Assembly: GCA_049510745.1 (NCBI GenBank)
Contig: JBEKYR010000001.1
Location: 96,001 to 160,000, forward strand
DNA: 64,000 bases
From: Verrucomicrobiota bacterium
GTDB lineage: Bacteria > Verrucomicrobiota > Verrucomicrobiia > Limisphaerales > Palsa-1400
Direction: 5' to 3'
The notes under the pieces are model-generated. The model saw nothing but the letters and a program-made list of their open reading frames with translations, ran no database searches and was not told the DNA's origin. Shown here piece after piece: positions 1-64,000 of this stretch. Position 1 is the stretch's first letter. The number at the start of each line of letters is the position of its first letter. The position numbers were made by a program, and so were the translations under genes.

Positions 1-388
1 TTGGCTCATGGCCGATATGCACCTCGTAGCGAAAGACCGCGGCAGGCGCGTTTTCCGCAAGCTGGCTGTCATATTCAATACTGATCTTTGAGGGGCGATT
101 CCACCAATTGTTGCGCGCATACGGATTGAAAAGCGGAATGGCACTGCTGGGCTGCAGGGTAAAGCTGTGCTGCACAAACGAAGCCGCGCTTGTAATGGCG
201 CGCAGAACAGTGGATTTGCCGGATGCGTTTGGCCCATAAACCCCGATGATCAACGGCAGCCGCTGGCCGCAAGCAGCCCGCGAATCCCGGAAGCAGGCCA
301 AGTCTGGGGCATTTGCAGGCACCTGGAAATCCATCTCCTGCCTGTCGGCCACGGAGAAGAAGTTTTCTATGACAATGCTGTGTATCAT
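1..388 (-). CDS. AAA_21/AAA_15-type ABC-ATPase (RloA/AbiEii-like), N-terminal part; runs off the window edge
   Basis: Not in the ORF track. Manual translation from ATG at 388 gives MIHSIVIENFFSVADRQEMDF...IIGVYGPNASGKSTVLRAI..., open to the window edge. Walker A GPNASGKS and the N-terminal 'IENFFS' are typical of this family. Confidence 0.8.
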   Translation of the reverse strand, partial: MIHSIVIENFFSVADRQEMDFQVPANAPDLACFRDSRAACGQRLPLIIGVYGPNASGKSTVLRAITSAASFVQHSFTLQPSSAIPLFNPYARNNWWNRPSKISIEYDSQLAENAPAAVFRYEVHIGHEP

Positions 389-576
389 GGCTGTAATGTT
401 TGCATATTTTGTGTCGAAAGTCAACGTTGAAACAGATAAAACAGAGACATAAATGCCATTTTGACATAAAAATGTTGTTTAATGCGTTATTCTGATCCGC
501 TGTTGTGCGAACTTACCAAGTTTCCATCAACCCTGCGCCGAAAACCCAACTGGAGCCAGCAAAAGACTGCGGCGGA

Positions 577-2721
577 TCACGGCGCCGGAATTTTTTTCCG
601 TGGTCTCGGCGGCTGGTGGCTGAGCTGGAAATCGACTTGCTTTTTGAAGGTGTCCACTTTGCCGACTTGTACGGTGACTTTGTCGCCGAGCCGGATGACG
701 CGCCGGGTGCGGCGGCCCACCAATTGGTTGCGCGCGGCGTCGAAGATGAAAAAATCGTCCTCGACGGAGGAGAGATGCACTAACCCGCTCATCCCAAGGG
801 CGGGCACATCGACGAAGAATCCGAAATTGCGCACGTCGATGACCAGCGCGGGGTAGGCATGAGGCTGGCCGGATTTCAGTTGGCCGCGCAGATAGGCGAA
901 GAGCTTGACGTCTTTGCTGTCGCGCTCGGCGTCGGCGGAGTTGCGCTCGGTTTCGGAGAGGCGCCGGGCCACGGGGGCGAGGCCGTGCGCGCTGCTTTTG
1001 ACGCTGTCAAATAATGCGCGGTGGACGACCAGGTCGGCGTAGCGGCGGATGGGCGAGGTAAAGTGGGTGTACTTGGCCTTGTTCAGCCCGTAATGGCCGA
1101 GCGGTTCGACGGCGTATCGGGCGCGCATGAGGGATTTGAGAAAACCGATCTTCAGCGCCGGGCCGATGGGCAGGGTGTCCAGGCGCAACAGGAGTTTTTG
1201 CACCTCGGGCCGGTGCGTCAGGCCGCCGCACGGGATATTATGACTGACAACGTCGTCGCGGTATTCCGCCAGGCGCGTTTCGTCGGGCGGCTCGTGAACG
1301 CGATAGATGGCCGGGCGGCGCAGCGACATCAGCCGCGTGGCGACCGCTTCATTGGCCAGGAGCATGAATTCCTCGATCAACTGGTGCGAGACGTCGTTCT
1401 CGATTTTTTCGATCCGCAGGACGCGCCCGCGGGCGTCGAGGCGGATTTTCGTTTCGGGAAAATCCAGGGCGAGCGAGCCGGTCTGGAAACGGGCGCGGCG
1501 AAGGCGCTGGGCCAGGGCGTGGGCCTGATGGAGCATTTGTTCGACGGGATCGCCGGCCGGCGGCCGTTGCAGGATGGCGAGGGTTTCCTTGTAAGTCAGG
1601 CGCCGCCGGGAGCGGATGACGGCGGGATAAAATTTCGCCTCCAGGACGCGCCCCTCGCTGGAGAGGAGAAACTCGACGCATTTGGTCAGGCGGTCCACGG
1701 CGGGATTGAGCGAGCAGAGTTCGTTGCTCAACGCTTCGGGCAACATCGGGATGACGCGGTCCACCAGGTAGGTCGAATTGCCGCGCCGGAGCGCTTCTTC
1801 ATCCAGGGCGCCGCCGGGGCGGACGTAGTGCGAGACATCGGCGATGTGGACCCATAATTTCCATTGATGGCGCGCGTCGCGCGCGAGGCAAATCGCGTCG
1901 TCAAAATCCTTGGCGTCGTCCGGATCGACGGTGACGACGCAATGGCTGCGGCAATCGACCCGCCCGCGCCATTCGTCCGGCGACGGCTCGCCGCGCGGAT
2001 GCGTTTTGGCGATGGCGGCGGCTTCGGAGAGCACCTTTTTGGAAAAATGCGCCGGCAGGTTGTAGTGGCGCAGGACCGAAAGCATATCGACGCCTTCGTT
2101 GCCGCCCGGCCCGAGGACTTCGATGATTTCCCCTTCGGGATTGGTATGCCGGGATTCCCAGGCCTTCAATTCCACGACCACTTTGTCGCCGACACTGGCG
2201 GGCCGGCCCGTATCGCGGGCGGGCGGGACATAGATGTCGTGCGGAATGCGCGGATCGTCGGGAATGACAAATAGAAATTGCCGGCTGCGCTGCAAGGTGC
2301 CGACGATTTGGGCGCGCTTGCGGTCCAGGATGCGGACGACCGCGCCGGTGGCTTGCTCCCGGCCGGACGGGCGGCGGCCGGCGGCGGCGTCGCGCCGCAC
2401 CAGGACGTGATCGCCATTGAAGGCCGTGCCGGTGGCGCTTTCGGGGACGACGATTTCCGGCACGGTGGAATCGTCCGGTTCGAGAAAGCCCTTGCCCTGG
2501 CGGTTGACGCGCAGGACGCCGGGGATGAGGTCGGCCTGGCGGGATTGGATGTAGCGATGGCCCTTGGTGCGGATGATCTGGCCGTTTTGCTCCAGGCGGC
2601 GGAGGGCGTGTTGGAGAGCGGGTTGATCGCCTGGGGAAAGGCCCAGGCGGGAGAGCAACTGATGGAAGTCGGAGGGAGAGTAATCGCGCCGGCCCAGCAG
2701 ACGTAAAATGGCGTCTTCCAT
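577..2721 (-). CDS. rnr: Ribonuclease R
   Basis: RNB motif DPDDAKDFDDA, YTHFTSPIRRYADL, N-terminal HTH/cold-shock region and C-terminal S1 domain. Confidence 0.95.
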   Translation of the reverse strand: MEDAILRLLGRRDYSPSDFHQLLSRLGLSPGDQPALQHALRRLEQNGQIIRTKGHRYIQSRQADLIPGVLRVNRQGKGFLEPDDSTVPEIVVPESATGTAFNGDHVLVRRDAAAGRRPSGREQATGAVVRILDRKRAQIVGTLQRSRQFLFVIPDDPRIPHDIYVPPARDTGRPASVGDKVVVELKAWESRHTNPEGEIIEVLGPGGNEGVDMLSVLRHYNLPAHFSKKVLSEAAAIAKTHPRGEPSPDEWRGRVDCRSHCVVTVDPDDAKDFDDAICLARDARHQWKLWVHIADVSHYVRPGGALDEEALRRGNSTYLVDRVIPMLPEALSNELCSLNPAVDRLTKCVEFLLSSEGRVLEAKFYPAVIRSRRRLTYKETLAILQRPPAGDPVEQMLHQAHALAQRLRRARFQTGSLALDFPETKIRLDARGRVLRIEKIENDVSHQLIEEFMLLANEAVATRLMSLRRPAIYRVHEPPDETRLAEYRDDVVSHNIPCGGLTHRPEVQKLLLRLDTLPIGPALKIGFLKSLMRARYAVEPLGHYGLNKAKYTHFTSPIRRYADLVVHRALFDSVKSSAHGLAPVARRLSETERNSADAERDSKDVKLFAYLRGQLKSGQPHAYPALVIDVRNFGFFVDVPALGMSGLVHLSSVEDDFFIFDAARNQLVGRRTRRVIRLGDKVTVQVGKVDTFKKQVDFQLSHQPPRPRKKIPAP

Positions 2722-2722
2722 G

Positions 2723-3679
2723 TCAACCGCCCAGGGCGGCCAGTTGCTCGCGGCCTTCCATCAGGAATTCGAGATAGGAGCAGAGGCGGGCCTTCATTTC
2801 CAGGCGCGGCACAATGGCGTCAATCAAACCGTGCTCAAGCAAGAACTCGGCCGTTTGAAAGCCCGGCGGCAATTCCGATTGGGTGGTGCTCTCGATCACG
2901 CGCGGCCCGGCAAAACCGATCATCGCGCCCGGCTCGGCCAGGATCAAATCGCCCACCGCGGCGAAGCTGGCCATGACGCCGGCCATGGTTGGGTTGGTCA
3001 GCACGCTGATGTAGGGCAGCTTGTTGCGGGCGTGATAGGCCAGCGCGCCGCAGGTCTTGGCCATTTGCATCAAGCTGAACATCCCTTCATACATGCGGGC
3101 GCCGCCGCTGGTGGAAATGATGATGACGGGCAGGCCCTTGTCGGTGGCCGCCTCGATCAAACGGGTCAGCTTCTCGCCCACGACCGCGCCCATCGAGCCG
3201 CCCAGGAATCCAAAATCCATCACCCCCAGGGCGACGCGGCATTTGCCCACGCGCCCGATGCCGGTGCAGACGGCGTCCTTGAGGTTGGTTTCCTTTTTGT
3301 ATTGTTCGAGTTTGGCGGTGTAGGCGGCCACGCCGGTGAATTTGAGCACATCAACACTTTCCATGGAGGCGTCGGCCTCCTCGAAGGAACAAGTCTCGAC
3401 CAGGGCGTGGATGCGTTCGCGGGCGCTGATGGGGAAATGATACTGGCATTTGGGGCAGACCTTGAGGTTGGCGTCCAGCTCCTTGTCATAGATCATGGCG
3501 GCGCACTTTTTGCACTTGGTCCAGAGGCCCTCCGGGATTTCGCGCTTGCGTGAGGGAGGGCCGGCCAGCTTGGGTTTCTTCACGAAACTGGTGGTCTGGG
3601 CGTCCGAGGGCGGCGGCGTGACGGCGGGTTCACCGGTTTCCAGGTTGAGGGTCTTTTTCGTAAATGAAGTTGTGGCCAT
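2723..3679 (-). CDS. accD: Acetyl-CoA carboxylase carboxyltransferase beta subunit
   Basis: Zn finger WTKCKKC...CPKC, FLGGSMG, SGGARMYEG, FQTAEFLLEHGLID. Confidence 0.97.
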   Translation of the reverse strand: MATTSFTKKTLNLETGEPAVTPPPSDAQTTSFVKKPKLAGPPSRKREIPEGLWTKCKKCAAMIYDKELDANLKVCPKCQYHFPISARERIHALVETCSFEEADASMESVDVLKFTGVAAYTAKLEQYKKETNLKDAVCTGIGRVGKCRVALGVMDFGFLGGSMGAVVGEKLTRLIEAATDKGLPVIIISTSGGARMYEGMFSLMQMAKTCGALAYHARNKLPYISVLTNPTMAGVMASFAAVGDLILAEPGAMIGFAGPRVIESTTQSELPPGFQTAEFLLEHGLIDAIVPRLEMKARLCSYLEFLMEGREQLAALGG

Positions 3680-3749
3680 ATTAAAACCTCGTCATCCGAT
3701 TGTTAATTGCCAGCACTTTATCCATTAAACCCGATCCGCTTGCGCGGCG

Positions 3750-4487
3750 TCAAGTTCCGCGCGCCACCGTCCAGACACAGACATCGCCCGCGCCGGCTTG
3801 GCGGGCCGCCTGGGCGCAAGCGTGCGTTGTGGCGCCCGTCGTGAGCACATCATCCACCAAAATAACTTTTTGGCCATCCAATTCTTTTCCGGCCCGCGGG
3901 GCGAAGGCCGCCTGCATGTTGGCGGCCCGTTCCGGGCGGGTCAACCTGGTCTGGGTCTGGGTGAATTTGACCCGGCGGAGCAGGCGATTGTTCACCGGAA
4001 GGCCCAACGCGCGGCCCAGGTGGCGGGCCAGGCAGTTGGCCTGGTTGAATTCCCGTTCGCGCTCTTTGAGCGGATGCAGCGGCACCGGAACAATCAGGTC
4101 CCATTTTTCGCCGGCCAGGGCGGGGGCCGCCTGTCGCACCAGCAGATCGGCCAGGAACGGCTCGAACCAAACCGCCCGCTTGTATTTGTAACGATGGATG
4201 ATGTCCAGAATCAGCGCGTTGGCCGCCACCGCCGAGCGGGCATAGCGAAAACCGAATTCGACCTCCGCGCAATTCGCGCAGCGGAACGGTTGGGTGATGT
4301 GGCCTTCGTAGGGCAGTCCGCACCGCTCGCAAAACGGGGCGGTGATGAAGCGAACGCCCGACCAGCATTCGCCGCCGACATACCCCTCGGCCGCTCCGGC
4401 GCGTTCCTGGCCGCAAATCTGGCACACCGGCGGATAAATGAAATTCAACGCGGCGTCGAGGGCGGTTTTGAAATTCGAGAGGTTCAC
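3750..4487 (-). CDS. comF: ComF family protein (double zinc ribbon plus phosphoribosyltransferase domain)
   Basis: CxxC pairs, VPVPLH...REFNQA, LVDDVLTTGAT. Confidence 0.92.
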   Translation of the reverse strand: MNLSNFKTALDAALNFIYPPVCQICGQERAGAAEGYVGGECWSGVRFITAPFCERCGLPYEGHITQPFRCANCAEVEFGFRYARSAVAANALILDIIHRYKYKRAVWFEPFLADLLVRQAAPALAGEKWDLIVPVPLHPLKEREREFNQANCLARHLGRALGLPVNNRLLRRVKFTQTQTRLTRPERAANMQAAFAPRAGKELDGQKVILVDDVLTTGATTHACAQAARQAGAGDVCVWTVARGT

Positions 4488-4505
4488 CCGAATCCTTGGC
4501 GACCT

Positions 4506-4736
4506 TTATCCCTTGCGCAATTCGGCGCGCGCCTCACGGATGATGTCAGGCAGACGATCCAGTTTTCCCGAACGGCGGTCGGCCTCGGCGTCGGCTGACA
4601 ACTCGCGCCAGAGCCGTTCCTTCTCCAGACGCGGTAAAAGGCGGTGCAGCAGCAGCAAGCTCTCGTCATCCATAGCCTCGATGCGCTGGATGAGTTCAGG
4701 CCGCAATTTCCGGGCTTCTAAGACGGTCGCTTCCAT
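4506..4736 (-). CDS. Small hypothetical protein, possibly antitoxin-like
   Basis: 76-aa charged helical ORF (MEATVLEARKLRPEL...DAEADRRSGKLDRL). Function is not supported. Confidence 0.55.
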   Translation of the reverse strand: MEATVLEARKLRPELIQRIEAMDDESLLLLHRLLPRLEKERLWRELSADAEADRRSGKLDRLPDIIREARAELRKG

Positions 4737-4833
4737 GACACCATCATGCGCCAGCCTGCCTGCCAAAGCGAGTCATTTCTGGTGAATTTGATTTTGGCTT
4801 GCCATGCCAAGCTGCTTGGCATATCTTCTCTTG

Positions 4834-5196
4834 ATGCGAAACGCGATCTCTGCTCACTACGCCAAAATCGGCCGCCGGGGCGGTCTGGCCTCCACGCCAG
4901 CCAAGCGCGCGGCGGCGCGGCGCAACGCCCTCAAACGCTGGCGGCGCAAGCCGGATGCCGGAATTCTGCCATTGAACAGGTTGCGCGATGGAATGTGGTA
5001 TCTTGGCCGCGGGCGCAACGGGGCCGCCGGGTTGTGGGATGCGCGCGCCCGATGCTTTTGGACCATTGCCCTGAATGACTTCGCGGACCCGGCCACTTTC
5101 CCGGCTGAACCACGACGCCAGGTTCGTCTGAAACGAGAGGACTACTTTTCCCGCCAGAGCGGGACTTTCAGACCAACCGCCCGTTTGGGAGCCTGA
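4834..5196 (+). CDS. Hypothetical basic protein
   Basis: 120-aa ORF with a basic N-terminus (AKIGRRGGLASTPAKRAAARRN) followed by a globular-looking, Trp-rich segment. Confidence 0.55.
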   Translation: MRNAISAHYAKIGRRGGLASTPAKRAAARRNALKRWRRKPDAGILPLNRLRDGMWYLGRGRNGAAGLWDARARCFWTIALNDFADPATFPAEPRRQVRLKREDYFSRQSGTFRPTARLGA

Positions 5197-5332
5197 AGCG
5201 TGTTCACAACCTGTTCCCAAATTCAGGAAGCCCTATCCCGCCTCGGACGCCGTCTGGCTTTAAACTTGGAACATTAAACTCGCGCAAGCGCGCTTGCAGT
5301 GGGGCGGCGATTGGTTCTAAATGTGCGGCCGG

Positions 5333-6013
5333 ATGAACAACCAGACAGTCACATTTACCAAAGAGGACCCGTGGCGCGTGTTTCGCATCATGGCGGAATT
5401 CGTCGATTCCTTCGAAGTTCTGTCGCAGGTCGGGCCGTCGGTGACGATTTTTGGCTCGGCCCGGACGCGGCCCGGCGATCCGTATTACCAGGCGGCGGCG
5501 GCCCTGGCCAGGGAGTTGGCCAAGAATAAACTGCCGGTCATCACCGGCGGGGGGCCGGGCATCATGGAGGCGGCCAATCGCGGCGCGGCCGAGGGCGGCG
5601 GCAAATCCATCGGCCTGAATATCGAGCTGCCGTTCGAGCAGAAAGGAAACCGCTTCGTCAATGTCCCGATGCAGTTTCACTACTTTTTTTCGCGCAAGGT
5701 CTGTTTCGTCAAGTACAGCATTGCCTTTGTCTATATGCCGGGCGGATTCGGCACGCTGGATGAGTTCTTCGAGGTGCTCACCCTGGTGCAGACCCAGCGC
5801 ATCCCGCGTTTTCCGCTCATCCTCTTCGGGCGCGATCACTGGCGCGGCTTGCTCCGCTGGATGAAAAGCACGCTGGTGAGGGAAAAGATGATCAGCCCGG
5901 GTGATCTGGATTTGTTTTTCCTGACGGATGACGTCGAGGCCGCGGTGCATCGGATTCTCGATTACATGAGACAGGTCGGGCCGCCGGAAGTGACGCCGCG
6001 CGCCCTGGCCTGA
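5333..6013 (+). CDS. LOG family (TIGR00730-type) nucleotide phosphoribohydrolase
   Basis: FGSART, TGGGPGIMEAAN, PGGFGTLDE. Confidence 0.93.
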   Translation: MNNQTVTFTKEDPWRVFRIMAEFVDSFEVLSQVGPSVTIFGSARTRPGDPYYQAAAALARELAKNKLPVITGGGPGIMEAANRGAAEGGGKSIGLNIELPFEQKGNRFVNVPMQFHYFFSRKVCFVKYSIAFVYMPGGFGTLDEFFEVLTLVQTQRIPRFPLILFGRDHWRGLLRWMKSTLVREKMISPGDLDLFFLTDDVEAAVHRILDYMRQVGPPEVTPRALA

Positions 6014-6031
6014 ATTTCACCCGGCGGCCCC

Positions 6032-7294
6032 ATGTACAAAGTGACGCGCCTGGAGAATGGGTTGACGGTGGCCACGGCCGAAATGCCGCACATGGCCAGC
6101 GTGAGCGTCGGGATATGGGTTGGGGTGGGAGGCCGCCATGAGCCGGCGGAGGTGAACGGCGTGTCGCACTTTATCGAGCACCTGCTCTTCAAAGGGACCC
6201 GGAAACGGTCGGCGCGGGAAATTTCGCAGGCGGTCGAGGGCATCGGCGGTTACCTCAACGCGTTCACCAGCGAGGAGCAGACCTGTTTTTATGCCCGCGC
6301 CCGCCACGGCGATTTTGGGCGGCTGCTGGAAGTGCTGGCGGACATGTTTTTGCATTCGACGTTCGAGCCGGTGGAAATTGACAAGGAACGCGAGGTGATC
6401 AAGGAGGAGCTGGCCATGTACATCGACCAGCCGCAGCAGTATGTCCAGGAATTGCTCAACGCCACCATGTGGCCCGATCAACCCCTGGGCCGCTGCATCA
6501 CCGGCACGGAGAAGACGCTCGACGCCATCCGGCGCCCGCACCTGCTCGATTATCAAAAGAGCCACTATGTGGCGGCGGCGTCGCTGCTGGCCGTGGCGGG
6601 CCGGATCACGCACGCCGAGGCGGTAAGGGCGGCGCGGAAGTATGCGGGGAAGTTCGCGCGCGGTCCGCGGCCGGGCTGCGCGCCCGCCGTGACCGCGCAA
6701 ACCAAGCCGGCCCTCTGCCTTCACACCAAGGAAACCGAGCAAACGCAGATCGCCCTCGGCATCCGCACTTGCTCGCGCCATGACGAACGGCGCTTTGCCC
6801 TGCGCCTGCTCAACGTCGTGCTGGGAGAGAACATGAGTTCGCGCCTCTTCCAAACCGTGCGCGAAGACCACGGCCTGGCTTACTCCATTTACAGCGGCAA
6901 CAGCTTTTTCGACGACGCCGGCGACATTGTCATTTCGGCGGGGCTGGACCTGGATAATTTGGGGAAGACACTCAAAATCATTGTGCGGGAAATGAAACGC
7001 CTGACGGCGGAGCCGGTGCCGGCGGCGGAGTTGCGCCGCGCGCGCGATTATCTCATCGGCCAGCTTGACCTGAGCCTGGAAAGCAGCGAGAACCAAATGA
7101 TGTGGGTGGGCGAACAATGGCTGGGTTACGGGAAAATTTCGCCGCCGGACGAAGTCAAGAGGCGTTTGAGCGAAGTCCCGGCGGGCAGAGTTCGCGCCGC
7201 GGCGCGGGAGTTCTTCCGCCCCGAACGCTTCAGCCTCGCGCTGATCAGCCCCTTGAAATCCGCCCGCGGATTGGAGAAATTGCTGGCGGCCTGA
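6032..7294 (+). CDS. M16 (pitrilysin) family zinc peptidase
   Basis: Inverted zincin motif HFIEH, LNAFTS, SSRLFQTVRE..GLAYSI. Confidence 0.95.
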   Translation: MYKVTRLENGLTVATAEMPHMASVSVGIWVGVGGRHEPAEVNGVSHFIEHLLFKGTRKRSAREISQAVEGIGGYLNAFTSEEQTCFYARARHGDFGRLLEVLADMFLHSTFEPVEIDKEREVIKEELAMYIDQPQQYVQELLNATMWPDQPLGRCITGTEKTLDAIRRPHLLDYQKSHYVAAASLLAVAGRITHAEAVRAARKYAGKFARGPRPGCAPAVTAQTKPALCLHTKETEQTQIALGIRTCSRHDERRFALRLLNVVLGENMSSRLFQTVREDHGLAYSIYSGNSFFDDAGDIVISAGLDLDNLGKTLKIIVREMKRLTAEPVPAAELRRARDYLIGQLDLSLESSENQMMWVGEQWLGYGKISPPDEVKRRLSEVPAGRVRAAAREFFRPERFSLALISPLKSARGLEKLLAA

Positions 7295-7307
7295 TCTGGA
7301 ACAACTG

Positions 7308-8723
7308 GTGCGCCCGGTTCTTCAATCCATTCAAACGTCGCACACGCCCGAATCGCTGGTCGAGCGGCTGGCGGGGGAGCGGGGGATTGTTCTGTTGCGC
7401 AGCGCCTTCTTCGACTCGCCGCAGGCGCGCTACTCGTTTGTGGCGGCGCGTCCGCTGCTGGTCTTCCGGTCTTTCGGCGCGCGCTGTGAGCTGGACGGCC
7501 CGGACCGGGTGCAATTCGGCAATCCGTGGCAGGGGCTGGAGGAGTTGATGGCGCGTTACGAACTGCTCGATGAGATCGACCTGCCGTTCCCGCTGGGCGG
7601 CTGCTTTGGCTATTGGGGCTACGACTTGAGGAATTTTGTCGAACCCCGGCTGCCGCGGGCCGCCGTCAACGACCTGGACCTGCCCGATTGCCACGCCGGG
7701 TTTTACGACAGCCTGGCGGTCTTTGATCATCGTCTTGACAAGACCTGGATCATTTCGACCGGCCTGCGGCCGGACGGTTCGCGGAGCGCGGCCCGGGCGC
7801 GGCAACAGCTTGATTTCTGGGCCGGCCATCTGGCGTCCGCTCCCACTCTTAGCGCGCCTGAAGAAACGGAGGCGCCGGCCTTTCGCTCGAATCTGTCGCG
7901 GGACGCTTTCGTGGCCAAAGTGCGGCGGGCGCAGGAATACATCCGGGCCGGAGACATTTACCAGGTGAACCTGTCGCACCGGTTGAGCGCGAGAACCAAG
8001 GCGGCGGGATGGGCGTTTTTCGAGCGATTGTGCGAGGTGTCGCCGGCGCCGTTCGCGGCTTACCTGGACGGCGGGGACTTCCAGATCTGCTCCTCGTCGC
8101 CGGAAATGTTTTTGCGGCTCAACGGCCTGGAGATTCGGACCCGGCCGATCAAGGGGACGCGCCCGCGCTCGGCGGACGCGACGCGGGACGCGCAGTTGAC
8201 TTACGAACTCCAAACCAGCCCGAAGGACATGGCGGAGTTGGTCATGATCACCGACCTGATGCGCAATGACCTGGGCAAAGTGTGCGAGTACGGCTCGGTG
8301 CAGGTGCCGGAATTGGTGTGTTTGGAGCGCTATCCCCAGGTGCAACATCTGGTCTCGACCGTCACCGGGCGATTGCGGCCCGAGCAGACCCATTTCTCGG
8401 CTTTTGCCTCGTGTTTTCCCGGCGGCAGCGTCACGGGCGCGCCGAAAATCCGGGCCATGGAAATCATCGACGAATTGGAGCCGTTGACGCGCGGCCCCTA
8501 TACCGGCGCCATCGGATACCTGGGCTTCAACCGCCAGAGCCAGTTGAGCATCGCCATTCGCACGGCGATTTGCCGCGGCGGCGAAGTTCATTTTCAAGTC
8601 GGCGCGGGAATCGTGGCCGATTCGGTGGCCGAGGCGGAATACGAGGAAACGATGGCCAAGGCGGGCGGATTCTTCGCCGCGCTCGGCCGGCGGCAAACCC
8701 CTTTCCAACCCGCTTCCGCATGA
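7308..8723 (+). CDS. pabB: Aminodeoxychorismate synthase component I
   Basis: GDIYQVNL, SSSPE, TRPIKGTRPR, FPGGSVTGAPK. The PIKGT motif favours PabB over TrpE. Confidence 0.9.
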   Translation: MRPVLQSIQTSHTPESLVERLAGERGIVLLRSAFFDSPQARYSFVAARPLLVFRSFGARCELDGPDRVQFGNPWQGLEELMARYELLDEIDLPFPLGGCFGYWGYDLRNFVEPRLPRAAVNDLDLPDCHAGFYDSLAVFDHRLDKTWIISTGLRPDGSRSAARARQQLDFWAGHLASAPTLSAPEETEAPAFRSNLSRDAFVAKVRRAQEYIRAGDIYQVNLSHRLSARTKAAGWAFFERLCEVSPAPFAAYLDGGDFQICSSSPEMFLRLNGLEIRTRPIKGTRPRSADATRDAQLTYELQTSPKDMAELVMITDLMRNDLGKVCEYGSVQVPELVCLERYPQVQHLVSTVTGRLRPEQTHFSAFASCFPGGSVTGAPKIRAMEIIDELEPLTRGPYTGAIGYLGFNRQSQLSIAIRTAICRGGEVHFQVGAGIVADSVAEAEYEETMAKAGGFFAALGRRQTPFQPASA

Positions 8724-9580
8724 TTGTTTTTCTCAACGGCGAATTTGTGGCGGAAGAAAAGGCGGTGGTCTCGGTCTTTGACCGCGGTTTTCTTTACGGC
8801 GACGGGTTGTTCGAGGGAATGATCGTGACGCGGGGGCGGCCGTTCCGCTGGAACGAACATATCGAGCGGCTCCGGAGCGGCGTTGCATTTTTAAAGTTGA
8901 CGCTGCCGTATTCCCCGGCGCAACTGCTGGAGTTCGCCCTGCAACTGATCGAACGCAACCAAATGCCCGACTGCATCCTGCGCCTGAGCCTTTCCCGGGG
9001 GATCACCGAGCGCGGATATTCGCCGAAAAATGCCACGCGGCCCGCCCTCGTCATGACCCTGCACCCGGCGCCCAGGATCGGGGGCGCACGGCCGCCGCGC
9101 TGGCGCGTGATCACCTCCTCCTTCCGCCTGCCTGCCGGCGATCCGCTGACTCGTTTCAAGACCGCCAACAAGCTGCCGCAGGTGCTGGCCCGCGCCGAAG
9201 CCGACGCCGCCGGAGCGCAAGAGGCGCTTCTGCTCAACACCGCCGGCTGCCTCGCGGAAGGGACGACGAGCAACGTCTTTTGGGTGCGGGACAACGTCGT
9301 CTGCACCCCGCCGCCGCCGAGCGGCGCGCTGCCCGGCGTGACGCGGCAGGCCATCCTTGATCTCTGCGTCAAGAATAAGATTCCGTGGCGGGAGAAGCAG
9401 GCCAGGCCCGCCGTCCTGCGCGGCGCCGACGGGGTGTTCCTGACCATGACCTCGATGGGGGTCGTCGAAGTGGAGTTTCTGGATGGCCGCCGACTCAAAC
9501 GGTCGCCGTTGGTGAAGAAGCTCTGGGCGGATTACCGCGGGTTGACAGGGCAAGGAAGAGGGAAGAAGGCAGAAGGATGA
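8720..9580 (+). CDS. pabC: Aminotransferase class IV (aminodeoxychorismate lyase-like)
   Basis: ATGA overlap with pabB. Motifs DRGFLYGDGLFE, KTAN, EGTTSNVF, LPGVTR. Confidence 0.8.
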   Translation: MIVFLNGEFVAEEKAVVSVFDRGFLYGDGLFEGMIVTRGRPFRWNEHIERLRSGVAFLKLTLPYSPAQLLEFALQLIERNQMPDCILRLSLSRGITERGYSPKNATRPALVMTLHPAPRIGGARPPRWRVITSSFRLPAGDPLTRFKTANKLPQVLARAEADAAGAQEALLLNTAGCLAEGTTSNVFWVRDNVVCTPPPPSGALPGVTRQAILDLCVKNKIPWREKQARPAVLRGADGVFLTMTSMGVVEVEFLDGRRLKRSPLVKKLWADYRGLTGQGRGKKAEG

Positions 9581-9680
9581 AGGAAGAAGACCCATTTTCT
9601 TTGGCACTTGTGAGGTTTTTCGTCACTGGTCGCCGTCGCCAAATCCGGGTATTTTTTGAATTTTCATTTTTTGGCCCGAT

Positions 9681-9750
9681 TTAGCCGGATTTACCCGGAT
9701 TTGTCCGGATTTACCCGGATTTGTCCGGATTTATCCGGATTTGTCCGGGT
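9681..9750. repeat. 10-bp tandem array, about 7 units (TT[A/G]NCCGGAT)
   Basis: ttagccggat ttacccggat ttgtccggat ttacccggat ttgtccggat ttatccggat ttgtccgggt. Confidence 0.95.
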
Positions 9751-10020
9751 TTTTGGATTCGTTTTCCGGGTTGAATCCGGCATTTTTTGCCGCTTTTAGG
9801 GGTAGTTCCCGGTGCTGGCGGTGTATCGGGTCTGCGCTTGAACCGCCCGAGATTTGAGTTTTTACGTCAAGTCTGTCACCTGCAAATGAGGGCATAGGTC
9901 GCCGATGAGGGCGAACGTCCAAGGTTTGACTGGCTTGATTGGTGAGGCAATGCGACGAATGGCTGATCGGATGCGGTAAACGTTCCACCAATTTCATCTC
10001 CGGCCCAAACTTCCCCGGCT

Positions 10021-11952
10021 TTGCTTTCAGCGCCACGCACAGTCGAATATCCATTTCAAGTCAAGTCAGTTCCTCATTCTCCTCTGCCGTTGCTCGGCGA
10101 CTCTGACACGAAAGAACTTCGGGCGGAATTGAATGCCTCCACCGCGCCGAATCGAATTCGTCGTCTCACGAACCTGCTGAGTGTTTCCGAAAATTTGAAT
10201 CGCACGCTCAAAACGACGCAGCGGCTTCTCACTGAAGATTGTCTGGCGTTATTGTTGGCTCGTTTCGTGGTGTCGGAGGACTTGCACAAGCCGCTTGGTC
10301 GTTCAGCGCGGGCCGACGGCAAGCGGTACTCTTTCGAAGCACAGGCGCCGCAGGAAATTCTTGTCCCAGGCACGATCCAAACTCCGCCACTCGCATTTGT
10401 CGGCGCTACGCTTGGTAATCACAAATCATCTGAACAGGCGAGCGGTGGCAAGCAGTGTGTTGCGCGCGGCATGAGCGTTTGGGATTTGTTGCTCCCGCTC
10501 CTGCAACGTCCCGTCAATCTGGAATTGGGAACTGTCGTTGAACTGCCATCAAATCTCTGGGCTTTCCAGATCAAGGGAGTTGAGTTCCTCGTCGAGACGC
10601 CGTCGGCGCTGTTGGGTGACGACATGGGAACAGGCAAGACTGTCCAAGCTTCTGTTGCCTTGCGGATCTTATTTCAGACTGCCAAGGTTCGGACAGCTCT
10701 CATCGTTTGCCCTCTCAGCGTTGTTCCGAACTGGGACAGGGAGCTTGCCAAATGGTCTGGAAACCTTGCCGTCACCGTCGTTCGTGGCGACAAAGAGCGT
10801 CGCGCGATTTGCTGGCGGCAGCCCGCACACGTCTGGCTGACAACTTACGACACGCTGCGAAACGACCTTGCGAGCGTGCTGATGCTGAGGAAAGGCGGAT
10901 TCGATTTGATTGCTCTCGACGAGGCGCAACGCATCAAGAATCGGAACAGTGGTATAACCAGCGCCGTTCGCGAACTTCGTGCAACGTATCGCTGGGGTCT
11001 TACCGGCACGCCTTTGGAGAACAACACTGACGAGTTGTGGACAATTCTCAATGTGCTCAAGCCAGGCATCTCCCAAGGCCCGCTTGACTGGTCGCTGGGA
11101 ATTCAAAGCGTGCTGCGGCCTATGTTTCTTCGCCGCCGGAAGCAGGATGTGCTTACGGATTTGCCGCCCCTGGTGCAGAACCCGGTTTGGCTGCGTTTGG
11201 AAGATGAACAGCGAAAAAGCTACGACCAGCTTGAGAAGCAAGGCGTGCTGGAACTCCACGCCAAGGGCGAAACTATCACGGCTCAAACAATTATTGTCCT
11301 GCTGAACAAACTGAAACAGGTGTGCAATCGCTGTCCGAGGACTGGCGAAAGTTCAAAGCTCGTTTGGCTTCGTGACAGTCTCGATGACATCGCGGCGGCG
11401 GGAGACAAGGTGTTGGTCTTTTCGCAATATACCGACGAAAGATTTGCCGGGGCTGACTGGCTTGAAAAGGAACTGGCTAATTTTGGCGCGCTCAACTACT
11501 CCAAGGCAACGACCGACAGAAAGCGCCAAGAACTCCTGGCTGCGTTCCGCGACAAATCCGAGCACCGCATTTTTGTCGGCCACCCGAAAACGGCGGGCCT
11601 GGGGTTGAACGAGCTCGTTGCCGCCAACTACGTCGTTCACTTCGACCACTGGTGGAATCCGGCGGTGATGAATCAGGCTACAGCCCGCGCTCACCGTCCG
11701 GGGCAAACCAAGACCGTTTTTGCTTACGATTTGTGGATTGAGGATACCTACGAGGAAATTATCTTCAAGCTTCTGGAACGTAAACAGGGGCTTTACAACG
11801 AAGTCATCGACAGCATGAGTGCAGAGAGCGCCCCCCCAGAAAACCTAGCATTCGCTGTTCTGGAGAGCCTCTGTATAAAACACGGCTTGAAACCGATTCA
11901 ATTGAAACCCACTCAAGACAAAAAAGGAGAAAGGCAGCAAGAGTTGATGTAG
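10021..11952 (+). CDS. SNF2-family helicase/ATPase (start uncertain; the ATG at 10471 is an alternative)
   Basis: LLGDDMGTGKT, VCPLSVVPNW, LDEAQRIKN, LTGTPLEN, KVLVFSQY, GLGLN, WWNPA..QATARAHRPGQ. Confidence 0.92.
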   Translation: MLSAPRTVEYPFQVKSVPHSPLPLLGDSDTKELRAELNASTAPNRIRRLTNLLSVSENLNRTLKTTQRLLTEDCLALLLARFVVSEDLHKPLGRSARADGKRYSFEAQAPQEILVPGTIQTPPLAFVGATLGNHKSSEQASGGKQCVARGMSVWDLLLPLLQRPVNLELGTVVELPSNLWAFQIKGVEFLVETPSALLGDDMGTGKTVQASVALRILFQTAKVRTALIVCPLSVVPNWDRELAKWSGNLAVTVVRGDKERRAICWRQPAHVWLTTYDTLRNDLASVLMLRKGGFDLIALDEAQRIKNRNSGITSAVRELRATYRWGLTGTPLENNTDELWTILNVLKPGISQGPLDWSLGIQSVLRPMFLRRRKQDVLTDLPPLVQNPVWLRLEDEQRKSYDQLEKQGVLELHAKGETITAQTIIVLLNKLKQVCNRCPRTGESSKLVWLRDSLDDIAAAGDKVLVFSQYTDERFAGADWLEKELANFGALNYSKATTDRKRQELLAAFRDKSEHRIFVGHPKTAGLGLNELVAANYVVHFDHWWNPAVMNQATARAHRPGQTKTVFAYDLWIEDTYEEIIFKLLERKQGLYNEVIDSMSAESAPPENLAFAVLESLCIKHGLKPIQLKPTQDKKGERQQELM

Positions 11953-12761
11953 CAGCGCGAATTTCATGTCGGGTTTGTTCCGCCCGACGGCGAAGTTTTG
12001 AACCGGGTGCCATTTCCCACCAAGGCTTGGTCGTGTCCGGTCATTTTCCCCAAGATCGCACCCTTGCCGTCCTCGCAGCGCTGGAAACCCCGCCATTCTC
12101 CAGCAGGTCGAGGTATCTTTCCTCACCTAATTGGCGACCACAAAAATCCGAAGATTGCCCGGAATCAAAGGCTCCATAATCTGTGCGAGGCGAAACTGAG
12201 GCCGTTCTCTCTCGTGGGCGATGGAGAATAATCCATTCCTAAAGGAAAGCCCTGTGCCCAATTTCGTCTTCGATGACAAACAACCATCCACCCGTGAATC
12301 GGTCAGAATGTAATCCGAACCCTCGCAGTCCAGTTCGCTCGCAGGCTCAATGCATCCTTCACCTCCAACATAGTAGGGTTTCTCTAAGCCCCCCTCTCCC
12401 AGTGAATCATAGACTTCGCGACTGACTGATTCCCGATCTAAGAATCCGTCCGCTCGTCCGTTGGCTAATTCAAACTTTTTCTTCGCGGTTATGGGATCGA
12501 CAACGAACATCAATGCCGCCCCGATCCGACACGGCATGTTTGGGAGGATTCCGCAAATCTTTGGACAGCTACCCCGGCGAATTTGGTGTCGTAGCAACGG
12601 CATAATCTTTTAGGGTCTGTCGCACAATTCATGGGTGATTTTTGGGAGTTCTCGGGTTTTTGCAAGCCTTTTTTGCAAGTTTTCTTGACGTAGGGCATGT
12701 CACATTTTTGGGTGGCGGTTTCTAGCTCCTAACCTTAATACGCGGCTGCTGCCGCGCCGCC

Positions 12762-12805
12762 AAAAAAAAAGGAGAGGCGGATACCTCGGTCCATCCGGCC
12801 CTCGG
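12762..12805 (-). terminator. Candidate intrinsic terminator
   Basis: On the minus strand an imperfect GAGG..CGGAT...ATCCG-CCTC stem is followed by TCC and a T9 run, downstream of the hexosaminidase gene. Confidence 0.45.
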
Positions 12806-12892
12806 CCCTGTTATCAGGCGCAGTTCACTGGGCGCACTGCTGCGGCGCCCGGAATTTGTTGGGCGCGGAGGGCGGCGAACAAGATGCTCTGG

Positions 12893-12914
12893 CATACTGT
12901 CATATGACAGTATG
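12893..12914. promoter_or_regulatory. Perfect 22-bp palindrome, candidate operator
   Basis: CATACTGTCATATGACAGTATG equals its own reverse complement. Confidence 0.55.
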
Positions 12915-12978
12915 ATTAGATTTGAAACGGCTGGGGAATCGGAAACGGTTGTTGGGCGTCAGTGGGCGCTGGCGCGGA

Positions 12979-14712
12979 TCAGTGATCGGTTGCCGATGAG
13001 CTGGCGGGCGCTGGCGCGGAAGGGTCGCGGCGATAGTTGACGCCCAGTTCGTCCAGCCGTTGTTCATCCACTTTGAGGCGCTGTTGAAAGTCATCGTAGT
13101 TGCGCGAGTTCTTGTCGGACCAGCCAACTTCCGCCAGCGCGCACAGGCGCGGGAAAATCATGTATTCGGCGTGCGGCAGCGACGCGACGTATTCCGTCCA
13201 CAAGTTGCCCTGCGCGCCGAGAATGTGCGCTTGAAATTGGGCCGGTAAATTCGTTGGCACCGGCTCGAAGGAATAAACCTTTTCCAACGGCAAAAAGCCC
13301 CCGATGGCGCGCGGCTCGGTCGCGTGATTGGTCGATTGGTAATGGTCCAGGTAACAAAAGGCGGTGGGCGTCATCACCACGTCGTGGCCGTTGCCGGCCG
13401 CTTCCCTGCCGCCGCCAATCCAGTCCATCACCACGGCGTTTTGGGCCAGGCCGCCCTGCAGAATCTCGCTCCAGCCGATGAGCGTCTTGCCGCGGGAGTT
13501 GACGAACTTCTCGATGCGTCTGATGAACCAGCTCTGCAATTCCTCCGGGTTCTGCAGCCCCTCCCGGCGCATCAGCGCCTGGCATTCCAAACTTTTTGCC
13601 CAGGAATCCTTCCGCACCTCGTCGCCGCCGATGTGAACGTATTTGCCGGGGAAAAGCTTGAAAACTTCCGCCAGCACGTTGTCCAGGAATTGGAAGGTTC
13701 CCTCGTTGGCCGGATTGTAAACGCCACGATTGGCCGGACCAGACAGGCCATTGATGCCGAGGGCCGCGCCGGCGCTGTTGGAGCCGCCAAACCCGCCGAA
13801 TTGCGGATAAGCCGCCAGCGCCGCGACGGAATGGCCCGGCATTTCAATCTCCGGCACGATGGTGATGTGGCGCGCCGCCGCGCAGGCCACAACTTGGCGG
13901 ATGTCAGCCCGCGTGTAAAATCCGCCGTAGCGTCCGTCCGGGCCGAACTTGTCGGCGGCAGGCGTGGCCCAGGGCGGCTGGGCGTTGGTGCCCTTCTGTT
14001 TTGGCAGCGCAAGCTCGCTTTGCGCGCGCCACGCGCCGATTTGCGTGAGCCGCGGATATTTTTTGATTTCAATCCGCCAGCCTTGATTGTCCGCCAGATG
14101 CCAATGAAACCGGTTCAATTTGTGCAGCGCCATCAAATCGAGGATCGTTTCCACTTCGGCTTTGCTGTAAAAATGGCGGCTGACATCGAGCATCAGGCCG
14201 CGCCACTGGAACCGGGGCCAGTCCTCGATATGCAGGCACGGCAATTGCCACACCGCGTTCGTCACGCGGGTGGCGGAGAAAATTTCCGGCGGCAACAGTT
14301 GCAGCAACGTTTGCGCGCCGTAAAACACACCCGCCCGCTCCGGCGCGCGGATGACCACGGCATTGCCGGCCACGGTCAGCTCATACCCCTCCGCGCCAAG
14401 CTGGGAGTTGGTTGATTTGGTTGTGAGTAAAATGCCGTTTGCAATCGGGCGATCCGTCCAAAACTTCACGCTGACCTTGAGCGGATAGCCGGTGGATTGG
14501 CGCAGGCGCGCGGCCAATTGTCTTGCGGTTGGCAGCGAAGCGCGGTTGGCGAAAATTTTTGTGTCCGGCGAGAGCTGGAACGCGCCGGAGCGAAGCTCCA
14601 TTTGCTGCGGCAACGGAACGATGGCGGGCGCGTTGGTGTCGGCGGCCAGAAGGGTCGCGGCCCAAAAGAAAGCGGCCAATTCGGCCAGCAATTTTTTTAT
14701 GGCGTATTTCAT
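12979..14712 (-). CDS. Beta-N-acetylhexosaminidase (GH20), secreted
   Basis: Signal peptide from MKYAIKKLL. Motifs RGLMLDVSRHF, HWHLADNQGWR, VPEIEMPGH, catalytic HIGGDE, LWTEY. Confidence 0.95.
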   Translation of the reverse strand: MKYAIKKLLAELAAFFWAATLLAADTNAPAIVPLPQQMELRSGAFQLSPDTKIFANRASLPTARQLAARLRQSTGYPLKVSVKFWTDRPIANGILLTTKSTNSQLGAEGYELTVAGNAVVIRAPERAGVFYGAQTLLQLLPPEIFSATRVTNAVWQLPCLHIEDWPRFQWRGLMLDVSRHFYSKAEVETILDLMALHKLNRFHWHLADNQGWRIEIKKYPRLTQIGAWRAQSELALPKQKGTNAQPPWATPAADKFGPDGRYGGFYTRADIRQVVACAAARHITIVPEIEMPGHSVAALAAYPQFGGFGGSNSAGAALGINGLSGPANRGVYNPANEGTFQFLDNVLAEVFKLFPGKYVHIGGDEVRKDSWAKSLECQALMRREGLQNPEELQSWFIRRIEKFVNSRGKTLIGWSEILQGGLAQNAVVMDWIGGGREAAGNGHDVVMTPTAFCYLDHYQSTNHATEPRAIGGFLPLEKVYSFEPVPTNLPAQFQAHILGAQGNLWTEYVASLPHAEYMIFPRLCALAEVGWSDKNSRNYDDFQQRLKVDEQRLDELGVNYRRDPSAPAPASSSATDH

Positions 14713-14740
14713 TGAATTAAAATTTCTCCAGAAAATGACG

Positions 14741-16258
14741 CTATGGCGTGCCGCTCTGACCGGTGAAACCGGCCAGCAAAAGGACGAGCGTGTCGATGGC
14801 GGCGCGGCCATTTTCGTCCGGCTCGGAAGGGCGGTAATTGTTGAGCATGATGGAGAAAACAAGATGTTCCTTGGCGGCGGTGGTGAGAAAACCAGAGAGG
14901 GTATCGACATGGCCCAGCGAACCGGTCTTGGCGCGGACATTGCCCTCCGCCGGCGTGCCTTTGAAACGATTGCGCAGAGTGCCGTCCACTCCCGCAACGG
15001 GCAGCGCGTCGAGCAGCGCGTCGCGACAGCGGTGTTGATTCATGTAAAGCAGAAGCCCGACCGTCGCGGCGGGAGTGACCAGGCAGCCGCGGGACAAGCC
15101 GGACCCTTCCTCCATCAGGACGGCGGCGCGGCTGATGCCGGCATCGAGCAGGAACTTCTGCATTTCCGCCAACCCGGCCTGCTCGGTGTCGCGGTTGGTG
15201 GCGCCGGCCCTGGCGCCGACTTGGAGCAACAGGAGTTGGGCGTAGAGGTTTTCGGAAGGCTTCAACGTTTGCTTGACAATCTCCGCCAGCGGGCGCGACT
15301 GGGCCGAAGCCACTTCGACGAGCGACGATAAATCGATGGGGGCGGCTTCGCGGTCGAGCCAATTGCATTGGCGCGCAACGCCCGAGATGGTGACGCCGTT
15401 TTGGGCCAGCGCCTCCTTGAGCATGGCGGCGAACCAGAGCGCCGGCTTGGGCACGGAAACGGCATCGGCCTGGGCGTTCGAACCGAGCGGCAGGCGGCCC
15501 CAGACGTAGGCCACATCCCCGCCCACCGGGCGGTAAATCCGAACCCGGCCGCGCGCGTCTTTAGCGGCCGTTTGCGTTCGGTTGCTGAAGGTGAGAATGG
15601 CCGTCTCCGGCATCGTCACGATGCGGCAGGGAGCGCCCTCGGCCTTGCCCGGCTCGAAGAGCAAGTCAATAACATTGTCCTGGAAGGAGAGCGCCGAGGC
15701 GGGCGCGCCGTAGTACTCCTGCAAGTCGTCCCAAGTCCAATCCGTGCCGAAGGGCGGTCCGCGAAAATAGCTTTCGTCGCCGACCAGATCGCCCTGGACG
15801 CGTTTGATGCCGGCGGCGAGCAAGGCATCGACGGCGGGTTGCAGGGCTTTCTTGTAATCGCCGTGATTGAAGCGGGCGGAGAAGGAGGGATCGCCGCGGC
15901 CATAGACGAGCAGGTCGCCGTGAATGACGCCGTCCGCATCCGGTTTGGCGGCGGCGTAAAAGGAGGTCTTGATGCGAAAGTCCGGTCCAAGGCGGTCCAA
16001 GGCCAGGGAGGCGGTGTAAAGTTTGGCATTTGAGGCGGGTTTCATCAATTTGTCCGCGTTGCGCTCGAAGAGAGTAATGCCGGAGTCGAGCGAGACGACT
16101 TTGACGCCCCACTGAGCGTGGGCAAAGCGAGGCTGATCCAAGGAGGCCGCGAGGCGGGCCTGGAGCGCGGGCAGAGAGTCATTGGTGGGCTGGCCGCCGG
16201 CGCCGGCGCAACAGAGGAGCACGCAGGCGAACGCAACGATCGGATGAAAGCGTTTCAT
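14741..16258 (-). CDS. dacB: D-Ala-D-Ala carboxypeptidase/endopeptidase (PBP4, peptidase S13)
   Basis: PASNAK (SxxK), SEN (SxN), AKTG, GSGLSR. Signal peptide from MKRFHP. Confidence 0.93.
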   Translation of the reverse strand: MKRFHPIVAFACVLLCCAGAGGQPTNDSLPALQARLAASLDQPRFAHAQWGVKVVSLDSGITLFERNADKLMKPASNAKLYTASLALDRLGPDFRIKTSFYAAAKPDADGVIHGDLLVYGRGDPSFSARFNHGDYKKALQPAVDALLAAGIKRVQGDLVGDESYFRGPPFGTDWTWDDLQEYYGAPASALSFQDNVIDLLFEPGKAEGAPCRIVTMPETAILTFSNRTQTAAKDARGRVRIYRPVGGDVAYVWGRLPLGSNAQADAVSVPKPALWFAAMLKEALAQNGVTISGVARQCNWLDREAAPIDLSSLVEVASAQSRPLAEIVKQTLKPSENLYAQLLLLQVGARAGATNRDTEQAGLAEMQKFLLDAGISRAAVLMEEGSGLSRGCLVTPAATVGLLLYMNQHRCRDALLDALPVAGVDGTLRNRFKGTPAEGNVRAKTGSLGHVDTLSGFLTTAAKEHLVFSIMLNNYRPSEPDENGRAAIDTLVLLLAGFTGQSGTP

Positions 16259-16302
16259 CCCTGCAAGGCTAGGTTGCCGGAAAAGGGAAGGCGAGTCTGT
16301 TA

Positions 16303-17784
16303 TCAGGGCAGGTTGGTGGCGCCCATGAGAAAGAGGTCGCACTCGCGGGCGGCGCCGCGGCCTTCGTTGAAGGCCCAGACCACCAGGCTCTGGCCGCGCC
16401 GGGCGTCGCCGGCGGCGAAAACTCCCCGAAGATTGGTGCTGTACTTCCCGTATTCGGCCTTGACGTTGGTGCGAGCGTCGCGCTCGACGCCGAGTTGCTC
16501 GAGCAAGGACTGTTCGGGGCCCAGAAAACCCATGGCCAGAAGCACCAGTTGGGCGGCCCGCACCTGCTCGGTGCCGGGGACTTCGGAGGCCACGAACTGG
16601 CCCTTGTCGTTGCGCTTCCACTCGATCTGAACGGTGTGAACTTCCTTGACGTGCCCGGCGTCGTCGCCGGCGAATTTTTTGGCGGTGGTCAGATAGGCGC
16701 GCGGATCGGCGCCGAATTTGGCGGCGGCCTCCTCCTGGCCGTAGTCAAGACGATAGACCTTCGGCCACTCCGGCCAGGGATTGTCCTGGGCGCGGTTCTG
16801 GGGCGGGCGCGGGAGGATTTCCAGTTGCACCAGGCTCTTGCAGTTGTGCCGCAGGGCCGTCCCGACGCAGTCGGTGCCGGTGTCGCCGCCGCCGATGACG
16901 ACGACGTCCTTGCCCCCGGCGGAAATGAAGGCGCCATTTTTAGAGTCGTCGAGCAGGCTTTTGGCATTGGCGTGAAGGAATTCCATGGCGAAATGAACGC
17001 CTTTGAGATTGCGGCCTTCGACGGGCAGATCGCGCGGCCTGGTCGCGCCGGTGCAAAGGACGACGGCGTCGAACTCGCGCAAGAGATTGGCGGCGGGATA
17101 ATTGTTCCCGACCTCGGTGTTGGCGACGAAGGAAACGCCTTCCTCGGCCAGCAATTCGACGCGGCGCTGAACCAGCGTTTTATCCAGCTTCATGTTCGGG
17201 ATGCCGTAGATGAGCAAGCCGCCAATGCGGTCGGCGCGCTCGAAGACGGTGACCTGATGGCCGGCGTGATTGAGTTGGGCGGCGGCGCACAGGCCGGCCG
17301 GGCCGGAGCCGACGACCGCCACTTTTTTGCCGGTGCGCACCTGGGGCGGTTGGGGCTTGATCCAGCCTTCGTCCCAGCCGCGATCGGCGATGGCGCACTC
17401 AATGTTCTTGATCGTGACGGGCGGCGAAGTGATGCCCAGGACGCAAGAGCCTTCGCACGGGGCGGGGCAGACGCGGCCGGTGAAGTCGGGGAAATTATTG
17501 GTTTTATGGAGGCGCTCCAGGGCTTCGTGCCAGAGGCCGCGGTAAATCAGGTCGTTCCATTCGGGGATGAGGTTGTTGATGGGGCAACCGGAGGCCATGC
17601 CGTTGAGCAACGTGCCGGTGTGGCAAAAGGGGATGCCGCAATCCATGCAACGGGCGCCTTGCTCGCGCAACTTCTTTTCATCCAAATGAAGATGAAATTC
17701 GTTCCAGTCGCGAATGCGTTCCAGGGCCGGCCGGTCCAGCGGCAACTCGCGCAAATACTCTATGAATCCTCTGGGCTTGCCCAT
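16303..17784 (-). CDS. gltD: Glutamate synthase small subunit
   Basis: [44 protein letters not shown]. Confidence 0.97.
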
Positions 17785-17816
17785 TTAGGTTCGGGTTTTG
17801 TTCGTTTTGACCATCA

Positions 17817-20800
17817 TTAACCTCCGCCGACGCGGGCGGCGTCCTTGGCGTTCTCCTCGAACGCGGCCATGATGGCGTCTTCGCCGCTCAAGCCGGCCTG
17901 GGTGACGCGGCTGAGGGACTGGAGGACGCGCTTGTAATCTTTGGGCATGACTTTGACGAATTTCGGCGTCATTTCCGCCCAAAGCGCCAGCACCTTGAAG
18001 GCGCGGTGGCTGCGGGTGTAGCCGGCGTGGCGCTGAATCATCTGGCGGATTTCCTCGATTTCCGCCGGGTCTTCCAGGCGTTCCAGATGCACCATCTGCG
18101 GGTTGCAGCGCCGGCTGAAATCCCCCGCCTCGTCCAGCACATAGGCGACGCCGCCCGACATGCCGGCGGCGAAATTGCGCCCGGTTTGGCTCAGCACCAC
18201 GACGCGCCCGCCGGTCATGTATTCGCAGCCATGATCGCCGACGGATTCCACCACGGCGGAAACGCCGCTGTTGCGCACGCAGAACCGCTCGCCCGCCATG
18301 CCGCGAATGTAGGCCTCGCCGGCGGTCGCGCCGTAAAGGGCGACGTTGCCGGTGATGATGTTTTCCTCCGCCACAAAGGTGGACCCTTCGGGAGGGTAAA
18401 GTATAATTTTGCCGCCGGAAAGGCCCTTGCCCAGGTAGTCGTTGGCATCGCCTTCCAGCACCCAGGTCACGCCGCGCGGCATGAAGGCGCCGAAACTCTG
18501 CCCCGCCGATCCGCGGAAATGGATTTTGATCGTGTCCTCCGGCAGGCCGGCGGCGCCGTAGCGGCGGGTGATTTCGCTGCCGAGAATGGTGCCGACGACC
18601 CGGTTGACATTTTTGATTTCGAGGTCGGCGACAACCTTTTCCTTCCGCTCCAGCGCCGGCTGGCACAACTTGAGCAGCACGGTGTTGTCCAGCGCCTTGT
18701 CCAGGCCGTGGTCCTGCGGAATCTGGCAATAACGGCCAACCTCCTCGGAAACTTTGGGTTGATAGAGGATGTTGGTGAAGTCCAGGCCCCGGGCCTTCCA
18801 ATGGTCGATGGCTTCGCGCGGTTCGAGCAGGTCGGTGCGGCCGATCATTTCGTTGATGGTGCGGCAGCCCAGTTGGGCCATGAGTTCCCGCACTTCCTGG
18901 GCGACAAACCGCATGAAGTTGACGGCGTGAGCCGGGTCGCCGGTGAAATTCCTGCGCAAGGCCGGGTCCTGCGTGGCGACGCCGACGGGACAGGTGTTGA
19001 GGTGGCAGACGCGCATCATGACGCAGCCCAACGCCACCAGCGGGGCGGTGGCAAAACCAAATTCTTCGGCTCCCAAAAGGGCGGCCACAACCACATCGCG
19101 CCCGGTCTTGAGCTGGCCGTCGGTTTCCACGGCAATGCGGCTGCGGAGATTGTTGAGGACCAGGGTTTGGTGGGTTTCGGCCAGGCCCAGTTCCCAGGGG
19201 ATGCCGGCGTGTTTGATACTCGTTTGGGGCGAAGCGCCGGTGCCGCCATCGTGTCCGCTGATGAGCACCACGTCGGCGTGGGCTTTGGCCACGCCAGCGG
19301 CGATGGTGCCGACGCCGACTTCGGCCACCAGTTTGACGCTGATGCGGGCGCGATGATTGGCGTTTTTCAGGTCGTGAATCAACTCCGCCAGGTCTTCAAT
19401 GGAATAAATGTCATGATGGGGCGGTGGTGAAATCAGGCCGACGCCGGGCGTGGCAAAGCGGACTTTGGCGATCCAGGGAAACACTTTGCCGCCGGGCAAC
19501 TGGCCGCCTTCGCCCGGCTTGGCGCCTTGGGCCATTTTGATTTGCAGTTCCCGGGCATTGACAAGATACAAACTGGTGACGCCGAAGCGGGCGGAAGCGA
19601 CCTGTTTGATGGCGCTGTTCTTGGAATCGCCGTTGGCTTCGGGCACGAAGCGGGCGGGGTCTTCGCCCCCCTCGCCGGTGTTGCTTTTTCCGCCGATGCG
19701 GTTCATGGCCACCGCCAGGGTCTCGTGGGTTTCCTTGCTGATGGAGCCGTAGGACATGGCGCCGGATTTGAACCGTTTGAAAATGGCTTCCAGAGGCTCG
19801 ACTTCTTCGATGGGGATCGATTGGGCGGCGGTCTTGAGTTCGAGCAGGCCGCGGAGGGTGCAGGCTTTCTTGGATTGGTCGTTGACGGCCCGCGAGTATT
19901 CCTTAAAGGCCTTGTAATCGGCATTGCGGCAGGCTTGTTGGAGCTGATGCACCGTTTGCGGATTGAACAAATGATACTCGCCGTCCGCGCGCCATTGGTA
20001 ATTGCCGCCCACTTCCAAAACGTGCCCGTTGATCTGGCGGCTGGGAAAAGCGGCCTGATGGCGCATTTGCACCTCGCGCGCCAACACCTCCAGCCCGACC
20101 CCGCCCACCCGCGAGGCCGTGCCGGTAAAGTATTTTTCCACCACCGACGGGTGCAACCCGATGGCCTCGAAAATCTGCGCGCCGCGATAGCTTTGGATGG
20201 TCGAGATGCCCATCTTGGAAATGACCTTGACCACGCCTTTGACGGCGGCCTTGACGAAATTCTTGCAGGCGTCCTTGTGCGACAAGCCGGTCAGCAACCC
20301 CTGCCGGATCAGGTCGTCCACCGTCTCGAAAGCGACGTAGGGGTTGATCGCGCCCGCCCCGTAACCGATGAGCAGGGAGAAGTGATGGACTTCGCGCGGT
20401 TCACCCGATTCCAGGACCAAACCGACCCGAGTGCGCGTGCCTTCGCGAATGAGATGGTGATGCAGGCCCGCCACCGCCAGCAGGGCGGGGATGGCAGCCA
20501 TCTGCTGGTCCACGCCGCGGTCGGACAAAATCAGGATATTGGCGCCGGCCTCGACCGCGCTGGAGGCGCGGGCGCAAAGGTCGTCCATCGCTTTGACCAG
20601 GCCGGCCTCGCCGTCGCTGACCTTGAAGAGAATGGGAAGGGTGACCGATTTGAAGCCGGCTTGATTAATGAATTTGAGCTTGGCGAACTCCTCATTGGTC
20701 AGAATGGGGGAATTCAATTCGATGAGATTGCAACTGGACGGCTTGGGTTTGAGCAAATTGCGCTCCGACCCGATGGTGGTCGCGACGGAGGTAACCAATT

Positions 20801-22439
20801 CCTCGCGGATGCAGTCGATGGGCGGATTAGTGACCTGGGCAAAAAGCTGCTGGAAATAGTTGTAGAGCAGTTGCGGTTTGCCGGACAACACCGCCAGCGG
20901 CGTGTCGCAGCCCATCGAGCCGACCGCCTCGACGCCATCGCGCGCCATGGGGATCATGACGATGCGCAAATCCTCGAAGGTGTAACCAAAGGCCTGCTGG
21001 CGCTGCAAGACGCTGTAGTGGGAGGGTTCGGGCGCGTGCTCGGATGGGACGACGTACTGCAAATTCAACAACTGGGTGTTGAGCCAGTGCCGGTAGGGTT
21101 GCTCGGTGGCGATCTTCAATTTGATCTCGTCGTCCGCCACGATGCGCCCTTCCTCAGTATCCACCAGAAACATGCGTCCGGGTTGGAGGCGGCCCTTGAG
21201 CAGGACCCGGTCCGGCGGCACGTCCAGCACGCCGACTTCCGAGGCCATGATGACCAAATCATCCTTGGTCACGTAATAGCGGGAGGGGCGCAGGCCGTTG
21301 CGATCGAGGACCGCGCCGATTTTTCTCCCGTCGGTGAACGCGATGGAGGCCGGGCCGTCCCACGGTTCCATGAGGCAACTGTGATACTGGTAGAAGGCCT
21401 TTTTCTCGTCGCTCATGGTGGCGTGATTGGCCCACGGTTCGGGAATCATCATCATGATGGCGTGCGGGAGGGAGCGGCCGGCCAGGACGAGCAATTCGAG
21501 GCAATTGTCAAACATAGCCGAATCGCTGCCGTCGGTGTTGATGACCGGCAGCACCTTCTTGAGGTCCTCGCCGAAGAGTTCGTTCCGGAACATGGCCTGG
21601 CGGGCGTGCATCCAGTTGATGTTTCCCCGCAAGGTGTTGATCTCGCCGTTGTGGGCGATGAAGCGGTACGGATGCGCCCGGTCCCAACTGGGAAAGGTAT
21701 TGGTGCTGAAGCGCGAATGCACCAGGGCCAGCGCGCTCTCCATCGCCGGATCTTTCAGGTCGGGAAAAAACTCGTCCATCTGCTCGGTCAGGAGCATGCC
21801 TTTATAGAGCAGCGTGCGGGAGGAGAGGCTGGAGATGTAAAACCAATGGCCGCCTTTGATGCCGCTGTAACGGATGGCGCGCTCGGCGCGCTTGCGAATG
21901 ACGTAGAGCTTGCGCTCGAACGCCATGTCGTCCTCCAGCCTGGGGTCGCGGCGGATGAAGGCCTGCTGCACGCACGGTTCGCTGGCCCGGGCCGTCGCGC
22001 CCAGCGAGGCGTTGTTGGTTGGAACCGTCCGCCAGCCCAGAAACCTCTGCCCCTCCTCGACGACGATGTTCTCGAAGAGTGTTTCGCAGGTGCGCCGCTC
22101 ATTGGGATCGCGCGGCAGAAACACCATGGCCACGCCGTATCCGCCCAGCGGCGGCAGCTTGATTTTGTCCTTGGGGGAGACTTCCTTGAAAAAACCGTGC
22201 GGCATTTGCAGGAGGATGCCCGCACCGTCGCCGGTGTTGGCTTCGCAGCCGCAGGCGCCGCGATGGTTGAGATTGACCAGGACCGTCAGGGCGTCACGAA
22301 TGATCTTGTGGGATTTTTTCCCTTTGATGTTCACCACGAAACCGACGCCGCAGGCATCGTGCTCGAACCGCGGGTCGTACAATCCCTGTTTTGGCGGCGG
22401 CCCGATCCGGGCTTTTCGGATTGCTGGCTCCTGTCTCAT
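17817..22439 (-). CDS. gltB: Glutamate synthase large subunit
   Basis: HDACGVGF (N-terminal nucleophile Cys), [37 protein letters not shown]. Confidence 0.98.
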
Positions 22440-22674
22440 TTTGCTCGACGATATGTTTTCTATAAAATTTCGCTATTTTTTACTAAAACGCCACCTCAGC
22501 GCAATAGCCGAGTGCAAAAAAGTTTTTGCGTCTGCGGATCGGGACCGGAAGCTGACGGTTCAACCAGGCGGCGCGGGCGAGGACGACCGCTACCCAGCTT
22601 GTCCGGGAGATTTAAATGCACCCTTCCTTTCCGCTCTGCTCCGGAGCTTGCCCGGAACGGGCCGCCAACCTCGC

Positions 22675-24642
22675 CTATTTCTTCAAATCGTCGAAATAAT
22701 CGCGCACGACTCCCTGGTAGGCGCGGGGCACCTGGTCCTGATTCAGGGCGCTTTGGGCGTCGCGCTGCGCGGTCTGGACGGCTTCGGTGTAACTGACCGC
22801 GCTCTGCCCTTTGATGCTGACCCCTTTCAAGGTGATGCTCGGCATCGGCGCGCCCGGCGTGATTTGGCCGTGCAGCTTTGTCGGGGCCAGGTTGTCGGCC
22901 AATTGCGGGTCGCCGCGGTCGGTCAAGCCGCGCGGATCGCGGTCCGGACGATCAATGCCGGAGTTGTCCCATAAGCCGCTCATCTTCGGATACAATTGGG
23001 AATCGTCATCCGTCCAGGTGCCGACGCCGCGTCCGCCCGGGCCTTTGCCCAGTCCCAGGCAATGCCCCGCCGCCAGACAGCGTCCGGTGCAATCGCCGCA
23101 GGTCGGGCACTCGCCCCAGCAACGGTGGGTGGCCAGGGAGATCTCCGCCTTGTTCAAGGCATCGAGCGACCCTTGCAAGGCCTTGGCATCGGCCATTTGC
23201 GCCTGGATTTTCTCCAGTTCTTTGGCCGCCGCCGCCAGCGACCCGGCCGAAGCGGGATTGTCCCCATTGCGCAATTGCTGGGCTGCCTGGTGGAGATAAT
23301 GCGAGGCGTCGCCGTAAGGAACGGCCGGCTGGACGGCGCGGGACACTTCGTCGAGGATTTTGGCCGCCTGCGCCGCTGACATTTTGGCGGAGCGCACTTG
23401 GTCAATCATTTTTTCAAGCGATTGGCGGGCCAGGTCCACCTGGCCAAACTTGAGCTGCTCCGGCAGGTCTTTTCCTTCCCGGTCCGCCTGCTGCTGCAGG
23501 CGCTGCAATTCCCTGGACATCTTCTGCAATTTTTCCAGGTCGGTGGTGGCCAGGTCCATGTCCTTCTGGAAATTCTCCGTTTGATTGGCTTGCAGGGCGG
23601 CGATGGCCTCGTCCAGGTTCGGCAGGGGCTGGCCCAATTCGCGGGCCTTCTCGGCCAGATCGGAGAGGCTTTGGGCCAGTTTCTGGCGTTGGGCGGCGGC
23701 TTGGGGCGAATTGTCCTTGGGAATTCCCGCGGCCGCCTTCTCCAGCTTCTGCATCTGCTCGGCCAACTTGTCGAGCGCGGCGGGGTCCTGGCCCGCCTTG
23801 CCCTGGGATTTTTGCCGGTCGTCCATTTGTTTTTGCGAGGCGGCGCCATTGGCGGGATTGGAAAGCTGTTCGCGGGCGGCGCGTTCCATGTCCTTGAATT
23901 CCGGGTTGTTTTTTCCCAACTCTTGCAGTTGGGCCTTGAGTTTTTCGGCCACGTTGGAGAGGTCCTTGAGCGCGTCATTGCGCGTCATGGCGACTTTGTC
24001 CAGGCGCAACCCCGTCTGTTCAGCGGTTTCCAGCGCCTTGCGGGTCGTTTCCAACGCGGGCGGACGCTGTTGGAGGGCGCGACGGGTGATTTGGACGATT
24101 CGTTTGCCGGCCTCCCGGATGGCTTGGGCGTCCTGCTTTTTGTCCAGGAATTCCTTGGTGCGATATTCGGGGACAAACCCCAATCCCGCCGCCAGCCCCA
24201 GGGCGACCAACGCCCAGCGGCTGATCGGCGGCAAACGCCAGGGAAAAATCTGGCGCGGGTCCAACTTGGCGGCAAAGCGGGCCGCGTCGGAGAGCAGCAA
24301 AGAGCGCCAACCGGTGTCCGGGCCGCTGGCGCCAATTTCCCATGCCGTGCTGATTCGCTCCTGCAGATGCTGCCGCTGGTCCAGGCAGCGGGCCGTCTGC
24401 TGCAAGGTCGGCCGGCGCATCCAGCCGGAGAGGAAGCCGCCCAGGAGACAAAGGCCGGCCAAAATGCCGGCGGCGCTGAGAATAAAGGACGGAATGGGGG
24501 CCAGTTTAAAAGTGGCAAGCGCCACCAGCCAGATGGAAGCCCCGGCAAACAGCCCCCGCCAGAGGCCGTTCCAGGCCCGTTCCCAGCGCCGGCGTCGCGC
24601 CGCGCGCCACAGAACCGATTGAATGGCTTCCAGATCGCTCAT
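22675..24642 (-). CDS. Membrane-anchored coiled-coil protein with a Cys-rich segment
   Basis: Three N-terminal TM segments, ERISTAWE, a long Q/E/K/A heptad region, CWGECPTCGDCTGRC, and C-terminal VPRAYQGVVRDYF. Confidence 0.85.
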   Translation of the reverse strand: MSDLEAIQSVLWRAARRRRWERAWNGLWRGLFAGASIWLVALATFKLAPIPSFILSAAGILAGLCLLGGFLSGWMRRPTLQQTARCLDQRQHLQERISTAWEIGASGPDTGWRSLLLSDAARFAAKLDPRQIFPWRLPPISRWALVALGLAAGLGFVPEYRTKEFLDKKQDAQAIREAGKRIVQITRRALQQRPPALETTRKALETAEQTGLRLDKVAMTRNDALKDLSNVAEKLKAQLQELGKNNPEFKDMERAAREQLSNPANGAASQKQMDDRQKSQGKAGQDPAALDKLAEQMQKLEKAAAGIPKDNSPQAAAQRQKLAQSLSDLAEKARELGQPLPNLDEAIAALQANQTENFQKDMDLATTDLEKLQKMSRELQRLQQQADREGKDLPEQLKFGQVDLARQSLEKMIDQVRSAKMSAAQAAKILDEVSRAVQPAVPYGDASHYLHQAAQQLRNGDNPASAGSLAAAAKELEKIQAQMADAKALQGSLDALNKAEISLATHRCWGECPTCGDCTGRCLAAGHCLGLGKGPGGRGVGTWTDDDSQLYPKMSGLWDNSGIDRPDRDPRGLTDRGDPQLADNLAPTKLHGQITPGAPMPSITLKGVSIKGQSAVSYTEAVQTAQRDAQSALNQDQVPRAYQGVVRDYFDDLKK

Positions 24643-24766
24643 TCCGCCGGCCAGTGTGCCACAAACCAGCGGCATTGGCCAGCCAAATCCGGCTCAGGGG
24701 GTTTAAATTAAACAGTGTTTAAATTACACAATTGACAACCGCAAATCTTGGATAATCGTAAAGCGC

Positions 24767-26044
24767 ATGACCGGGACGAAAACTCTGACAATAACAACGG
24801 CCCTGGCCGGAATGCTGGCGGGCCGCGTCGGGGCAGTCGATTGGCCCCAGTACCGCGGCCCCAATCATGACGGAACCTCGCCCGAAACGATTCTCACCAC
24901 CTGGCCGAGCGGCGGCTTGCGCCCAATTTGGAAGCATCCGCTGCACAACGGCTTCAGCGCGATCACCGTCGGAGGGGGCAAGGCCTTTACCTTGGTGACG
25001 CGGGAAGTGGAAGGGGCGGACCAGGAGGTCTGCGTGGCCTTGGACGCCAATACGGGCAATGAACTTTGGGCCGTGCCCCTGGGCGCGGCCGTGTATGACG
25101 AGGGTGGAAATCGCGGGGCGGAGGACAACAACGGCGGCGACGGGCCGCGCTCGACGCCGGCATTCGACAGCGGGAAGGTCTATACGTATTCGTCGAAGAT
25201 GGTGTTAAAATGCCTGGACGCCGCCAGCGGGCGGCAGATTTGGGCTTGCGATCTGATCCGGGAACACGACGGGCGCAACATCCATTGGGAGAGCGCCGCC
25301 TCGCCGGTGGTGGAGGGGGAGTTGGTGTTAGTCGCCGGCGGCGGGCGGGGCCAGGCGCTGCTGGCCTTTGACAAGAATGACGGCCATGTCGTCTGGAAGG
25401 GCCAGGATGACGCCATGACGCAATCGACGCCCGTGGTGGCCACCATCCTGGACCAGCGGCAGGTCATTTTCTTTACGCAAAAGGGATTGGTGTCGGTTGT
25501 GCCGACGACGGGCGCCGTGCTGTGGCGGTATCCTTATTCGTTCCGGGTTGCAACGGCCATGACGCCGGTGGTGTCCGGCGACATTGTTTATTGCTCGGCC
25601 GCCTATGGGGTGGGGTCGAGCGCGTGCCAGATCAGCAAAACGGCCAACGGCTTCGAAGCCAGGCGGCTGTGGTTCCAGCCAGCCAACGTGTTGCAGAGCC
25701 ATTGGAGCACGCCCGTGTGCAGCCAGGGTTATCTTTTCGGGATCAGCGGGCAGGCGAAATTTGGGGCGGCGCCGCTGGTTTGTGTGGAACTGGCAACCGG
25801 AAAGAGCATGTGGTCGCACGAGGGCTTTGGGCCGGGCGGTTGCACGCTGGTGGACGGACACGTGCTGGTGCTGAGCGACGCCGGGGATTTGGTGCTGGTG
25901 AAGGCGACACCCGCGGGTTACCAGGAGGCGGGGCGAAGCCACGTGCTGGCCGGCAAGTGCTGGAACAGCGCCGGGGTAAGCGGCGGGCGCATTTACGCGC
26001 GCAGCACCAAAGAAGGCGTCAGCGTGGACGTTTCGGTTCGATAA
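24767..26044 (+). CDS. PQQ-binding-like beta-propeller protein (BamB-like), secreted
   Basis: DWPQYRGP, repeated ALDxxTGxxxW blades, GPRSTP. Confidence 0.9.
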   Translation: MTGTKTLTITTALAGMLAGRVGAVDWPQYRGPNHDGTSPETILTTWPSGGLRPIWKHPLHNGFSAITVGGGKAFTLVTREVEGADQEVCVALDANTGNELWAVPLGAAVYDEGGNRGAEDNNGGDGPRSTPAFDSGKVYTYSSKMVLKCLDAASGRQIWACDLIREHDGRNIHWESAASPVVEGELVLVAGGGRGQALLAFDKNDGHVVWKGQDDAMTQSTPVVATILDQRQVIFFTQKGLVSVVPTTGAVLWRYPYSFRVATAMTPVVSGDIVYCSAAYGVGSSACQISKTANGFEARRLWFQPANVLQSHWSTPVCSQGYLFGISGQAKFGAAPLVCVELATGKSMWSHEGFGPGGCTLVDGHVLVLSDAGDLVLVKATPAGYQEAGRSHVLAGKCWNSAGVSGGRIYARSTKEGVSVDVSVR

Positions 26045-26152
26045 CCTGGAGCCGGGAATTATCGCATTGGACTTGCGAATGGCACGGAAGTTGCGGGGGA
26101 ATGAGGTGGACATTCGACCTTGCATTTGGTAGAAAACCGAACCTATTGATTC

Positions 26153-27280
26153 ATGCGCTTGTTGATCGTGAAATTAAGTGTGGTGGCCGCCCTGTTGACA
26201 GGGCCCTTGGTGGCGCGGTGCGGCGCGCAGGTGACCCTGGTGTGGAACCCGTCGCCCAATCCCAGCGTCGCGGGTTATAATCTTTGCTGGGGCACCAACA
26301 GCGGCGCTTATGTCTTCACCAACACTTACCCCAATACCGAGACAAATGCCACGCTGACAGATTTTCTGCCCAACCAGGCCTATTATTTTGCGGTGGCGGC
26401 ATTTTCGAGCAATGGAGTCGTCAGCCCGTTTTCCAACGAGACGAGCTTTACCAACGGTCCCCCTTCCACAAATTCCCTGGCGTCCACCAATGGCCCGCCA
26501 GCGCCTCCTGGAGGGGGCACACCGGGTTTGCCCGGCACCAACAGCCCCGGACAGGTCAACAATGGCGGCGGCGGCGGTGGCAATTCTTCGCAGGGCAGTT
26601 CCTCCAATTCGGCGGCCAATTTCTGGGGCGTCCCGCCCTTCCTGACGCTGACGTTGTCCAATGGGCTGCCGAATTTGAACATTGGGGGGACGGTAGGGGC
26701 CACGCTGATGATCCAAGCCACGACCAATATCTTTTCCCTCGATAGCTGGGAAACGGTGACCAATGTGGCCCTGACCAACATCGCCCCGATAGCGCAGACC
26801 AATCAGTCGGGCCAGGCGCAGGACGCCCTGGACCTGGCCTTCGTCCCCAGCGCGCAATCCCTTCCGATCACCCCGAGCAATTCGACTCCCTTTCAGTTCT
26901 TCCGCGCCGTCATGCCCTACGATTATGTGATCCTGGCCAGCATGGTGTTGCCGGGCAAGGGCTACACGCCGCGGCTGATTGTGGTCAACATGCCCGGCAT
27001 CGTGTGCGACGACGCTTGCTACGTCAACGAATCGAGCAGCTTCATTCATTACAGCCAGACCAACAGCGCCCTGCAGCTCGAGGGGTCCGGTTCGACGATT
27101 CGGCAGATTGCCACCACCCTGGCCAATTCGCTCACTTTGGACTGGACATCCGCTTCGGAGTTCACTTATTCTAACGGCTTGGGCCAAATACTGGCCACTG
27201 TCGTTGAAACAGAACCGTCATCTTCCGATCCAGTCGCTGGGCAGAACCCGCCCAGCCAGCCGATGGTCATTGACTTTTAG
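26153..27280 (+). CDS. Secreted fibronectin type III domain protein
   Basis: Signal peptide, VTLVWNPS...VAGYNLCWG...YYFAVAAF...SPFSNE, and a G/S/P-rich linker. Confidence 0.85.
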   Translation: MRLLIVKLSVVAALLTGPLVARCGAQVTLVWNPSPNPSVAGYNLCWGTNSGAYVFTNTYPNTETNATLTDFLPNQAYYFAVAAFSSNGVVSPFSNETSFTNGPPSTNSLASTNGPPAPPGGGTPGLPGTNSPGQVNNGGGGGGNSSQGSSSNSAANFWGVPPFLTLTLSNGLPNLNIGGTVGATLMIQATTNIFSLDSWETVTNVALTNIAPIAQTNQSGQAQDALDLAFVPSAQSLPITPSNSTPFQFFRAVMPYDYVILASMVLPGKGYTPRLIVVNMPGIVCDDACYVNESSSFIHYSQTNSALQLEGSGSTIRQIATTLANSLTLDWTSASEFTYSNGLGQILATVVETEPSSSDPVAGQNPPSQPMVIDF

Positions 27281-27301
27281 CCCTCAATCATTCCACGCGC
27301 C

Positions 27302-28468
27302 ATGAAGGAGAACATCGTCAAGCGCGTCATCGCCTTGTTTGTCCTCATGCTGGGGATATTGGTCTATGTGGCCGTGTCGGCGGTGCGCAACATCCAGCAC
27401 TCCATCAAGAGCGAAGACTGGGTCAATCACACCCATGCCGTCATCATTGACGCCGGCGACATTCTTTCCTATCTGCACGCCGGCGACGCCGCGTTGCGCA
27501 CTTTCCTCATTACCGGGGACAAGCGTGATCAGGCGGCCTACCGCAATGACTATAACACGATGATCGAAAAACTGCTCGATGCCGAGGCCCTGACCCGGTG
27601 GGGCGACGAAGAGAAACCGCTGCACCAAAGAATCCTCGATCTGCAGGTTCTCATCAGCAATCGCATTGATGTCGCCCGTTCCATCGTCAAGTCCCGCGAG
27701 CAGGGCGGCCTGGACGGCGTGCGGGCGCTCTTTGCCTCCAGTCCGGACGTGGAGTCCATCGGCAAGATCGAACGCGCGGTCGGAAACCTGGTCGGCGAAG
27801 AAGACGGCCTGCTGCGCGAGCGGGACAAGCAAGAACACTTGCAGGCGCAAGCGACCCGCATGACGGTTTATCTGGGCGTGGCGGTGAATTTCGCCCTGCT
27901 CGCCGTTATGCTATGGCTGCTCCTCGACGACTTGGCGGCGCGGCGCAAAGCGGCCCAGGCGCTGGAAGACGCCAACGCCCAACTGGAGGCCAAAGTGCAG
28001 GAACGGACCGCCGAACTGGTCAAAACCAATCAAACCCTTAAACAGGAGAATCTGGAACGGCGCTGGTCGTACCAGGCTTTGGACCATCAATTGCGCTACA
28101 ATCAACTCATCATCAATTCCATCGCCGAACTGGTCTTTGTCATCAGCCGCGCCCTCAACATCAGCCGGGTCAACCCGGCGGTGGTGCATCAGACCAGTTG
28201 GGAGCCGCAAGACCTCATCGCGCAGTCAATTGAACGCGTATTGCAACTTCCCCCCGACACCGCCTCCGGCTCGCCCCAGAATCCCCTCATTACGGCCATG
28301 CGAGACGGGCGCGAAATCCAAGAGCGTCCGGCCATGCTGCTGACCCGCTCCGGCAAAACCACCCCGGTTCACTTCAGCCTCATTCCCCTGCACGACCAGG
28401 ACAAGGTCGTGGGAGGCGTTGTGACCGTGCGCGTCCCAAACGGCGCCCCGCCGCCGGGGCCGACCTAA
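27302..28468 (+). CDS. CHASE3 + PAS membrane sensor without a kinase domain
   Basis: TM-CHASE3 (WVNHTHAV...LRTFLITGD)-TM, S-helix LEAKVQERTAEL, then PAS (VNPA...VVGGVVTVR) and the stop. Confidence 0.85.
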   Translation: MKENIVKRVIALFVLMLGILVYVAVSAVRNIQHSIKSEDWVNHTHAVIIDAGDILSYLHAGDAALRTFLITGDKRDQAAYRNDYNTMIEKLLDAEALTRWGDEEKPLHQRILDLQVLISNRIDVARSIVKSREQGGLDGVRALFASSPDVESIGKIERAVGNLVGEEDGLLRERDKQEHLQAQATRMTVYLGVAVNFALLAVMLWLLLDDLAARRKAAQALEDANAQLEAKVQERTAELVKTNQTLKQENLERRWSYQALDHQLRYNQLIINSIAELVFVISRALNISRVNPAVVHQTSWEPQDLIAQSIERVLQLPPDTASGSPQNPLITAMRDGREIQERPAMLLTRSGKTTPVHFSLIPLHDQDKVVGGVVTVRVPNGAPPPGPT

Positions 28469-28481
28469 ACCGCTCATTCCC

Positions 28482-28892
28482 ATGAAAAAACATATTCTTT
28501 CCATCGACGACGAAGCGGACATCCGCGAACTGCTGCAGGAGGTATTGACCATCAAGGGCTACCGCGTCTCCACCGCCGCCGAGCCCGAGAAGGCCAAGAA
28601 AATCGTCAAAGACGACCCGCCCAACTTGATCATCATGGATTTCAACATCGAGGAGGGAGACGGCTTCGTGCTGATCGACGAGATCAAGAAGATCGGGCCG
28701 GCCATACCGATTCTATTATTGACTGGCGCGGTTTTCGACCGGACCGTCGTGCGGGACACGATCGAGAAGAAAGTTTCCCGCTACCTGGACAAGACGGCCT
28801 CGCTCAACACCATCGTGACCGAAATTGAAAAACTGCTGGGCGATCCGGTCAGCGGTCCCGGCAACACCATTACCATGCGGCGGGCGCCCTGA
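28482..28892 (+). CDS. Single-domain response regulator
   Basis: ILSIDDE, LIIMD (phospho-Asp), LLLTG, YLDK. Confidence 0.92.
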   Translation: MKKHILSIDDEADIRELLQEVLTIKGYRVSTAAEPEKAKKIVKDDPPNLIIMDFNIEEGDGFVLIDEIKKIGPAIPILLLTGAVFDRTVVRDTIEKKVSRYLDKTASLNTIVTEIEKLLGDPVSGPGNTITMRRAP

Positions 28893-28924
28893 AGGCCGCC
28901 CGGCGGGCGCGGGGCCGCGCCGCC

Positions 28925-29887
28925 ATGTCCCCACGCAAGACCCTGGTCATTCGCGGCGGCGCGCTGGGGGATTTCATATTGACCCTGCCCGCGCTGGCCG
29001 CGTTGCGCCGCCATTTTCCGGGCCGCGCCCTGGAAATCTTGGGCTATCCGTCCATTGCCTCCCTGGCCGTCGCCGGCGGCCTGGCGGAAGGGGTTTCCGC
29101 CATCGAGTCCCCTGCCCTGTCCGGATTTTTTGCGCGGGGCGGCTCCTGGCCCGCATCGGCCGCGGAATACTTTGCCCAATTCGACCTGATCGTGTCCTAC
29201 CTTTACGACCCGGAAGGAATTTTCCAGTCCAACGCCACCCGTTGCGGCCCGGCGCGATTTATTGCCGGTCCGCATCGTCCAGACGAAGCCTCCGGCGCGC
29301 ACGCCGCCGTTGTTTTGCTGCGTCCGCTGGAATCCCTTGGCATTCACAACGCCGACCCGCGTCCGCGTCTTGTGTTGCCCGAAGCGGACGATTGCCCCGA
29401 GGGCGCCTGGCTCGCCTTGCACCCCGGCAGCGGAAGCGAACGGAAGAACTGGCCGGAGGCGAAATGGGCGGAACTTCTCAAAACCCTCGCTGAGCGGGCA
29501 CATTGGAGTTTTCTGGTGATTGGCGGTGAAGCCGAAGGCGAGCGCAGCCGGCGTCTGTCCGCCCTCCTGCCGCCCCGGCGGGCGCGCCTGGCTCAGAACC
29601 TGCCGCTGGTGGAACTGGCCCAAAAAATGAGAACTTGCGCCGGCTTCATCGGGCATGATTCCGGCATCACGCATCTGGCGGCCGCGCTGGATTTGCCTGG
29701 ATTGGTGCTCTGGGGGCCGGCATCAGCGGTCGTCTGGCGGCCCATGAGCGATAAAATGCGCCTCCTGCGGGACGATCGCGGACTGGGTGGATTGGCGGTT
29801 GAAACTGTATTGCGGGAAGTGACGGCGGCGTTCCCCCTTTGCGTTTCGACTGGTCCGGTCCGGTGCCGGGGAATCGGGGGAGGTTAA
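28925..29887 (+). CDS. Glycosyltransferase family 9 (heptosyltransferase-like)
   Basis: GALGDFIL, HPGSGSERKNWP, GHDSGITHLAAAL. Confidence 0.92.
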   Translation: MSPRKTLVIRGGALGDFILTLPALAALRRHFPGRALEILGYPSIASLAVAGGLAEGVSAIESPALSGFFARGGSWPASAAEYFAQFDLIVSYLYDPEGIFQSNATRCGPARFIAGPHRPDEASGAHAAVVLLRPLESLGIHNADPRPRLVLPEADDCPEGAWLALHPGSGSERKNWPEAKWAELLKTLAERAHWSFLVIGGEAEGERSRRLSALLPPRRARLAQNLPLVELAQKMRTCAGFIGHDSGITHLAAALDLPGLVLWGPASAVVWRPMSDKMRLLRDDRGLGGLAVETVLREVTAAFPLCVSTGPVRCRGIGGG

Positions 29888-29983
29888 GGAAACAGGGACA
29901 AGGCGGCGCGGCGCGCCGATGCGGGCAACCCACCCGGCAATACCAACTTTCTAGTCCTGACCCTTTCACTTTCCTGACCCTTT
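29834..29983 (+). repeat. About 140-bp dispersed element, copy A, ending in a doubled CTGACCCTTT
   Basis: Aligns by eye with 33148-33288 (shared core atcgggggaggttaaggaaac; end ctag.cctgaccc). Confidence 0.85.
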
Positions 29984-30137
29984 CTCAACGCCATTCAACC
30001 GCTGGTCAAAAAATGGCTCCTGGCAAAACCGCGTTTCGGGAAATTGTCCCAAAGGGCGTTCGACCGGAACCTATCCGACCTGGAACGGAATCACTCGTTG
30101 GACCCCAATAACCAAGCGCCATTCCGAACGAACCGCT

Positions 30138-32027
30138 CTACGGTGTGAGCAGTCGATAGAACTTGCTGCCCGTCTGCACCAGGTCCGTGACCACGTATTG
30201 CGTCGCGTTGGTCGGATACGGCGGCGCAATTACGGTCCAGCCGTTGGAGCCGGTTGTCAGGTCGGCCGTCGCTTCGAGCTGCCAATCGGGCGCGGGCTGC
30301 GGCCAGGAGATCACCACCGCGTTGGTCGGCGTGCTTGCGATTGACAACAGCGGCGCGACTGCAATTTGTGAAATGCTCACATCATCCACATACCACGCAT
30401 ACGCCGCGGTATAGACGCTCGAGTAGGCCGAGAAGCGCACCGCAAAATAAGGGCCAGCGGCACTGGCCGGAACCGTGTCTGTATAGGATTGGTATTGAGT
30501 CGAGCCATCGCCAATGATGGTCCGCAGATTCTGCCAGGTAAAGGAACTGGAGTCGAAATACTCGATTATGAACGATTGGCTGGACGGGATTTCGTCGGGG
30601 TTCACCTTGTATTGCACCAGTGCCGCCCCGCTCAACTGCATTGGCAGGGTGCGCACCGTTCCGAGCTTCTGGTTGTAGTTGAAACCCCGGCCAATGTTGA
30701 TCTCCAGATGCTGATACTGGCAGTCAACCTGATCCGCCGCGGTCCATTTGGCCGGGTCCGGCATGGAGCTGTTATTGTTGAAATTATCCGCGAAGGGCAG
30801 TGAGGTCGTCGGTGTCGTCACCGTCCCCGCCGTCAAACAAGCCGCACTCGCCGCGGTGGCGCGAATTCGGGCGATGTTCAAGTCTTCAAACGAGTAATAG
30901 CCGACACTACAGCCGCCCAAGCTGGAGCACATAATGCGACAGCGGGGGTCGCTGTCGTAATCGCAGTGATAGGCGTTAAAACTGTGGCCGATCTCATGGG
31001 CGGAAAGGGCGATGCGCTTGCCCAGATCGGTTTGCGAGCGCGAACAGGCAAAGCTGTAATGATCGAAACCGGGGCATACCTGGTCCTCAATGCTATCGCC
31101 GATGATACTGCCGAAGTTCTTCCCCGTGAACAGATGAGCGATGTCGCGGGGTATGTCCTGATGGTTGTTTATCCAGTCGAGGCGAAACTGAGCCAGCAGC
31201 CCATCCGCTGTCGTTGCGTCGTAGGGGTCGGGCTCAGCCGATCGCACAAGGATCTGTGTGAGTTGAAACGACACCCCGGTATCACGTTCAAAGATCGCCG
31301 AAACGCCGTTGATGATGGTCTCGATGTCCGCGACGGTGTTGCTCACCGAACTCCCGTTCAAAGTGTAATACTCATAGTCGGCGTCGCAGGCGATTTGGCA
31401 TACCAGCACATCCAGGTTCGTCGATTGACCGTTCCTGGGGGTCGCACCGGAATCCTTGGCCATGGGAACATCGTGGTTTCCACAAACTCCGGATTCCCCG
31501 CCCGAATCCTCGGTGTTGTAAACCACATGCTGCCCGGCCGCCGCGTCCGCCAGAACAGTCTGCAGCGGCTCAATCACCCAGGTCGAGTCGTTGGCATCGC
31601 CCAGGCGAACAAACGCGCGTATCCTGCCTTTCGTGAACGAGGCCAGGACGCTGCTCCCCCCACAACCGGCTACATAGCCTCGATAGGTCTGGAAGTCGGG
31701 AGCCGGCACGTCGTGAAATCCCCCGTTACCGTCCTGCACCACCACCCGAAATCCGGGCGCCCGCAGCGAATGTTTCTGCAAGACGATTTGGTGCGGCTGC
31801 CCCGCCAGTTGGAGGCTGAACTTAAGCTCCCCTGACATTTCCACCGACTCCAGATCCTGCAGTGTGAACTTGCCAACATGCAACTGGTCAACCACCCGCT
31901 GCTGCACGACCGAGTCGGCGGGCGCCCTCGTGGAATTGGTTTGGCCGTGACAAGGAAAGAGACTGGCTAATGCAATTAGAGAAGCCCAAAACCCTGGAGA
32001 CGGCAGATAGACTCTTCGGTTTGACAT
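30138..32027 (-). CDS. Secreted reprolysin-like (M12) zinc metalloprotease
   Basis: HEIGHSFNAYH plus Met-turn (CRIMC), pro-domain with CGN Cys switch, DIAHLFTG. Start chosen at MSNRRVYL, ahead of a signal-like segment. Confidence 0.88.
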   Translation of the reverse strand: MSNRRVYLPSPGFWASLIALASLFPCHGQTNSTRAPADSVVQQRVVDQLHVGKFTLQDLESVEMSGELKFSLQLAGQPHQIVLQKHSLRAPGFRVVVQDGNGGFHDVPAPDFQTYRGYVAGCGGSSVLASFTKGRIRAFVRLGDANDSTWVIEPLQTVLADAAAGQHVVYNTEDSGGESGVCGNHDVPMAKDSGATPRNGQSTNLDVLVCQIACDADYEYYTLNGSSVSNTVADIETIINGVSAIFERDTGVSFQLTQILVRSAEPDPYDATTADGLLAQFRLDWINNHQDIPRDIAHLFTGKNFGSIIGDSIEDQVCPGFDHYSFACSRSQTDLGKRIALSAHEIGHSFNAYHCDYDSDPRCRIMCSSLGGCSVGYYSFEDLNIARIRATAASAACLTAGTVTTPTTSLPFADNFNNNSSMPDPAKWTAADQVDCQYQHLEINIGRGFNYNQKLGTVRTLPMQLSGAALVQYKVNPDEIPSSQSFIIEYFDSSSFTWQNLRTIIGDGSTQYQSYTDTVPASAAGPYFAVRFSAYSSVYTAAYAWYVDDVSISQIAVAPLLSIASTPTNAVVISWPQPAPDWQLEATADLTTGSNGWTVIAPPYPTNATQYVVTDLVQTGSKFYRLLTP

Positions 32028-32260
32028 AAATCTGGTGGGAATTTGCTTTTCGATTCTCCGCCCTTTCACTGAGGCTGCGCGGGCGGGGGAGGGTTGGTTC
32101 TGGATCGCGCTCATCTTGAAAATTCTCTTTCCAATCATAATGGTCATCACGATGCAGAAAAGAAGTCAAGAGAAATCTTTTCACAGCCATCCCACAGAAA
32201 ATCAAGAAAAGTGCCGGCTTGACCGTTTAAACCTGCCACACGGCAGGTATGAAAAAAAAA

Positions 32261-32310
32261 GTACTCCGTTTCGCTCCGTTTTACTCCGTTTTAGTCCATC
32301 TTGCTCCGTT
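32261..32310. repeat. 10-bp tandem array, 5 units (consensus TT[A/G]CTCCGTT)
   Basis: gtactccgtt tcgctccgtt ttactccgtt ttagtccatc ttgctccgtt. Confidence 0.85.
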
Positions 32311-32619
32311 TTGGCCTCAAGCGAAACCAAAGAGGAGATTGCCGCAAAAGATCACAGAGATCACAAAGAAAAGAATATAAGTTACTGACTATGTGCGCTT
32401 TACCTGTTCATTTGTGGCAAAAATCCTCTCAACGCGGCAAACCTTTTCGGGAGAGCCTCGCAAAGCGGCGTCCGCCTGCGCGTGAGGCAGGTTCCTTCCG
32501 GCCTGGGGTGCCTGCGCCCGTGGTGAGGCGGCATGGGGCGTGGCCCTGCGGCGAGGGAAAGGACCAAGCCCCGGCAACTCCAGCCTTCGCTCAAGGCGAG
32601 CTACGGCTGGCAGGCCAGT

Positions 32620-32679
32620 TTATGTCAAACAGCGAGTCCTCGCCTTGGTTCATAGTCCCATGTTTTCCCATGATTGCAA
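32620..32679 (-). promoter_or_regulatory. Candidate sigma70 promoter + hairpin + boxA-like motif (copy 1)
   Basis: Minus strand: TTGCAA-16 bp-GACTAT with TG extension, then GCGA-GGAC-TCGC and CGCTGTTTGACATAA. Confidence 0.5.
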
Positions 32680-32930
32680 GCATTTTTTACTGGATAACAG
32701 GCGTGAGGTAACGAGGGGGACGTCGCTGCGGCCCATGCAGAGGTCTCGTCGTCGTTTGTCGCCGCAGTCACAAGGATCATAAGCAATTGTAGCGCAATCG
32801 CTTGCACTTAAAGTTGGAGAAAACTACGGTTTGAGCCTGGTGACGACCTGTGAGATAAACGCAAAGGGCAAAAGACGCCAAGACTTAGCGCGGCAAGCCG
32901 CAACCAAAGGAAGGCGACCACGGATCGCAC

Positions 32931-33072
32931 GGATCGCAGAGATGAACAAATTATCGGGAAGACAAGTGAACAAATTGTCGGGCTGACGCTGGCGCGTGGG
33001 CTGGCGCGTGGGGATAAGAAGCGACGGGTTTTCCATCCGTGAAAATCCGCGGAATCCGTGGTAAGAAACTTT
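32931..33072 (+). repeat. Dispersed modular repeat with copies at 47646-47750 (inverted) and 47897-47948 (direct)
   Basis: gagatgaacaaattatcgggaagac...ctggcgcgtggggataagaagcgacgggttttccatccgtgaaaatccgcg.aatccgtggtaagaaacttt is shared nearly exactly. Confidence 0.92.
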
Positions 33073-33147
33073 CCCGAAAATGAATGATTCTGAGGCATGG
33101 CACTACCGCAAAAAAGCCAGCTTTGCTTTGCGACTTCGCGTCCTACG

Positions 33148-33288
33148 CCCCTTGCGTTTCGTCTGGTCCGTTCCGGGTGCCGCGGGATCGGGGGAGGTTA
33201 AGGAAACCGGGACAGACCGGCCCAACGCACCGATGCCGCAAACCACCCAGAAAATACAAATTTCCTAGGCCTGACCCTTTTCACTTTC
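33148..33288 (+). repeat. About 140-bp dispersed element, copy B
   Basis: Direct repeat of 29834-29973. Confidence 0.85.
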
Positions 33289-33392
33289 AAGAAACCTGAT
33301 ACGAATAAAGCACCTCAGAGTGGCTGGTTTTGATTCGACCCCAACTGGCTCGTTTTGAAGTGACCGGTGACAGGATTATTATGCAGGTTCGT

Positions 33393-34418
33393 TTATGCGC
33401 GAATCGCATACACAATAATGGAGATGATGAGGATGGCCACCACCGAAAACAACAAAATGGTGGCGACAACGTTGTCAGGGTTATTTTTTGATTTTTTCGC
33501 CAAACTTGGCTGCATCGGCCCGCTGGACGATTTGTCGGTTATAACTGCGCGACGTGTTGTCATATCTACAACAATATGCCCTTCAAGCTGCCATTGCAAT
33601 TTCCCATCTTTATCTTTTGTCATCTGCGGAAACGCGGTGAACGGTTCCGCTTGGTATCCAAATTGGACGGGCTGCAAACGCAAATCCCAAAGTTGCGCAT
33701 TTACCTCCTTTGGCGTCACACCGATAGCAGTACGCTGCCCCGTCATCCAATTCTCATCTACCACAAGATTAGGCACCGTTGCAAAATTACCGGGCAGCAT
33801 ATCTGGGATCGGGCAATCGCACGTTATCCAATCAGGAGAATCACTAAGCCTGTCCTCGAACCAAGGCGGGTTGAATTTGAGCTTGAGACTTTTTAAGACA
33901 GTTACCTTTATAGTCCCTTGTTTAATTTCGTTGGATGAGATGTTTTTTAATACAAATTCTGCTTTGATATTTGTGGTGCCTGGAACTACCGGCACTATCA
34001 CAAATCCCTTTACTTCCTCATCCTCAATCGCCACCCTGTTGAGCCTAGACGAAAAATCAAACCGTGGATCGGTGAGCATAAGCGGAAAGCCTTTGGATTC
34101 GGAGAGAGCAAAGCCTAGTTCTAAACTTGGACGGCTGGGTGAAGGCAGCGCGGATTTGCCCCACTCCAACCAACAAAGAAGCGAGCAGAAAAGTAATGCA
34201 AAGGCAATTATCGAGTCTCCCCACCTTTTTGCTGGTTTAGGCTCAGTGCCGGTGTTAATAAGCTCTGCCTCCAGTGCTTTTCCGCAGCAAAATAGTGCTC
34301 CAAACGCGAAGCATATCGCCAAAGGAATTGCTCTATGAAGATCATACAAAATACCACCGGCAAATCCGAAAGCAGCAAAAACCGAACCACACACAATAAT
34401 ATTTCTTGGATACTTCAT
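33393..34418 (-). CDS. Hypothetical membrane protein, AT-rich (likely acquired)
   Basis: 341-aa ORF with three N-terminal and one C-terminal hydrophobic segments. The DNA is visibly more AT-rich than the flanks. Confidence 0.7.
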   Translation of the reverse strand: MKYPRNIIVCGSVFAAFGFAGGILYDLHRAIPLAICFAFGALFCCGKALEAELINTGTEPKPAKRWGDSIIAFALLFCSLLCWLEWGKSALPSPSRPSLELGFALSESKGFPLMLTDPRFDFSSRLNRVAIEDEEVKGFVIVPVVPGTTNIKAEFVLKNISSNEIKQGTIKVTVLKSLKLKFNPPWFEDRLSDSPDWITCDCPIPDMLPGNFATVPNLVVDENWMTGQRTAIGVTPKEVNAQLWDLRLQPVQFGYQAEPFTAFPQMTKDKDGKLQWQLEGHIVVDMTTRRAVITDKSSSGPMQPSLAKKSKNNPDNVVATILLFSVVAILIISIIVYAIRA

Positions 34419-34590
34419 ATCGGGCCTTTTGGTTTCGGCATATTATTTTTCGCTGGGTTCCTGTGTGGATTTATTATTGGGTGCGCCGTTTCTCGTTAGA
34501 ATTTCAACTTTTTTTATAATGGCAACACGTTTTACAGGAAGTAAATTGCACGAGTTAAGGGTGCGTCAGTTAAGTGGAAAGCCCGTAGAA

Positions 34591-34642
34591 GAAAAAAGGG
34601 TCAGAGAAGAAAAAAAAGGGTCAGTCCTAGGATATTGGTATT
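34591..34642 (-). repeat. Inverted end of the CTGACCC element (copy C), doubled
   Basis: Reverse complement aataccaatatcctaggactgaccctttt...ctctgaccctttt matches the 3' ends of copies A and B. Confidence 0.75.
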
Positions 34643-34833
34643 CAATCATTTTGAGAAACCAGCCAGTCCAGCATAATCGCATATTATCGTTTTCTTTCCA
34701 GATCCCGCAGCGGGCCGGGGCGGCTGGCTTCCGCCGTCGCTAAAGCTATGGCGGACAGGTGGTTGCTCCTCGGTTGCAGATTTCTTTCGTGCTTTAAAAG
34801 GTCACCAACTTCAGGCCTATTGCGCTGGCTAAC

Positions 34834-34845
34834 CAGGTAGATCAT
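34834..34845 (-). pseudogene. Putative remnant start (MIYL) of a VapC/PIN toxin
   Basis: ATGA overlap with the antitoxin stop. MIYL resembles PIN starts (MIYLDTS), but the acidic motif and the rest of the domain are absent. Confidence 0.4.
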
Positions 34846-35075
34846 CCCTCGCCTCCGCGCGCGTCCGCCACAATCTCGCTCAGGGATTTGCCGGGGGGAT
34901 TTTCGCCCCAAACAGCTTTGGCCCGGCGGACGAAGTCCGGTTGCGACGCGCCAGCGGGCACGAGTTTGGCAATCACCTTGTCGTGGTCAGTCATCTGAAC
35001 TTCTTCCCCAGACGCCACCCATTTCAAGATGTCCGGCCATCGCTCCGGCACTTGCTGAACGGTTGCTGTTTTCAC
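34842..35075 (-). CDS. Phd/YefM-type antitoxin
   Basis: (V)KTATVQQV...ILKWVASGEEVQMTDHDKVIAKLVP...LSEIVADAR. GTG start inferred. Confidence 0.8.
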   Translation of the reverse strand: MKTATVQQVPERWPDILKWVASGEEVQMTDHDKVIAKLVPAGASQPDFVRRAKAVWGENPPGKSLSEIVADARGGEG

Positions 35076-35246
35076 GAGGCCAAGATAGCTCCCCGCCGGT
35101 CGGCGGGCAAGAAAGCATTTCGGAAGCGGCGAAACCCGCATATCCGTTCCTAATCTTAACGCACCGTCTTCCTCTCAGGAAGAGGAAAAAGGCCAATACC
35201 AATTCTCACAGAAAACCAGCAAATTCAGGATAAAGGCCAAAGAAGA

Positions 35247-35294
35247 GCAGTCGGCGGGGCGCCGACTGCAGCGGGCGGGGCGCCCGCGCTCCCC
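35247..35294 (+). repeat. REP-like double-hairpin element
   Basis: gcagtcggc-gggg-c-gccgactgc then gcgggcg-ggg-cgcccgc-gctcccc. Related copies at 49355-49402 and 47958-47980. Confidence 0.75.
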
Positions 35295-35316
35295 GAAAAC
35301 AGGGAATGGTTCAAGA

Positions 35317-36087
35317 TTAGCCGCCGTTGATGGGCGCGATCACTACTTCGCGTCCGCGCTCGCGCAGTTGGCGCACCAATTCCTCCGGCGCGCCCGGATC
35401 GGTCACGATGACGTGGAGGCTCTCAAGCGGACAGAGCATGGAAAGGGAGCGGCGCCCGAACTTGGTGCTGTCAAGACAAAATATCACCCGCTGCGCCGCC
35501 CGGATCATCGCCCGCTGGATTTCGATGAGCAGGCCGTGCGAATTGCTCACGCCTTCCAGCGTGATCCCGCCCGCGCTCATCACCGCCACGTCGGCGTGGA
35601 TTTTGGAGAAGGCTTCCACCGCCAGCGGCCCGACCAGCACCCCCAGCCGCGGATAGATCACGCCGCCGGAAACGATCAGTTCGACCCGGCTGGCCGCCGC
35701 GAAAAAATTCGCCACCGGCAGCGAATTGGTGATGATCTGCGGCATCTTCGGCTCAAGGTATTTTGCCGCGTGATAGGCGGTGGTGCCGGCGTCGATGATG
35801 ACCGTCTGGTTGGGACCAATCAATTCCGCGCAGGCGCGTCCAATGGCTTCTTTCTCGGGCAACTGATGGGTGTCGCGCGCGCTGAAGGCAAATTCATCCG
35901 ACGGCGGGTTGACCAGGCGCGCCCCGCCATGAGTGCGGCGCAAACTGCCGGTCGCCTCCAGCGCCGCAACGTCGCGGCGCACGGTCGAGACCGAGACTCC
36001 AACCTCCGCCGCAAGTTCCTCTAAAGAGGCAAATTCAACCTTGTTAAGGTAATCTTGAATCCGCTTTTGGCGCGCTTCTGGCTGCAT
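35317..36087 (-). CDS. DeoR/GlpR family regulator of the BMC locus (PvmR-like)
   Basis: VSVSTVRRDV...RRTHGGA, IIDAGTT, IITNS, DSTKFG. Divergent from the BMC operon. Confidence 0.93.
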   Translation of the reverse strand: MQPEARQKRIQDYLNKVEFASLEELAAEVGVSVSTVRRDVAALEATGSLRRTHGGARLVNPPSDEFAFSARDTHQLPEKEAIGRACAELIGPNQTVIIDAGTTAYHAAKYLEPKMPQIITNSLPVANFFAAASRVELIVSGGVIYPRLGVLVGPLAVEAFSKIHADVAVMSAGGITLEGVSNSHGLLIEIQRAMIRAAQRVIFCLDSTKFGRRSLSMLCPLESLHVIVTDPGAPEELVRQLRERGREVVIAPINGG

Positions 36088-36160
36088 TTGAAGGATTTTG
36101 GAACATTTTGGAAGTTTTTGCAAGAAATATATTGACGAATTCCATGTTTTTTGCCACATT
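36081..36160 (+). promoter_or_regulatory. 10-bp phased direct repeats (candidate DeoR operator) and BMC operon promoter
   Basis: gctgcatttg aaggattttg gaacattttg gaagtttttg, then TTGACG(36132)-17 bp-CACATT(36155). Confidence 0.6.
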
Positions 36161-36171
36161 TACCCAGAAAC

Positions 36172-36867
<696 letters not shown>

Positions 36868-36890
36868 TAACTTAACCACAGGAGAACCTA

Positions 36891-37184
36891 ATGAGTCAAG
36901 AAGCACTGGGCATGGTCGAAACCAAGGGGTACGTGGGCAGCGTCGAAGCCAGCGACGCCATGGTCAAGGCGGCCAATGTCACCCTGGTCAAAACAATACC
37001 CATCGGCGGCGGATTGATCACCGTCTTTGCCACCGGCGACGTCGGCAGCGTCAAAGCGGCCGTCGATGCCGGGGCCAAGGCGGCCGGCAAGGTGGGCGAA
37101 CTGGTCAGTTCCCACGTCCTGGCCCGCCCGCATGAAGACCTGATGAAGGTGTTCATCGGCGAACCGGCCAAAAAGCAATCCTGA
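36891..37184 (+). CDS. BMC-H shell hexamer
   Basis: ALGMVETKG...DAMVKAANV...GDVGSVKAA...HVLARPH. Confidence 0.96.
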
Positions 37185-37204
37185 ACCTTTAACCCACATT
37201 TGAT

Positions 37205-37483
37205 ATGGCACAACAAGCAATCGGCATGATCGAAACAAAGGGCCTCTGCGCGCTGATGGAAGCGACGGACGCCGCGCTCAAGGCGGCCAACGTCCAGTTT
37301 GTCGGCTGGGAAAAAATCGGCAGCGGCTATGTCACCGTCTTTTTCCGCGGGGACGTGGCCGCCGTCAAGGCCGCGACCGACGTGGGAGTGGCGGCGGCGG
37401 CGCAAGTCGGCAGCGTGGTCAGCGTGCAGGTCATTCCCCGTCCGCACGAGGGCCTGGCCGGCCTGGGCAAGTGGCTGCAATAG
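37205..37483 (+). CDS. BMC-H shell hexamer
   Basis: AIGMIETKG...KAANV...GDVAAVKAA...VIPRPH. Confidence 0.96.
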
Positions 37484-37488
37484 GGTGA

Positions 37489-38673
37489 ATGAAGATACTC
37501 GTCGCCAACCTTGGCTCGACGTCGCTGAAATTTCGCCTGTTCGATTTTTCCGGCGGCCAGGAGCGTCTGCTCACGCGTGGCGGCATCGAGCGCGTGACGG
37601 ATTATGCCGGGGCCATCGATTCGTGTCTGGACCAACTGCGGCAGGGGGCGTGGATCGAGCGGGAAAGCGATTTGGCGGCAGTGGGCTTCAAAACGATTAT
37701 GGCGCGCGGGATCAACGGCTGTGTCCGCCTGGAGGATGGCGTGGTGCGGGCCATGGAGGAGTACAACACAGTCGCGCCCGCGCACAATCCGCCCTATATC
37801 ACAGGCATTCGTCTGTTTGCCAAACGCATGCCCGGCGTGCCTTTGGTCGGCCTCTTTGAAACGGCGTTTTACCAGCGGGCGCCGGAGGCGGCGATGCGCT
37901 ATGCTGTGCCCGAAGCCTGGCATCAGGCCGGGGTGCGCCGGTGGGGTTTTCACGGCGCCAGCCATAAATTCATCGCCGAACGCTCGGCGGAATTGCTCGG
38001 GCGCGAAGACGTGGCCCAACGGGCGCGCCTGCTTTACGTGAAGGGCGGCGAAACCCCGGTGCGCTCCCCTGCCCTGCGCGTCATCTCCTGTCATCTGGGC
38101 GGCAGTTCGTCGGTCACCGGCATCCGCAACGGCGTGGCCATCGGCAACAGTATGGGATTCAGCCCGCAATCGGGATTGCCGCAGAACAATCGCGTGGGCG
38201 ACCTGGACGCTTTTGCACTGCCGTATGTGATGCGGGCGACCGACGTGACGCTGGCGGAGGCCGGGCGCCAACTGTGCGAGGAATCGGGCCTCAAGGCCCT
38301 TTCGGGCGGATACAACGACATTCGCGACATCGCGGCGCAGGCCGCCCAAGGCAACGCCCGCGCGCAATTGGCGCTGGATGTTTTTGTGGACAGCGCGCGC
38401 CATTGGATCGGCGCGTATTATCTGCAACTCAACGGCATCGACGCGCTGGTTTTCACCGCCGGCATCGGCGAAAACCGCGCCGAGTTGCGGGCGGCCATCT
38501 GCCGCGATCTGGACCAACTGGGCATCGTCTTGGACGCCGGCCTGAACGAGGGCGCGCGCGCCCAGGAGGCGGTGATCAGCGGGCCGGAATCGCGCGTCAA
38601 AGTCATGATCATTCCCGCCAACGAAGAATTGGTCGTCGCCCGCGAGGTGCGCCGCTTTCTTCAATCTAATTAA
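37489..38673 (+). CDS. ackA: Acetate/propionate kinase family protein (divergent)
   Basis: ILVANLGSTSLK, APAHN, WGFHGASH, HLGGSSS, LVFTAGIGEN, PANEE. Confidence 0.9.
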   Translation: MKILVANLGSTSLKFRLFDFSGGQERLLTRGGIERVTDYAGAIDSCLDQLRQGAWIERESDLAAVGFKTIMARGINGCVRLEDGVVRAMEEYNTVAPAHNPPYITGIRLFAKRMPGVPLVGLFETAFYQRAPEAAMRYAVPEAWHQAGVRRWGFHGASHKFIAERSAELLGREDVAQRARLLYVKGGETPVRSPALRVISCHLGGSSSVTGIRNGVAIGNSMGFSPQSGLPQNNRVGDLDAFALPYVMRATDVTLAEAGRQLCEESGLKALSGGYNDIRDIAAQAAQGNARAQLALDVFVDSARHWIGAYYLQLNGIDALVFTAGIGENRAELRAAICRDLDQLGIVLDAGLNEGARAQEAVISGPESRVKVMIIPANEELVVAREVRRFLQSN

Positions 38674-38715
38674 ACCCATCACCCCATTACCGAACCTGAA
38701 AGGAAAGAAAACATT

Positions 38716-39009
38716 ATGGCACATCAAGCAATCGGACTCATTGAAACGCGCGGATTGATCGCCCTGGTCGAGGGCACCGACGCCATGCTCAAGGCGGCCA
38801 ACGTCGAACTGGCCGGCCCGATGCAGCAAGTCGGCAACGCCCTGGTCACGGCCGTGGTCGTGGGCGACGTGGCGGCCGTCAAGGCCGCGACCGACGCCGG
38901 CGCGCAGGCGATCAAGGCGAACAAGGGCGAACTGGTCAGCGTCCATGTCATCGCCCGGCCGCACTCGGAGGTGGAAGCCGTGCTGCCGCACAAACCGCAA
39001 GGGAAATAG
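38716..39009 (+). CDS. BMC-H shell hexamer
   Basis: AIGLIETRG...DAMLKAANV...GDVAAVKAA...HVIARPH. Confidence 0.96.
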   Translation: MAHQAIGLIETRGLIALVEGTDAMLKAANVELAGPMQQVGNALVTAVVVGDVAAVKAATDAGAQAIKANKGELVSVHVIARPHSEVEAVLPHKPQGK

Positions 39010-39011
39010 TT

Positions 39012-39323
39012 ATGTTCCTGGCGCGAGTCGAAGGCGCGGTCGTGGCGACGAAGAAAGACCCGTCGATGAACGGGCGCACCCTGCTGTTGTTGCGGCCGCA
39101 ACTGGTGGATGAGAAGGACCCGACGCGGTTCCGGGCGGGGGTCAACACGATTGTTGCCGTGGACAGCATCGGGGCGGGCGTGGGCGAGATGGTGCTCTTT
39201 TGCCAGGGCAGCTCGGCGCGGCTGGCCCCCACCCTGAAGGACGCCCCCGTCGATGCAGTCATCATCGGCATCGTCGATGTGGTCGATGTCTTGGGGAAAC
39301 AAGTCTATAGCGCAAAGGCGTAA
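39012..39323 (+). CDS. BMC-P vertex pentamer (EutN/CcmL family)
   Basis: MFLARVEGAVVATKK...AVDSIGAGVGE...GSSAR...DAVIIGIVD. Confidence 0.95.
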   Translation: MFLARVEGAVVATKKDPSMNGRTLLLLRPQLVDEKDPTRFRAGVNTIVAVDSIGAGVGEMVLFCQGSSARLAPTLKDAPVDAVIIGIVDVVDVLGKQVYSAKA

Positions 39324-39330
39324 TTTCATT

Positions 39331-40818
39331 ATGTCCGCCGCACTCAACGAACAACTCATCCGCGAGGTGGTCGAGGAAGTCCTGGGCGGCATCGGTTTGC
39401 CCGGCGCCAGCGCGCCAACGCCGCCCGCTCCCGCGCCCCAACCCGCCTGCAATTGCGACCAGCCGCCCGCCGGCTCCGGCTCCGGCCCGTGCGGGGTTTT
39501 CCAGGAGGCCGGCCAGGCGTGCGAGGCGGCCGCCGCGGCCTTTGAAAAACTGCGGCAAGGCGGCATCGCCGCGCGGCAGAAGGTCGTCAGCATTGTCAAG
39601 ACGTTGGCTGAGGCCCACGCGACCGAATGGGGCCGGCTGGAGTTGGAAGAAACCAAAATCGGCCGGCTCGACCATAAAATCGAAAAGCTGCAAATCCTCA
39701 AAAATGTTCCGGGCGTGGAGTGGCTGCGGCCCTTCGGGTTCAGCGGCGATCACGGCATCACGCTGGAGGAATACACGCCCTTCGGAGTCATCGGCGCGAT
39801 CACTCCCTCGACGCATTCGATCCCCACGATCAGCGGCAACATTATCAGCATGGTGGCGGCGGGCAATGCCGTGGTATTCAACGCGCATCCTTCCGGCGCG
39901 CGCTGCGCCGCGGTAGCCATTCGCGCTTACAACCAGGCCATTCAACGCGAGACCGGGATCGAAAACCTTTGCTGCATCATCGAACAGCCGACGTTGGAAT
40001 CGTTCAAGGCGCTGTGCGCCAACGAACAGGTGCGCTTGCTCTGCGTCACCGGCGGCCCCGGCCTGGTGGAAGCGGCCATGAAGGCCGGCAAACGCGCCAT
40101 TTGCGCCGGCCCCGGCAATCCCCCGGTGCTGGTCGATGACACCGCCTGCATGAAACGGGCCGCCCGCGCCATCGTCCAGGGCGCCGCCTACGACAACAAC
40201 CTGCTCTGCATCGGCGAAAAGGAAGTGTTTGCGCTGGACGGCATCGCCGGCGAACTCATGTCGGAAATGGAGAAACACGGGGCCGTCAGCCTCAATGCCG
40301 CCCAATTGGAGCGGCTGACCACGGCGGCCTTTGTTTTCAAAGAAGGGCGCGGCGGGGGCTGCGCGGAGCCGGTTGTCAATAGAGATTTCATCGGCAAAGA
40401 CCCGTCCGTCCTGGCGCAGGCCGCCGGCGTGAGTCTGCCGGACAAGACGCAACTGCTTTTCGCCGAAACCGACGCCCATCATCCCTTTGTGGTGGAGGAA
40501 CAGATGATGCCGTTCCTTCCCATCGTGCGCGTCAGGAGCGTGGAGGAGGGCATCGCGGCGGCCAAGGCGGCCGAGCACAATTACAAACACACCTCGATCA
40601 TTCATTCCCACGACGTCGAGCACATGACCGCCATGGCGCGCGCCCTGGACACGACCTTGTTCATCAAGAACGGGCCGTGCCTGGCCGGATTGGGGGCGGG
40701 CGGGGAAGGATACCTGAGCTTTTCCATTGCCACGCCGACGGGCGAAGGAGTGACCAACCCGAGGACCTTCACGCGCGTGCGCCGCTGCGTGATGGTCGAT
40801 AACCTGAGGATTTACTGA
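39331..40818 (+). CDS. CoA-acylating aldehyde dehydrogenase (EutE/PduP family) with N-terminal encapsulation peptide
   Basis: PFGVIGAITPSTH, TGGPGLV, AGPGNPP, DNNLLCIGEK, EQMMP, IATPTGEG. N-terminus NEQLIREVVEEVL plus a Pro linker. Confidence 0.95.
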   Translation: MSAALNEQLIREVVEEVLGGIGLPGASAPTPPAPAPQPACNCDQPPAGSGSGPCGVFQEAGQACEAAAAAFEKLRQGGIAARQKVVSIVKTLAEAHATEWGRLELEETKIGRLDHKIEKLQILKNVPGVEWLRPFGFSGDHGITLEEYTPFGVIGAITPSTHSIPTISGNIISMVAAGNAVVFNAHPSGARCAAVAIRAYNQAIQRETGIENLCCIIEQPTLESFKALCANEQVRLLCVTGGPGLVEAAMKAGKRAICAGPGNPPVLVDDTACMKRAARAIVQGAAYDNNLLCIGEKEVFALDGIAGELMSEMEKHGAVSLNAAQLERLTTAAFVFKEGRGGGCAEPVVNRDFIGKDPSVLAQAAGVSLPDKTQLLFAETDAHHPFVVEEQMMPFLPIVRVRSVEEGIAAAKAAEHNYKHTSIIHSHDVEHMTAMARALDTTLFIKNGPCLAGLGAGGEGYLSFSIATPTGEGVTNPRTFTRVRRCVMVDNLRIY

Positions 40819-40820
40819 CC

Positions 40821-41099
40821 ATGCTACTCGCGCGCGTTGAAGGCAATGTGGTGGCGACCCGGAAACATCCGAGTTTGGAGGGCTGGCGCCTGGTACTCTG
40901 CCAGCCGGTCAACTCCGCCGGCCAACCGGAAGGTTCGCCCCAAGTGGCCATCGACGCCCACGGGGCCGGCCTGCACCAACAGGTGATCATCTCCTCCGAC
41001 GGCGCCGCCGCCCGCGCCGCCGTCGGCGACCCGAAAAGCCCGGCCCGCTGGATGGTCATCGGCATCGTGGATGAAAAGGAAGGCGGGGCGCCGCCATGA
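40821..41099 (+). CDS. BMC-P vertex pentamer (EutN/CcmL family)
   Basis: MLLARVEGNVVATRKH...AIDAHGAG...VIGIVD. Confidence 0.92.
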   Translation: MLLARVEGNVVATRKHPSLEGWRLVLCQPVNSAGQPEGSPQVAIDAHGAGLHQQVIISSDGAAARAAVGDPKSPARWMVIGIVDEKEGGAPP

Positions 41100-41395
41100 G
41101 AATTGGAACCGTCATCGGCAGAGTCACTCTGAGCAAAACGGTGGAGCCGTTGCGCGGCGCCCGCTGGCTGATCGTCAGCCCGTTTACGCGCGAACAATTT
41201 CAACACGCGGCCCACCGGCCGGCCGTGAGCCAGGAACCGAGCCTGGTGGTGTACGATGATTTGGGCGGCGGCGTGGGTCAAACCATCGGATTCATCGAAG
41301 GCCGCGAAGCCGCCATGCCGTTCTGTCAACCCACGCCCATCGACGCCATCGACGCGGCGCTGGTGGACGAGATATTTTACTCGCCATTTAAATGA
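41096..41395 (+). CDS. BMC-P vertex pentamer (divergent EutN/CcmL)
   Basis: MRIGTVIGRVTLS...VVYDDLGGGVG...EGREAAMPF...PIDA..AALVD. Confidence 0.88.
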   Translation: MRIGTVIGRVTLSKTVEPLRGARWLIVSPFTREQFQHAAHRPAVSQEPSLVVYDDLGGGVGQTIGFIEGREAAMPFCQPTPIDAIDAALVDEIFYSPFK

Positions 41396-42441
41396 GAGCC
41401 ATCATCAGCGCCAGGGAAGTCGAAGAGTTGCTGCGCAAGGGCGGCGACATCAAATCCATTCCGTCCGACGCGATCGTGACGCCGGCGGCGCGCGATTTGT
41501 TGCGCGAATTTGAGAACAGCGGTGCGCGCCCCTGGTCGTCCGGGTTGGAGAAGACCTCCGCCAAAGCGGCCCAGCCCGTCACCCCGGCCAGTTCGCCCGC
41601 CGAGTTGGAAGCTTTCTTCAATTCGCCGGAAATTCACGCCCTGAAACTCCAAATCTGCGAGGTGGGCCGCCGCCTCTGGACGCGCGCCTACGTCGATGGC
41701 AACGGCGGCAACATCGCCATTCGCGTGGGCCAGGGGCTGGCGCTCTGCACGCCGACGCTGGTATCCAAGGGTTTCATGAAGCCGGAAGATTTATGCCTGG
41801 TGGATTTGGATGGGAACCAGTTGGCCGGCGGGAAAAAGCGCACGAGCGAAATCCTGATGCACCTGCAAATCATGAAACGCCAGACGCGCGCTGTGGCGAC
41901 CGTCCACTGCCATCCGCCCCATGCGACCGCCTTTGCCGTGGCCGGGGTCGAGCCGCCGACATGCATGATACCGGAAATCGAGGTCTTCATTGGCAAGGTG
42001 CCCATCGCCCCCTACCGCACGCCGGGCACGATGGAAATGGGCAAGCTGGTGTCCGACCTGGCGGACCAGCACAACACCATTCTGATGGCCAATCATGGGG
42101 TGGTTTCCTGGAGCCACATCAACGTCGAGGACGCCTATTTCAAGATGGAGATCATCGAAGCCTATTGCCGCACGGTGGTGGTGGCCGCGCAATTGGGCAC
42201 GCCGCTCAAGACCTTTTCGCAGACGCATTTGCAGGACCTGCTCAAGATCAAGCAAACCCTCGGCATCCCCGATCCGCGCATCGGGCTGAAGGAATGCGAA
42301 CTTTGCAACAACGACGAATGGCGCCCGGGAGTGGCCTGCGCCGTTCCGCCCCAACCGTCCGGCGCGCCCGGACCGGATGAGCAGGCCGAGGCCCTGGTCC
42401 GGGCCATCACCGATCAAATCATGTCAAGACTCAAAACCTGA
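41392..42441 (+). CDS. Class II aldolase (fuculose/rhamnulose-1-phosphate aldolase-like), BMC signature enzyme
   Basis: GNGGNI, TPT..SKG, TSEILMH, HCHPPHAT, MANHG. C-terminal encapsulation peptide EALVRAITDQIMSRL. Confidence 0.93.
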   Translation: MRAIISAREVEELLRKGGDIKSIPSDAIVTPAARDLLREFENSGARPWSSGLEKTSAKAAQPVTPASSPAELEAFFNSPEIHALKLQICEVGRRLWTRAYVDGNGGNIAIRVGQGLALCTPTLVSKGFMKPEDLCLVDLDGNQLAGGKKRTSEILMHLQIMKRQTRAVATVHCHPPHATAFAVAGVEPPTCMIPEIEVFIGKVPIAPYRTPGTMEMGKLVSDLADQHNTILMANHGVVSWSHINVEDAYFKMEIIEAYCRTVVVAAQLGTPLKTFSQTHLQDLLKIKQTLGIPDPRIGLKECELCNNDEWRPGVACAVPPQPSGAPGPDEQAEALVRAITDQIMSRLKT

Positions 42442-43370
42442 TGAAAGTGACCATTATCGGCGGCGGCGGACGGGTCGGCTCCTGCGCGGCGTATGCGTTG
42501 CAATGCGGCGGGCTGGTTTCCGAGATTCAAATCCTCGACGCCAATCGCGACCTGGCCGAGGGGGAGGCGCTGGACCTGATGCACGGCAGCGCGCTGGCCG
42601 GCGATCAGCGGATTTACGCCGGCGATTACGCCCGCGCCGCCGACAGCGAGATGTTCCTCATCACCGCCGGCCTGCGGCGCAAGCCCGACGAATCGCGCCT
42701 GGATTTGATCGGGCGCAACGTGGCCTTGTTCGTCTCGATCATCGACGCGATCAAAACCGCCGGCCCGCGCAAAGACGCCCACATTTTCGTCGTCTCCAAT
42801 CCGGTCGATATTCTGACGCAACTGGCCTTGCGCCGCAGCGGAATGCCGTGGCGCCAGGTCTATGGCCTGGGCACCATGCTGGACACGGCGCGCTTCAGCT
42901 CGCTCATCGCGGCGGAACTCAACCTGGCGCCGACGCAGGTGAAGGCGCTGATCCTGGGCGAGCACGGGGATTCGATGGCGCCGATCTGGTCCGGCGCGGT
43001 CGTCAACGGCCTGCCGCTGGCCGGGTTGCCCGAATGCGGGCCGGCCTTCCAAAACGCGGTGTTCGAACGCACCAAAGGCAGCGGCGCCGAGGTCATCAAA
43101 CGCAAAGGCGGCGCGGGCTGGGCCGTCGGCCTCGCCATCCGGGAGGTGGTCCACGCGGTGCTGTTGAACAAAAAAACAATTTTGCCGGTTTCCTCCCTCA
43201 TTCAAGGCGCCTACGACATCCGGGATGTTTGCCTGAGCGTGCCTTCGGTCGTCGGACGCCAGGGGATCGAAGCGCACGTCAACATCAAATTGTGGCCGAA
43301 GGAATTGATGGCCCTGCAAGCGTCGGCCAAGGCGCTCAAAGACACGCTGGCAAAAGTCCGCCTGGAGTGA
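42441..43370 (+). CDS. Lactate/malate dehydrogenase family oxidoreductase of the PV-BMC locus
   Basis: IIGGGGRVG, TAGLRRKPDESRLDL, VSNPVD, GTMLDTAR, LGEHGDS. Confidence 0.93.
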   Translation: MKVTIIGGGGRVGSCAAYALQCGGLVSEIQILDANRDLAEGEALDLMHGSALAGDQRIYAGDYARAADSEMFLITAGLRRKPDESRLDLIGRNVALFVSIIDAIKTAGPRKDAHIFVVSNPVDILTQLALRRSGMPWRQVYGLGTMLDTARFSSLIAAELNLAPTQVKALILGEHGDSMAPIWSGAVVNGLPLAGLPECGPAFQNAVFERTKGSGAEVIKRKGGAGWAVGLAIREVVHAVLLNKKTILPVSSLIQGAYDIRDVCLSVPSVVGRQGIEAHVNIKLWPKELMALQASAKALKDTLAKVRLE

Positions 43371-43410
43371 CGGCCATGAAATCGCCGGACGCGATTAAAT
43401 TCTGGCGCCG

Positions 43411-44124
43411 TTACTCCAAAGGCTTGCGGCCATAGACTTCGATCTCGGTGTATTCGTTGAGGCGGCTCTCGGTGCTGCCTTTGGAGTAAGAGCGCACGTA
43501 GCGGGCCACGGCGCCCCTGGCCTCGATCAGTTTGCCCTCGTGGGATTCAAAGTATTCCCGGTTGGTCCCGGCTCCCAGGCCATCGAGATTCGCCTGGTCG
43601 TTGTTGAAGAGCGTGCGCACGTCCGTGGTGAACGCCGCGTCGTTGGCCACCTGCACCACCACGCCGTGATAGACCTTGGGCTTGTCATGCGCGTGCCAGA
43701 GGACGATGGCGTAAATCTCGCAGGGCGCGCCCAGATCGACCTGCACCCATTGCACGCCTTTGTGCAGGAGCACCACGCTTTGTTCGCTGGCTTCCTTGTC
43801 ACCATCGGTGATTTTGGCCAGGTTGACGGCCAATTGGTTGGTGTCGCTGGCCGTGACGGTCCTGCCCAGGGCGACGTTGCTGAGGCCGGGGGGCACCATC
43901 AACGGCGGGCGCGGTTTGCCGGTGGGTTTCTCCACCGTGGTGCCGACGGGCGTATCGGACGGAGTGCCGATGAAAGCCGCGGCCGGGAGCTTGATTTGGA
44001 GGGGGACGAGGTCTCCGAGCGCATGGCAGTTGAGCGCCAGCGCAAAACAAGGCGCGCCCAGCGCCAGCCAGCGCCACAACCGGCGTCGCGGCCCATCCTT
44101 TTTCAAAATCGTCATTCGAGACAT
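43411..44124 (-). CDS. Secreted discoidin/F5-8-type-C-like domain protein
   Basis: Signal-like N-terminus, NVALGRTVTAS...ITDGD...WVQVDLG...ARYVR...TEIEVYG. Start uncertain. Confidence 0.8.
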   Translation of the reverse strand: MSRMTILKKDGPRRRLWRWLALGAPCFALALNCHALGDLVPLQIKLPAAAFIGTPSDTPVGTTVEKPTGKPRPPLMVPPGLSNVALGRTVTASDTNQLAVNLAKITDGDKEASEQSVVLLHKGVQWVQVDLGAPCEIYAIVLWHAHDKPKVYHGVVVQVANDAAFTTDVRTLFNNDQANLDGLGAGTNREYFESHEGKLIEARGAVARYVRSYSKGSTESRLNEYTEIEVYGRKPLE

Positions 44125-44201
44125 GGTTCCATCATAAGAACGGCCCTGGCCGTCTGCCAAGAAGATAGAGGCGGGCGTTCCCCGGCGAAAATCACGAAGA
44201 G

Positions 44202-45737
44202 TCAACTTGGCGCCGCCACCTTTCCCAAGTGCCGGGTCTGGCGCTTTGGGCCGGGGTTGGCGCGGCGGGCCGTTCTGTCTTCCGCGTCCGCGATATAAGC
44301 GGCCAAGAACTCCGGTTTCTCCCGCCGCCCGCCCCGCCGCCAGTCGCGCCACAAACATTGCGCCACCTCCGCCGGCGGCCGGCCCGCTTCCACTGTCAAG
44401 TATTCAAAAAGCAGTTCCGCCAGCCGCGTCAGGGCGATGCCGTGCTGCCGCCCCACCCGCGCGTGAAGCCAGTCGCTCCACCGCATGAACGCCGCGAAGG
44501 GCGATGTCCGGCCGGCCCAGAGCAGAGGGGTCGTTTCCACAAAATTGCCGCTGTTGCCCGCCAGTTCCCAGTAACGCGAGAAGCGCCGCAAGCGTTGCAT
44601 GGCCGGAAAATCCAGCAGTTTGTTGCGCAACATCTCGTAGGGCGGATGCGCGCTGTAAACCATCTCCCAGGCCTGGTCGTGCCGCACGATGGGCGTGCCG
44701 CGCAGGCGCTTCAAGATCCCCACCTGAATCTCCTGCGGCCCCAAGGCCAGCAACCGGTCAAAGCCCGCCGCGAAACTCTCCAGCGTCTCCCCCGGCAGCC
44801 CCGCGATCAAATCGGCGTGGAGATGGACGCCGGTCTGGCGGCGCAGGAAACGGAAATTCTCCTCCAGGCGGGCGTCGTCCTGACGGCGGCTGATGTTGTT
44901 CAAGACGGATTGGTTGAAGGATTGCACGCCCACCTCGAATTGCAGCGTGCCCGGCGGGAATTTCGCGATCACCTCGCGCAACGCCTCCGGCAGGCGGTCC
45001 GGGATCATTTCAAAATGGAGGAACAGCCCGGGGCGGCATCGTTCGAGAAAGAACTCCAGGATCGCCCGGCTGGCCGCGAGGTTGAGATTGAACGTCCTGT
45101 CAACAAACTTGAATTGATTCACGCCCCGGTCCAGCAGCCGGCGCAATTCCCCCAGCAGGGCCGGCAGCGGAAACGGCCGCACCGGCACGTCCAGCGACGA
45201 GAGGCAAAACTCACAGGTGAACGGGCAGCCGCGCGACGCTTCCACGTAAATGATGCGGTGGGCCACGTCTTCGGCGGTATAAAACTCGTAGGGCAGCGCC
45301 AGTTTCGCCAAATCCGGCAAGTCCGCCGCGATGATTTTCTGGGCCGGCGGCGTCCCGGCCAGAATCAGCCGGCAGACTTCGGCGAATTTCAGGTCCGCCT
45401 CGCCCGTCACGACGTAATCGGCCAGGCGGACGATTTCCTGCCGCTCGACCTCGAAGCTGACCTCCGGCCCGCCGAGAATGACGGTCAGATCGGGCCGCAC
45501 CCGTTTGAGCGCCGCCACCACTTCGGTGGTTTGCGCGACATTCCATATATAGACGCCCAAGCCGACAATCCCGGGCGCCTGGGCCAGGATCGACTCCGCG
45601 ACATCGAGCGGGCGCTGTTGCAGATCGAATTCGAGAAGACAGGCCTGCGCCCGCAACGGGCCGAGGTTGGCCAGCAAATAGCGCAAACCAAAAGCGGCAT
45701 GAATATATTTGGCGTTTAATGTGGCAAGAACGATCAT
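44202..45737 (-). CDS. B12-binding-domain radical SAM protein
   Basis: [34 protein letters not shown] (CxxxCxxC), DLIAGLPGE. Confidence 0.92.
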
Positions 45738-45783
45738 GCGAAGTATAAGTTTAACGTTTAACGTTTAAAGATGAAAGTCCAAT

Positions 45784-47124
45784 ATGATGCGTAACATTAT
45801 CTTGACAGCAATGGCGCTGGGCTGCGCGGCCGGCTTGCGGGCCGACGATTGGCCGCAGTGGCTTGGGCCGGAGCGGGACAGCATTTGGCGCGAGACCGGA
45901 ATAGTCAGCTCGTTTCCCGCCGGCGGACCGCCGGTGGTGTGGCGGGCGGAAATCGGCTCCGGTTATTCCGGCCCCGCCGTGGCCCAAGGGCGGGTATATG
46001 TCTTCGATCACCAGTTTGCCAAGCCGTCGGACAAACCGGCGGACCCGATGTCCCACGCGACCATCCCCGGCGCCGAGCGGATTCTTTGCCTGAACGCGGC
46101 CGACGGGAAAATCCTGTGGCGGCACGAATACGATTGCCCCTACACCACCAGCTTCCCGGCCGGCCCGCGCACCACGCCCCTGGTCAGCGGGGACAAAGTC
46201 TTCTCGCTCGGAGCCGAAGGCAATTTGTGCTGCCTGGAAGCGGCGACGGGAAACGTCGTGTGGTCGCGGGATTTCAAGGCGGACTATAAAATCAAGACGC
46301 CGCTGTGGGGCTTTGCAGGAAACCCGCTCCTGGACGGGAACAAGCTGATTTGCCTGGCCGGCGGCTCCAACTCGACGGTGGTCGCGTTGGATAAGAACAC
46401 CGGCAAGGAAATCTGGCGGGCGTTGAGCGCCAAGGAGCCGGGGTATTGTTCCCCCGTGATTTTTCAGGCGGGCGGCGTCCGGCAACTGATTGTCTGGCAT
46501 CCGGAATCGCTCAACTCGCTGGACCCGGAGACGGGCCGGGTTTATTGGACCTTGAAATCGTCGCAGCCCATTCGCGCCGGCATGACGATCCCGACGCCGC
46601 GCAAGATGGACGATTTGCTGTTTGTGACTTGCTTCTACAACGGCTCGTGGATGCTGCGGCTGGACGCCGCCAAGCCGGCGGCCGCCACGGTTTGGCAAAG
46701 CCAGCGCGTGAGCGAGCAGAACACCGACGCGCTGCATTCGACCTTGAGCACGCCGTTCCTCCAGGACGGATATATTTACGGTGTTTGCAGCTACGGACAA
46801 TTGCGCTGTCTCAACGCCGCCACCGGCGAGCGGGTTTGGGAGACGCTCAGCGCGACCACGGCCGACGGCAAGGAAACGCGCTGGGCCAACGCCTTCATTG
46901 TCAAGAATCAGGACCGTTTCTTCCTGTTCAATGAAAAGGGCGATTTGATCATCGCCAGGCTGACTCCGAAAGGCTGCGAGGAGATCAGCCGGGCGCACGT
47001 CATTGAGCCGGTCAACCGCGATGCGGGCCGTCTGGTGGTGTGGTCTCATCCCGCCTTTGCCAACCGCCGGATGTACGCGAGAAACGACAACGAGATCGTC
47101 TGCGTGGATTTGGCCCAAAAATGA
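45784..47124 (+). CDS. PQQ-binding-like beta-propeller protein (BamB-like), secreted
   Basis: DDWPQWLGP, CLxAxxGxxxW blades, GPRTTP, WSHPAFAN. Confidence 0.9.
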   Translation: MMRNIILTAMALGCAAGLRADDWPQWLGPERDSIWRETGIVSSFPAGGPPVVWRAEIGSGYSGPAVAQGRVYVFDHQFAKPSDKPADPMSHATIPGAERILCLNAADGKILWRHEYDCPYTTSFPAGPRTTPLVSGDKVFSLGAEGNLCCLEAATGNVVWSRDFKADYKIKTPLWGFAGNPLLDGNKLICLAGGSNSTVVALDKNTGKEIWRALSAKEPGYCSPVIFQAGGVRQLIVWHPESLNSLDPETGRVYWTLKSSQPIRAGMTIPTPRKMDDLLFVTCFYNGSWMLRLDAAKPAAATVWQSQRVSEQNTDALHSTLSTPFLQDGYIYGVCSYGQLRCLNAATGERVWETLSATTADGKETRWANAFIVKNQDRFFLFNEKGDLIIARLTPKGCEEISRAHVIEPVNRDAGRLVVWSHPAFANRRMYARNDNEIVCVDLAQK

Positions 47125-47270
47125 GCGGCCGGCCTTGGGCAAGCCTGCTGATTTGGCGCCAAATGATTGCGCAACACGTTCAGAATCAGACCAAAGATGG
47201 GTTCGCCGTCGGGATCGGTTGCTGACGCCCGCACCTTCAGACACCCCCCTCCCCCCCCTGTTGTGGGGTT

Positions 47271-47307
47271 TGATTTAGTCTGATTTAGTCTGATTTGGTT
47301 TGATTTT
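47271..47307. repeat. 10-bp tandem array, about 4 units (TGATTTAGTC)
   Basis: tgatttagtc tgatttagtc tgatttggtt tgatttt. Confidence 0.85.
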
Positions 47308-47418
47308 CCTTGACGGAAACCTGCTGGAGGGGGCCGGACCGGCAAAATCTGCCGGTTAAGGCCGCCTGGAGTCTGGTCCCGCGGCGGACGGGCAGGAGAA
47401 CTCCCCGGCGACGCCGCG

Positions 47419-47479
47419 TTATGTCAAACAGCGCGTGTCCGCACGGCTGGAAAAATGACACAGTTTTGTGAAGTTTCAA
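47419..47479 (-). promoter_or_regulatory. Candidate sigma70 promoter + hairpin + boxA-like motif (copy 2)
   Basis: Minus strand: TTGAAA-16 bp-CATTTT with TG extension, then CGTG-CGGA-CACG and CGCTGTTTGACATAA, identical to copy 1. Confidence 0.5.
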
Positions 47480-47645
47480 GTATTTTGTTGCTTTTTTGGA
47501 TTTTTTTGCAGAGTGCGGAACAACGCAAAGAGCAAAAGACGCGAAGGCGCCAAGAGAAGCTGAGAACTTCTTGCGGTGCAATATCCCAAAATCGCTCATT
47601 TCTGAGAAAACCTTCTCACCACGAAGCACGCGAAGAGAAACCTAA

Positions 47646-47750
47646 AAGTTTCTTACCACGGATTTCGCGGATTTTCACGGATGGAAAACCCGTCGCTTCT
47701 TATCCCCACGCGCCAGCGTCTTCCCGATAATTTGTTCATCTCTGCAATCC
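47646..47750 (-). repeat. Inverted copy of the 32931-33072 repeat, lacking its internal module
   Basis: Direct sequence comparison. Confidence 0.9.
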
Positions 47751-48059
47751 GAAAAACGCCTTGTCATCAAGCCCGGAACGCGCGCGCGTGAGCGAATCCC
47801 GAATCATTAGCGATGTGGTTGCGGACTCACCCAATAGGTGGGCCAGTTTCGGACGAAAGATTCCGTCGGCGGGACAGCAGAACAAATCGTCGGGCTGACA
47901 AGTGAACAAATTGTTGGGCTGACGCTTGCGCGTGGGCTGGCGCGTGGGCCGACGGATGCGGTCGGGACGACCGCGCTCCCGGAAAAGTCGCTAATGATCG
48001 GGGTGTCCTAGGGAATGGGGGGCTTGTCGTTTTCACGCGGTGCGGTTATGGTTGAAGAG

Positions 48060-48293
48060 ATGAACGAACTATTGTCCCGCATCACGATTGATCCGGAGAT
48101 TTGCCACGGCAAACCGGCCATCCGCCACTTGCGGTATCCGGTGGAGTCCATGTTGGAATATCTGGCGGCAGGCGACACGTTTGAGGATTTGCTGGGCGAA
48201 TTCCCTGATCTGGAACGCGACGATTTGCGAGCGTGTCTGGAATTCGCCGCGCAATCGCTCAAGCTTAAAAGCCAGCATCTGGCGCTGACATGA
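48060..48293 (+). CDS. DUF433-family antitoxin
   Basis: RITIDPEICHGKPAIRHLRYPVE...LAAG...FPDLERDDLRACLEFAA. Confidence 0.92.
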   Translation: MNELLSRITIDPEICHGKPAIRHLRYPVESMLEYLAAGDTFEDLLGEFPDLERDDLRACLEFAAQSLKLKSQHLALT

Positions 48294-48643
48294 GATTCGT
48301 GGTGGACGCGCACTTGCCGCCCGGTTTGTGTGCCCTGCTCAAGGCGGCGGGGCACGATGCGATTCACACCAGCCGGTTGCCTGCGCAAAACCGGACGCCG
48401 GACGAAGTTCTCAATGAACTTTCGCTCCAGGAACAGCGCGTGGTCGTCACGAAAGATTTGGATTTTTATCATTCGCATTTGCTGCATGGCAGGCCTTGGA
48501 AACTGCTGCTCGTGCGCACGGGGAACATTCGCAGCCGCGATCTCAAAGCGCTGTTTCAAACCCATTTGTCCGCCATCCTCACCGCGCTGGAACAAAACTC
48601 GCTTGTCGAACTCGACCGCCAAAAGGTGCAGGTCATTGTGTGA
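48290..48643 (+). CDS. DUF5615/VapC45-like PIN toxin
   Basis: ATGA overlap. MRFVVDAHLP...GHDAIH...TPDE...RVVVTKDLDF...RTGN. Confidence 0.9.
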   Translation: MRFVVDAHLPPGLCALLKAAGHDAIHTSRLPAQNRTPDEVLNELSLQEQRVVVTKDLDFYHSHLLHGRPWKLLLVRTGNIRSRDLKALFQTHLSAILTALEQNSLVELDRQKVQVIV

Positions 48644-48849
48644 CGCCGAGCAAAGCTGCAAACGAGTCCCACATATCCTCGCATGAAGGGTCAAGCCCGG
48701 AATGCGGAATTATAATTCCGGAAGTGCGGTGGTCTCACAAGGAGCGATCAATTTCGACAGAGGTTCAACCCAAAAATCGGCATGGCAATACGGTTTGGCG
48801 GAGGAGGACGAATGGGACCAATGGGACGGATATGGACAGGCAAGACGGG

Positions 48850-48872
48850 GATTACGATTACGATTACGATTG
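48850..48872. repeat. GATTAC short tandem repeat
   Basis: gattacgattacgattacgattg. Confidence 0.8.
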
Positions 48873-48900
48873 AGAAAAGGACGAACGGGACAGACGGGAA

Positions 48901-48945
48901 GGCGAGCCAGCCGTTGGTGTCCAGGAAAACGACGTTATCCGGCAT
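48901..48945 (-). pseudogene. Truncated VapC/PIN toxin (first about 15 codons only)
   Basis: MPDNVVFLDTNGWLA overlaps the upstream antitoxin-like gene, then runs into low-complexity repeats. Confidence 0.7.
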
Positions 48946-49171
48946 GGTTTACTTTCGGATGTCCGTAGAGGTAATGATCCGCATTGGTGGCCAGATCGGG
49001 AATGCCGGTCTCGACTGCTTGCTCGCCCATCCGAAAAGGACCGCATTCACCCGCCACTATGCCGTGGCCGCCAGGCTCCTCGGTTTGGACGTGAACGGGG
49101 GCGCCGTCCGGGAGGGTCGCTCCTGGTTCCAGCATCACCACATTGCCTTTGACTGTTCCGCGGTAAATCAT
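48935..49171 (-). CDS. Antitoxin-like protein (AF2212/DUF104-like N-terminus)
   Basis: MIYRGTVKGNVVMLEPGATLPDGAPVHV...GIPDLATNADHYLYG. Lies directly upstream of a PIN start. Confidence 0.75.
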   Translation of the reverse strand: MIYRGTVKGNVVMLEPGATLPDGAPVHVQTEEPGGHGIVAGECGPFRMGEQAVETGIPDLATNADHYLYGHPKVNHAG

Positions 49172-49354
49172 GATGTCAGTATCCGCACCTTCATCTAATT
49201 TCGCTCCGAGGCATTCGGCGCAAACTGTCAATGCTCATGTTCGTAAAGCTGCCGTACTGCGTGGAAACAAGCAAGCTCGGAGCGGAATCCCAAATCCTAA
49301 CGCGGCCTTACCGCCGAGCGATGACCTGTACAATTTGGATGGGAGAGCGAAGAA

Positions 49355-49402
49355 GCGGTCGGCGAGGGCGCCGACCGCAGCACGCGGGGCGCGTGCGCTC
49401 CC
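49355..49402 (+). repeat. REP-like double-hairpin element
   Basis: gcggtcggcg-aggg-cgccgaccgc then gcacgcg-ggg-cgcgtgc-gctccc. Confidence 0.75.
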
Positions 49403-49561
49403 GAAAGTCAGCGTTCAACGCGGAAGCGTAAAATGATCGCCCGCCTTGGACCCTGTGCCTCCAAACGCACAGGGGCAAGGGACCGCGAAGCGGGACAAAA
49501 GTTGAGTCTTTTGCCGCCTCCCCCTGTCTCAAAACCTGTCCAGCACTGTCGTAATAAGCCA

Positions 49562-49589
49562 TTGCAAATGAGAAAAATCATCGTAACCT
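49562..49589 (+). promoter_or_regulatory. Candidate sigma70 promoter of the SPFH/ATPase/ABC operon
   Basis: TTGCAA-16 bp-TAACCT, about 40 bp upstream of the ATG at 49629. Confidence 0.45.
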
Positions 49590-49628
49590 GTGCGTCGCTT
49601 CCGGCAGCCCAGTCTGCCTGAGAGCACC

Positions 49629-50591
49629 ATGCGACAATTTATTACAATCGCCGGAAATGCCTTTATGGAGCTGATCCGGCAGCCGGTTTTCCTGCTGCTG
49701 ATGACGGTTTCGTCGTTGTTTGAGGTGTTCCTGGCTTGCGTCAATTATTTCGGATTCGGGGACGAACCGAAGCTGGTCAAGAACAGCGCCCTAGCGGTGA
49801 TGCTCCTGGCCGGGCTGTTTGGGGCGGTGTTGAGCGCGTCGGCCTCGGTCGCGCGCGAAATCCGCAGCGGGACCGCCCTGGCCGTGCTGGCCAAACCGGT
49901 CAGCCGCGCCCAATTCCTGCTGGCCAAATACGCCGGTCTCGCTTTGGCGCTGGCTGTTCTGACTTTCGTCAACACCATCGCCGCCCTGCTGGCCACGCGC
50001 ATGGCTTTTGACGCATATGGCGACATCGATTATCCGGGGTTGAGTGTTTTTTGCGGCGCGCTGGTTTTGGGCTATGTCATCGCCGGGTTCAGCAATTTCT
50101 TCCTGCGGCGGCCGTTTGTTTCGGACGCGGTTTTCGCCGTGGTGGTGATGGCGGTGGTAGCCTTTGCGGTGTTGCAGTATATTCCGCGGGAAGCCGGGCG
50201 AATGGGGATGGATTACAAGGGAATCGATTGGCGGGTGATTCCCGCCTCGGCCTTGATCTGGATGGCGCTGCTGATCCTGGCGGCGCTGGCCCTGGCGTGC
50301 TCGACGCGGGTGGAAATGGTGCCGACGCTGGCGATATGTTCAGCCTTGTTTTTGATGGGGTTGGTGTCCGATTATTTCTGGGGGACGCGCGCCAAGGCCG
50401 GCACGTGGTGGGCTTCGGTGCTTTACGCCGTGACGCCGAATTGGCAATTGTTCTGGCTGGCGGACGCGCTGGAGGGGACCAACAAGATACCGTTGGGCTA
50501 TCTGGGCCGGGCGTTTGGCTATGCGTGCGCGTATATCGGGGCGATCCTGGCGCTGGCGCTGGCCTTGTTTGAGGATCGCGAACTGAGTTGA
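49629..50591 (+). CDS. ABC-2-type transporter permease (PilI/NosY-like)
   Basis: IAGNAFMELIRQP, AREIRSGTALAVLAKPVSRAQFLLAKYAG, multiple TMs, C-terminal FEDREL. Confidence 0.88.
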   Translation: MRQFITIAGNAFMELIRQPVFLLLMTVSSLFEVFLACVNYFGFGDEPKLVKNSALAVMLLAGLFGAVLSASASVAREIRSGTALAVLAKPVSRAQFLLAKYAGLALALAVLTFVNTIAALLATRMAFDAYGDIDYPGLSVFCGALVLGYVIAGFSNFFLRRPFVSDAVFAVVVMAVVAFAVLQYIPREAGRMGMDYKGIDWRVIPASALIWMALLILAALALACSTRVEMVPTLAICSALFLMGLVSDYFWGTRAKAGTWWASVLYAVTPNWQLFWLADALEGTNKIPLGYLGRAFGYACAYIGAILALALALFEDRELS

Positions 50592-52471
50592 TGATAAGAA
50601 TGGAATCCAACGCCAAAAGAATTGGTTTGATGAACTGGATCGTCCTGCTGGGGGCGACGATCGGGATGCTGCTGGTGGCGCGCTTCGTCAGTTCGAGCGC
50701 GGCAGTGATGGCCACGGTGCTGACGGGATTCGGGCTGCTGGTGGGATTGTTGAGCTATTTCCACATGGGGTTGGTGGAGCGGGAACAGTTCGAGCGGATG
50801 GAAGTGGAGGAATTGAGCAAGGCACGCGGGAGCCAATCGCTCTTTGCGACCGCGGCGGCAGACACGTTTCCGGCCAAGCGCTCGCGGGAACAGTTCGAGC
50901 GGTTTATCGTCCCGGGTTTCACCGGGCTGCTGTTCCTGGCGCAAGGATGGGCCGCCTATTGGCCTTGGGAAAAGCTCCCGGCCATGCCCGCCCTGGCGGC
51001 TGATCGGGCGACGCTGGCCATGGCGTTGTTGGGGTTGTTCGGTCTGATCCTTTTTCTGCTGGGCAAATACTCCAGCGGGCTGGCCCGTCTGCAAAACCAG
51101 AAGTTGTTGCGTCCGGGCGCGGCCTATTTGCTGCTCAGCGCCTACGCCTGCTTTACCGCGACCTGCGCCATTGCCGCCGTCCTGGCGGGTTTTCCCAGGG
51201 CCGACCTTTTCGTCGGACGCGCCTTGTGCGTCATATCGGGATTGGCGGCGGTGGAAACGCTGCTGGCGTTGATCCTGGAGGTCTATCGCGTGCGGGTGCA
51301 GGGGCGGGACGCGCGATTGCTCTATGAAAGCCGGCTGGTGGGATTGCTGGGCCAGCCGGAAGCGATCATCACGACCGCCGCGCACGCGCTGGATTACCAA
51401 TTTGGCTTCAAGGTGTCCGAGACGTGGTTTTATCGTTTTCTGGAAAAGGCGCTGGGCTGGCTGGTGCTGGCGCAATTGGGCGCATTGGTGGCATCGACCT
51501 GCTTTGTCATCATCCAGCCGGGCGACCAGGCGTTGCTGGAGCGTTTTGGCCGGCCATTGGGCAACCAGGGCGTGATCGGACCCGGCTTGCATCTCAAACT
51601 GCCCTGGCCGATCGACCGCACCATCGTTTATCACACCGAGCAAATCCAAACTTTCATCGTCGGCGCCGAACCGGAAAGGAGCGAGACGATTGCCTGGGCT
51701 GTGAGCCACGCCAAAGAGGAGAATTTCCTGGTGGCGAGCAAGGAATTGAATCCGGAGATTCAATCCAACCAAATGACGGAGGCGAAAAGCCCGCCGGTCA
51801 ACCTGCTTTCGGTCAGCATCCCGGTGCAATATCAGATCACCAATCTGGCCACCTGGGCCTACACCAACGAAGACCCGCAAACGCTCCTCAAAGGCATCTC
51901 CGAGCGCGAGGTGGCCCGCTATCTGGCCAGCGCCGACCTGGATGATTTGATGTCGCGCGGACGGGCCGCCGCCGCCGAGAGCCTGCGCCGAAACATCCAG
52001 GGGCAGGTGGACACCCTGCAATTGGGGGCGCGCGTGACTTTTGTCGGCTTGGAAGACATCCATCCGCCGGTCAAGGTGGCGAAGATTTTTGAACAGGTGG
52101 TGGGGGCGGCGCAGACCCGGGATTCGAAGATATTGCAGGCGCAGGCCTATGCGGTCTCGACCAACGCTTTCGCCAGCGGAGAAAGTTTCAAGAGGGTGGC
52201 CACAGCCAACGCCGACGAGCACAGCGCGGTGACCAATTCCGCCGCCCGGGCCGTGCTCTTTGCCAGCCAGCAAATGGCTTACAGCGCCGCGCCAGGCCGC
52301 AACGGCGTCTATGAGCAGCGCGCCTACCTGGAAACCCTCGTCGAGGGCGGCAGCCAGTCGCGCAAGTACATCATTGCCACCACCAACACGCCGGACATCC
52401 TCATTTTCAATCTGGAGGACAAAATACGGACAGATTTGATCGACAAGCTCCCGTCGCCGACTCAAAAGTGA
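50591..52471 (+). CDS. HflK-like SPFH protein with a large multi-pass N-terminal membrane domain
   Basis: About 7-8 TM segments in the first 300 aa, then IQPGDQALLERFG...PGLHLKLPWPID, VQYQI, DIHPPVKVAKIFEQV. Start may be 50600. Confidence 0.88.
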   Translation: MIRMESNAKRIGLMNWIVLLGATIGMLLVARFVSSSAAVMATVLTGFGLLVGLLSYFHMGLVEREQFERMEVEELSKARGSQSLFATAAADTFPAKRSREQFERFIVPGFTGLLFLAQGWAAYWPWEKLPAMPALAADRATLAMALLGLFGLILFLLGKYSSGLARLQNQKLLRPGAAYLLLSAYACFTATCAIAAVLAGFPRADLFVGRALCVISGLAAVETLLALILEVYRVRVQGRDARLLYESRLVGLLGQPEAIITTAAHALDYQFGFKVSETWFYRFLEKALGWLVLAQLGALVASTCFVIIQPGDQALLERFGRPLGNQGVIGPGLHLKLPWPIDRTIVYHTEQIQTFIVGAEPERSETIAWAVSHAKEENFLVASKELNPEIQSNQMTEAKSPPVNLLSVSIPVQYQITNLATWAYTNEDPQTLLKGISEREVARYLASADLDDLMSRGRAAAAESLRRNIQGQVDTLQLGARVTFVGLEDIHPPVKVAKIFEQVVGAAQTRDSKILQAQAYAVSTNAFASGESFKRVATANADEHSAVTNSAARAVLFASQQMAYSAAPGRNGVYEQRAYLETLVEGGSQSRKYIIATTNTPDILIFNLEDKIRTDLIDKLPSPTQK

Positions 52472-52472
52472 T

Positions 52473-53432
52473 ATGAAACGAAATCCCCTTACCCTGTTAG
52501 TGGCCTTCATCTTGATCGTCATCTTCGGCTTGCTCCTGTTTATTTACCAGGTGCGCAAATCCGAGGCGGCGGTGGTGACACGATTCGGCAAGATCGACCG
52601 CGTCAAGACCGAGCCTGGCCCCGGCCTGCGCTGGCCCTGGCCGATCGAAGACGTCTATAAGCTGGACCAGCGCATCCAGAACTTCGAGGGCAAGTACGAG
52701 CAATTCAAGCTGCCCGACCAGAACATCATCCTCTTGTCGGTCTATGTCGGCTACCGCATCGAGGACCCGAAGGCGTTCTTCCCCAAGTTCGCCAAAGGGT
52801 CGATTCCCGAGGCGGAAAAGGTGCTGGAAGACTTGGTGCGCAGCGCCAAGAATGAAGTGGCCGGACAGCATCCCTTCTCGGATTTCGTGGCGACCGATGA
52901 ACGGCAGATGAAATTCACCCAGATCGAAAACGAAATCCTGCAAAAAGTGCGCAAACAAGTGACCGAGCTGAACTACGGGCTGGACATGAAGTTCATCCAG
53001 ATCAGGAAAATCGGGCTGCCCGACAGCGTGACGCAAAACGTCTTCGACCGCATGACATCCGAGCGGCAGTACTACATCTCCAAGGTCCAGTCGCAGGGCG
53101 AGGAGGCGGCGAAAAAGATCAAATCCGAAGCCGACAGCAAGGCCGCCATCCTGCTGGCCGACGCCGACGCCCAGGCCTTCAAAATCCGGGGCGAAGGCGA
53201 GGCGCAGATGATGAAATCGCTGGCGGTGTTGCAGGAGAATCCGGCGCTGGCCACGTTCAACATGCAGATTTCCGCGTTGCAGCAATTGCTCAGGGAAAAA
53301 TCGACCCTCGTGCTCGATGCCAGCAGTTCCCCGTTGCAGTGGCTCCAGATGCAGCAAGCGGGCAAATCCGCCCCGACCAATGCCGCTTCCCCGGCTGAGG
53401 CCGGCTCGCTGACGAATAAAGACCCGAAATGA
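52473..53432 (+). CDS. hflC: HflC-like SPFH protein
   Basis: Single N-terminal TM, AVVTRFGK...EPG...WPWPIEDV..LDQRI, LPDSVTQNVFDRMTSER, IRGEGEA. Confidence 0.88.
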   Translation: MKRNPLTLLVAFILIVIFGLLLFIYQVRKSEAAVVTRFGKIDRVKTEPGPGLRWPWPIEDVYKLDQRIQNFEGKYEQFKLPDQNIILLSVYVGYRIEDPKAFFPKFAKGSIPEAEKVLEDLVRSAKNEVAGQHPFSDFVATDERQMKFTQIENEILQKVRKQVTELNYGLDMKFIQIRKIGLPDSVTQNVFDRMTSERQYYISKVQSQGEEAAKKIKSEADSKAAILLADADAQAFKIRGEGEAQMMKSLAVLQENPALATFNMQISALQQLLREKSTLVLDASSSPLQWLQMQQAGKSAPTNAASPAEAGSLTNKDPK

Positions 53433-54538
53433 ACCCCCAGGACCCCATTCTGCCCTCGCCGCCGCCGAGCGCGCCGCCCCCGCCCCCGCCGGGTCCGCCG
53501 CCGGCTGTGGAAGACGCCGGAACGCAGGCGCTGGCCGAAGCCCTGCGCAGCAGCTTTTTCATTGTCAAGATCATTATGGTGGGGCTGGCGCTGGTCTTCC
53601 TTGGCTCGGGCTTTTTCACCGTCGGTCCGCAAGAGAAAGCGGTCATCCTGCGCCTGGGCAAGCCGATCGGGGAAGGCGAGGGCGCGCTGCTCAGTCCGGG
53701 TTTGCACTGGGCCTTTCCCCGGGGCATTTATGAAGTCGAACACATTCCGTTCACCTCCCTGCAAATGGCCGAGTCGTCCGTCGGCTGGTACCTGACGCCC
53801 GAAGAGCGCGCCAAAGGAGCCGCCCCGCCGCCCGGCTCGTCCTCGCTCAATCCGGCCACCACCACCTACGCATTGACGGCCGACACCAACATCATTCACG
53901 TCGTGGCGACCCTGAAATACCGGATCACCGACCCGATTACCTTCCATTTTGATTTTGCCAACGCGCCGTCTTTCATCACCAACGCCCTGAACAACGCCTT
54001 GCTGTTTGCCACCAGCCAGTTTCCAGTCGATGACATCCTGACGCGAAACCGGGCCGCCTTCCGGGAACGGGTCACGGAACGGGCCCGTCAATTGATTGAC
54101 TCGCAAAAAATCGGAGTGACGGTGGATCAATTGGATGTCGATGCCTCGCCCCCGCTCTATCTCAAGCCCAAGTTTGACGAAGTCGATACGGCCATGCTCA
54201 AACGCGACAAAGCCCGCAACGACGCGCAGAGCTACGCGACCACCACCGAGGCGGAAGCCCGCGGCGAGTCCGCCACGCGCGTCTTTGTCGCGGATGCCCA
54301 GCGCAAACGGCTGGTGGAAATGGTGACCGCGCAAGCCGACACCTTCCAGAAACTGCGGGGCCAATACGAGCATGACCCGGCGTTTTTCGAGCGCGTCCGC
54401 CAGATGACGGTGCTGGAGGAGGTTTATACCAATGCCCAGCAAAAGATCATCATGGCGCCGAACACGCATGAGTTGCGCCTGGAATTGAGCCGCGAGCCGG
54501 AGGCGCCTTCCACGAATAACATCATCATGTCGCAATAA
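53429..54538 (+). CDS. hflK: HflK-like SPFH protein
   Basis: SGFFTVGPQEKAVILRLGK, PGLHW, ALTADTNII, YRITDP, PP...FDEV, AEARGES, QYEHDP. Confidence 0.85.
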   Translation: MNPQDPILPSPPPSAPPPPPPGPPPAVEDAGTQALAEALRSSFFIVKIIMVGLALVFLGSGFFTVGPQEKAVILRLGKPIGEGEGALLSPGLHWAFPRGIYEVEHIPFTSLQMAESSVGWYLTPEERAKGAAPPPGSSSLNPATTTYALTADTNIIHVVATLKYRITDPITFHFDFANAPSFITNALNNALLFATSQFPVDDILTRNRAAFRERVTERARQLIDSQKIGVTVDQLDVDASPPLYLKPKFDEVDTAMLKRDKARNDAQSYATTTEAEARGESATRVFVADAQRKRLVEMVTAQADTFQKLRGQYEHDPAFFERVRQMTVLEEVYTNAQQKIIMAPNTHELRLELSREPEAPSTNNIIMSQ

Positions 54539-54542
54539 TTTT

Positions 54543-56609
54543 ATGCAAGTGACCTCTCTCCTGAGCCGCCGCGAAGACGAGCATGACCACGCGCACGGGG
54601 AATCGTGCGCCAATGGCGGCCACGACCACGACCACGCCGTGCTGCCGCTGGCGCAAACGTTGATTGGCCTGGTCTTTGTCCTCAATTCGTTTGTCGTCAA
54701 CTGGTTCTTTTCCGACAACGCCAACCCGATCGCGGACGGCAGCGCGATGATCGGGGCGATCATCCTCGGCTACCCGATTGTCTGGACGGCCATCAATGAT
54801 TTGCGCCGGGGTCTGCTCACGACCAACGAACTGGTGGCCCTGGCCGTGGTGGCTTCCTTTGGCTCGGCGAATCTCCTGGTGGTTTCCTTTGGCTCGGCGA
54901 ATGTCCAAGTGGGCGGCTACCAGCAGGCGGGCGTCATCGCCTTCTTCATGTTGATGGGCCAAATCATTGAAACGCGCACGGCCGAAGGCGCCCGCGCTTC
55001 CATCGAATCCCTCATCAAGCTCACTCCGCCCAAAGCCCGCCGCGTCACCAAAGACGGCGAAGAGGAGATCGAAACGAAGCTCCTCGCCGTGGGCGACGTT
55101 ATTCGAGTTCGTCCCGGAGACAATGTCGCGGCCGACGGGGTGATTGTGACCGGCCAGGGTTCCTTCAATCAGGCCACCATCACCGGCGAGTCCTTGCCGG
55201 TCGATAAAAAGCCCGGGGACGAAGTCTTTGCCGGGACGCAAAACCTGACGGGAGCGCTGGAAATCCGGGTGACGCGGGCGGGGCAGGACACGACGTTGGG
55301 CAAGGTGCGGGAACTGATCCTGGCGGCGGAGAAAACCAAGCTGCCGCTGATGCGGATCATCGACCAGTACATGGGCTATTATACGCCGCTGGTGCTGCTG
55401 ATCGGCGCATTGGTGTGGGCGTTCACCTCCGATATGAGCCGCGTGATCACGGTCCTTATTGTCTCGTGTCCGTGCGCTTTCATTCTCGCCACACCCAGCG
55501 CGATGGTCGCGGCCCTGTCGGCCGCCGCGCGGCTGGGCATCCTAATCAAAAACGTCGGCGACATCGAGTTGGCGGCGCGCATCAACGCATTTGTATTTGA
55601 CAAAACGGGCACTCTCACCACGGGACGGCTGGCCGTCAGCCGCCTTCAGCCCATGAACGGCGCGACGGCGGCGGAACTGCTCCGCGTGGCGGGTTCGGCC
55701 GAGAAATACAGCAACCATCCCACGGCCAAGGCGCTGGCCCAGTTGGCGGGCGAAGCCGGCGTGCCCCTTTGCGAGCCGAAGGATTTCGCCGAAGCCGCCG
55801 GCCGGGGCGTCAGCGCGCAGGTCGAAGGGGCCAGGGTGCTGGTGGGCCGCGCCCAGTGGCTCAAGGAACAAGGCATCGCGGAGGATTTTCTCAAATCCGT
55901 CGATCTCAATGAAACGGAGGGTTTCAGCCTGATCTTCGTGGCCCGCGACGGCAAATGCCTCGGGTGGGTCGGCCTGCAAGACCAAACCCGCTCCGAAGCC
56001 CGCGAGGCGCTGGCCGATCTGAAATCCACCGGCGTGCGCCGCATCGCCATGATTTCCGGCGACCGCCAGCCGGTGGCCACCCGCGTCGCGCGCGAAATCG
56101 GCTGCGAAGAAGTCATGGGCGAATGCCTCCCGCAGAACAAAGTGGATTTTGTCCGCCAAATAAAAGCCAAAGGCTACCGCGTGGCTGTCGTCGGCGACGG
56201 CGTCAACGACGCGCCCGCGCTGGCGGCCGGCGACCTGGGCATCGCCATGGGCGCGGCGGGCAGCGAAGTGGCCATCCACAGCGCCACCATCGCGCTGATG
56301 AACAACGATCTGCGCCGCCTGCCGTTCCTGGTCCGGCTCTCGCGCCAGACGCGGTCGGTCATCAACCAGAATTTCCTTGTCGGCATTGTGTTTGTCATCG
56401 GCGGCCTGGTTTTGGCCTCGCTCAAGTACATCAATCCGATCACCGCCGCCGTCCTCCACGTCATCGGTTCGCTCATTGTTGTCTTCAACAGCGCCCGGCT
56501 CGTGCGGCAGGGCGAGGAGTTGGAACCGCACCTGGCCGCCGCGCCGGAAGCGCCCGGCCCATCGGCGCCAACCCCGCCGTCTCTGACGCCCAAAGCTGTG
56601 CCTGCATGA
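54543..56609 (+). CDS. P1B-type (heavy-metal) P-type ATPase
   Basis: His-rich N-terminus, TGESLP, SCPCA, FDKTGTLT, HP, GDGVNDAPAL. Confidence 0.95.
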   Translation: MQVTSLLSRREDEHDHAHGESCANGGHDHDHAVLPLAQTLIGLVFVLNSFVVNWFFSDNANPIADGSAMIGAIILGYPIVWTAINDLRRGLLTTNELVALAVVASFGSANLLVVSFGSANVQVGGYQQAGVIAFFMLMGQIIETRTAEGARASIESLIKLTPPKARRVTKDGEEEIETKLLAVGDVIRVRPGDNVAADGVIVTGQGSFNQATITGESLPVDKKPGDEVFAGTQNLTGALEIRVTRAGQDTTLGKVRELILAAEKTKLPLMRIIDQYMGYYTPLVLLIGALVWAFTSDMSRVITVLIVSCPCAFILATPSAMVAALSAAARLGILIKNVGDIELAARINAFVFDKTGTLTTGRLAVSRLQPMNGATAAELLRVAGSAEKYSNHPTAKALAQLAGEAGVPLCEPKDFAEAAGRGVSAQVEGARVLVGRAQWLKEQGIAEDFLKSVDLNETEGFSLIFVARDGKCLGWVGLQDQTRSEAREALADLKSTGVRRIAMISGDRQPVATRVAREIGCEEVMGECLPQNKVDFVRQIKAKGYRVAVVGDGVNDAPALAAGDLGIAMGAAGSEVAIHSATIALMNNDLRRLPFLVRLSRQTRSVINQNFLVGIVFVIGGLVLASLKYINPITAAVLHVIGSLIVVFNSARLVRQGEELEPHLAAAPEAPGPSAPTPPSLTPKAVPA
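54847..54906 (+). repeat. In-frame 30-bp tandem duplication inside the ATPase gene
   Basis: tggtggcttcctttggctcggcgaatctcc / tggtggtttcctttggctcggcgaatgtcc (28/30 identical). Confidence 0.92.
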
Positions 56610-57823
56610 GTGCTGTCGCTCAAATCCCCGCGACCGCCGCGCCCGCGCCCGAAATGCCCCGTTCCGGCGAGCCGGTGGTCGCCGTGCGCGGATTGACCAA
56701 AATTTTCAAGGACTTCTGGGGCCGCCCCAAGGCCAAAGCCGTCGATAACGTCGATTTTGAAGTGCGGCGCGGCGAGGTCTTCGGCCTGCTGGGCCCCAAC
56801 GGTTCCGGCAAATCGACCACGGTCAAGCTGCTGCTCGGATTGCTCTATCCGACCCGCGGCCACATCGAAGTCTTCGGCCATTCCCCGCGCCACGTGGCGA
56901 GCAAGGCGCACATCGGCTACTTGCCAGAGGAATCCTACCTTTATCGCTTTTTGGATTCGCGCGAAACGCTCGACTTTTTCGGCAACCTTTTTGATTTGCC
57001 CGCCGGGCAGCGCCGCCAGCGCAACGAACAGCTTTTGGAAATGGTCGGCTTGAGCCAGGTGCGCACGCGGGTGGTCGGCGAGTTTTCCAAGGGGATGCAG
57101 CGGCGCATCGGACTGGCCCAGGCGCTGATCAACGATCCCGACCTGGTCCTGCTGGACGAGCCGACCGCCGGCATGGACCCCATTGGCTGCCGCGAAGTCA
57201 AGGACCTGATCCTCGCCCTGGCGCGCCGGGGCAAAACGGTCATTCTCAGCAGCCATTTGCTCTCCGAAGTCGAGGATGTCTGCGACCGTGTCGTCATCTA
57301 TTATGGCGGACGCATTCACGCCATGGGCACCTTGAAGGAATTGCTCACCAAGCCGGACTCCGTGCGCATTACCACGCCGCTGCTGCCGCGCGAGAGCATG
57401 GAACAGGTCCTGAACATCATTCGCAAGGACGTGGGGGAGGAGAAAATTCAGATCGACAACCCGACGCAAAACCTGGAGAGCTATTTCCTGGATGTCGTGC
57501 GCCAGGCAAAGGAGCGTCTGGAGGAAACTTCCGGCGCCACTTCCGGCAGCCACGTCGCCGCCTACCTGCGCGGCGACGCGGAATCCGAGCCGACGACGGA
57601 CAAGGTCCTGGAACGGCTGACCCATGCGGCCGCGGCCAAGCCGGCGGAACCCGCGCCCGCACCCGAACCCCAGCAGAAGATCGACCAGGCCAAACTGGAA
57701 TCGTTGGCCAAGCCCGCCGAGCCTGCGGCCCCGCCGCCGCCGCCGCCGCCGGCGCCCCCGGTCGATTTGGACAAAGCCAACCAGAAGCTCTCCTCGCTGC
57801 TGGGCCATCCGGGCGAGAAATGA
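56606..57823 (+). CDS. ABC transporter ATP-binding protein with a Pro-rich C-terminal extension
   Basis: ATGA overlap with the ATPase stop. GPNGSGKS, FSKGMQRR, LLDEP, SSH. Confidence 0.94.
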   Translation: MSAVAQIPATAAPAPEMPRSGEPVVAVRGLTKIFKDFWGRPKAKAVDNVDFEVRRGEVFGLLGPNGSGKSTTVKLLLGLLYPTRGHIEVFGHSPRHVASKAHIGYLPEESYLYRFLDSRETLDFFGNLFDLPAGQRRQRNEQLLEMVGLSQVRTRVVGEFSKGMQRRIGLAQALINDPDLVLLDEPTAGMDPIGCREVKDLILALARRGKTVILSSHLLSEVEDVCDRVVIYYGGRIHAMGTLKELLTKPDSVRITTPLLPRESMEQVLNIIRKDVGEEKIQIDNPTQNLESYFLDVVRQAKERLEETSGATSGSHVAAYLRGDAESEPTTDKVLERLTHAAAAKPAEPAPAPEPQQKIDQAKLESLAKPAEPAAPPPPPPPAPPVDLDKANQKLSSLLGHPGEK

Positions 57824-59199
57824 AGAAAGTCCTGGCCATCGCGGGATTGACTTGGAAATCCGCCTTCCGCTACCGCCTCTTCTGGATCCTGGCCGCGCTG
57901 CTGCTCGGAGCGGTCGTGGGCCTGCCGCTGCTGCTCAGAGACGACGGCACAGCCAAGGGGCTGACCCAAATACTATTGACTTACACCTTGAGCGCGGTGG
58001 CAACGCTCCTGGGCATTGCCACCCTCTGGCTCTCCTGCGGCACCCTGGCCAAGGACGTCGAGGAATGCCAGATGCAGGTCGTCGCGGTCAAGCCCATCGC
58101 CCGCTGGCAAATCTGGCTCGGCAAGTGGCTCGGCCTGCTTTCCCTCAACGCCGTCCTGCTGGCCCTGGCCGGCGCCGCCATTTTTGCCCTGCTCAATTGG
58201 CGGGCCGGCCGCCTTCCCGCCGCCGAGCAAAAAATCCTCCGCGACGAGGTTTTTGTGGCGCGCGCCTCGGTGCGGGACCGTCCGCCGGACTTTTCCGCCG
58301 AAGTTGAAAAACTCATGCGAGAACGGGTCAAAGACCCCGCGGCGTTAAGCGCGTCCGACCTGGCGGAAATCCGCAAGCAAGTCAGCGAGGAACTCAAGTC
58401 CGCCTTGACGGAAGTGCCGCCGGGTTTCCGGCGGCGCTGGGGCGTCAACTTGCGGAGCGTGCGCGACCGCTTGCGGGATCAACCGCTGGAGTTGCGGGTC
58501 AAATTCCACACCGCCAACCCCAACGAGGACGCCCGCTACCTGACCGGCTGGATCGTCGGCCCGGCCAACTCTCCCCGGCAGGTGGCCATTGAGCAGACGT
58601 TGCCGCCGGATTCCTTCCAGGAATTCCAAGTGCCCGCCAATCTGCTGGACGACAAGGGCATCCTGTGGGTCGATGTGGTGAACCCCAATGAAACGTCCCT
58701 GACGTTTCCGTTGGAGGATGGATTCGAGCTGCTCTATCCGGAGAGCACATTCGAGATCAATTTTGTGCGCGGGATCGCGGTCATTTTCTGCTGGCTGGCC
58801 CTGCTGGCCTCGATTGGCCTGGCCATGGCCAGTTTCCTTTCCTTCCCCGTGGCGGCGTTTGCCTCGCTGGCGCTGCTGCTCATGGGCTTCTCCAGCGGCA
58901 CTATCGGCTCGGTGGTCGAGCAAGGCACGATCATGAGCTACGACTCGGCCAAGTCGGCTTACGGCCATTCGCCGATCGATGTGGTCATTGTGCCGGTGTT
59001 CCAGGGGGCGCTGAAAATCATCAAGCTGGTCGAGAGTTTTTCGCCGGTCGATTTTCTCAGCACGGGCCGGAGCATCACGTGGGGCCAATTGGGATTGGCG
59101 GTGGCGCAAATCATCCTGTTGCTGGGCGGGTTTTTCTGCGTCGTGGGCATTATCCTATTCACCCGGAGAGAATTGGCCACCGCGCAGGGCAATAGTTGA
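57820..59199 (+). CDS. ABC-2-type transporter permease with a large soluble insert
   Basis: ATGA overlap. LAKDVEECQMQVVAVKPIARWQIWLGKWLG, about 160-aa hydrophilic domain, C-terminal FTRRELA. Confidence 0.86.
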   Translation: MKKVLAIAGLTWKSAFRYRLFWILAALLLGAVVGLPLLLRDDGTAKGLTQILLTYTLSAVATLLGIATLWLSCGTLAKDVEECQMQVVAVKPIARWQIWLGKWLGLLSLNAVLLALAGAAIFALLNWRAGRLPAAEQKILRDEVFVARASVRDRPPDFSAEVEKLMRERVKDPAALSASDLAEIRKQVSEELKSALTEVPPGFRRRWGVNLRSVRDRLRDQPLELRVKFHTANPNEDARYLTGWIVGPANSPRQVAIEQTLPPDSFQEFQVPANLLDDKGILWVDVVNPNETSLTFPLEDGFELLYPESTFEINFVRGIAVIFCWLALLASIGLAMASFLSFPVAAFASLALLLMGFSSGTIGSVVEQGTIMSYDSAKSAYGHSPIDVVIVPVFQGALKIIKLVESFSPVDFLSTGRSITWGQLGLAVAQIILLLGGFFCVVGIILFTRRELATAQGNS

Positions 59200-59201
59200 G
59201 G

Positions 59202-59630
59202 TCATTCGGCGAACCGGGCCAGTTCGCGCCAGTTCCCGCGCAATCGATCCAGCAAGCGCGCGTCGGCGGCGGGGAATTCGTAGTTGAAAAGGTCCGCCGC
59301 GGTGACCCATGCCAGGTCCTGGCCCGCGGGCGTTTGTGGCTCGTGCCGCAGCCAGCGGCAACGGAAGAAGCGCAGATGCACCGAGCGGTCGGGATACTCA
59401 TGGGTGAGCGCTTCCACCAGATCGTGGACTTGCACCTCGATGCCCAATTCCTCGGCCAGTTCGCGCCGCAAACATTGCTCGTAGGATTCGCCGGGTTCGC
59501 GCTTGCCGCCGGGGAATTCCCACAAACCGCCCAGGTGCGCCCGGGGCGGACGGCGGGCAATGAGCAATTTTCCATCGCGGAAGACCAGAGCCGCCGCCAC
59601 TTCGATCGTGCTCCCGCCCGCGCCGGTCAC
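59202..59630 (-). CDS. mutT: Nudix hydrolase, MutT/NudG-like
   Basis: WEFPGGKREPGESYEQCLRRELAEELG, FPAAD. Confidence 0.85.
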   Translation of the reverse strand: MTGAGGSTIEVAAALVFRDGKLLIARRPPRAHLGGLWEFPGGKREPGESYEQCLRRELAEELGIEVQVHDLVEALTHEYPDRSVHLRFFRCRWLRHEPQTPAGQDLAWVTAADLFNYEFPAADARLLDRLRGNWRELARFAE

Positions 59631-60925
59631 GCCTTCCCCCGACCGATGCTCTTGTAGAGGAAGCCCAGACGCTCCATTTCCTCGAAGTCAAATAGATTTC
59701 GGCCGTCGAAGATAATGGGGTGGGTCAGGCCCTTTCTGGCCCGCTCCAGGTCCAGGCGCTTGAACTGGGGCCACTCGGTGGCGATGACCAGGGCGTCGCA
59801 GCCTTCCGCCACATCATCCATGTCCGCCACGTACTGCGCGTCCGGGAGCACGGGTTTGGCCTTTTCCATGGCCTGGGGATCATGGACGCGCAGGCGCGCC
59901 CCCTCTTTGAGCAGGCGCTGGCACAGTTCGATGGCGGGGGACATCCGCACGTCGTCCGTGTTCTGCTTGAAGGCCAGACCGAGGACGCCGATGGTCTTGC
60001 CCTTGAGGACCCAGAGGGTGTCGGAAATTTTCTTGACAAAGCGGTTCATCTGCTCGGCGTTGATGCGCTGCACCTCCTCCAGCAGGCCGAAGCGGCAGCC
60101 CAGCGCCTCGGAAATGCGGATGAAGGCGCTCAAGTCCTTGGGGAAGCAACTCCCGCCAAAGCCGAGCGAGGCGTCCAAAAACTTGCGGCCGATGCGGGCG
60201 TCCATCCCCATGCCGTTGGCCACCTCTTGGACGTTGGCGCCCGATTTTTCGCACAGGACGGAAATGGCGTTGATGTAGGAGATTTTCAGGGCCAGGAACG
60301 AGTTGGCGGCGTGCTTGATCAGCTCCGCCGAATTGATGTCGGTGACGATGACGGGGGCCTGGTAGGGGGCGTAAACCTCCTTCATCGCCGCCACCGGACG
60401 CGGCGACAAGACCCCGATGACGACGCGGTCCGGCTTCATGAAATCCTCGACGGCAAAGCCCTCGCGCAAGAACTCCGGGTTGCTCACGACGTCAAACTCC
60501 ACCTGGGCCTTGCGATAGCGTTTGATGGTCTCGGCCACCTTTTCCCCCGTCTTGACCGGGACGGTGCTTTTGTCAACTATAATCTTGTAGGCCGTCATGG
60601 CGCCGGCAATCTCGCGCGAGACGCCTTCGATGAAACTCAAATCCACCGAGCCGTCCGGCTGCGGGGGCGTGGGCACGGCGATGAAGACCACGTCGGACTG
60701 ATCGACCCCTTCCCGGGTGCTGGCGGTAAAACGCAAGCGGCCGGCGGCGGTGTTCTTTTTCACCAATTCGGGCAGGCCCGGTTCGTAAATGGGCATGCCG
60801 CCCGCCTGGAGGAGCTTGACCTTTTCGACGTCCTTGTCCACGCAGATGACATGATGGCCGGCCTCGGCGAAACAAGTGCCTGTGACCAGCCCCACATAGC
60901 CGGTTCCAATAATGGTCAGGTTCAT
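59627..60925 (-). CDS. ugd: UDP-glucose 6-dehydrogenase
   Basis: IIGTGYVGL, KSTVPV, SNPEFLREG, GFGGSCFPKD, LAFKQNTDDVR, DGRN. Confidence 0.95.
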   Translation of the reverse strand: MNLTIIGTGYVGLVTGTCFAEAGHHVICVDKDVEKVKLLQAGGMPIYEPGLPELVKKNTAAGRLRFTASTREGVDQSDVVFIAVPTPPQPDGSVDLSFIEGVSREIAGAMTAYKIIVDKSTVPVKTGEKVAETIKRYRKAQVEFDVVSNPEFLREGFAVEDFMKPDRVVIGVLSPRPVAAMKEVYAPYQAPVIVTDINSAELIKHAANSFLALKISYINAISVLCEKSGANVQEVANGMGMDARIGRKFLDASLGFGGSCFPKDLSAFIRISEALGCRFGLLEEVQRINAEQMNRFVKKISDTLWVLKGKTIGVLGLAFKQNTDDVRMSPAIELCQRLLKEGARLRVHDPQAMEKAKPVLPDAQYVADMDDVAEGCDALVIATEWPQFKRLDLERARKGLTHPIIFDGRNLFDFEEMERLGFLYKSIGRGKA

Positions 60926-61800
60926 CGAGGCGCGGAATTGGACGAGACAGGCGGAATGGTCAGGAGATTGATGCCGGAATTGGGGGTGGCCGGGTTTGGC
61001 TTGGGCTGGGCAGGGGCAGGCCCCTTGGAAGCGGAGGCGGCGGGCGGCAAGGGCACCTTGACGGTGGGCTGGGAGAGGGAGAAAGGGGCCGGAGCGGGAG
61101 CGGCCTCCGCCTTGCGCAATTCGGGATGTTTGGCGACCAGAAGCTGGCCGCGCTCGCGGGCTTCGGCGGCCCAAGGGTCGTAGGGGTTTTGAATGCGGGC
61201 CAGCTCGGAGTAGAAGGTCAGGGCCTGCTGCGGTTTGTTTTCCTCCTCAAAAAGGCGGGCGAGAGTCAATTTGGCCGGGGTCACGATGTTCAGATCGGAA
61301 GGAAAAGCCGAAATGAGTTCCTGGTATTTTTGAATGGCCTCGGAATTCCTGCCCTGCGCCTCGACGGAGGCCGCCACGCCCATTCTGGCTTGGGCAATCA
61401 GGGCGCTGTCGGGATGGTCGCTGAGGAACTTGGAGAACTGCTCCTGAGCCTCCGGGTATCTGCCCTCCGTGAACAAGGTTTCGGCCCCGAACAATTCGGC
61501 GTATTCGCCGGCGGGGGTATTGGGATACTGGCGGGCCAGATCGAGCAAAGGCCCCGGGGAAACCGGCGCGGAGCGCGCGGCCATCCCGACCGGGGTCGGG
61601 ACGGCAAAAAGCTGGGCATTGGCGCTGGCCTCATCGGCGGCCTTTTTCCAGGAAACCAGGCCCCACGCCAGGGCGATGACGGCGACAACGATGGCCCCGA
61701 TGATAACTCGCTTGCGGTTGGCGTGGACCCAGGCCACCAGTCTGAAAAACACATCCGCCGACTGCGCCGACGGCGTTGACTGCGTTGTTTGAACATCCAT
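60922..61800 (-). CDS. Membrane-anchored tetratricopeptide repeat protein (YfgM-like)
   Basis: N-terminal TM, TPR-like helices (YPNTPAG..., GRYPEAQEQF, ARMGVAASVE), Pro-rich tail. Start chosen at MDVQTT. Confidence 0.8.
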   Translation of the reverse strand: MDVQTTQSTPSAQSADVFFRLVAWVHANRKRVIIGAIVVAVIALAWGLVSWKKAADEASANAQLFAVPTPVGMAARSAPVSPGPLLDLARQYPNTPAGEYAELFGAETLFTEGRYPEAQEQFSKFLSDHPDSALIAQARMGVAASVEAQGRNSEAIQKYQELISAFPSDLNIVTPAKLTLARLFEEENKPQQALTFYSELARIQNPYDPWAAEARERGQLLVAKHPELRKAEAAPAPAPFSLSQPTVKVPLPPAASASKGPAPAQPKPNPATPNSGINLLTIPPVSSNSAPR

Positions 61801-61923
61801 ATAAAGGGCGGGCATTGTCATCGGAACCCCGGAAAACGCAAGCTTAAATCGCATGCAATTCAAAGCGGCATCCAAAGATTCGAGGGCTTCTGGTTTCGCG
61901 CAAAATCCGGAATATGTTTCAGA

Positions 61924-63177
61924 TTACGCGCGCGGATCGGCCAGGCGACCCACGAAAAGCAGGCTGCCGGAGCGGGTGTCGCGGATCAGGAAGAGAAAGG
62001 GATGGTCGGCGCGAAAAACCGGCGGTGGCGGAGGAGGGGGTGGCTTCGCAACAGACTCCGTGCTTCTTGTCATAACAACGGCGGTGGCGGCGGCGGATTC
62101 CGTGCCTCCTTCGGTGACCTCGACCCAAGCTTTGTGAAACACGCCGGAAATGAAGAGGTCATTGGCCCCATTGAGGCCGGAAAAATCGGCTTTCCGCCAG
62201 ATGAAGGCATCGGGCATGCCCATTTTTGCCAGGGTGTCGTTTAGCTTAAAGTCGGATTCCAGTTTGAACTTGGGCAGGAAGATTTCGACTTCCTGGATTG
62301 GCATTTGTGCGTCCAAGCGGGCAAGGAACGTGGGACTGAGTTGCTTTTCCAGTTGGCCAAGAGCATCAATCTGGCGCGGCAGCAAAATCATCATGGACAG
62401 TTCATAGCCATCGTAGGGCAATTCCACGGCTTGGAAGTCGTCGTTCCCGGTGTAACTGACGTCACCGACACGGTGCATGAGGAGCGCATCGGCATGGCTG
62501 CTCGCGGAAAGGTGGAATGGCTGGATGGAGGTGGCGGCCTTCTCAAAGGGGCTACCCCATAGGCCCTTGAAATAGATGGCGTTCGCCAGAACAAGAGCGG
62601 TTGCGCTGTCCACGCTGCCGGGCGGAAGGATGTCCTGGATTTTGTCCCTGGTCTTCTGCGCGACCCAACGGTTGATTTCGCGGCGGACGGCATCGGCGTC
62701 CGTCTGGAAGTCCGCTTGCTTGACGCTGGCCTGATAATCGTCTTTGGCGATTTTCAGGAAGGCCGGAAGGAAGGGTTCTCCTTGTTGGGCCCACAACGCG
62801 TTGGCGATGTCCAGTTGGATGCCCTTCTGTTTTTGCGCGTCGTTCAATTGGCGTTGCAGTTCGCCAAAAGAGGAATGAAGCCGCGCCTCGCCTTTGCTGA
62901 AGTGTAAAACCCGGCTCATTTGCGTTTCCGTCTCGCCGCGCGCTCCGGCATAAGTCATGGCCAGGGCGGTGGAAATGCTGTACGGGGAGAAAAAGAGGTT
63001 GCCCGGCGCGCCGCTGAGACGGGCGTAGAGATCGAGGGCAAAGGCGGTGTTGCCCTCGACCAGCGATTTGGTCTGGGCCGTTTGGGCACCGGCCGCCAGT
63101 CCGATGCCGAATGAAATCAAGAGACTGGTGAGAAAGCGCGGGCGGCGGTTCGTGTGCAGCGAATTGTTAGCCTTCAT
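61924..63177 (-). CDS. Serpin (serine protease inhibitor family), secreted
   Basis: NLFFSPYSISTALAMTYAGARGET, LVLANAIYFKG, LPKFKLE, hinge EGGTESAAAT, FRADHPFLFLIRD. Confidence 0.95.
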   Translation of the reverse strand: MKANNSLHTNRRPRFLTSLLISFGIGLAAGAQTAQTKSLVEGNTAFALDLYARLSGAPGNLFFSPYSISTALAMTYAGARGETETQMSRVLHFSKGEARLHSSFGELQRQLNDAQKQKGIQLDIANALWAQQGEPFLPAFLKIAKDDYQASVKQADFQTDADAVRREINRWVAQKTRDKIQDILPPGSVDSATALVLANAIYFKGLWGSPFEKAATSIQPFHLSASSHADALLMHRVGDVSYTGNDDFQAVELPYDGYELSMMILLPRQIDALGQLEKQLSPTFLARLDAQMPIQEVEIFLPKFKLESDFKLNDTLAKMGMPDAFIWRKADFSGLNGANDLFISGVFHKAWVEVTEGGTESAAATAVVMTRSTESVAKPPPPPPPPVFRADHPFLFLIRDTRSGSLLFVGRLADPRA

Positions 63178-63662
63178 GTCAGGTTCTTTGTTTTTCTCGC
63201 CTTCCAGTCCTCCAAGACTATGAATCCCGAAATCGAACCGCGAACCGGACCACCAGTCAACGCCACCTGAGACTCGAATCGAATTGGAAAGACGCGGCTG
63301 GCATCTCGACCAAGTGATCGATAGTGCTGAGCCAATTGCTCGACTGACGGAGAAATGACACCGCACCAAAAACCAACCTGCCTGTCTGCGGTGATGATGA
63401 CGGGTTGTATTGTGCCGAGACTGTCATCGCCCTTGGCGGGTGGAGCAAGATAACCATGCATCTTCGAGCCATCAGCCAGTGTGAATGAGGCGCACACGAT
63501 AAACATGCCTTCCGAAGGGTCGAGTGAGCCGGATACCTTATACGGGCGGACGGTCGTCTCGTCCTGCCCGACCTCGCCCTCCTCATCCAATGCGAACTCC
63601 CACACCGGAAACCTGCTTAGGTCCTCTACCGTCAACTCATTCACTTGCTTTCGGATTTTCAT
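63174..63662 (-). CDS. Hypothetical protein
   Basis: 162-aa ORF with an ATGA overlap to the serpin start and plausible globular composition. Confidence 0.7.
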   Translation of the reverse strand: MKIRKQVNELTVEDLSRFPVWEFALDEEGEVGQDETTVRPYKVSGSLDPSEGMFIVCASFTLADGSKMHGYLAPPAKGDDSLGTIQPVIITADRQVGFWCGVISPSVEQLAQHYRSLGRDASRVFPIRFESQVALTGGPVRGSISGFIVLEDWKARKTKNLT

Positions 63663-63714
63663 GGCGGCGTAAATCTATCACCGCCAGTTCGTTCATTAAA
63701 CAAAATCAATGGTT

Positions 63715-64000
63715 TTATGCGTGTTCCGTCCGTGCTGCGCGCAGGCCGGGGCCGAAAATCCCGAAGACGGCCAATGCTCCCGCCAGTATCAGCAGGCGCA
63801 GCGTCAGCGATGCCGTCCGCGCCACGGTCGCCTGCAAATTGACTTTCAAATCGGCCCACGGCTCGACGGCCACGGCGCGTTTGAAGGTCAGCACCCGGCC
63901 TTGTTCGGGGATGCTGGCGCGGATGCCCGCCGGGTTGCTCACGGCCGCGTCCTGCTGCTGGATGAGCTTCTCCGCCAGGCGCATGAAGGCGGCGTTTTCC
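63715..64000 (-). CDS. C-terminal end of a membrane-anchored hypothetical protein (partial)
   Basis: Frame open to the window edge, with a C-terminal TM (LLILAGALAVFGIFG). Confidence 0.65.
   Translation of the reverse strand, partial: ENAAFMRLAEKLIQQQDAAVSNPAGIRASIPEQGRVLTFKRAVAVEPWADLKVNLQATVARTASLTLRLLILAGALAVFGIFGPGLRAARTEHA

Follow-up and report, generated by a model that had tools for sequence, protein, structure and literature searches.

A conserved seven-gene operon of Verrucomicrobia-group bacteria likely encodes an undescribed envelope machine linking an SPFH trio, a metal pump and an ABC system

The 64,000-nucleotide window analysed here, from a genome of the order Limisphaerales, contains a seven-gene set (g1 to g7) that is conserved in many Verrucomicrobia-group bacteria and likely forms an undescribed envelope machine that would bring metal to exported surface proteins. 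The set is composed of two separable modules: module A, a four-gene block (g2 to g5) encoding a long HflK with a CDF fold, an HflC, an HflK and a P1B pump, and module B, a four-part NosY-fold ABC system comprising g1, g6 and g7 together with a fourth component, g8, which in this genome is unlinked, on contig C34. Tentatively, we favour a reading in which the inner-membrane system encoded by g1 to g7 works as a periplasm-facing SPFH cage around the metal pump, which would supply divalent metal to pilin-like or other exported proteins, the predicted clients of the ABC arm.

All seven genes lie on the + strand, and their tight packing predicts a genuine operon. The first, g1 (49629..50591, 320 aa), encodes an ABC-2/NosY-type permease with approximately eight hydrophobic segments, and is followed by g2 (K1; 50588..52471, 623 to 627 aa for starts at 50600 or 50588), with approximately seven membrane helices and an SPFH domain, g3 (C; 52473..53432, 319 aa), a single-pass HflC-like SPFH protein, and g4 (K2; 53429..54538, 369 aa), a single-pass HflK-like SPFH protein with a proline-rich N-terminus. 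Downstream are a P1B-type ATPase, g5 (54543..56609, 688 aa), an ABC ATPase with a low-complexity C-terminal tail, g6 (56606..57823, 405 aa), and a second NosY-fold permease, g7 (57820..59199, 459 aa). The successive junctions are -4, +1, -4, +4, -4 and -4 bp, the first of which uses a TTG start of g2 (alternatives are ATG at 50591 and 50600). The initial annotation had described these seven + strand frames, their identities and their junctions of overlaps or gaps of at most 4 bp, all of which were recovered, the identities by profile searches; the eighth partner gene, the CDF fold of g2 and the upstream promoter and palindrome lay outside it.

The synteny of the seven genes, which that annotation had proposed checking across PVC and other phyla, proved deeply conserved, with the g1 to g7 order found in 78 of 79 loci containing all seven genes and spanning several classes. 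An orthologue of the HflC-like g3 was present in 40/40 relatives, and of 38 orthologous loci from 37 relatives, 28 were complete and in order, six were cut by contig ends and four were broken. Among 150 class members, a full-type g2 and a g7 orthologue occurred together in 26 genomes, g2 alone in one (at a contig break) and g7 alone in none, and 72 of 74 main-type pumps from 200 sampled genomes of the phylum were accompanied by a g7 orthologue, counts that overstate the association because kin are not independent. The main pump was missing from 26 of the 98 g7-bearing phylum genomes, and a search of 25 of these turned up no full-length g2. The survey was confined to lineages outside the Planctomycetota.

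Each module is also found without the other. Module A occurs alone on four proteobacterial plasmids, neither the proteobacterial nor the second-type clusters include ABC genes, and the ABC genes are contiguous, as g1-g6-g7(-g8), in 7/20 loci without module A; because the module B genes often close up in this way, module A is an inserted cassette. One plasmid-borne module A adjoins a PCu(A)C copper chaperone gene. A possible explanation is that the operon holds two independent systems, an SPFH-pump cassette of hmtA type that serves metal homeostasis (e.g. scavenging under zinc limitation) having been inserted in a pilin-associated ABC operon and co-inherited with no shared pathway. Besides the solitary modules, this explanation is consistent with the frequent unlinking of g6-g7 or g8 from the cassette, g8 here included, and with zinc-response data for Pseudomonas aeruginosa. 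In the accessible parts of the published accounts, the PA2439-PA2434 locus of that species, in which three HflK/HflC-family genes precede the P1B ATPase gene hmtA (PA2435), is upregulated under zinc depletion, Zur is bound at the PA2439 promoter and HmtA is presented as an importer of Cu and Zn (PMC4542158, PMC11761036, PMC8531726, PMC8456098). The accessible part of one study reports no zinc repression of hmtA mRNA. However, the nested order with its few-base overlaps persists across several classes, and genomes of the class retain or lose the two modules jointly, linked or not; we consider two independent systems somewhat unlikely.

All three SPFH proteins match PF01145 (84.9 bits for g3 and 61.7 bits for g4), and each has the canonical HflK/HflC architecture of an SPFH domain after a membrane helix, with a coiled coil. 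HflK/HflC models are the best matches of g2, g3 and g4, yet all three score below the cut-offs of 134.4 for the HflC model TIGR01932 and 159.4 for the HflK model TIGR01933 (114.6/159.4, 115.4/134.4 and 127.3/159.4 bits, respectively). In a quick LG+G4, midpoint-rooted tree built, like that of the pump, from hand-chosen rows, some of them long or compositionally odd, the subunits clustered with proteobacterial four-gene sets and stood apart from HflK/C of E. coli type (SH-aLRT 98, 97 and 91), with support of 98 for g3 with the proteobacterial trio HflC and 97 for g4 with the trio K2. The phylogeny suggested in the initial annotation thus separates the trio from E. coli HflK/C, and by both the TIGR cut-offs and the grouping the trio falls outside canonical HflK/HflC. 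The g2 N-domain profile matches the long HflK of the proteobacterial clusters, which share both the order long HflK-HflC-HflK-P1B and common ancestry of all four genes with module A.

No HflK/C-type genes other than the trio were found in this genome, making it the sole such set, but not the canonical hflKC that had been considered. As initially noted, ftsH is absent from the operon, FtsH being encoded on contigs C3 (810 bits) and, as a shorter second copy, C13; this absence carries little weight as an argument against FtsH, because E. coli hflKC is likewise not adjacent to ftsH and the host lacks a separate canonical hflKC. The trio may therefore bind FtsH, and could be the lineage's functional HflK/C, caging FtsH for membrane-protein quality control with the pump and ABC genes as co-regulated neighbours or substrates. 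The near-universal, housekeeping-like presence of the trio in the order (22/22) and the structural match of the g2 SPFH part, which is best to E. coli HflK (7vhp, Z 17.1), are consistent with such a role. Several observations nevertheless render it distinctly improbable: P. aeruginosa is reported, in the part of the source available, to retain canonical hflKC besides its trio; two order-level relatives (L042 and L043) also carry an E. coli-type pair; 25 genomes have the ABC arm but no trio; and canonical HflK has no CDF-fold domain. A metal-binding lining of the cage was dropped as a candidate, since His-rich loops occur in only a minority of the SPFH domains (22/156, 11/156 and 21/151), and a weak search of 8000 candidates revealed no longer fused forms of g4.

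The preferred reading, in which the pump is the client of the ring, draws on the N-terminal part of g2 (approximately 50600-51304), a six-helix CDF/YiiP-fold domain without a metal site that is followed by a seventh helix, the HflK-type SPFH domain and the coiled coil. In the predicted structure (pLDDT 88.6) this domain has the six-helix CDF membrane fold, aligning to YiiP 8f6k with Z 20.8 (rmsd 2.9, 201 aligned), and profile-profile comparison with CDF proteins gave E 0.0015 against 0.075-0.12 for controls. There was no match to PF01545, Foldseek alone failed to recover either the NosY or the CDF matches, and an Atlas search with the domain gave matches at 0.82 only. The domain lacks metal site A of CDF proteins, an HxxxD or DxxxD motif in helices 2 and 5, as well as their cytoplasmic C-terminal domain; helix 5 has His in 2/68 rows with Gly, Ser or Ala replacing Asp, and HxxxD is also missing from helix 2. 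A K1-C-K2-P1B cluster of Aquibium encodes a genuine CDF::HflK in which both HxxxD sites are present, and to which the g2 N-domain profile aligns in register (E 6.6e-6), and a P1B::HflK followed by C and K2 was seen in 4/20 loci fetched. HflK is thus covalently fused to metal transporters of two kinds, which fits a cage made for a transporter; the fused P1B pumps come from a lineage other than that of g5, so P1B::HflK is a parallel and not the same pair. Complex prediction of g5 (22-662) with the g2 N-domain (1-300), in two runs without control pairs, scored 0.00, which weighs neither for nor against the pairing. The scaffolding of transporters by an SPFH cage, as first proposed, is thus partly supported: for the pump, it fits these fusions and the joint passage of the trio and pump lineages into Proteobacteria, whereas for the ABC transporter it is a conjecture, each module being found without the other.

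The pump itself scores 542.6 bits against TIGR01525 (cut-off 346) and is of the eight-helix P1B type, with DKTGT, TGE, GDGxND, the HP motif and an M4 proline with Cys. ZntA-type (P1B-2) pumps have Lys in M5 and Asp in M6, and CopA-type (P1B-1) pumps have Tyr-Asn in M5 and Met in M6. Control pumps in the alignment show these usual residues, whereas g5, His-rich at its N-terminus, carries CPC in M4, His in M6 and a hydrophobic M5 without Lys or a Tyr-Asn ligand, and so fits neither type; it forms its own clade with the proteobacterial cluster pumps (support 100). An Atlas search with g5 returned generic P1B clusters. A further explanation is that the pump has drifted away from transporting metal, the ATPase serving to power, and the pseudo-CDF to scaffold, an envelope machine that moves lipids or proteins. 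CPC is altered in 14/124 orthologues and the M6 His in 7/124, so the strict metal site is not always retained, while DKTGT and TGE persist (123 each); the ligand-free M5, the loss of the CDF site in nearly all 68 rows and the type V ABC fold of g7, a fold that includes lipid movers, are likewise in keeping with drift. Most orthologues, however, retain CPC (110/124) and the M6 His (115/124), at least five His are present in the N-terminal stretch of 95/125 rows, and related clusters have metal links (the P. aeruginosa zinc response and the PCu(A)C neighbour), which together leave drift slightly more improbable than the caging of FtsH.

Within the ABC arm, g1 matches PF12730 (31.1 bits) and has a weak reciprocal profile match with g7, and g6 matches PF00005 (112.9 bits), with the DrrA and GldA models under cut-off and the Walker A, signature and H-loop conserved. 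The g7 model (pLDDT 86.4) aligns to NosY 7o0y_D with Z 20.7 (rmsd 4.2, 248 aligned), giving a NosY-type (type V) permease fold with g6 as the cognate ABC ATPase, and its residues ~146-310 form an inserted extracytoplasmic jelly-roll that resembles a carbohydrate-binding module (Z ~8 against CBM-type sandwiches). Neither Pfam nor NCBIfam gave a match for the g8 protein, which resembles the anchored protein of a paralogous ABC set (contig C43), though not at a significant level genome-wide. A plasmid search with g7 was without match; a plasmid of Ca. Manganitrophus carries the four ABC components within a pilus-gene cluster, adjoining a prepilin gene.

Two conserved elements upstream of g1 are new findings here. 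A promoter-like element, TTGCAA-N16-TAACCT (49562..49589, + strand; overlapping CGTAAC and preceded by AATAA), was present in 64/108 upstream regions against 3.1 when shuffled, or 79/110 against 5.4 under a relaxed pattern, and is a conserved putative promoter. A strict sigma-70 and terminator scan gave nothing above shuffles and did not pick up this element, and Rfam at its gathering threshold had no match across 47000-60000. The palindrome TGTGC-N8-GCACA, with a conserved (C/A)AAAC centre (49454..49471), is likely a regulator-binding site or a stem-loop: exact copies were found in 27/104 distinct g1 upstream regions against 0.05 shuffled (40 allowing one mismatch), with zero occurrences for spacers of 6, 7 or 9. 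This genome has three exact copies and its shuffled counterpart none; across 31 genomes there were 19 exact copies in seven, the other 24 having none. Two of the 19 precede g1; of the remaining 17, nine precede prepilin-type genes, against a background of 12/3000 (0.4%), and four precede long exported-looking proteins. Two palindrome-linked prepilins score just under the TIGR04294 (H-X9-DG) cut-off of 19 (18.7 and 16.8), so this label is a lead only. Prepilin motifs are borne by 60 frames in this genome and occur in the cluster flanks of only 5/136 loci. Neither a Fur/Zur gene nor box was found at the locus, and no known regulator matched the palindrome.

Taken as a single pathway, the steps of the preferred reading carry different degrees of confidence. 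Very probably, g2, g3 and g4 would co-assemble as an HflK/C-like ring with periplasmic SPFH domains, a topology suggested by the CDF fold and the single-helix anchors. The ring's client is probably the pump, rather than or besides FtsH, with the ligand-less CDF domain of g2 acting as a docking or spacer module and not as a transporter, and g5 is with similar probability active in pumping a divalent transition metal, with CPC and the M6 His favouring Zn, Co or Mn over Cu+. There is perhaps an even chance that the ABC machine, with g1 and g7 in the membrane, g6 as its motor and g8 as its periplasmic partner, moves or remodels an envelope protein in the manner of NosFY, rather than exporting small solutes, its clients being the prepilin-type and exported proteins with the shared element. 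A single pathway for the cage, the pump and the ABC arm is marginally more tentative than the reading as a whole. A fuller version, which we consider doubtful, would be a periplasmic metallation chamber under one regulator, in which the SPFH cage docked on the P1B pump via the dead CDF domain metallates the large family of pilin-like (H-X9-DG-type) and exported proteins in these bacteria, handed over by an anchored helical-repeat protein together with the NosY-type ABC motor. If true, this would represent an SPFH cage with a transporter as client and give an unexplained pilin-like family its maturation route.

The role of most bacterial SPFH rings beyond caging FtsH is called unclear in the accessible parts of recent accounts (PMC12005517, PMC13086221). 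The lineage described here links an SPFH ring genetically to one pump clade and, via fusions, to other metal transporters, making a cage-plus-transporter complex directly testable, and its CDF domain without ligands is a candidate adaptor of pseudo-transporter type. A first handle on the job of the verrucomicrobial system, and on the abundant prepilin-type genes in these genomes, comes from the shared element upstream. The result also bears on a P. aeruginosa triple mutant that already exists; the accessible part of the source reports no metal assay for it.

Compared with known systems, the trio resembles the E. coli HflK/HflC-FtsH cage (PDB 7vhp, 7wi3, 9cz2) in its SPFH and coiled-coil subunits of HflK and HflC type, but has three subunits instead of two, one with a CDF-fold domain, and differs in its lack of hfq-hflX context, its separate tree branches and its scores under the NCBIfam cut-offs. 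CDF/YiiP/ZnT transporters and CDF::HflK fusions (WP_072608301.1) have the six-helix fold in common with g2, the Aquibium fusion being the bridge, but the transporters have the metal site and cytoplasmic domain that g2 lacks. NosFY is an ABC system with a mechanical role. The ABC arm follows the plan of NosFY (NosDFY) and PilGHI-type systems, i.e. an ATPase, a NosY-type permease and an anchored helical protein, but with two different permeases, one bearing a jelly-roll insert, and with no NosD or nosZ; the likeness to PilGHI, which is reported in the accessible part of the source as needed for pilus formation in Myxococcus (PMC3724824), rests on homologues in a pilus cluster and the shared upstream element. 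Literature searches found no description of the seven-gene system, and nothing on a P1B ATPase subgroup with HflK, on verrucomicrobial HflK with a metal-translocating ATPase and ABC transporter, or on SPFH/HflK-cation diffusion facilitator fusions. The initial view that the combination lacks a description thus holds for the full system but not for the four-gene core, which is in part already described via the P. aeruginosa locus, probably the paFlo5-7 operon of PA14. No Pseudomonas record appeared among the 11 plasmid matches or the 120 listed of 197 homologues; the published gene order is that of module A, which is putatively orthologous to PA2439-PA2435. The accessible parts of the accounts of that locus give no cage-pump mechanism. 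The proteobacterial hmtA-type clusters seen here lack the ABC genes and the eighth protein, and are patchy where the verrucomicrobial set is near-universal in its order. A scaffold encoded with a P1B pump has a precedent in mycobacterial PacL, proposed, in the part of the source available, to assemble its pump in membrane foci, but PacL is a single-pass cytoplasmic chaperone and not an SPFH protein, and its foci form without flotillin (PMC9374683).

The seven + strand genes (g1 to g7) reported by the initial annotation at 49629-59199, and their tight junctions, were both borne out, with spacings of -4, +1, -4, +4, -4 and -4 bp along g1-g7 and family matches identifying g1 and g7 as weak ABC-2 permeases, g2, g3 and g4 (the trio) as SPFH proteins, g5 as a P1B ATPase and g6 as an ABC ATPase. 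An orthologue of g3 was found in 40 of 40 relatives, and the 38 orthologous loci from 37 relatives comprised 28 with seven genes in order, six cut by contig ends and four broken. A collection scan of 80 loci, which overlap with this relative set, gave 47 complete, 28 cut, four stopping after g5 and one without a g5 match. Across all loci collected, the gene order proposed for neighbourhood search is conserved in 78 of 79 seven-gene loci, and the nested seven-gene system is real. Full-length g2 occurred in all 22 order members and in 5 of 128 other members of a 150-genome class sample, which also held five more cases of a second, ABC-less cluster type. Upstream of the operon, at 48060-48643, a DUF5615/PIN-like gene (PF18480) comes after a short ORF, the two likely being a toxin-antitoxin pair. 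The operon end is adjoined on the - strand (59202-61875) by convergent genes of NUDIX hydrolase, nucleotide-sugar dehydrogenase-like and TPR type, which are not conserved as neighbours.

In 64 loci an eighth gene (approximately 500 aa, one membrane anchor) follows g7. Its counterpart in the window's own genome (G000) is unlinked, at G000:C34:25010-26488 (L167:7011-8492), downstream of a Sel1-repeat gene, and encodes a 493 aa protein with an N-terminal anchor for which no Pfam or NCBIfam family was matched. A paralogous set of ABC ATPase, NosY-like permease and anchored TPR-like protein genes lies at G000:C43:1112-3484.

The operon divides into two modules. Plasmids of Rhizobium, Burkholderia, Klebsiella and Paraburkholderia carry the g2-g3-g4-g5 block with no ABC genes, and the ABC arm (g1, g6, g7 and the eighth gene) also exists without the block, with g1 directly before g6 in 7 of 20 such loci fetched. 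Because each stands alone and g1 and g6 close up, the block is a cassette between g1 and g6. In Paraburkholderia sprentiae a PCu(A)C copper chaperone gene lies just upstream of the four-gene cluster (L222:1286-1735), and two genomes, G033 (L033, L036) and G110 (L067, L068), each carry two divergent cassette copies, one with and one without downstream ABC genes. Under thresholds that were our own and fixed after viewing the data, a 200-genome phylum sample had the main-type pump in 74 genomes, a g7 orthologue in 98 and both in 72; in the class sample g2 and g7 occurred together in 26 genomes, g2 only in one and g7 only in none, such that the modules co-occur within the class, among kin that are not independent. 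Two independent systems that were co-inherited are considered rather unlikely.

FtsH is encoded on contigs other than the operon's in this genome (completeness 94%), and our own profiles detected no canonical HflK/HflC elsewhere in it, the five further SPFH matches all scoring at or below 73 bits versus 150-245 for canonical proteins. The trio might on this basis be an FtsH-binding HflK/C substitute, a reading we regard as improbable; in quick trees, the phylogeny called for by the initial annotation, the trio is placed apart from E. coli-type HflK/HflC, and g3, g4 and g2 cluster with plasmid-block proteins (support 98, 97 and 91, respectively). A further quick tree placed 26 of 26 trio-linked pumps on one side of a branch with support of 100, and full-length g2 was found in none of 25 pump-less genomes searched.

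Among 124 g5 orthologues, DKTGT and TGE are each kept in 123, CPC in 110 and the M6 His in 115, with no metal ligand in M5 in the alignment. On sequence grounds g5 is predicted to be an active P1B ATPase outside the ZntA and CopA types. That the operon is a non-metal machine is regarded as improbable. In the g2 model (pLDDT 88.6), the HflK-type SPFH part is preceded by six N-terminal helices in a CDF fold, the N-domain matching YiiP (Z 20.8, rmsd 2.9, 201 residues) and SLC30A10 (Z 15.7). Its profile matches, in register, a true CDF::HflK fusion with intact metal sites (WP_072608301.1, L220:2861-4408, annotated HflK, PF01545 89 bits) that sits in an HflK-HflC-HflK-P1B cluster on an Aquibium plasmid. 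At the helix-5 site, His occurs in only 2 of 68 g2 rows and Gly, Ser or Ala replace Asp; the g2 N-domain is therefore a probable pseudo-transporter. In 4 of 20 loci fetched, a P1B::HflK fusion precedes HflC and HflK, its pump being of a different lineage from g5; some genomes with such fusions (L197-L200, L241) carry the seven-gene type too. Further long HflK proteins (L238, L239, L240; 549-779 aa frames) have N-terminal regions matching neither the CDF nor the P1B profile.

The g7 model is nearest to NosY (Z 20.7) with a jelly-roll insert, and from topology this insert, the SPFH domains and the eighth protein would face the periplasm. The favoured explanation is that the trio forms a periplasm-facing ring surrounding its own pump, docked via the dead CDF domain of g2, and that g5 would supply exported clients, which the ABC arm would handle, with a divalent metal. 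The ring-plus-pump part alone is probable; the whole chain is put forward tentatively.

The region upstream of g1 contains a promoter-like element (49562-49589, + strand; 64 of 108 upstream regions versus 3.1 shuffled) and a palindrome (49454-49471; exact in 27 of 104 upstream regions versus 0.05 shuffled). The palindrome pattern, derived from g1 upstream regions and afterwards searched genome-wide, had 19 exact matches spread over 7 of 31 genomes, with no copies of a reversed-pattern control in the same search and no exact copy in four same-family genomes. Two copies precede g1, nine precede prepilin-type genes (background rate 12/3000), four precede genes for long proteins whose N-termini look signal-like by eye, two precede a conserved uncharacterised gene and two had no gene found. 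In G000, a copy at C5:186876 precedes a prepilin-type gene, and one at C6:3187, accompanied by a second, degenerate copy, precedes a glycine-rich exported protein of >1038 aa. The conserved gene (L278, L279; approximately 270-290 aa; two genomes of different families) could belong to the regulon or encode its regulator. A Ca. Manganitrophus plasmid provides a pilin link independent of the palindrome: in a pilus-gene cluster, right after a prepilin gene, it has homologues of g1 (114 bits), g6 (359 bits), g7 (53 bits) and the eighth gene (106 bits), and no SPFH or pump gene occurs within 30 kb. The published analogue of the ABC arm is PilGHI of Myxococcus, an ABC system on which pili depend (PMC3724824).

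The component families are already known. The initial annotation's statement that no functional description was known holds for the nested system, which the literature search did not find described, nor did it find a description of the CDF::HflK fusion; the core four-gene locus is already noted for P. aeruginosa, without a mechanism in the portions of the sources available. The text available from PMC2636767 mentions neither ATPase nor metal. Mycobacterial PacL offers a precedent for a P1B-pump scaffold (PMC9374683). Zinc depletion of P. aeruginosa raises PA2437-2439, members of the HflC and HflK families, together with hmtA by 5- to 14-fold (PMC4542158), and the proteins of the locus increase as well (PMC11761036); the PA2439 promoter is shifted by Zur, and hmtA mRNA is reported in the same source as not repressed by zinc (PMC8531726). 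A review describes HmtA as a Cu/Zn importer (PMC8456098), and deletion of a three-SPFH operon in PA14 lowered biofilm by ~20% (PMC13086221). The published gene order of the hmtA locus is the same as that of g2-g5, to which it appears orthologous.
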